DNA of 64,000 nt from the human T2T-CHM13v2.0 reference genome, Homo sapiens, in NCBI RefSeq assembly GCF_009914755.1, contig NC_060931.1; one strand, given 5' to 3'. Positions 1 through 64,000 of the stretch are shown piece after piece; the first letter of the stretch is position 1; the number at the start of each line of letters is the position of its first letter. The position numbers and the translations under genes were made by a program. A model generated the notes under the pieces. The model saw only the letters and a program-made list of their open reading frames with translations, was not told where the DNA came from and did no database searches.

Positions 1-1
1 A

Positions 2-252
<251 letters not shown>

Positions 253-681
253 AGGCTGCTGCCCAGGCCCTGCCAGTGGGGAGTTCTGTGCTCTTGCAGG
301 CTCATCAATCCTCCGCATCTTCCTTGGCAGTCCACCCTACTGCCGAAAAGGGAAACCCAGAGGATTTTAACGTTATCATATAAATCACTGCGGAAGTCAG
401 TGTTTCCCGAGGCTGTCAGGCCAGGAGCGGAGAGGAGTGGCTGGCTGCTGGCTGCCTTCTGAGAAGGTGCCCAGGGCTACAAGGCAAAGGCCTGTGGGTA
501 AAGGAGAAAATTCCAGCAGGAAAGAAAGGCAGTTTGAAGAAGAGACAGTTTACCAGCTCCTATGACAAGAGCAGAGGCGGGGCCTTGGCACAGCTGAGGA
601 GGTGAAAAGGAGTTAACCCAAGTGTTCCTCCAAGTCTTCCTTCTAGAAAGGACAGGGTTCTGCCTGCCATCAGGAAGGTCA

Positions 682-940
<259 letters not shown>

Positions 941-1546
941 CAAAAATGAATCAAGTGGGGTTGTTGTCTAGCAACATATTCTGGTCCTTGAAACTATGTT
1001 AACGCTGGCCCTCTTAAGGCTTTCGGGGATTCCAAAATCTACTCAGCTACCGCCTTCTCACTATTTCTTGGAGTCGCTCCTTCTCTATCATTCTCCATTA
1101 ATATTAATTGAAGAAGTGAAAGCTGGAAGAATCACCTTCTGTCCTAGATTGTAGTTGTGTTGGAACACTGGACCAGGAGAGCCAGGCCCAACTCTGTCAT
1201 TAAGTGTTTTAGAACAGACACCTCAGTCACACAAAGTTTCTCTTGTATGTGCCCACCATAAACAGTTACTGGAGGATGACTCTCAAGGCCATTCTAGTGG
1301 CTGCTGGCAGTGCTTTTCCAGCCTGCTGCCCATAACTAAGGACTCAAGGCAGGGAAGACACAGGCACGGGGGTTATCTGAGGAGCGGGGACTGCCTCTTG
1401 CTATGCACAAGGTCAATGCGTTTTCACTGAGGTAGACCTGGCAGCTCCTAGGAGCTTCCATTGTGAAGTGGCAACACACAGGTGACTGGTCATCTGGGTG
1501 TGACCGCACAAGTCAAAGGCATTAATTGACCCCCACAGCAGCAGGA

Positions 1547-1618
1547 AGGGGTATAGCTCAGGGTTAGAGCATAAGACTGCAGACCGAGAGGCCACCAGTT
1601 TGATTCCAGATGCCCCCT
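1547..1618 (+). pseudogene. tRNA-Cys(GCA) degenerate copy
   Basis: AGGGGTATAGCTCAGGGTTAGAGCATAAGACTGCAGACCGAGAGGCCACCAGTTTGATTCCAGATGCCCCCT; GCA retained but anticodon stem, T stem and B-box are damaged. Confidence 0.85.
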
Positions 1619-1762
1619 CCGCATTTTCAATTTTGACATTTTTACATAGGTGCCCACATTTTAACTTCTTCCTTATTAGACACTTAGACACTAGGGTAAA
1701 TGTTTCATTTTTCTTTTTTTTTTTTTTCTTCTGAAACCAGCAAATGGTGAGGCTAGAATGTG

Positions 1763-1930
1763 GTGGTTCTTAACCCCAGGTATAAACTAGAATCACCTGA
1801 AGAGTCCGTAAAAGTGCCACTTCCCGGGCCCCACCCCAGACCAATTAAATCGGAACATCTAGAGTGGGGCCCAGGCTGGTGAAAGCTTCCCAGGGGGCTC
1901 TAGACTGCAGCTAAGGGCAAGACCCCGCTT
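1763..1930. mobile_element. MER5-type hAT-Charlie DNA transposon remnant
   Basis: gtggttcttaacc...tagaatcacctg...gggccccaccccagaccaattaaatcgga. Confidence 0.7.
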
Positions 1931-2007
1931 TAGCAGAGCTTCCAAGAAGCCTCCTTAGCCCAAGACTGCATTGTTCCCACTCTGCCTCTTCTTATTCATC
2001 CTTATTT

Positions 2008-2470
2008 GAACCCCGAATATCTAGAGAAAGGTCTCAGTTAATTAGGAAAGTGAATTTTGCCAAGGCTGCGGATGCACGTCTGTGACACCGCCTCAGGCGA
2101 GTCCTGACCACCTGTGCCCAAGGTGGTAGGGGCACAGCTTGGTTTTATACATTTTAGGGACACACGAGCCATCAATCAATATGTATAAGATGTACACTGG
2201 TTCCATCTGGAAAGGTGGGACAATGCCAGGCGAAGGTGGGACAACTGGAAGGTGGGAGGGGGCTTCCAGGTCATAGGTAGAGACGAAAGGTTGCATTCTT
2301 TTGCGTTTCTAATGAGCCTCTCTAAAAGAGGCAATCTGATACAGATTTATCTCATAAGCAAGCAGAGCGGTGACTTTGAATAAAATCAGGTTTGCCCTAA
2401 GCAGTTCCCAGCTTGACTTTTGCCTTTAGCTTAGTGATTTGGGGGCCCCAAGATTGATTTTCATTTCACA
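2008..2470 (-). mobile_element. MER4-family (ERV1) LTR; partial paralog at 26217-26556
   Basis: tgaaccccgaa...ggttttatacattttaggg...gcagttcccagcttgactt...tttcaca. Confidence 0.8.
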
Positions 2471-3434
2471 CTTATGTGGACAGCACTTAAAACTAGACCA
2501 GAACAGCATCTTCCAGGAACAAAGCCTCTTTCTGCATTTCCTAGTTGTACCCCTTCTGGATCCAGTCATTCTGCCTGGGATGGGGTAGTACCGGTCTTCT
2601 ATTTCCAAGGCAAACCACCAAGATCTATTGCTCAATGAGTAAGCCCTTATAAGGCCAAGACAGTTTGCAGAGGATGAAATGTCAACATGTTAAAGTATAA
2701 GTAAAAGTTCTACGTTGTGTTCAGATGTTCCAATTATCAACGGCAATTTTATGTCACAGTTAAGCTTTAAAGGCGAACTTCTGCAGAAGGGATCACTGAA
2801 TTATATCAACCATCTCAAAAACTAGAGGATGTCATGGCGTTCTATGCTTTAGAGAACAAATAGCTTTTTTGACACAAATCTTAAAATTCATGGAGGTTCA
2901 GCTATACAGCATAGAATTCAGAAGCACAATTCATGATTTTTAGTATCCCTTATACTAATCATGTTTTATGAACCTTTTTAAAAAGTATCTAAAATACATT
3001 TAATAATTCAGATTTATGTACACAACAGAAGTTTATATTTTAGATAGGTTAAAAACATGTTCCTGTAATAAAACTATCTCAAAGCAAGAAAGTCTTACTA
3101 TCTTTACATTGAATGGCAGGAAAACACAACAGAGAAGCAGGCATTGAAGACAGAGCCTGGTCAAGTGTAGTGTCACTTGAGGCTCTGTCTAATTTGATCA
3201 TTTAGCAAATGGCGCTTTGCTCTACTCCTCTGAGTTGAAAATATTCTGCATCCTGTGACTCTCCTTATTAGTATAAGATGTAGTGGCCTGAAAAACAGAG
3301 CTTCTTTTATTTTCAATGATGTGCTGCATAATTTCCTATTCATTAAAGTAGATTCCTTTTGTTAACAAGAGATGTGAACTTTTTATTTAGTACTCCCTGC
3401 CAACCCCTCCAAAAAAAAGTGGCATTGGTAACTC

Positions 3435-3565
3435 AAAGGATAAATGCTAGAGGGGATGGGCACCCATTCCCCATGATGAGCTTATTTCACATTGCATGCC
3501 TGTTTCACAACAGTTCATATACCCCGTAAATATATACGCTCACTAGATACCCACAAAATCTTAAG
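3435..3565 (+). mobile_element. L1M 3'-end fragment (paralog 27865-27990)
   Basis: ggataaatgctagaggggatggg...cattgcatgcctgt...tacccacaaaa. Confidence 0.75.
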
Positions 3566-5474
3566 GTTTTTAAGAAGTAGCTTTTGCTGTTCCAGTTTCA
3601 CAAACACTTAGAGCTTTGGCCTAGAACTTGGGTACTTGCCCTTTTCCCGTCCCTGCCCTCCAATGCCTTCTATTAGTGGAAACGGTCTCTCGGGGCAGTC
3701 TCCTTCCTGTATCCCCATTACTGTTTCAGCTCCTCCACCCAAGCCCGCCAGCCCTCCAGCTACTCTGTAAACAGTCTCCTTCCTCCTTAGCCTTTCCCTG
3801 CAAGTCTGCCTTTTTATCCATCCTTGTACACCTGAAGGCCAGCTTTCCCCTGAAGCCATCCCTCCCCTTCAACCTCTGGAAGGGACAGGGCAGGGTCACC
3901 TTCTCAGCCTCGTTCTCCACGTTGCCCCCAAACTCCAGCTCCTCCACCATCTCTCCATGCTTCTCCTCTCTCAAAGCCATCTTCTTTCACCACTCCCTCC
4001 TCTCACCATTCATGTCTTCTCTGACATACGGGACTCCACAAACAGTGGACACTTTTAGAACCAGGCTAACAATCTTATTTTCCTCACCGCCCTCTCCTTC
4101 TGTCCTCAGGAATGTCAAAACACCATGGCAATATGCTTCCAATGATAAGGCCTCTTGAGATTTCCATCCTGTTGCCTCTAAGAATGTTCACAAACTCCAC
4201 TCACGGCGGCTCTCAAGGGGTGTAGTGAGGCACAGATTCAGCATTTTCCACTAGTGTCTTCTACCGTGCTTCTTGGTTATCAGCTGGGCACATGGCTTCC
4301 CAGAAGGAAATCTGCATTTCCCAGACCCTCTTGGAGCTGTGAGGCTACAGGCAGTAGTCTGGTCAATGAGATGCAGGTGAAAGTGATGGGTGTCCTTACA
4401 GGAAAGACTTGTCTTTTCCATCTTTCTGCTGCCTGGGAGGTCGATGAGATGCCAATGTGGGTGATGGCATGCTGGAATGAAAGCCAAGCCGGCCAGACAG
4501 CCAGAAAGAAGAACTCGGGTTCTTGACCCTATGGAAAGCCATGCCTGGACCACCTAGCTGTGGACTTTTAAGTGGTAGCTTTTAAGCTTCTAGTTTGTTT
4601 GCTTCTTTCCATTTTGCTATAATCCTTTGTTATTTTGGTTGTTCAACGTTCATTGCCAAACTTGATCATCACTTGTTCCCTTTCCAGATCTTAGAAAACT
4701 CCTTCAATGACACCTCTTTTGATGTTTACATGTACTTACTGTTACAGAAAACGGTTCATTATCCTCATTTTGACCTTAATCTTGTCTACCTCTCTCTGTT
4801 CCCAAGACCCCAGAGCCACCTTGGGGCTCAGCTATCTGCTTGCCTATTATGGACCCCATGTTTGGCCTCTCAGCATGATTCCAGCTCCTTTGAGGGCTTG
4901 GCCTGTGGTCTGTATACCCTCATGGGCCCTTCTGCTTCCGCAGATACACTCGCCATTGGCCTTTCCCACCTTTGCTCTGGGGGCGCCAGTCTTTGGTGGA
5001 GTAAATTGTACAGCCAGGCAAATGGTCCCACTGCAAGTCTACACCAGTTTCACCTCAACCAGTGCCTCTCTCTAATGAGCAATGATTCTATTCCTTTCTA
5101 ATTCACCTCTTCTCCATTTCCCACAGTGCCTGGTTCACGCTTTGCCCTTCTTCCCAAGTAATGATTCCCACCCTACCTCCTTTATTCTCTTTGGATGACC
5201 TGTTTTCTACCTGACTGAGAAGACCAAGGTACACAGTCCCCTCAGCATCCTCTGCTTCTCTGCATCTTCACCTTCTCCTCAACCCCTCCAGGGTAAGAGA
5301 CAAAGCCTGGTTTTAACCAATTCCCTGCCAATGGATATTTAGATGGTCTCCAGTGTTTGCTGTTAGGAATTTAAAAACTGCATTCCATGAATCTCCACAT
5401 ATATGTGTCTTCATGCAATTATAGGAATATTTTTGAAGGACAAATTCCTATAAGTGGTACTCTGTAGAGAATCT

Positions 5475-5840
5475 TTTTGTTTCTAACTTTATTTTAGGTT
5501 CAGGGGTACACGTGCAGGTTTGTCATATTGGTAAATCATGTCATGGAGATTTGGCGTACAGATTATTTCGTCAGCCATGTACTATGCATATGTATTTTTT
5601 CTGATCTTCTCTCCTGTCACCCTCAAGTGCAAGTGTGTAGTGTTCCCCTTCTGTGTCCATGTGTTCTCATCATTTAGCTTCCACTTGTGAGAACATGCAG
5701 TATTTGGTTTTCTGTTCTTGTGTTAGTTTGCTAAGGATAACGCCCTGCAGCTCCATCCATGTTGCTCCAAAGGACATGATCTCGTTATTTTTTACGGCTG
5801 CATAGTATTCCATGGTGTGTATGTGCCACATTTTTAAAAG
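5475..5840 (-). mobile_element. L1P 3'-end fragment
   Basis: ttttattttaggttcaggggtacacgtgcaggtttg...gagaacatgcagtatttggttttctg...ggctgcatagtattccatgg. Confidence 0.85.
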
Positions 5841-6276
5841 ACTATTATTTTTTGAGTATCTTTTTTTTTAACAAAAGAAATTTGCTTTTCATTTGACAAA
5901 TTATCACGAACAGTATTCTATGTCAAATACAAGTCTCCAGACATAGCCACTGGGTCTCCTTTCAGTGCAGGGAAAGGTGGTGTCACCTAGTTACAGTTCT
6001 GTCCCCAGCCTAGCACACCTCACATGATGTTCAACAATTGCTACTAAGAGAATTATCTGGATGACTTGAAGGGTCTCTCCATTTATAAAGGTCAACAAGC
6101 CCACCAGGGTGACCTTAGCCAGAAGTGATGATGGAGAAAGAAGTATTAGTGACAGGAGGGAGGCCAGAGTTCAGAGAAACAGAACTGGCCTGGACATCCA
6201 AACCGGCAGAGCTGGGTCTTGGTCTTGGTGTGTCGACACATGAAAATGGTGTTAATTACACTGTCCTCCTATGACT

Positions 6277-6348
6277 GGGTGTATGGCTCAGGGGTAGAGA
6301 ATTTGACTAGAGATCAAGAGGTCCCTGGTTCAAATCCAGGTGCCCCCT
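6277..6348 (+). tRNA. tRNA-Cys-derived gene with AGA (Ser) anticodon
   Basis: GGGTGTATGGCTCAGGGGTAGAGAATTTGACT[AGA]GATCAAGAGGTCCCTGGTTCAAATCCAGGTGCCCCCT; 5 differences from 33561-33632; A- and B-boxes retained; TTTT at 6355-6358 and 6361-6364. Confidence 0.9.
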
Positions 6349-9067
6349 ACCCTGTTTTACTTTTAATCACCAAAGTGGGTCCTGGGTCATAAGCTCCACC
6401 CAATCCACCCACTTGGGGAAAAATGACACAGCCTATCTAATCCCTGATGCACAGCATCTCTGAAGTGCAGACTCAATAGTCCTCAAATGATTTTATGGAC
6501 TTTAAAGTTTGTAAGACACAGACCTCTGCCTACTGCAGCCCTCTGGGTACCACTCCAGCACTTTTGCAGAGTAGTCCAAAATCTCCCTAGGGACATCCAC
6601 GTGATCCCGAAGAGGGCTGGGCCATGTCTCTAAGTCCTGCTGTATTTTCCACAGCACCCAGCTTCCACTGTGGCACAGGAGAACCTGAAACAGCCACAGT
6701 CTCATGCCCGCCTTCAATGGGCATGAGAAATCTAATGAGCTTAGATTTCTGAGCTTAGTGTGCTGCACCCTGGACTTTGGCTCTGGGCCCTCAGGTTCTG
6801 GATTTCCCATCTGGGGCTGCTGCAGACTCACACCCTGGCCTACCCAGACCAAGGACTGGGGAAAAGCAGGATTCTGGGAGGCTCTGTGAGACTGTGGGCA
6901 AGGAGCGAGATGATAGAGGAAGTCAGCTGGGACTACCCAGAGGACTGACCTGAAACCATCAACCTCTTCTCTCTCCTCCACGCAGACAGATACAGATCAT
7001 GGGCTCCAGCAAGGGAAAGGAAGCTGGAGTCAGATTCCAAAATCAGTAAATAAAAATAAGAATAGGTAACGGGCAAGCCGATTGGAACCTTTTGGTCTGT
7101 CCCCTAAGGCTCATCTCATTATTATGTGATGAAAACCTTGCAGTCTGTAGCCTTTTGGGTGAAAGGAGCACACCGCGCGTAGTAACTGTGGTCTCTCGAG
7201 CCCCCTCTGATGGTGGTAGCTAAACAAAGCAAGATGCAGGATGTGTTCTTTTCTGGGATATTCTGATGTTACCCAAATTACTGGATCTCCAGAAGCTTCA
7301 CAGATGCAGCAGAGCCACCAATAATCCCAAATTATGTGGATATTTCCCACTCCTCCATGTAGTTTCCAGGCAAATAGCTGAAGGGCCTAATATGGGAAAT
7401 CGGGCAGAAGGATTCACTGTCCGTGACTGGATATTTTGGCAGAGTCCTTTTCTCAAGCTTGGCTTCCCTATCATCAAGGGAGGCAGGTTCTTTGAGCAGA
7501 TTCAGACCTGGGGAATGGGTCAGAGGTCAGGAACCTCCATTGTGCCAGCTATGGTGGTAGTTCAGGTCTACACGTCTAGGGGACCACGATGGGCTCCCCA
7601 TTCTCAGGCCGAAAATCCTTACCACTGATGAGTCACAGCCAAGACCTGTGTGGCACAGACCACGGAATAACACCCAAACTTCACTTTGGGTTAAAATATC
7701 ACAGTGCTTGGCCTCTGACACCCTAGAATCCTCCCAGCCCCACTGAAATCAGGGGCTCCCTTTCCACTATCATCCCTCCCACCAGCATCTCTGTCCACAG
7801 ACAACAGCTACCAGAACTCTTTTTACGAATGTAGAAGCTCCACACACCTACGTATTTTTCAAGCCAGGTTAAGTCACACGTGATAAATCCACTCTAACTT
7901 ACCTACCCCCTGAAGCGTATGGATTCTTTCTACATTATAGCAAGAAATTCCTAGTATCTCAAATGCATTTAGAATTGGCCTCCTGTGAATCCAGGGTTAG
8001 ATCCACCAATGGAGCAAACAGTTTTATCCCAGCTGCTCTAGCTATGGTATCTTAAATAGAATTTTAACTGGGTACACTCCTAATAAAAAATTCAGGCTCA
8101 TTTAAAATTACAGTCTTTCTACTTTATGAAGTACTCCAACAATCTGTATCCACACATGGTCTTGAAGTTTTTGCTGACATACATTAGCCAGTTGAAAATG
8201 ATTTTGGTATCTGAGTCTTTGCCTCCCAGCAACTGGTGCCCAGGCTCAACTGAGATCTTACTCTCACTGTAGGTCAAGAGACCATGAGGGTGGGGAACCC
8301 AATCTCTTGCAGTGAAAACCCTTCCATCTGGGCTGGTCGGCTTTCAGGCAGGAAGAAGCGGCAGGCTTGGAGATTAGGTAGGGTTGGTGATTTGGGATAA
8401 ATCAAGTTTTCCAAATGCTCCCATCAATCCATCTTACAATTCCTGAAGTTCTACCCTGAAGTTCTACCCTCTTAATCACTGACCTATTTTCAGCTGGGAG
8501 ACTGGGGGAAGCTGCCAATTCCATGGACATCAAAGTTTGGCAAGCCACAGGGATCAGCCCTGGCTCTCATTTTCAGCTGTTTCACTTATTCGGTGGCAGG
8601 AGATCAGAGAGTTTTGTTATACAGTCAGAAAAAGGCCTGTGTTTTTGTCCATGTAGAACACATCATACAGGGTGACACGTGAGCTATTTGCCTTAAAACT
8701 GGTAGGACCAGCCATCCTGCCCAGAGGCCACTTATAATCTGGGAACTACAAATTGGTCCTGATGGAACTGCAGGCAAAAGTTACTCAACTTTTCTACAGT
8801 CTGATATAGGCTTCTGGATTTCTATCCCCATAAACTACCTAGATTATCATTACCTTCAAGTTTAATGAGGCCAGATTTCCAATTCACATTCCCTTCACGT
8901 TTCTGTAATCACTTGTTACACATCCCTGGTACCAGCAAGGGCACTTTGATTAAAGAAGACGTCATCTAAGGTTACTGTAGACACGGGGGCAATTGCTCAC
9001 AGGATGGCAAGAAGCTCATGCACCTTAGGGAAGCCTGCAGAGCCAGGCTCGTCAAATAGGCAGGACC

Positions 9068-9542
<475 letters not shown>

Positions 9543-9594
9543 TCACAGTCTTGTTTAGGAGAATATAGTTGGCCAAACTGAAGCCATTACCAAT

Positions 9595-10318
9595 TGTGCT
9601 GGTTAGTTTTATGTGTCAGCTACGCACAGTGGCTCACGCCTATAATTCGAGCAGTTTGGTAGGCTGAGGCATGTGGATCACTTGAGGTCAGAAGACTGAG
9701 ACCAACCTAGACAACATGGCGAAACCCCATCTCTACAAAAAATACAAAAATTAGCTGGGCGTGGTGATGCACACCTGTGGTCCCAGCTACTCGGGAGGCT
9801 GTGAGCCCAGGAGATGGAGACTGCAGTGAGTTGCGACCACGCCACGACACTCCAGCTTGGGTGACAGAGGGAGACCCTGTTTGTCTTAAAAAAATTTTTT
9901 TTTTCCTTTAATGTGTGAACTTGGCTAGGCCATGGTGGCCAGGCGTTTGTCCATAGCAATCTGGATGCTGCTGTGAAAGTATCTTTTAGATGTGATTAAC
10001 ATTCAATCTATCGACTTTGAGTAAAGCAGATTACCCTCCAAAATGTGGGTGGGCCTCATCCGATCAGATGAAAGCCTTATGAGGAAATGTCTGCTGTCTT
10101 CTAAGAAAGAAACTTTACCTCCATGCTGTCTTCAGGCTCGAGCTGCAACCTCAACTCTTCCCTGCGTCTCCAGATTGCTGCCATGCCCTGCAGACATCAG
10201 ACTTGCAAGCTCCCACAATGGCATGATCCAATTCCTTAAAATCTCTATGTGCACACACACACACACACACATACAGCCCCTATTGGTTCTGTTTTTTCTG
10301 AGGAACCCTCATTCACAC
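9595..10318 (+). mobile_element. MLT2 (ERVL) LTR interrupted by an old Alu (~9617-9895); paralog 43453-44194
   Basis: tgtgctggttagttttatgtgtca...gagtaaagcagattaccctcca...gggcctcatcc...(CA)n...cctattggttctg. Confidence 0.8.
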
Positions 10319-10641
10319 ACCAACATTCAGAGGGAGGACACATCTGACCTCGATTTTTCCTTAACCAGAGACAGGATCCTGTCTTCCACCAAGACTTACA
10401 CAATTGTGAATTCCCCAAATGAGGCTTGAGATGTGCAAGAAAAAAAAGAGTTCTCCCCAGACCTGTGAGCACTGACTTAGCCTTCAAGAAACTGGTCTTC
10501 TCTAGAGCTTCCGGTGTCAGGCGAGGTTTTCTAGTGAAGACCTGACCTGCTTCCTCTCTCTCCTGCTTTGCAGAATGAATCCATGTGTGTTGAAGAACAG
10601 CTAAGAGTAGAACATCCTATCATGATCAGTGAGTGAAAAGA

Positions 10642-10953
10642 TGTTGGGAGGGAAGCTGAGGCAGGGCTTGCATGTCTGGCTAGACTTGCTGGCTCCTTGC
10701 TTCTAGCACTCCCACTATGCTAATGTTTCTCATTCACTTGATACACTGTTTCCTTTCAATCCCCACATCCTCACCACCTGTTTGAGCACCAATAAATAGC
10801 GTGTGCTCCCAATGCTTGGGGCCTTTGCAGCCTCCAGACTCGCCATGGCCCTCTGGTCCCACTTTCTCTTTCAAACTGTCTTTTTCTCATTCCTTTGACT
10901 CTGCTGGACTTCGTCACCCCCATGACCTGGTGTTGGGTCTGATCACCCCAACA
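10642..10953 (+). mobile_element. Solo ERVK LTR (LTR14-like), specific to copy A
   Basis: TGTTGGG...CCCCAACA termini, internal AATAAA, aaaga TSD; absent in copy B. Confidence 0.8.
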
Positions 10954-10966
10954 AAAGAAAACAGGA

Positions 10967-11038
10967 AGGGGGCACCTGGATTTGAATCAGGGACCTCTTG
11001 ATTTGCAGTCAAATGCTCTACCCCTGAGCTATACCCCC
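10967..11038 (-). tRNA. tRNA-Cys(GCA) variant (G37>A, G53>A)
   Basis: revcomp GGGGGTATAGCTCAGGGGTAGAGCATTTGACTGCAAATCAAGAGGTCCCTGATTCAAATCCAGGTGCCCCCT; T4 follows at 10961-10958. Confidence 0.92.
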
Positions 11039-11824
11039 ATGTAATTGCCTGTCTCCAATAAGAACTATAAACCTGTATGGCCACACCCTGACTGTCACCA
11101 TTATGAGATATGTACTTGCTTCGTCACGATATACCCCCTTCCTACTCCACACCTGCCTGCCAGCTCTACTTACAACCAGCATCCTTCCTTCTCCAGTGTG
11201 TGACTGAAGGCAGGGACATTAAAATCACTGCGGTTTGCAGCCAGAACATCCTTCAGACTCGCCTAGAACAGAGGGACTCAAAGAACTGGTTGCTCAACAG
11301 ACCCTTTAAAGGTGAGGCTGGGCTGGGCAGAGCTGGGTAAAAGCAAAAGTTCTTGAGCCCCACTTGAGGACTCCTAAGCCACACTATCTGGGAAAGGACC
11401 TAGGGACATGTGTGCTTCTAACCAACTCCCTGCACCATTCTGACTTACAGTTTGGAAACACTGGTTTAATCTGTTCCCTTCCATGGTATAGATCTAGAAA
11501 AAATGACAGTAATTAAAATCATGCCCAAACAAAACACACTTGATTAATGACCAAGTCATGACTAGAATCCACATTCATGATAAAGGGCCTCTTTGCACTG
11601 AACACTCTGAGGCAGGAGTTGAACTGCCTTTTCCTTTCCTCTTCTTTCCTCTTCTCCTCCATTCGCTGAATCCCACAATGTGTCAGATAAAAGTAGTGAC
11701 CAGAAGACAAGATCCAATCCATGGAAAAGTGGAGAAGTGGAGAATCAGAGAAATCTGTGGTCACAGACATGACACAGGACGGAGTGACTGCAAACACGTG
11801 GGCAGAGTGAAAGGAAGGGCCAAC

Positions 11825-11891
11825 AAGTGACACCATCTTGAACCAGGGACTAGATATGCAGCCAGATGCTCTGCCCCCAAAAGGTGCCCTC
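11825..11891 (-). pseudogene. Highly decayed tRNA-Cys relic
   Basis: ttgaaccagggacta---gatatgcagccagatgctctgcccc aligns to antisense tRNA-Cys ttgaaccagggacctcttgatctgcagtcaaatgctctacccc. Confidence 0.65.
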
Positions 11892-13002
11892 TCAACTGTT
11901 TAGACTTTCCTGATTGACACTGTTTCACCTATGTTCCCACGCCCAAGGATCTAATAGACATTGTAATTTCTCATCATTTTCAGTGAACCACTGGCAACTG
12001 ACCTCCTTCAGACAGACCTCTATCTGGCTTTGAACTTACCCTGTCCTTCCCCATGGACCTATCAGAGGACTTCTAGAAATCTTTCCTGCCTAGAATCCTG
12101 CAGCCTCCTCCTCAGTCCCTGTGTGGGGCAACAATTTGGAGAACTCCTGTTTAGAGCTGGAAGCTTCCTCTCTCCTTCTCTCCTACTTTAGTTTTATCTT
12201 CTCTTACCTACATCCCATACTCTCTCTCCACTTCACTTTCACCCTCTGCACAGTGGGGTTACTTTGGGCCCTGGCCTACATTTTTTGACTGTCTTCTCTT
12301 CTTCCCTCTCCTCAGTTACTAGTCCTTCCCTTTAAAAGGGAGACACCACCTTAACAGAGGGGACCCAGCCCCATGCTAGCCCCAAACCATTAGCTCAGCA
12401 CAACTGGCAGAGCCAGGACCAGGCACGAAGGCTATTTGAGCTCTGAAGCTCAGGCCTCCAGTATCCTGAATTAAGACAAGGATCTCTCCCCATCAGGTTG
12501 GCAGAAATGTAATTATAGAAACTGGGCAGACATAAAGAAACAGGTTCTTCATAGCTAGCTGCTGCTAGGCGCACCTGGTGGCACTGGGGTACTTCTGGGG
12601 ACAGCAATATGGCAATGGCAGAGACAAAATCAAGCAAGCCTATGATATGGTGAGGCCACCGCTGGGTCTGTTTTCTGGAGTAGCATCCCCACAGGGGCAC
12701 AAAAAGAGACAGGCCCAAGAATGATCACTACGGTATCGCTTGTGAGTGTGAAAAATCAAAAAAAGCTTAAGTGCCAATCAGTGGAGGAATGGAAAATAAG
12801 TTACAATATAGTTGCTTCTGGAATATTAAGCATCTGTTAAAAGGAATAAACTTGATCTACATGTATCAACATGGATAGGTCTGAAATACAGAATAATGAG
12901 TGATAAATATAATGACATCTATGTAATGTTTCAAAACACAAAAATCCATATATTGTTCACAACTACCAATGCACACAGTAGACATTTTAAAATGTGGATA
13001 GA

Positions 13003-13295
13003 GGGTGAGCACGGTGGCTCACGCCTGTAATCCAGCACTTTGGGGAGGCCGAGGCAGGTGGATCACGAGGTTACGAGATCAAGACCATCCTGGCTAACAT
13101 GGTGAAACCCTGTCTCTAATAAAAATACAAAAAATTAGCCAGGCTTGGTGGCATGCGCCTGTAGTCTCAGGTACTCCAGAGGCTGAGGCAGGAGGATTGC
13201 TTGGACCTGGGAGGCGGAGGTTGCCGTGAGCCAAGATCGTGCCACTGCACTCTAGCCTGGGCGACAAAGAGAGACTCCGGCTCAAAAAAAAAAAA
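13003..13295 (+). mobile_element. AluS/Y
   Basis: Full Alu; TSD aaaatgtggataga. Confidence 0.92.
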
Positions 13296-13444
13296 TGTGG
13301 ATAGAAAGGATAAACAGACAATTCAGGACAAGCGGCTGCCCTACAGAGGTCTGGGAGACCTAAATGATATCAAAAATCCATTATTTCGCACACACACATC
13401 ACACACATACACACACACACATTTTGAATTACAAAGCATGGCAT

Positions 13445-14800
13445 ACATTCAGCAAATAGTTACTGAATTCCTACTCTATGCTCAGCAATATTCCAGGTGC
13501 CTAGAATGAATATATGAAGAAAACAGTTAAAAAGTCTTTGTACTTTGAAACTGACATTCTAATGAGGTAGACCTGACATACGATGAAATCTATAAATAGG
13601 AAATATATATATTATGTGACGCTGTCTGACACGGAAGACCGAAAGCAGGAAAGTAGGCCCGGAGTCCTGGGTGGGGAGGGGCTGCAGTGCCGATGACAGG
13701 AAAGGCCTGCAGGTGGGACCTGCCTGAGGAGCACTCCCAGCAGAGGGCACTGCGAAGGTCCTGGCACAGGGTGGAGGGGACACCACCAGGGATGGTGCAG
13801 CTGGGCAGAGTGAGAGAAAAGTGGAGGAGGTGAGCCAATAGTGCGGGTCAGATGGAAAGCCAGGACTTGCGTCTAAAAGGGATTACTCTGCTGGGCTGAG
13901 ATGAGACTCTGGGGGATCAGGGCAGGGGCTGGCAACAACCTCAGCAAGAGACGATAAGCCTGGGTGTCAGAGTGGAGGGGATGAGGCGTGGACAGACTCT
14001 GGGCAAACCTGGCAGGGAGGGCCAGTAGGGTTTCTGGTGGAGTGGATGCGGATGTGGAGGAGGAGGTCAGAGAGGACTCGTGGGGTTTTGCCTGTAAATG
14101 GAAGGATGGAGCGGCCATTTACTGGGTTGGGGAGAATGTGGGAGGAGCAGGCTATTCAGAGAAGACAGGAGCTCAGCGCTGGGAATGTTTGGGGGGAGTT
14201 TATGAGACACTGAGGTGGAGATACAGGCCAAGCAGCTAGATGTGCGGAATTTGGGGCAAAAACCCAGGTTTGAGGCACACATTCCTAGATGGTATGTGTG
14301 GCCCCAAGACCCTGGGAGACGATGGGAATGAGGAAATGCAAGTAGAGAGCGGGTGTGAGAACCAAGGGCGCTCTAGGGCTGAGAGGCTCCACAGGGCAAC
14401 AGGAACCAGCGAAGAAAGAGCAGTGAAGGTGGGTGGCAGGTGAGAGGAAAGTGAGCAACATGGCAAGTGTTACGAACAGGCCAAGTAAGAAGACAGACCA
14501 TTTAACACCACGGAGGGCCCTGGTAACCGAGGCTGGAGAGGTTTTGGCGGAAGGGGTAAAAGAGTGGGAGGGAAGAGGCAAGAGACAGCAAGCACAGATG
14601 TACCCAAGGGGCTCTGCCATGAAGCGGAGCAGAGAAGCAGGCCGTGGCTGTAGGGGTAGAGGTCAAGGTAGGATTGACTGTGTTGCCCTTGAGAAGCTGG
14701 CATGGGGTGGGATGCAGCACCAGGTGGAAGTGGGGCTTTGGCTGGAGAGTCGACAGTTTAGCAGTCACAGGACTGAAGGCAGAGAAGGGGGCACAGGTGC
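13445..14800 (-). mobile_element. L2 LINE remnant
   Basis: cattcagcaaatagttactga... L2 3' end in antisense, followed by purine-rich L2-like body. Confidence 0.65.
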
Positions 14801-15012
14801 AGGCAGATGGCATGGGGAGAGCTGTGCAAGTGAGTGGTGTATTTCTCTTTAATTAAAAAAAGGGGGTTAAAATATAAAACCAATCGCAGCTGTGGGCCAT
14901 ACAGAAACAGATGAGCTAAATTTGGCCCTCAGCCACAGTTGGCCGGCCCCTAGGCTAGGGAAACACAGTGTGACTGCGTGGCAGAGCGCCCACTGAAGTC
15001 GCTGGGCGTGGA

Positions 15013-15024
15013 TGTCACGTGACA
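15013..15024. promoter_or_regulatory. Palindromic E-box/CLEAR motif
   Basis: TGTCACGTGACA, with GGGCGTGG at 15004 and a second CACGTG at 15055; motif match only. Confidence 0.3.
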
Positions 15025-16721
15025 CCAGCAGCCAGCTTACCTGGTTCTCTGCACCACGTGCAGCTGTTTGGCTGCAGGTACAGAACACTGATGGATTTCA
15101 CCAGGTGGATACAATGAACAAAACAAGGGCAAGGGCACTGGGGCTGTGTGCAAAGGGAGACCACAATGGTGGGCATGGAGGGAAATGAGAGAGGGCAGTG
15201 AAAAGGCGGCAAGATCGATGGCTTGCAGGTCTTGAAAGACTGGAAACTGCTGGAATCAGGACACCAGAGAGGGAATTGAAGGGACAGCAGGAGGCGGTTG
15301 GGGAGTGGTGTGCTGGAGATGGAGATGGTGGTTGTGGTGCAGTCACTGTCATCATAGTCATGGATGGCCGTGGGATGGGTGGAGGGGGCACAGGACCATC
15401 CACAAGAAGGCTGCCATGGCCAAGACTGAGGGCCGGAAGAGTGACGAGAAGAGAGGGAAGGTCTGCAGAAGCAGCAAAAAAGACGAGGCCTGAGACCCAA
15501 AGGCAGGGTCTCTACAGAGGGAGTGAGGCTGGCAGAGACGCAATCATGAGAGGCGAGGACCCTGCCCCTGGTGGGCCTGGGCTCAGATGGAGGCAGGGAA
15601 GAGGATGACAAGCACTCAAGAGGGCTGCAGTCCCCTGGAGCTCAGTCTGAGCAGGGAACACTCAGGACCTGGCGGGTCTGCTGAGCCCTAAGTCCCACAA
15701 GGCTCAGTGGAGGGATGTGCAGGAGGTGAGGAGAAGGGGAGGTGAGGTCTCACAAGGGGATGGGTCAGACCAAATGTGGCAAGGGATGAGCCATGATTCC
15801 CGGCTCCTTGGAAAAACAGGACAGGGATAAAGGCTACACAGGATCCCTGCCAACAGGCTCAGGATGGACAGTGGAGTTTGTGTCTACTCATCTTGTCTAC
15901 TGGTGGGTAGAGGCCACGGATGCTGCTGAACATCATACGATGCAGCTAGAGAGTGTTACAGGGTCTTACCAGCAACCAACATATTTCCAGCCCCTCTTTA
16001 CTCTCATTGAATGATGCTGTGGAAGTGAGAGAAGCCTCCACATACGGTGTAAATACAACGAAACCCACCCACCCAGAACCTCCCACCCAGGCTAAGAAGC
16101 TGGACGCGCATGGGTTGTAACCCTCTTTTCCAGCCCAAAAGTATCTGTCCTCGGCCATCTTTACATCCTCCAGCGCTTAGCACTGTCCTTGATACCTAGA
16201 AGATTCTCAAAAATGCATCTGTAGAACTAAACTGTCAATGTCCTGATGACGACTGGCAAAGCGGCCAGCCCGGAACATGCTTCTGCCCTTAGGAAAGTGC
16301 AAATCTGACTGAGATGAGATGACGAACATGGGGGATGCATTTAATTTCACACAAGTGGCGCACAGGAGGGCCTCTGCGGAACACCACCTTTCTCAGTGTC
16401 AGACGAAAGGGAAAACCAAAGCAGGTGGGACGGTCAAGGGCAGGTCTTCTGGAGGAATCAGGGGTCGAGCCTTGCAGAGATGTGGTCTCTGTGGTCAAAT
16501 GACCAGCAGGTCTCCAATTCAGAAATGTGGTTTTTCTCCTGTGTCCATCTGTCCTTCCCTTAACTTTCAAAGGTGCTGACTGGCTCCAGGGAAATCTGAG
16601 ACACTGATATCTGGTAACCAGATTCACCTTAAATAAATGTATGCCTCTAATCATACTGAACCATAAGGCTGACCAATGGGTTTATGTTCTACAACTGCTA
16701 CTGGCTTAAATTAAGGTTGAG

Positions 16722-17032
16722 TTTGGACGCGGTGGCTCATATCTGCAATCCCAGCACTTTGGGTGGCCGAGGCGGGCAGATGGCCTAAGGTCAGGAGTTC
16801 AAGACCTGCCTGGCTAACATCGGGGGTGAAACCCTGTCTCTACAAAAATACAAAAATTAGCTGGGCACGATGGCAGGTACCCGTAATCCCAGCTACTCGG
16901 GAAGCTGAGGCAGGAGAAATGCTTGAACCCAGGAGGCGGAGGTTGCCAGTGAGCTGAGATCGTGCCACTGCACTCCAGCCTGGGTGACAGAGCAAGATTC
17001 CGTCTCAAAAATAAATAAATGAATAAATAAAT
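16722..17032 (+). mobile_element. AluS
   Basis: Full Alu with (AAAT)n tail. Confidence 0.9.
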
Positions 17033-17099
17033 AGACACTGGTTCTCGGAAGCAAGACTGACTCTTTGCAAAGCTTTGAATTAATTTTGTTTTCAATACA

Positions 17100-17530
17100 C
17101 AGCTGCCCCTTGAACAACATGGGTTTGAACTATGCAGGGCCACTTATAAGTGAATTTCCTTCTGCCTCTGTCACCCCTGAGACAGTAAGACCAACCCCTC
17201 CTCTTCCTCCTCAGTCTACTCAATCTGAAGATGACAGTGAGGATGATGACCTTTATGATGACCCACTTCCACTTAATGAGTAGTAAATATATTTTCTTTT
17301 CCTTATGATTTTCCCAATAACATTTTTTCTCTAGCTTACTGTAAATATACTATACATAACATATAGAGCATACAAAATATGTGTTATTCCCTGTTCATAG
17401 TATCAAGGCTTCTGGTCAATAGGAGACTATCTGTTAACTTTCTGGAGAGTCAAAAGTTAGACGTAGATCTTCAGCTGCGTGGGACTGGGGGCTGGCGCCC
17501 CTGGCCCCTGTGTTGTTCAAGGGTCCACTA
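17100..17530. mobile_element. Tigger2-type (TcMar) DNA transposon
   Basis: Terminal inverted repeats cagctgccccttgaacaaca / tgttgttcaagggtccacta. Confidence 0.75.
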
Positions 17531-17828
17531 TGCTCCTGCCTTCCCTCTCAGTGTCCTCCTCTCCCTCCCCTCAACCTGTGCCCTGCCTTTGTCTCTTCCT
17601 AAAAGAATAGGTTTGTCACCTGTTTCCCTGATAGAAAGTGTTCGTTTCTGGAGCATTAGCTGACTAAGTTAGAGATTAAAACTCAACTATAAAAAATTCA
17701 AGACATAAAACCTGTAAGTTTCATGTTTCTCCTCGACTCTCTCTGGAAAGATCACACCCTTCCTGGCCTTTCCATCTCTGTTTCCCACAAAATACCTGAT
17801 GCCTCCCTGGCCTTCTCCCAGCCCTTAC

Positions 17829-17942
17829 CTGGACTGGGGTCCACAGGAACATCTGGAATCTTGGGGTCAGGGCGGCGCCAGTTGCAGGGCTCCTTCCCTT
17901 GTTCAATCTGGGAGAGGACCTCGGACTTGGAGATGGCGTAGT
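17829..17942 (-). pseudogene. ZNF767P: ZNF767P exon 4 (KRAB-B, 114 nt)
   Basis: ttcctcag|ACTACGCC...CCAG|gtaagg; (D)[37 protein letters not shown]. Confidence 0.88.
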
Positions 17943-18055
17943 CTGAGGAAAGACAGAAGGTTAGTTTTTGTCACGTTCCAGTCAGAGCTGAGGACAGTCA
18001 GCCCTGAAAACCAACAATGGTCTAGAAACGAAATCTCCTGATTGTCTCCTGAGAG

Positions 18056-18278
18056 CAGTAGCTCTCAACCACAGGCAATTTTCCTCCCCGGGGACATTTG
18101 GCAAAGTCTGGAGACAATTCTGGTTGTCATGCCCAGGGCTGGGGGAGAGGTGACTGGCATCTGGAGATGCCCTGAGAGGCCAGGGCTGCTGCTCAACATC
18201 CTACGATGCAGAGGATGCCGCCGACACACAGAATCACCTGGTCCCAAATGTCCACAGTGCCGGGATGAAGAAACTGCC
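18056..18278. mobile_element. MER20 hAT DNA transposon
   Basis: cagtagctctcaacc...ggggacatttggcaaagtctggagacaattctggttgtca...ctggcatct. Confidence 0.8.
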
Positions 18279-18950
18279 ACAGAGCGTGCACGTTAAACAG
18301 CAGTGCACTTGTGCTGATGAAACAACCTCACGTCTGCACCTGCTCCTGCCCTCTCTAACAGGTCTCACTGCCCTTGGCTCCAGGATCACACAGAAACCAT
18401 CAGGAAGAGGAAATCAGCCCGGGAAGAAACAGAGTCCAGGCCCTTCCTGGGCAGGATCAAACAAGGAGAGCAGCAGTAGCCCAAGAAAATGAGGGAAGTA
18501 AAGTTTTGAGGCATGAAGAAAATGTCAGCTGCAAGCAGCACCGCTGGCCCATGTTCTCCACTGACCTCAAAGCATGTTGCCGTAAGGGCCACACGTATCT
18601 GTAGAAGAAGGCCGAATTAGAAAGAGTCTTTCTCAAATGTGAGTCAATTACTTACTGGATCTGAGAACAGAAGGGGTCCTCCCCGCTCCAAGTAAGCACC
18701 AATAGAAAGGTCCATACCCTGGACCTGTGTAGGAGACAAGCCACCACCTTTCCCAGCTTGGTATTCTGGGGCCCTGCACACAGGGCGAAGGGAGCTTTTA
18801 ACTCCATCACCCAGGGCTCATCTTTCACAGGAGGTAACAACTCTCAAGGTCAACGCTTCTGGTGATTTACATATCACTGTCATGAAAACAACCACGTGCA
18901 GAGAGAAGTACACGGACTTCCAAAATCCAATAATGAGTGTCAGGCCTTAC

Positions 18951-19077
18951 CCAAAGAGACCAGCATCTCGCAGTTGCCCCTCATCACGTGCTTGCAGAGC
19001 TCCTTCTGCCAGTCCTCCAGCTTGCCCCACACTTGCTCAGAGAACTACACAGCCACATCATCAAATGTCATAGGCAC
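18951..19077 (-). pseudogene. ZNF767P: ZNF767P exon 3 (KRAB-A, 127 nt) with in-frame TAG at 19047-19045
   Basis: tttcag|GTGCCTATG...TTGG|gtaagg; [41 protein letters not shown]. Confidence 0.9.
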
Positions 19078-19164
19078 CTGAAACCACAAGCGTCACACTC
19101 GCTCACCCACACGCTCACAGGCTTGGCCCGCGGCCTCCCCAACCCCAGGGCGCCCCAGGGCTAC

Positions 19165-19464
19165 CTTAGGGGACTCCCCCTTGCTGCCTGGGGGCAGCCG
19201 CAGGATCCAGAAGTTCCTGTTGCGCAGCAGGTTCTCCACGTTCTCCAGCCGCCTCTGCAGCAGCCCGTACTCCTGCAGCAGGGTCCCCAGCACGGCCCAC
19301 TTGCCCTCCAGCTGGTTCCCGAACTCCACGGCTGTCTTCTCGCAATCAGCCAGCTTCTTCTCGGCCATCCCGGTTTGACCTTCTAGGGAAAGCAGGTGAG
19401 CAGCCTGCGATTCAATCTTCCTCTCCATGGCCTGAATCGTGGCTGCCATCGTCCACGGAGAAAT
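19165..19464 (-). CDS. ZNF767P: ZNF767P exon 2, open 300-nt DUF3669 exon (translation unproven)
   Basis: aag|ATTTCTCCG...CCTAAG|gtag; [20 protein letters not shown]...[32 protein letters not shown]. Confidence 0.8.
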
Positions 19465-21949
19465 CTTTCAGAAACAAAAGAGAAACTGGCATCATTCATT
19501 CCATCCACTGTCTTCACTGAGCCCCTCTCTCCCTAGGCACGGGGGAGTTGGGCTGGGAGTCCATATGTGTGGACAAGTGGGGCTATCCTATACCACATGC
19601 CAGATCTCAGGTTGGCCATCACCTGCTTGGGTATGTTAGGTCTATGTCTGGGTGGGTGCCTTTACTCCAGGCCTCTGCAGCACAATGCAGACCCTTATCA
19701 CGGTGCTTATCACCCTACACAGTAATTTCCTACCCACGCCTACACTGTTGGCTCCCTGAACATGGTATTGCACCTTTTCACACCACGGTCCTTGACACAT
19801 GCCTGGCACTCAGTGCAGTTTTGCTACGTATAGTGTGACTTAGCATTGCTCGGTATTTTAGTGGGGAAATGGTAAACTGCAGATTTACTAGAGCCCAGCC
19901 TGCACCTCCCCTCATGATTACACAGGAACTGTCTACTGATGATGACCCAGCAAAAAAAAAAAAAAACCACAGCTCGTTCACTGAAACCGCACAAACAAGA
20001 GTACTGCTCATTTTTTTTAAAGCATCTTATGTCCCCTTTTAATAAACATAAAAATCTAATGGCCAGTTCCTCTTCCCCCAGGACAGTCTCATTTTGTCCC
20101 CTTCCCATCTGCCCCTCCCCACAAGCTAAAATCCCCATGACTGCAAATCTCCATCAGTCCAGAGTTTTTTGACACTGCATGAGCCCTACAAGATTCTTTC
20201 TCTTTCCCAATTCCCATCTCCTCAAGGTAAAAATGATGGCTTCAATCATTTTTGTAGCTGTACTAGGAGTGGTGACATACAGTCTGGTGAGGAAAATGGA
20301 CATATGCCACAAACTTACACTTATATATGGGCAAAAACCATCTTAATTCGAGATGAGGGGCTTCCCTGTCCTTGGAAACATTCACATGGTGTATCAGTGA
20401 CTGGCAGCTGGGGACAAGGAAGAATGAGCACATTTTGCCTTGGGTGGGGAGCTGGACTATTTGAGCCACCCACATCTGAATGTGGGACCTATAGGGCAGA
20501 GAGAAGCTCCTGGTATCCATGCCCAAGGATCGACGCCCCCTTACAACATTCTGCAAAATAATTCCTCAACAAAAGGTTGGTGATTGTTTGCAAAATGAAG
20601 AAGTGGCTACTAGAAACCAGTGTGGATGCACTCAGGGAAAGTCACTGAGAACTACAATGTGAATAGATTGAGCAGAAGCAGAAAAAAACTTCTCCAGGAC
20701 AGTACTCAAGGGCCTGTCTGGCTGTTTGGAGGGAAACAGGACCCAAAGAAGGTAGGACTCTAAAAGGTCTTCAAGGCTGGGAGGTTCTGGACAAGCTGAA
20801 CTGTTTCTAGGCGAAAACCCCAATGTGGATGGCGAGTCTTGCTCTCAAGGAGTAGGTGGTCCTACAAGTACCTGGGTGGGCCCGCTTGGTTCTGGGTTTG
20901 AGTCTGCCCTCCACCTAAGGCCACTGTTCCCTCACCTCTCCTTTCTTAGATCAATCCCTGCCACGTGAAGTCGAACGCCAAGAGTTTACTCCAGAAGCTT
21001 CCTTTCAACTGGTCACCAGCTCCCCATCCACTGAAATCCTACCCATCCTCCACGTGCATTATTACAGTCTTTGTGTGGCATGAAAGGGACCTCTGCATAA
21101 ACTACTTTATTAAGAAAATATTAGTCTTTTACTCATGGATAATAAAGTACATGGTTTTCTCACAATTCTGATGGGGCCAGGAAACCCTGTGTAAGGCCTT
21201 CACACTATGTGGTGGGAGGTGTCGACTGTGCGCTGCTCACTCCAGCCCAGCTTCTTACTGACAAGTGGCTGGAATATGTGGGGCTGTCCTTGGACTCCTG
21301 CCAGGAAGCCGAAACTCTTTGCTTGAGAGGAGCTGATGGTAAGAGGAGCCCGATCCCTCACTGGCCGCCCACCCGCAGGATGAAGTCCTGGCATGCAAGC
21401 CCCTTCCTAGTCTCTCTCTGCAGACTCCTTTCCCACTGCCTCCAAACCAAAACCATCTTCTCCAGGCTCATGGACTCCTTTCTGTGCCTGCACACGCCCT
21501 GCACTGTCCCGTCTCTCTGCGCCTTTGCCCAGGCACTCCTCCCTCCCTGAAAGCACCACCGGTCTAGCTGGGCCTGAAATCCTAGCCGTCCCTAAAAGCC
21601 CGGCTCAAATCACAGAGGCGCAGAGCATCAGGCCAGGAGGGGTGGACAGCGGTACCAAGAGGCCCCCTGACACTCCTTCCCCCGGAGCCCACCGCAAGCT
21701 TCCACCTGGGCGCCAACACTCACCCCTTCCTATTTTGCACAATTATTGCCCGCGTACCTGCCTGCCTGGTCCTTGAACACACAGCCACTGTGTGTCTTTT
21801 CACACTTCCAGGTGTGCAAGCCTGGGCAAGTTAACTTCTCTAAGCCCCAGGTTTTTCTTTTGCATGACAGAGATAACACCAGTACCCATCCCACAGGCTT
21901 GCTGTGAGGACAGAAGGACAGACTAAGGCCTCAACAGGGCTTGGTGCAG

Positions 21950-23060
21950 TACCTGGCTCTATATTCCCTTCCGCGCCGACCCTGGGGAGCTGGGCACGTA
22001 AGGGGTGTCGGTATACGCGGATTCGAAGCCTCACAACTCCCAGGTACCACTAAGCCGCTGGGGGGAGCTGGGGGAGGGACCCACAGGCCGAGCGCCAAGC
22101 AGAGAAAAGAGCCTCGGGTGGGGGGACGCAGATGTAGGGTTCAGCGGCTGGGGCGGGGGCAGGAAGCCCCGGAGGGGCCAAGGATCTTGGCGTGGGGCGG
22201 CCCGGGGCGGGGACAACCGTTCCGCCAGCGCTCGGGCTCGGCCCGGAGTGGGGGGCCCGGCTGGCAAGCGCAGTAGGCCCCGGCAGACGCCGCGGCCCTG
22301 TTCCCCGGAGCCCCAGGCGCGGTAGTACGGCTCGGCTCCCGCAGCCCCCGTGTGCCGGGCCCGGGTCGCCCGGGGAATCCAGGCCGCGAGTTCGTGCGCG
22401 CGCTGGTCGCCCTTACCGGAGCTGCGGCCGCCTCCTCCATGGCCCTGCGCTGTCCCCCGCGGCCCAGATAAAGTCGTCGCCGCTGCTGCGCGCGGCCCCA
22501 CGCAGGGCCCGCCTCCCGGTGCTCTCCGCAGGCGGCGCCCGCCCAGCCCTGTCTCTGCCGCCGCTGCTCCCTGACTGCCCCTGCCCTGCGCCGCCCGCAG
22601 TTGCGTCAACGCCTTTAGCGCCCGGCCGGTCCGCACTGTATCCTGGGAGCCGGCGCGGCCGACGAAGGCACATGAGGCTTCCTGGAGGCAGGCAGCCGCA
22701 CAGCCCCACCTGCAGCTCCGGAGGCGAACTGCAGGCGCGACCCCGCCTGGCCCGCGCCCGGGAGCTGACCCCGCGACCCCTGGCCGACCCCTCGCCCCTT
22801 CCCCGACTGCCGCGTGTGCGCGCGCAGTCACTGCGCTGGCCCCGCGACCCAGGCCGAGGGACTCGGTTACCGAAAGAGTCCCCCTCATAAGACCCGCCTG
22901 GCCGCGCCCGCGGGCAAGCAGGGGCTTCCAGGCAGGGCCCTCCCCGGTGACCGCGGGCAGTGTGGCCCCCTCGCCCAGCTGGGCCCCGGCGCGGCCGAAC
23001 AGGCACTTCTGCCGCCCGAGGTCCTGGGCCTGGAGGTTTGGGCTGTTTTCGGGGGGCAGC
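21950..23060. promoter_or_regulatory. CpG island / ZNF767P promoter and exon 1
   Basis: Very GC- and CpG-rich, several GC boxes, contains start codon and first splice donor. Confidence 0.9.
22417..22440 (-). CDS. ZNF767P: ZNF767P exon 1 coding part (MEEAAAAP)
   Basis: Strong Kozak gccATGG; CCG|gtaagg donor; phase 0 join to exon 2. Confidence 0.8.
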
Positions 23061-25236
23061 TGTAACTCATCCCCATCTGTGTTTGAAGTGGAATAAATAC
23101 TTCGAACAATAGGAATATACCAGTAGATGCTACTTAGCATTTTCTACCATGTGTTTATTACAGTAAATATTTTTTAATGGCATGAGCAATGGAACGCAAT
23201 ACCATCATTGAACATTATTTTGGGGAAGAAATTGGTATGGACAGATGTTCATGATATTTTAAGAGAAAAAGCCTGTCCAGAACGATCCTGTCTTTGTTTT
23301 AAAATTAACACTTTAAAACAATATATGACATCATATGTAGTATTATATACCGTGTATATGTGTATCTATAGTTTTGAAAGTTTGGAAGCATACAAATGTC
23401 AACATAGACTAAGTAGTTTTCTTTAATAGAGCACAGGCCGTTTTTACGCATTTTATTTTCCCAATTCATGTTTTTATTTTTCAATAACAAGGATAGTATT
23501 TTTAAACGAGAGAAAAATAAACATTTAAAAGTCCTTAAGAGGCTGAGGATGGAGGGCGCCTTGGACGGGGGCCCCCACGTGGTTACAGAGGCGCATTGCC
23601 TTTCAGATTCCTGGGCTGAGTGGGGCTCTTTCCAGCTGGGGAACCTGCGACATGTGATGCGGGGTCTATGGGGCTTGCCAGGCCTAGGGACCGGGATCTG
23701 AACATTCTCCCCTAGTTTCTCTTCATCAGCGTGGGCTGTACGTTCAGTGTATAAAAATGGAATTGCCCCAGGAGTCGTGTGGGCGAAGACCTTACTCATA
23801 GTGTTGCCGATGCTCCTGCGTCCGACTTGCTTCTTTGGGTCGCAGGCACAACCTAGCTATTCTCTGATGCCTCTCATCTCTGGGCGATTGTCCCTCAAAT
23901 GAGGGGGTTTAGAGATTTCCTGCCTGGAGCCTTTGGCATCATTTTGTCTTTTGGAGTAAATCCGACAAAGGGTAAAATCACCCTACTCACCCCGTGAGCT
24001 GTAGGAGAATGTCCCTGGACCTGCCCCAGGTTTTTCCTGTTTTTTTTTTTTTTTTCCCTTCAGCTCTTCCACGTGATTCCTTCCCCTCTCAAGTAACACA
24101 TCTCCTCTCCTAGGGGTGGACTCGTGTTTTATGGGTCTGCAGCTTGTGTAATCAGGAAGAACATTATTAAGTAAAAGCCTCATAAAATTACAAATTTAGA
24201 AGGAGGCACAGAGCTGGTGCAGGAAAGGCACTCTGAAGCTTCCTTAGCTTCACTGTAATGTCCTGGATTAAAAAAAAAAAAAAAGCCAGCCTTGTCTAGG
24301 CTGGGACATGTGCACCACGGAGATTGTAGGGGGAACTGGGAATCAGGAGACCTGTCAGTTCTGTCATTAACCAGTCGAGACCCTTGGGCAAGTCAGTCAG
24401 CCCTTGCCTCACATGTAAAGTGAGGAGATTGGAGTAGATCATTCTGCAAATGTCCCTGAGTCCAGCCTTCCTTTCACCACTTGATACGGGACCCAGTAGA
24501 AGACCACCGCTTCCTCTCTCACTGTGGCCTTTTTGCGGGTCACCCTGCATGATAATTTACCTCTATTATCAAGACAACAATGTGTTGGCAAGTCCCTGCC
24601 ATGTTGCCTGGAAGAGCTACTCCCGGATTACCTTGGAAAAGGGCCTTATTCCTGTTTGAGGAGACAGAGGTGTCATCTCCATGGCAATATGGCCCCTAGG
24701 GGAACTAGTGCTTTCATGGTGTGTCCCATGGTGTGTGCTGGAGGATGTGAGCAGTGGGGCAAAGTGCGGTCTGGACTTAAGTGACCATCTGTGTGTCCCT
24801 TGAAGGAATTTAACATCATAGAAATCACTGTGGAATTCAGTGTTTCCCAGGTCCTCGGACCAGAAGTGGAGAGGAGTGACTGGCTTTGCTGCCTTCTGAG
24901 AAGGTTGCCAGGGCTACAAGGCAAAAGGCCTGTGGGTAAAGGAGAAAATTCCAGTAGAAGGAAAAGACAGTTCACAGGAAGGGACAGTTTACCAGCTCCT
25001 GTGACAAGAGAAGAGGCGGGGCCTTGGCACAGCTGAGGAGGTGAAAACGAGCTTACCCAAGTGTTACTCCACGTGTTCCTTCTAAGAGGGACAGGGCTCT
25101 GCTTGCCATCGGAAAGGTCACGTGGGAGGCTGGACGCAGTGGCTCATCCCAGAGCTTTGGGAGGCCAAGGCAGGAGGATCGCTTGAGGCCCCGAGTTTCA
25201 GACCAGCCTGGGCAACATAGTGAGACGTCTGCTCTA

Positions 25237-25470
<234 letters not shown>

Positions 25471-26025
25471 CTAGGTTAACATTGGTCCTTTTAAGGCTTT
25501 TGGGGATTCCAAAATCTACTCAGCTACCACCTTCTCACTATTTCTTGGAGTTGCTTCTTCTCCATCATTCTCCATGTATATTAACTGAAGAAGTAGAGCT
25601 GGAAGAATCATCTTTTGTCGTAGATTGCAGTTGTGTTGAAAGTGCCCTGAATGGAATACTGGGCCAGGAGAGCCAGACGCAACTCTGTCATTAAGTGTGT
25701 TAGAAAAGACACCTCAGTCACATGGAGTTTCTTTTGTAGGTGCCCACCGTGACAGGCACTAGAGGTTGACTCTGAAGGTCATTCTAGCAGTGCTTTTCCA
25801 GGCTGCTGCCCCAACCCAGGGACTCACGGCAGGGAAGACACAGGATCCGGGGTACCTGAGGAGGAGACACTGCCTCTTGTTATGCACAAGGTCAATGAGT
25901 TCTCACTCAGGCGGGTCTGGCAGCTCCTATGAGCTTCTATTTTGAAGTGGCAACTCATAGGTTCCTGGTAATCTGGGTATGGCTATAAAAGTCAAAGATA
26001 TTAACTAACCCACACAATAGCAGGA

Positions 26026-26098
26026 CACAGTATAGCTCAGGGGTAGAGTATTGGACTGCAGATCCAACAGGACACCAGTTCAAATACAGATAACCCCT
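26026..26098 (+). pseudogene. tRNA-Cys(GCA) degenerate copy, paralog of 1547-1618
   Basis: CACAGTATAGCTCAGGGGTAGAGTATTGGACTGCAGATCCAACAGGACACCAGTTCAAATACAGATAACCCCT; acceptor stem destroyed. Confidence 0.82.
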
Positions 26099-26587
26099 CT
26101 GGCTTTTCAATTTTGACATTTTAAATAGGTGCCTACATTTTAACTTCTTTTCTATTAGACACTAGGGTAAAGATTTCATTTTTTCTGGAACCAGCAAATG
26201 GTGAGGGTAGAATGTGGTGGTTTTATACATTTTAGGGAGACATGAGACATCAGTCAATATGTGTAAGATGTACATTGGTTAGTTCTGGAAATGTGGGACA
26301 ACTTGAGGTGAAGGCAGGACAACTGAAAGCAAGGAGGGGGCTTCCAGGTCACAGGTATATAAGAGACAAATGGTTGCATTCTTTTGAGTTTCTGATGAGC
26401 CTCTCCAAAGGAGGCAATCAGATATGCACTTATCTCAGTGAGCAGAGGGGTGACTTTGAATAAAATGGGAGGCAGCTTTGCCCTAAGCAGTTCCCAGCTT
26501 GACTTTTCCCTTCAGGTTAGTGATTTGGGGGCCCCAAGATTTATTTTCCTTTCACATTTAAGTGTACAGTACTTGAAACTGGACCTG

Positions 26588-26912
26588 GGGCTGGGTGCGT
26601 TGGCTCACACCTGTAATCCCAGCACTTTGGGAAGCCAAGGTGGGCGGATCACGAGGTCAAGAGTTCGAGACCAGCCTGGACAACATGGTGAAACCCCATC
26701 TCTACTAAGAATACAAAAATTAGCCGGGCGTGGTGGCACGTGCCTGTAATGCCAGGTACTGTGGAGGCTGAGCAGGAGCATCTCTTGAATCTGGGAGGCA
26801 GAGGTTGCAGTGAGGTGGAGGTTGCAGTGAACCAAGATTGCGCCATTGCACTCCAGCCTGGGCAACAGAGCGTGACTCCGTCTTGGAGAGAAAAAAAACA
26901 AACAAACAAAAA
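26588..26912 (+). mobile_element. AluS, specific to copy B
   Basis: TSD-like aaactggacc; empty site near 2490. Confidence 0.9.
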
Positions 26913-29900
26913 CTGGACCAGAACAGCATCTTCCAGGAACAAAGGCTGTTTCAGCATTTCCTAGTTGTCTTAATTTGTCCCCTTTTTCATCCAGGCATTC
27001 CCCCTGGGATGGGGTGGTATTGGTCTTCTAATTCCAAGACAAACCACGAGGATTTATAGCTCAGTGAGTGAGCCCATATAAGGCCAAGAGAGTCTGCAGA
27101 GGATGAAATGTCAACAGGTTAAAATATAAGTAAAGTTCCATGTTGTGTTTAAGTTTTGTAACTATCAAAAGCAATTTTATGTCATATTTAAGCTTTAAAA
27201 GCAAACTTCTGCAGAAGGGATTATTGAATTATATCAACCATCTCAAAAGCTAAAGGATGTGATGGCATTCTATGCTTTGGAGAACAAACAGCTTTTTTGG
27301 TACAAAATGTCAAAATTCATGGAGGTTCAGCTATACAGCATAGAATTCAGAAGCACAATTCATGATTTTTAGTATCCCTTACACTAATCACCTTTTATGA
27401 ATCTTTTTCAGAACTACCTAAAATATGTTTATTAATTCTTCTGATTTATATGAACAACAGAAGTTTCTACTTTAGATAGGTTAAAAAGAGGTTCTTGTAA
27501 TAAAACTATGTGACAGCAAGAAAGTCTTACTATCTTTACACTGAATGGCAGGAAAACACAACAGAGAAGCAGGCATTGAAGACAGAGCCTGGTCAAGTGT
27601 AGTGTCACTTGAGGCTCTGCCTAATTTGACCATTTAGCAAATGGTGCTTTGCTCTACTCCCCTGAGTTGAAAATATTCTGTATCCTGTGACCTTTCTTTT
27701 TAGTATAAGATGTAGGAGCCTGAATAACAGAACTTCTTTTATCTTTGGTGACGTGCTTTATAATTTTCTTTTCCTTAAAGCAGATTCCTTTTGTTAACAA
27801 AATATTCGAATTTTTTATTTAGTACTTTTTTTTTCCTCCAAAAAGTGGCATTGGTAACTCAAACAAGAAATGCTAGAGGGGATGGACACCCCAATCCCCA
27901 TGATGAGCTTATTTCGCATCGCATGCCTCTTCCAAAACAGCTCATGTGCCCCGTAAATATATATACCACTTTGTACTCACAAAAGCTTACATTTTTTAAG
28001 AAGTGGCTTTTGCTGTTCCAGTTTCACACTTAGAGCTTTGGCCTAGAACTTGGGTACTTGCCCCTTTCCCGTCCCTGCCCTCCAATGCCTTCTGATAGTG
28101 AAAATGGTCTCTTGGGGCAGCCTCCTTCCTGTATCCCCATTACTGTTTTAGCTCCTCCACCCAAGCCCGCCAGCCCTCCAGCTACTCTATAAACAGTCTC
28201 CTTCCTCCTTAACCTTGCCCTGGGAGTCTGCCTTTTTATCCCTCCTTGTACATCTGAAGGCCAGCTTTCCCGTGAAGCCATCCCTCCCCTTCAACCTCCA
28301 GAACTGAGAGGGTGGGGTCACCTTCTCAGCCTCATTCTCCATGTTGCCCCCAAACCCCAGCTCCTCCACCATCCCTCCCTGCTTCTCTCTCAAAGCCATC
28401 TCCTTTCACCACGCTCTCCTCTCCACATTCATGTCTTCTCCACAAACCTAGTGGAAATTTTTAGAACTAGGCTAACAATCGTATTTTCCTCACCTCCTCC
28501 TGCTTTCATCCTCGGGAATGTCAAACTCCAAGGTAATGTGCTTCCAATGCTAAGGCCTCCCAAGATTTCCATCTTCCTGGCTCTAGGAATGTTCACAAAC
28601 TCCGTTCACTGCGGCCTTCAAGGTGTGTGGTGAGGCAGAGGTTCAGAGTTTTCCACCAGTGTCTTCTACCCTGCCTTTTGGTTATCAGCTGAGCACATGG
28701 CTTCCCAGAAGAAAAACTGCATTTCCCAGACCCCCTTGGAGCTGTGAGGCCATAGGCATAAGGCTGGTCAATGAGATGCAGGTGAAAGTGATGGGTGTTC
28801 TTATATGGAGAGGCTTGTCTTTCCTCCTTCCTACTGGCTGGGAGGTCGATGAGATGCTAATGTGGGTGATGGCATGCTGGAATGAAAGCCAAGCCAGCCA
28901 GACAGCCACAAAGAAGAAATCGGGTTCTTGACCCTATGGAAAGCCATGCCTGGACCACCTAGCTGTGGACTTTTATGTGGGAGAAAAGGAAGCTTCTGGT
29001 TTGTTTGCTTTTGTTTTGCTTCCATCCTTTGTTATTTTGGGTGTTCAGCATTCATAGCCAAACCTGATCATCACTTAAACTATTCCCTTTCAAGATCTTA
29101 GAATCAGAAAAGTCCTTTTATGACACGTTTTCTGATGTTTACATGTTCTTACTGTTACCAAAAATGTTTCATTATCCTCATTTTGACCTTAATCTTGTCT
29201 ACCTCTCTCTGTTCCCATGACCGCAGGGCCACCTTGGGGCTCAGCTATCTGCCTGCCCATTATTGATCCCATGTTTGGCCTCTCAGTCATGATTCCAGCT
29301 CCTTTGAGAGCTTGGTCTGTGGTCTATCTACCTCTCTCATGAGCCCTTCTGCTTCCGCGGATACACACGCCTTTGGCCTTTCCCACCTTTGCTCTGGGGA
29401 ACCCAGTCTTTGATGGAGTAAATTGTAGAGCCAGGCAAATGGTCCCACTGCAAATCTACACCAGTTTGACCTCAACCAGTGCCTCTCTCTAATGAGCAAT
29501 GATTCTATTCCTTTCTAATTCACTTCTTCTCCATTTCCCACAGTGCCTGATTCACACTTTGCCCTTCTTCCCAAGTAATGATTCCCACCCTACCTCCTTT
29601 ATTCTCTTTGGAAGACTTTGTTTTCTATCTGACTGAGAAGACCAAGGCCATGGAGGCCCCCCAGCATCCTCTGCTCTGCATCTTCACCTTCTCCTCATCC
29701 CCTCCAGGCTAAGAGGAAAAGCCTGCCTGCTCCTCTCTAGAGCACATCCTGTGTTCTTTATCCACCCTTTGGCTTTCCCTGGGATCTCCTTCCATTAATA
29801 TATCCTCTCTTTTTTATTGACACATTTGAGCATATTCATATATGTACTGGCCATTCATGATATACAGGGAACCCTACAGGCACATCTTTGCAGCAATTAT

Positions 29901-30099
29901 GGTGAACTGTGTGTGCTTTGATAGACATACAGGAGCCATGGAGCATGTGGCAGGGGTCCCACCCATCAGGAGGGTCAGGAGGGCTTCCCAGGAGAACACC
30001 CACCCAAGTGCTCCACTTCACTGAGACTGTGCTTGTCACAGTCCTTGGTGACCATGTGTCATGGGTGATTCTCATCTTTAATTCAAGCCCTCAGTAGCA

Positions 30100-30840
30100 T
30101 TTTTTTTTCAATCGACATTGGGGCTGTCACTCTTTTTCTGTTGTTTTCTTTGTACTTCTCTGCCACTTTTCCTCAATCTCTTTTGCTGGTTTCTCCTTAA
30201 CATCCCCATTTTTAAACATTCGAGGGCCCAGGTCTTAGTTCCTAGACCACTTTTCTTTTCACTCCCACTTCCTCAGTGCTCTCATTCCATCCTGCGGCTT
30301 TAATGGGATGATGACCCTCAAATTTATATCTTTAGCCAACACCTCCCCTTCGAACTCCAGCTTCATTTTTGACATCTCCATTAGACCATTTAACAGATGG
30401 ATTCAATTTAATACATCACAGATTGAACTCCTGACTTCCACCACCCCCTCAAATTTCATTTCTGCTGCAATGAAAATGGCCATCTCAGAGAATGGCCCCC
30501 CCATCCCGCCGGGTGCTCAGGACAGAAAACCTTGGCATTATCCTTGACTTTTCCCTTTCTCTCACACCCTGCTCTCAAATCATCAGCAAATCCTGTTCAC
30601 ACTGCTTCAAAATATATCCAAAATCTGACCACTTCTCATTGCCTCCACCATCAGACAAAGCTGAAATCATCTCTCATCCAGGTTATGGTGACAACTTCCT
30701 GAACTTGTGTCCCGGCTTCCATACATGTCCTCTAGTGCCCTCAGGCCAGCCAGAGGACGAAATCAGCTTATGTCATTCCTCTGCAAGAAATCCTCCAATC
30801 ACTCCCATCTAATCCAGAGTGGAAGCCCATGTCCGTACAC
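30100..30840 (+). mobile_element. L2 LINE remnant
   Basis: aaaaccttggcattatccttgac...atcagcaaatcctgtt...cttcaaaatatatccaaaatctgaccacttctc. Confidence 0.75.
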
Positions 30841-33560
30841 AACCTATCCCAATGGTGACTGAAACAGACATGGGCTCTTGAAACTAGAGGAATAGATCAA
30901 GATGTACAAATGTTCACAGAAGTTAAAAATGGAAAATATGAGAAATACTAGATGGTAAGATGCAGGGATATTATAAGACTATTACTGGGATATCAAAGCG
31001 ATTGCAGGAGGTAAGGACACTTTCCTTGAGGAAGTGATGTTTCATTCATGGCGTACTGGTAAGGTGAAATATTTGTGGTAGTTATTATGCATAAGTAGTG
31101 TGTATACCATTGGGGCTGATGTGAAAAATTCTCTCTCTTGGGTAGTGTGGCCATCCTGCTGGCTTTTTCCAGGGCACCTACTGTCCATTTTAGCCATAGA
31201 AGCTGGTGCTGGAGTTCACCTCCTTTGCCCAGCTAAGGCTTCTGCACAGTGAGATGAGGCAGGTAGTGACTCCCGCCCCAGGAAACTCTCACTGATCCCT
31301 GTGGTCTCCTTGGGCTGCCTCTGTCTGTGCCTTGTGTGTGTTTCACTCTCCCAGCCCCTTTTAGGACCCCCTGAGAGTCCACATTGGGACACCTGGAGCC
31401 AGTCTTCACCACATCATGCCCACCAGAGGAGACAAGTTCTCTTTTATGAAGATGGAATTTGCCATCACAAAAGAGGCTTGCCCGTCTGCTCTCTTCTTCC
31501 TTGCTGAGGGCAATATTGCATAGTTTCCGGAAGGTGGGGCAGGGAAATTTGAGAGGAAAATTTGCCCAACTGACTTCTTTTCATCTATACTTTTACTTCC
31601 TTGGCCTCTTAGGTCTCTTACTACCTCTGGTTTTGTGAAGAGCCACCCCCTGGCAAGGTCAGTCATGCCTGGAGTTCCCATGCCATGTAAAATTGTCTGT
31701 ATGCTGGTACAAGGACTCCAACTATTGCTAACCTTCTAGTCTCCTTACAGTTAGCACATTGGTCTGAGTAATTTATGTAATTTCCCTATTGGAAGCTTAG
31801 GGCAGTTTCCGAGGGGAATTCTAAGGTAGGAGGAAGAGGGGACTCTGGGGTAGGGTGGCCACAGTGTGCAGTTGATTCCTTGTTGATGTTCGCTCCAGCA
31901 TGAGCTGCACACCAGCTGGCTACTTCCACAGGCACACTCAATGCAGGAAGCCATCTCCTAAGGACAGTCACTGACTCTTTTTAGGGCCACCACAGTGAGA
32001 TCCAGACTGAGAAGACAGGAGCTCGCCTGGTACTTGGGGTCGTAGGACCATTTCAGGCAGAGAGGCCTTCAGATTCCTCCTTCTTCATGCAGGGGCCATT
32101 GGATTCGTACAAGAGCTGCATTAGTTGCTCTCTTTCTTGCTCTTCAGGAGGGCTTCCTAGCAACTGCCCTGCTGCCCCCACCCCAACTCAGCCATCTCTC
32201 TCATACAGGGAAGACGACTTGTCTATTTCTCTTGCTGTATATGTGGTTTTATCACTGAGCAGGGGACTTGTCCCTTCCTTGATCGTCTTCCTCGAGGTAT
32301 GACTAGAAAGACCTTTCTCTGCCTTTAATAATGCTGACACCATCATTTTGACCTGATTGTAAGCCCCAGCTGACTCGGGAGGGCAGAATTGGCATTTTTA
32401 TTTTTACTGATTCCTGCACAGTTTATACACCTCCTTGGGCATGGTACTACCTGACTATACTAGGTCCTCACCATCCGAGAGGCCTCTGGGGAGGCAGTAG
32501 GTCAGGGTGGAGAAGGCACGTGTGGAAGGGGGTGCTGTGGGACTCAACTCAAGTGTGGCTGAGGGACAGGGGGTCAGGGCCTGGGTGCTGGGCACAGGAC
32601 ATAGGCAGCAGGGATGCCCCGGCCCATTGTGGGTGCCTTTTGCCCTCAGACTCACCACCCCCATGGTGATGTTCCAGCCGGGTGGACAGTGGACAACTGC
32701 TGTGTGAAAAAAGAGTGACAGCATCAGAGGGGAGGGGCTGAACACTGGGAGGGATGAGAGCTGCCTGGAAGGAACGGGGCAGAGGAACTGGATGAGAGAA
32801 AGCCTGGGAGGATCTGAAGAAGGAGGAGGAATTAGGACAATGCCAGCTGCAGGAGGCAGAGAAGACTTCCTGGGGAATATTTTATCAATTTCTCTCTTTT
32901 ATTTTTAACCACCCAGAAGGCTCAGTACCTGGAAGGCTGGAAACATGGACATTGAGTTATCACATGTAAATCGGAAAAGAGAAGATTCCCCCACCCGCTC
33001 CCTGGTTTCTTCACCTGCTCCCAGGGGGTTACCATTAACTATTGGTCTATTATCATTCTTTTTTTATGGCCACACAGTATTCTATGGTATATATGTGCCA
33101 TGGTTTTGTAATACTGAGTATTATTATTTAAGTAACTTTCTTTTACAAAAGCAATTTGCTTATCACTTGGCAAATTATCATGAACAGTATTGTATGTCAA
33201 ATACAAGTCCCAGACACAGGCACTGGGCCTCCTTGCAGTGCATGGGAAGGTGGTGTCACCCAGTTAGAGTTCTGTCCCCAGTCTAGCACACCTCACATGA
33301 TGCTCAACAACTGCTACTGTCAAAGAGGATTATCTGGATGACTTGAAGGGTCTTTCCAGTCATAAAGGTCAACAAGGCCACCAGGGTGTCCTCAGCCAGG
33401 TCCACACAGAAGCGATGGGAAAAGAAGTGTTAGTGACAGGAGGGAGGCCAGAATTCAGAGAGACAGAACTGGCCTGGACATCCCAACCTGCAGAGCTGAG
33501 TCGTGTTCTTGGTGTGTCGACACATGAAAAGGGTGTTAATTACACCCTCTCCCTGGGCCT

Positions 33561-33632
33561 GGGGGTATAGCTCAGGGGTAGAGCATTTGACTGCAGATCA
33601 AGAGGTCCCTGGTTCAAATCCAGGTGCCCCCT
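33561..33632 (+). tRNA. tRNA-Cys(GCA), intact
   Basis: GGGGGTATAGCTCAGGGGTAGAGCATTTGACTGCAGATCAAGAGGTCCCTGGTTCAAATCCAGGTGCCCCCT; full cloverleaf, U73; TTTT at 33645-33648. Confidence 0.98.
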
Positions 33633-34270
33633 ACCCTGTTTCACTTTTAATCACCAAAGTGGGTCCTGGATCACATGCTCCTCTCGGGCTCTCTCTATTA
33701 ACTCAACCCTGGGCAAGATATGACCAGGCCTGCTGCCCCCTCTGCTCCTACTCCCCATCTGCTGAGCCCTCAACAGGCCCAACGAGATGCCCGCCTGCAC
33801 CCCCTCCCCCGCCCACCCCGGTCCCCGGAAATCACCCAACTGACTTCCAGTTGAAAGTCTAGCACTAAGAGGCACTAAATTTGCATCATGGACCTCTTGA
33901 CCTGCAGGCAAATGCTCTTCCTCTGAGCTAGAAACCCACTTCAGATGAGTTCCCAATGGACACTGCTTAAGGATGTCGCCTGCCCAAGGGAGGGATCCTC
34001 CTGAAACCCACAATAGTTTCTGTTTACTCCAGGTCAGGTCCCATGTCCTAGCAGACCTATCTCATACCAACCAACCCTCTCTGGCCATTGGCTCTATCCC
34101 TCTCCCACTGACCCCTCATTTGAGTCCCAGAGCCTCCTTTGTACTGTGTGGTCCATTCTCCTCCTTCTGTCTCAAGCTGAGTGCGTAAGCTTTGACATCA
34201 CTTCTTGCTGGAATGATCATCCACTACATCTCTCCTTCCTTTGCCTCTTCCTCATGGACATTTATTCTAA

Positions 34271-34805
<535 letters not shown>

Positions 34806-36302
34806 TAGGGATTGGGCGTAAGCCTGTCTGTCTGGGGGTCCAAAGCCCAGGCCCAAAGGGGCTTCTGAACTGGGATGAGGAATCCCTCCCTCCAGTGGCT
34901 GAGCCACGGCCCCAGGCACATGAGAACACAGGCAAACCGGGCACCTTCCCTGGCAAGACACATCCACAGGGACACGTGGTGCTGTCCCTTGCTGTAGTCA
35001 AAGGCCACGTAGATTCCAGACTTGTGGCACAGGGGTCCCGATTGGTGGGAAAGCCCCTAGATATTTTCTGTTACTACAGTGAGTGGGCAGCTTTGGCACT
35101 TGGTGGGCAGCGGCCAGGGCTACTGGGAGTTCTATGAGACACTTCATCAGCTGGGAGAGGAGGCTGCTTTTGCTGTCATGGAGATTTGGCAGAGTTTAGA
35201 GTTTGTTTGGATGTTTGTTGTGAATTCTCCACATCTTCTCGTAAATTCTCTCTACAGTTCTTGGATTGGTGTTCTTTCCTGAAAAATGCCCCAGCCTTCA
35301 CATGAGAGCCCAGGGAGGCTGTGCATTTAACTGAATGCAGCAACTGCAAGATCCAATTTTGCCTCTGGTTTTCTGCTATGACACACGGGAGCCTTAGAAA
35401 AGATTCTCTCAGCATAATGCTGGAAGCTCTAGGAACCCTTCTGCGCGTTGCATGGAGAAGCTGGGCCTTTGCTCTAGCCTAGTAGTTCTCCATGCATTAG
35501 AATCGGCTCCCTACCTGTAGCTTCTCCTGTTTTATGGCAGCTGGATCTCTTGCCCTCAATGGGCTCCATTGCAGCCAATCACAGGCACCAGTGTATGTAG
35601 CTCTTCCGCTGTTGTGAGCCCTGGTCTGCTGGATTCCCATCCAGGAAGAACCAGCTGGATTTTTATTGACTTCAGTACAACTAGATCTGGCAACTCCAGT
35701 GTCCTCCCACATACCCATTTCTCTGAGGATCTCTTGCTTGCAAATCACACCTGGTACCAATTTCTGTTCTAGGCACAGACACAGGCACAAAACTAGAACC
35801 TGACTTTGTCTAATGGAAACAGATGAAACCATCGCTGACAGCACCAGGAGCTCACAGCACTGATGGGAAGGTGTGAACCTAGAATCACGGCAAGGTCACA
35901 GCAGAGAGTGTGCTGGCCAGGGGTCACTGCAGCCCTGCCGGATGCTGGATGCAGCTGCTAGCCCTGTTGCTAGACCAGAGCTCTGCCATCTTGGGATGCA
36001 GTTTATCAGCCTTGCCCTGCACATCGTCCAGTCCACATTCAACATCTGAGCAGGTCCTTACCACCCGAGGTCGAAGCGGGAGTATTTGGCACACCTATTT
36101 GATGTAGCATGTTGCAGAGCTATGCTTTCCCCCAAGACTCACATTATTTTGGGTTCCTAAAGTCATATAATAATACAAACATCCACCTCAAGCCACAAGA
36201 GAGGGACTGAGTCAGCACCAGAGGGCTGGGTGGCAGCGCCCGTTGCCTTCCTCCTAAGTTTTCAGAACAACAGCTGGCTCAGGGGATAAAAGCATCAGAG
36301 CT

Positions 36303-36373
36303 AGGGGACAGCTGGATTTGAGCCAGGGACCTCTTGATCTGAGTCAAATACTCTACTCCTGAGCTACACTTTC
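36303..36373 (-). pseudogene. tRNA-Cys pseudogene with 1-nt anticodon deletion
   Basis: revcomp ...AGTGTAGCTCAGGAGTAGAGTATTTGACT-CAGATCAAGAGGTCCCTGGCTCAAATCCAGCTGTCCCCT; 5' acceptor strand and B-box mutated. Confidence 0.85.
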
Positions 36374-37152
36374 TCTCTGCTGTAACTTAGGTTTAGCATA
36401 TTGACCACTGTGGCCTCACCCACAGACTCCAGCACACTGTAACTTCCATTTGCTGCTCTTAGTCTACCCCTGGCACCCAGCAGATTGATCTCACTACACA
36501 CTGCCTCTTTGGGCCATGAGCTCACCCTGTCCTGTGCTTCTTGTGAACTCCAGAAGTCTCCTCCGCCCTGACCTAAGGTTTCCCTCCCTCAGTACCCATC
36601 TGGGGTCACCACCACTTCCCTCACCCCAGGACCACTGGATGTGCTTTTGGGTTTCTCTACCATATACTCCTCTGCGGTCTTCTTCCCTCATCCTATGGCC
36701 AAGACTTGGCAGGGTCTGCAGAGACTTGCTTGACACTGTGGGAGACATTTGTCCAGAAAGGCTGCCATCTCCATGCTAGGCCAAGATGCAGCCCCATCTC
36801 TCACAGGAGGCCCCACACTGGCAGGTCAGCACAGCTGGGGAGGCACCAAGCCTGGATATCTGGAGGACTTAAAGACCAGGCCCTAAGGGCCTCTGAACTA
36901 GGACTAAGGACTCTCTCTTTGTCCTGCCCAAGCCCTGGCCTCCCTGGCAGCAGGACAGACTACACTGAAGAGTGTGCACCTTTTCTCTGTCAGGCAAACC
37001 TGTAGTGAGGGATGCCACTGCCAGACCATCCGAGCACCTAAGACGCCTCATGGATGCCAGGATCTCAGCCACCCCGGGGGCTACTGATGATGTGGCAAAG
37101 ATCTGTTAGGAATGGATTCAATAATTCTTATTACACAGACAAGTTCCATGTG

Positions 37153-37303
37153 AGAAAGAAAGAAGGAGTGAGAGAGAGAGAAAGAAAAAGAAAGAGGAGA
37201 GACAGAAAAGATGAAAGAAAGAAGAGAAAAAGAGAAAGAAAGAAGAAAGGGAGAGAGAAAGAAAAAAGAAAAAGAAAAGAAGACAGAAAGAAGAAAAGAA
37301 AAA
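37153..37303 (+). repeat. GA-rich polypurine low-complexity tract
   Basis: ~150 bp almost exclusively A/G. Confidence 0.9.
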
Positions 37304-37916
37304 ATACTAGTTTTCTTGAAAATCTCATGTCAGTACCTCCTGGCCTCTTCTTGAGTACATTATAGATTCTCAACAAATGCTTGTTGACTTAAAAATACAT
37401 AGAACATTTAGGAAACACAAATAAAAATCAGGAAGAAAACAAATACTCCTATAATCACACCAGCAAAATAACTCCTGTTCAGAGGTCTGTTTCTATTCTT
37501 CCAAACTTAAAATGCACAGCCTTGGGCAGAGGACTGAAGTGCTTGCTGCCACAGGGTTGACCCAGGCCCAGCTCCTTGGTGCTGTCCCGTCAGCTCCCTT
37601 TCTGTTGGGAGCTGCCTTTCTCCCTTAGCAGTTGTCCCCTGTCCTGTTCTGTAAGCATAAGAATTTTGAATTTAACAGCAGGCATATCCCTGAATTTATC
37701 TTCCTTTTATATCAAAATTATTGTAATTCTTTAAAAGGTGGTAGGTACTTTCATACGGGGCTGCTGGGATGAATTGCAATTGGGGTATCTTTTCTGGAAG
37801 GCTGCTTGGCAATAAAAATGTTTAAATATCTGCATTTGCTTTGTCTCATATGAGTGTGCAAAAATGTACATACATGGTTGGTCATTGTAGTGCTCTTTGT
37901 AAAAACGAAAAAAGCT

Positions 37917-38210
37917 GTGCCGGGCGTGGTGGCTCACGCCTGTAATCCCAGCACTTTGGGAGGCTGAGGCGGGTGGATCACGAGGTCAGGAGATCCAGAC
38001 CATCCTGGCTAACACGATGAAACCCCGTCTTTACTAAAAATACAAAAAATTAGCCGGGCGCTGTGGCGGGCGCCTGTAGTCCCAGCTACTCGGGAGGCTG
38101 AGGCAGGAGAATGGCGTGAACCCGAGAGGCAGAGCTTGCGTAAGCGGAGATCGCGCCCCTGCACTCCAGCCTGGGTGACAGAGCAAGACTCCATCTCAAA
38201 AAAAAAAAAA
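37917..38210 (+). mobile_element. AluY
   Basis: accatcctggctaacacg, ggcgtgaaccc, gagcttgc diagnostics; TSD aaaaagctg. Confidence 0.92.
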
Positions 38211-38599
38211 GCTGCATAGACACACATTCTGTATAGGTGCTGAGAACTCCATGAGAAGACCATTTGAACGGACACTGTGTGTGGCTCTGCAAGCTATGAA
38301 GGCAGCCACTGCCACCCAACATGTGGTGGTCAAGGGCAACTTCTAGCCTCTTCCCCTTCATCCTCAATTTGAAGTAGAGAATTCATTTTAGCTATAGCGT
38401 CTGTCACTGGTTGACAAAGACATGCAATTAAAATGGTTCTCAAAGATGCCAGAGCTCCAGTAAATAAAGTGCTTCTAAATAATGTTTTGAAGGGGTTTTC
38501 TCCTAACCATTGTGTTGGTGGAAGCTATGGGGCTGGGAGTGATGGCATGTCACATGAATTTAGTACATTTGACCTTTCCAGTCTCTTCAACTCTAGAGT

Positions 38600-38905
38600 T
38601 GGCTAGGCATAGTGGCTCACTGGCTGTAATCCCAACACTTTAGGAGGATGAGGCGGACGAATCACGAGGTCAGGAATTGGAGACCAGCCTGGCCAATAGG
38701 GTGAAACCCTGCCTCTACTAAAAAATACAAAAATTAGCCAGGCATGGTGGTATGCACCTGTAGTCCCAGCTACTTGGGAGGCTGAGGCAGGAGAATCGCT
38801 TCAACCTTGGAGGCGGAGGTTGTAGTGAGCCGAGATCGCGTCACTGCACTCCAGCCTGGGTGACAGAGTAAGACTCCCTCTCAAAAAAAAAAAAAAAAAA
38901 AAAAA
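38600..38905 (+). mobile_element. AluS
   Basis: Full Alu with poly(A); TSD tctagagtt. Confidence 0.9.
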
Positions 38906-39469
38906 GTCTAGAGTTACTGTTCAGGGGTTTGCTGGCATCTCAATTTCATCTGTCTTTGAACAATTTTGATTTCTGATTTTAATCAGCAAGTTGAGCAAAT
39001 AATAAAATAATCCCCAGCTGCTCCAAGTAAGACATCAAATGCAGAATTCAAGAGCACTAAATGCAGTAGAATTTAACTGTTTCCACCCTCCTTAGACAAG
39101 TGCTGTCGAGAAATCACTTCTGCACACATTCCCCAGATTTTTGGTGCTATAAATCAGAATAGTCGTGATTATTTTTGTGTTGAAGCCTCTACCTTCAAGG
39201 TGTGACTTTGTAATTGACTCTGTTGGTATGCTAAGATTTTCTCAAATTATAGATCAAAAGAAAAACAGAGGGTGTGGTGAGGTAAGAGGCGGAGCAGCGC
39301 TGGAACAGGGGCAGCAGGAGAAGCAGGGCTGTCTTTAGCTGGCAGAGGAGGTGCAGAAGACTTCATGTTAGGTATAGTTTGGGTTCTACAAATCTTCCAT
39401 GGATCCCCGTGACCATTCCTGGGGGTCTCACTCTTTCCAGATCAAAGCCCTAGATGTTCTTTTTAATTA

Positions 39470-39762
<293 letters not shown>

Positions 39763-40193
39763 CAGAGTCCTAGATGTTCACACTAGGAAGGCTGTAATTG
39801 AGCAATCTTGCAGAATCAAACACTGCCTTTGGCTCTCTGCTAAGCCTCATGGCTGCTAGAAAGGAGAGATTTTGGTTCTTTTCATTGGACTTTTTGTTGT
39901 TTCTTTCTCTAAGCTATCCCAGTACATCAGCTACACTGCCAGCTTCCAGTTCAATAACAAGAAGCAAATGTGTATCTGGAAGCCTGGTCCCTAGTGGGCA
40001 CTTCATTCCAGATGACCACTAGCAGTAATTTTCTTAGTTATTTTGCCAGTGTGGGCTATAGGTTATACCATATTCCCAGGCCCAAAGATTAACTGGATTG
40101 CCTCCAAATTTAGCCTCAGCCAGTCTGGATAATCAATACCATTTTCATAATGGTCTGTTGCCTGAAACCCACTCCTAACACCAACTTATGTAG

Positions 40194-40533
<340 letters not shown>

Positions 40534-41728
40534 AAAATTTGGGTACAAAACCAGAAGCTAGCTTTGACTACCTGAAACAGACAAGGTGACTGTTGTCAGG
40601 CAGTTCCTAACACTGAAAGAAAGCCTGGAACAAGAGGCTTAGGAGTTGGGCAGGATCCCAGAGGCACTTGGCAGCCAGGCTTTAGTCAGAATCACACCGG
40701 CACAACGGGCTGTGAAGAGAGACTTCACACTGTTCTGAGCATTAAGGTGTAGGGGAAAAAAGAGAGTGACTCCATACTGGATCCATGCCAGAGCTACCGC
40801 ACCAGCAAAATAAACTCTAAACTCTTTTCATTTCTGTGTCTCACTCACTTGATTACCAAAGTCTGAGTGATGAATTCCCCTACGCAAGCTCGCTGGAGAT
40901 GTCAGACAGCATCTCCATCTGCCGGAGACCCTCCATGCACCCAAGACCAGCTGTGTCAGAACAGCCAGGTGGCAGGGCTGCTTGCACTGCCCCTGCCACC
41001 AGCTGGAGGGGTTTCTCTTGCCCTAGGCCCTATACAAAGCCTTTCGGGTGGGAGCAGCACACCATGGGTAGTAACTGTGGTCTCTCAAGCCACCTCTGAT
41101 GGTGGTGGCAACCAGGGCAAGGTGCAGGATGTGGTCTTTTCTGGGATATTCTGATGTTACTCAAATTACTGGATCTCCAGGAGCTTCACAGATGCAGCAG
41201 AGCCACCAATAATCCCAAATTATGTGGATATTTCCCACTCCTCCATGTAGTTTCCAGGCAAATAGCTGAAGGGCCTAATATGGGAAATCGGGCAGAAGGA
41301 TTCACTGTCCGTGACTGGATATTTTGGCAGAGTCCTTTTCTCAAGCTTGGCTTCCCAATCATCAAGGGAGGCAGGTTCTTTGAGCAGATTCAGACCTGGG
41401 GAATGGGTCAGAGGTCAGGAACCTCCATTGTGCCAGCTATGGTGGTAGTTCAGGTCTACACGTCTAGGGGACCACGATGGGCTCCCCATTCTCAGGCCGA
41501 AAATCCTTACCACCGATGAGTCACAGCCAAGACCTGTGTGGCACAGACCACGGAATAACACCCAAACTTCACTTCGGGGTAAAGTATCACAGTGCTTGGC
41601 CTCTGACACCCTAGAATCCTCCCAGCCCCACTGAAATCAGGGGCTCCCTTTCCACTATCATCCCTCTCACTAGCATCTCTGTCCACACAGAATGGCTACC
41701 AAAATTATTTTCAAGAATGTAGAAGTGC

Positions 41729-42018
41729 TGCCAGGTGTGGTGGCTCATGCCTGTAATCCCAGCACTTTGGGAGGCCGAGGCGGGCAGATCACGAGGTCAG
41801 GAGATCGAGACCATCCTGGCTAACATGGTGAAACCCCGTCTCTACTAAAAATACAAAAAATTAGCCGGGCGTGGTAGCGGGCACCTGTAGTCTTAGCTAC
41901 TTAGGAGGCTGAGGCAGGAGAATGGCATGAACCCAGGAGGCGGAGCTTGCAGTGAGCCAAGATTGTGCCACTGCACTCCAGCCTGGGCAACAGAGTGAGA
42001 CTCCGTCCCAAAAAAAAA
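41729..42018 (+). mobile_element. AluY, specific to copy B
   Basis: TSD aagaatgtagaagtgc; empty site near 7830. Confidence 0.92.

Positions 42019-64000: not shown

What the first reader, a model, noticed from the sequence alone, without database searches (positions are those of the whole stretch)
6277..6348. Anticodon-switched tRNA: Cys body with Ser (AGA) anticodon, intact parent in the same window
Seen: flanks show this is the positional paralog of intact tRNA-Cys 33561-33632; anticodon GCA>AGA (6309-6311, two adjacent substitutions) plus G4>T, A9>G and C25>A. A/B boxes and terminator remain. Established: SerRS recognises a long variable arm (absent here); CysRS uses the GCA anticodon and U73 (U73 kept). 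Inference: scanners would label it Ser, but it would be uncharged, or if charged would put Cys at UCU/UCC/UCA; two broken stem pairs make rapid decay or fragment production more likely.
Basis: partly seen in the sequence, partly recalled or inferred. Interest (0 to 1): 0.7.

Follow-up and report, generated by a model that had tools for sequence, protein, structure and literature searches.

The report
Decaying cysteine tRNA with serine anticodon
A duplicated human cysteine tRNA gene carries a serine anticodon and two broken stem pairs; published data show weak polymerase binding but almost no mature tRNA, so it is likely an ordinary, already catalogued pseudogene, and an exact copy of its first half on another chromosome likely records past germline transcription.

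Summary
6277-6348 (TRS-AGA5-1) is a tRNA-Cys body with five changes (G4>T, A9>G, C25>A, anticodon GCA>AGA), intact A/B boxes and a terminator. Its closest sister is TRC-GCA15-1, outside the window (89% over 3 kb), not GCA9-3. It lacks both human SerRS determinants and the Cys anticodon, and the cloverleaf is predicted lost. Five changes in 72 nt fit the flank rate (3.1 expected, P=0.20). Gao 2024 source data show weak RPC1 peaks in 4 of 6 cell lists, but mature tRNA is zero in 6 of 8 libraries and at most 4.4e-7 in the other two. An exact 41-nt copy of leader plus 5' half lies on contig C23 (X) with a 17-nt target-site duplication: a tailless retrocopy that likely records germline transcription of the mutated gene. 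A primate Cys-GCA/Ser-AGA shift (Rogers 2014; Velandia-Huerto 2016) and this retrocopy (Noll 2015) are both already listed. Verdict: a weakly transcribed, likely uncharged and degraded tRNA pseudogene. One oddity is open: all five changes fall inside the retrocopied stretch, and the X target site itself reads AGA, so copying back from X is not excluded without primate orthologs.

The parts
6277..6348 (+). TRS-AGA5-1: tRNA-Cys-derived gene body with AGA anticodon
6271..6276 (+). 6-nt 5' leader that is also present in the C23 retrocopy; likely reaches the Pol III start site (inferred)
6271..6311 (+). 41-nt stretch found letter for letter at G000:C23:11624539-11624579 (L009:2040-2080); its last 5 nt are shared with the target-site duplication
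6280..6280 (+). G4>T, breaks acceptor pair 4:69
6284..6294 (+). A box; includes A9>G at 6285 and still fits the type-2 promoter consensus (consensus recalled)
6300..6300 (+). C25>A, breaks D-stem pair 10:25
6309..6311 (+). anticodon AGA (GCA in the paralogs; 6309 and 6310 changed)
6319..6323 (+). 5-nt variable loop; no long variable arm
6327..6337 (+). B box, identical to TRC-GCA9-3
6348..6348 (+). discriminator U73 (Cys type, not the G73 used by SerRS)
6355..6364 (+). two T4 runs, likely Pol III terminator
33561..33632 (+). TRC-GCA9-3, intact positional paralog (older sister unit); strong RPC1 peak in hiPSC
361..12487 (.). duplicated unit holding the gene; homologous to the TRC-GCA15-1 unit upstream (84-90% where L011 covers it, from 1812 on) and to 24804-33681 and 41038-46342 (79-95%)

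Best explanation
TRS-AGA5-1 is a duplicated tRNA-Cys gene with a changed anticodon and two broken stem pairs that is weakly bound by Pol III, yields almost no mature tRNA, and is likely an uncharged, rapidly degraded pseudogene drifting without selection. Shown here or in published source data: duplication from the GCA15-1/GCA9-3 unit, five substitutions, intact promoter, weak RPC1 peaks, near-zero mature tRNA, and an exact 5'-half copy on C23 with a target-site duplication. Inferred: it was released from selection among about 20 redundant Cys copies; the pre-tRNA misfolds and is removed by nuclear surveillance or by CCACCA tagging (it has G1-G2 and an unstable acceptor stem); neither CARS1 nor SARS1 charges it; and L1 machinery retroposed the leader-bearing precursor in the germline, primed in the anticodon loop by a target site that matched its last five bases.
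For: Substitution load matches the flank rate: 5 of 72 against 3.1 expected, P(>=5)=0.20, whereas 9-3 has 0 of 72, P=0.005. The cloverleaf is 12.4 kcal/mol above the MFE (2.3 for 9-3, 5.3 for 15-1) and native-pair probability is about 0 in all four arms (prediction without modifications). Human SerRS needs the large variable arm and G73; CysRS uses GCA and U73 in E. coli and yeast (PMC9976931, passages). Gao 2024 (PMC10791582; passages and supplementary rows): RPC1 peak in both hiPSC lines, HEK293T and cardiomyocytes (4 of 6 RPC1 lists, 0 of 4 BRF1 lists); hiPSC peak score 34.7/32.8 against 1692/1096 for 9-3; mature tRNA 0 in 6 of 8 libraries, 2.9e-7 and 4.4e-7 in the rest; mature/RPC1 ratio 0.002-0.004. 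C23 copy: 41 of 41 identical, 17-nt TSD with 1 mismatch (24 of 20000 random junctions score as high), empty site exact in 14 of 19 paralogous repeat copies. It ends at nt 35, the commonest end among Cys-family truncated copies (18 of 46). Velandia-Huerto 2016 regard most terminal remoldings as pseudogenes.
Against: All five changes lie in nt 1-35 and none in nt 36-72 (Fisher P=0.023; 0.051 if the doublet is one event, post hoc). Pol III binding is real and higher than at the intact sister 15-1 (7.7/5.7), so this is not a silent locus. Charging and decay were not measured. CysRS determinants were read for E. coli and yeast, not human. One breast-cancer study lists tRNA-Ser-AGA-5-1 among detected isodecoders (ratio 1.32; PMC10620816 Table 1, passage only; mapping specificity unknown). 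The mature/RPC1 comparison is noisy: Cys-19-1, classed 'off', has ratios above 1 (likely read spill-over), and Cys-21-1, which keeps its GCA anticodon, is as low (0.001-0.01). No germline or embryo data were seen. The AGA letters on C23 belong to the target repeat (11 of 19 paralogous sites), so AGA in the RNA at the time of copying is inferred.
Confidence: 0.85

Rival explanations
1. Back-copying: an older tailless copy of the intact Cys gene decayed on C23 and later served as template for the chr7 gene's 5' half (ectopic conversion or template switch). That would import G4>T, A9>G and C25>A and, by running two bases into the target site, write the AGA anticodon in one event.
For: All 5 changes fall inside the 35 copied nt, none outside. 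Donor and gene are 41 of 41 identical while the TSD copies differ at 1 of 17, like other copies (26 of 584). AGA is ancestral in the target repeat (11 of 19 paralogous sites). A 689-bp block at 95% between otherwise 79-88% units suggests conversion within this cluster.
Against: It needs an original copy ending at nt 32, but only 5 of 46 Cys-family copies end at nt 32-33, against 18 at nt 35. Interchromosomal conversion from a donor of about 38 nt with 3 mismatches is far rarer than retroposition (general knowledge). An adjacent pair among 5 changes has P=0.25 anyway. 0 of 36 plus 1 of 17 differences fit a single insertion age (per-lineage divergence mode 0.9%, interval 0.2-5.1%).
Confidence: 0.04
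2. The gene is kept as a non-translational element: a source of 5' halves or fragments, or a Pol III/TFIIIC-bound chromatin element within a ZNF767P intron.
For: Reproducible RPC1 peaks in four cell lists. The 3' half, B box and terminator are unchanged. The retrocopy shows that a leader-bearing 5' part existed as template.
Against: An unchanged 3' half has P=0.20 under the flank rate. Noll 2015 argue that tailless copies arise by internal priming, not from cleaved RNA, so the copy does not show that a fragment existed. No fragment data were seen, and name searches found no study of this locus.
Confidence: 0.07
3. A low-level mistranslating tRNA: charged with Cys through U73 and the Cys body, edited to I34, inserting Cys at UCU/UCC/UCA codons.
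For: U73 alone confers Cys identity on minihelices (PMC9976931). The gene is bound by Pol III and has trace reads in 2 of 8 libraries.
Against: GCA is a major CysRS determinant and two of its three bases are changed. The cloverleaf is predicted lost. Abundance is at most 4.4e-7 of tRNA, far below the study's 0.005% detection line.
Confidence: 0.02
4. A true identity switch: a working serine tRNA, as the annotation name implies.
For: Anticodon AGA; ARAGORN and RefSeq label it Ser.
Against: No long variable arm and U73 instead of G73, the two main human SerRS determinants; near-zero mature tRNA.
Confidence: 0.005

Closest known systems
TRS-AGA5-1 / tRNA-Ser-AGA-5-1 (RefSeq, tRNAscan-SE; chr7.trna12-SerAGA in hg19 tables, name match inferred)
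   Same: It is this locus: hub annotation at 6277-6348; hg38 chr7:149608375-149608447, score 58.7, class 'repressed' in Gao 2024.
   Different: The name follows the anticodon; the body, flanks and discriminator are Cys.
Primate alloacceptor anticodon shifts / tRNA remolding (Rogers and Griffiths-Jones 2014; Velandia-Huerto et al. 2016)
   Same: 'Ser-AGA - Cys-GCA' is the first alloacceptor event listed as common to both studies and appears twice in the primate tree figure. Most such events are read as pseudogenization.
   Different: I saw the label only, with no coordinates or branch; identity with this locus is inferred from the uniqueness of the Cys-body AGA arm in the human genome. It is a two-base shift (4 of 75 in Rogers).
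tRNA-Tyr-GTA-11-1, Cys-to-Tyr remolded gene of the same chr7 cluster
   Same: Cys body with a changed anticodon and no mature tRNA (0 of 8 libraries).
   Different: One-base shift older than the human-rhesus split, and classed 'off' for Pol III, whereas Ser-AGA-5-1 has weak peaks.
Tailless retropseudogenes (Noll et al. 2015; class first described by Schmitz et al. 2004 as cited there)
   Same: The C23 copy is 5'-complete with leader, ends in the anticodon loop, has no A tail, and has a 17-nt TSD with 5-nt target complementarity. Noll's table lists chrX:12060106-12060140 (hg19) from chr7.trna12-SerAGA; same chromosome, length and source, no lift-over done.
   Different: It comes from a damaged, anticodon-shifted gene and carries its three private non-anticodon changes. 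The target fits the TT/WAAAAWW consensus poorly.

Membership tests
Functional cytosolic tRNA-Ser | Ser anticodon | tested here: met
   AGA at 6309-6311
Functional cytosolic tRNA-Ser | Long variable arm | tested here: not met
   5-nt loop at 6319-6323; determinant per PMC9976931
Functional cytosolic tRNA-Ser | Discriminator G73 | tested here: not met
   U at 6348
Functional cytosolic tRNA-Ser | Serylation by SARS1 | not testable with these tools
   needs in vitro charging
Functional tRNA-Cys | Anticodon GCA | tested here: not met
Functional tRNA-Cys | Discriminator U73 | tested here: met
Functional tRNA-Cys | Intact cloverleaf | tested here: not met
   two broken pairs; cloverleaf predicted 12.4 kcal/mol above the MFE
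Functional tRNA-Cys | Stable mature tRNA in cells | tested here: not met
   published values read: 0 in 6 of 8 libraries, at most 4.4e-7; four cell types only
tRNA-Cys-GCA gene family by descent | Cys body and homologous flanks | tested here: met
   67 of 72 identical to 9-3; 89.4% over 2984 bp with the 15-1 unit
Alloacceptor anticodon-shift gene | Body of one isotype with anticodon of another | tested here: met
Alloacceptor anticodon-shift gene | Syntenic ortholog in other species with the old anticodon | not testable with these tools
   no primate genomes held; the event type is listed without coordinates; human paralogs keep GCA
Pol III type-2 transcription unit | A box, B box, oligo-T terminator | tested here: met
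Pol III type-2 transcription unit | Pol III occupancy | tested here: met
   published peaks read: 4 of 6 RPC1 lists, weak; 0 of 4 BRF1 lists
Tailless retropseudogene (C23 copy) | 5'-complete, 3'-truncated by 10 nt or more, 30 nt or longer, no A tail | tested here: met
   leader plus nt 1-35; criteria
Tailless retropseudogene (C23 copy) | TSD of 8-35 nt at 70% identity or more | tested here: met
   17 nt, 1 mismatch; empty site exact in 14 of 19 paralogous repeat copies
Tailless retropseudogene (C23 copy) | 2-18 nt target complementarity, end in a loop | tested here: met
   5 nt, ending at the last anticodon base
Tailless retropseudogene (C23 copy) | Target consensus TT/WAAAAWW | tested here: inconclusive
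   poor fit by eye; nick register is ambiguous within the shared 5 nt

The most novel reading that the evidence does not exclude
The serine anticodon was written by a chromosome X insertion site. An old tailless retrocopy of the Cys gene was copied back onto its chr7 source, bringing three decay mutations plus two bases of the flanking target DNA, so a retropseudogene rewrote a tRNA gene's anticodon in one step.
Probability: 0.04. Interest if true: 0.7.

Novelty: already known. Interest (0 to 1): 0.22.

Why it matters
As it stands it matters little. It is a clean example of an annotation named by anticodon alone, and of a bound-but-degraded tRNA gene that should be left out of Ser-AGA gene counts and codon-supply estimates. 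The C23 copy is a useful fossil: it likely shows that a damaged, anticodon-shifted pre-tRNA was made in the primate germline, and its presence or absence across primates would date the shift. If back-copying from the retrocopy were true, it would be an unusual route to an anticodon change and would show retropseudogenes editing their source genes.

Tried and rejected
9-3 as direct parent: rejected; 15-1 is the sister. The adjacent double change as a special signal: rejected (P=0.25). Accelerated evolution of the gene: not supported (P=0.20). The C23 match as chance: rejected (1e-12 expected for 36 nt; TSD null 24 of 20000). The C23 match as part of a larger duplication: rejected (no extension on either side; flanks are an old dispersed repeat). 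A single gapped alignment of the filled site against 19 repeat copies gave ragged gaps; mapping the two flanks separately was cleaner. Dating the insertion from divergence gave too wide an interval (0.2-5.1% per lineage, against 4.3% for the duplication). Primate ortholog sequences were not found in Velandia-Huerto file 5. Rogers 2014 supplements are not held and its tables are not in the text. The locus is absent from the 11 Thornlow 2020 files searched, where 15-1 is called inactive (4 of 15 files not searched). Full-text searches for the locus name and recalled coordinates gave one table mention and nothing else. A search for retrocopy-to-gene conversion found no paper on it (listing only). 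ARAGORN's tRNA-Thr at 40941-41032 has no Rfam match and is set aside as a likely false call.

Full report
Observation. The 72 nt at 6277-6348 differ from TRC-GCA9-3 (33561-33632) at five positions only: 6280 G>T, 6285 A>G, 6300 C>A, 6309 G>A, 6310 C>G. ARAGORN names it Ser(AGA); Rfam gives 52.2 bits against 62.6-70 for the four Cys genes in the window. The A box, B box, 5-nt variable loop, U73 and two T4 runs are in place. A 22-nt pattern over the mutated anticodon arm matches once in the genome.

Origin. The gene sits in a duplicated unit of about 12 kb. It matches 24804-33681 and 41038-46342 at 79-95% and the TRC-GCA15-1 unit upstream of the window at 84-90%, including 89.4% over 2984 bp across the gene. 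In 4039 gap-free three-way flank columns, 174 differences are private to this unit, 196 to the 15-1 unit and 284 to the 9-3-side blocks, so 15-1 is the sister. At the 4.3% flank rate 3.1 changes are expected in 72 nt; five is unremarkable (P=0.20), while 9-3 has none (P=0.005). An adjacent pair among five random changes has P=0.25. All five lie in nt 1-35 (Fisher P=0.023; 0.051 counting the doublet once; post hoc). The cluster holds other decayed copies: four in the window and a Cys-body Tyr-GTA gene upstream.

Structure and identity. U4:C69 and G10:A25 are broken. The cloverleaf is predicted 12.4 kcal/mol above the minimum (2.3 for 9-3, 5.3 for 15-1), with native-pair probability about 0 in all arms; these folds ignore modifications and tertiary contacts. 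Human SerRS relies on the large variable arm and G73; CysRS on GCA and U73, shown for E. coli and yeast (PMC9976931, passages). The gene has neither Ser determinant and only U73 and A36 of the Cys set. G1-G2 with an unstable acceptor stem is the described trigger for CCACCA tagging, and defective precursors are removed by nuclear surveillance in yeast (PMC10275265, passages). Applying either pathway here is inference.

Expression, from published source data (Gao 2024, PMC10791582; main-text passages and rows of supplementary files 4, 5, 6, 8, 11; files 13-17 not searched, and the hits in files 1, 7 and 12 not seen). The locus has an RPC1 peak in the consensus lists of two hiPSC lines, HEK293T and cardiomyocytes, but not NPC or neurons (4 of 6), and is in 0 of 4 BRF1 lists; class 'repressed'. 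hiPSC peak scores are 34.7 and 32.8, against 1692 and 1096 for 9-3 and 7.7 and 5.7 for 15-1. Mature tRNA is 0 in 6 of 8 libraries and 2.9e-7 and 4.4e-7 in the others. The mature/RPC1 ratio is 0.002-0.004, against 0.06-0.07 for Cys-12, 0.27-0.40 for Cys-15 and 0.001-0.01 for Cys-21; Cys-19, classed off, exceeds 1, which warns of spill-over among near-identical Cys genes. One cancer paper tabulates the isodecoder (PMC10620816, one passage). Thornlow 2020 has no row for it in the files searched and inactive (PMC6961574, supplement rows).

The copy on C23. A genome search found 41 nt of window 6271-6311 letter for letter at C23:11624539-11624579; C23 is taken to be X from its number and from the Noll row. 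A 25-nt pattern with the private changes matches only the gene and this site. The copy has the 6-nt leader and no A tail, and is flanked by a 17-nt direct repeat with one mismatch whose first 5 nt overlap the copy's end; 24 of 20000 random junctions score as well. The flanks are an old dispersed repeat (43 other matches; family not determined by a tool). In 14 of the 19 best copies the two flanks overlap by exactly 17 nt, which is the empty site; 2 more are within one base and 3 align poorly. This meets the criteria for a tailless retropseudogene (PMC5322556; introduction, methods and part of results read), and that paper's table lists a 35-nt chrX row sourced to chr7.trna12-SerAGA (identity inferred, no lift-over). 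AGA at the site is ancestral in the repeat (11 of 19 copies), so the anticodon of the RNA template is inferred. As a control I examined 46 of the 75 genome matches to the Cys 5' pattern, leaving out 27 full-length or cluster genes, the gene itself and the C23 copy. All 46 are truncated, 36 have a TSD score of 10 or more, and ends fall at nt 35 in 18, nt 37 in 13 and nt 32-33 in 5. An AGA template gives an end at nt 35 with 5-nt priming; a GCA template would need an end at nt 32. This favours copying from the already mutated chr7 precursor, so the gene was likely transcribed in the germline after the changes. The age is loose: 0.2-5.1% per lineage.

Mechanism. Shown: duplication, five changes, intact promoter, weak Pol III binding, near-absent mature tRNA, retrocopy anatomy. 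Inferred: loss of selection through redundancy, misfolding, lack of charging, surveillance decay, and the direction chr7 to X. Confidence 0.85. Rivals: fragment or chromatin role (0.07), back-copying from X (0.04), Cys mistranslator (0.02), true Ser tRNA (0.005).

Prior knowledge. Ser-AGA/Cys-GCA is listed as an alloacceptor event common to Rogers 2014 and Velandia-Huerto 2016 and appears twice in the latter's primate tree (PMC4981973; passages and supplementary file 2 read whole); branches and coordinates were not recoverable. Rogers (PMC3923123; parts 2-3 of 7 and passages) counts four two-base shifts among 75; its tables and supplements were not available. SMORE (PMC5745555, passages) also reads such events as first steps of pseudogenization. 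I found no paper devoted to the locus or linking the retrocopy to the mutation order (open-licence library only).

Verdict. Real, annotated, already catalogued and most likely ordinary decay. Interest 0.22. The one open question, the direction of copying between chr7 and X, is settled by a primate alignment.

Noticed in passing
window 7149-7837 vs 41038-41725: A 689-bp block is 95.2% identical between units that are otherwise 79-88% alike, and only 91.1% and 89.9% to the 15-1 unit: likely a gene-conversion tract.
   Followed up: partly
window 1548-1619 (+), 26030-26098 (+), 33879-33938 (-), 36302-36369 (-): Four unannotated, more decayed tRNA-Cys-derived copies. The first three keep GCA; the last has lost one anticodon base. 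1548 and 26030 are positional paralogs.
   Followed up: partly
window 40941-41032 (-): ARAGORN calls a tRNA-Thr(GGT) with no Rfam match and no RefSeq row; likely a false call.
   Followed up: partly
L010:1078-1129 (G000:C10:6211078-6211129, -): Tailless Cys-GCA retrocopy with a 7-nt leader and a perfect 13-nt TSD; its leader is one base from that of TRC-GCA15-1 and this gene, so it may come from the same unit.
   Followed up: partly
L045-L101 (46 dispersed loci): Cys-family tailless copies end mostly at the last anticodon base (18 of 46) or two bases later (13 of 46), often with 0-8 nt leaders that could map them to source genes and so to germline-active loci.
   Followed up: partly
L102 (G000:C7:150739933-150740006): Cys-body gene with a Tyr GTA anticodon in the same cluster; matches the published deep Cys-to-Tyr remolding and has no mature tRNA in 8 of 8 libraries, taking it to be Tyr-GTA-11-1.
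   Followed up: partly
window 62743-62814 (TRC-GCA21-1): Also bound by Pol III (2.8e-4 of RPC1 reads in hiPSC) with almost no mature tRNA (at most 9e-7); it has D-loop and T-stem changes, so it may be a second bound-but-degraded gene.
   Followed up: no
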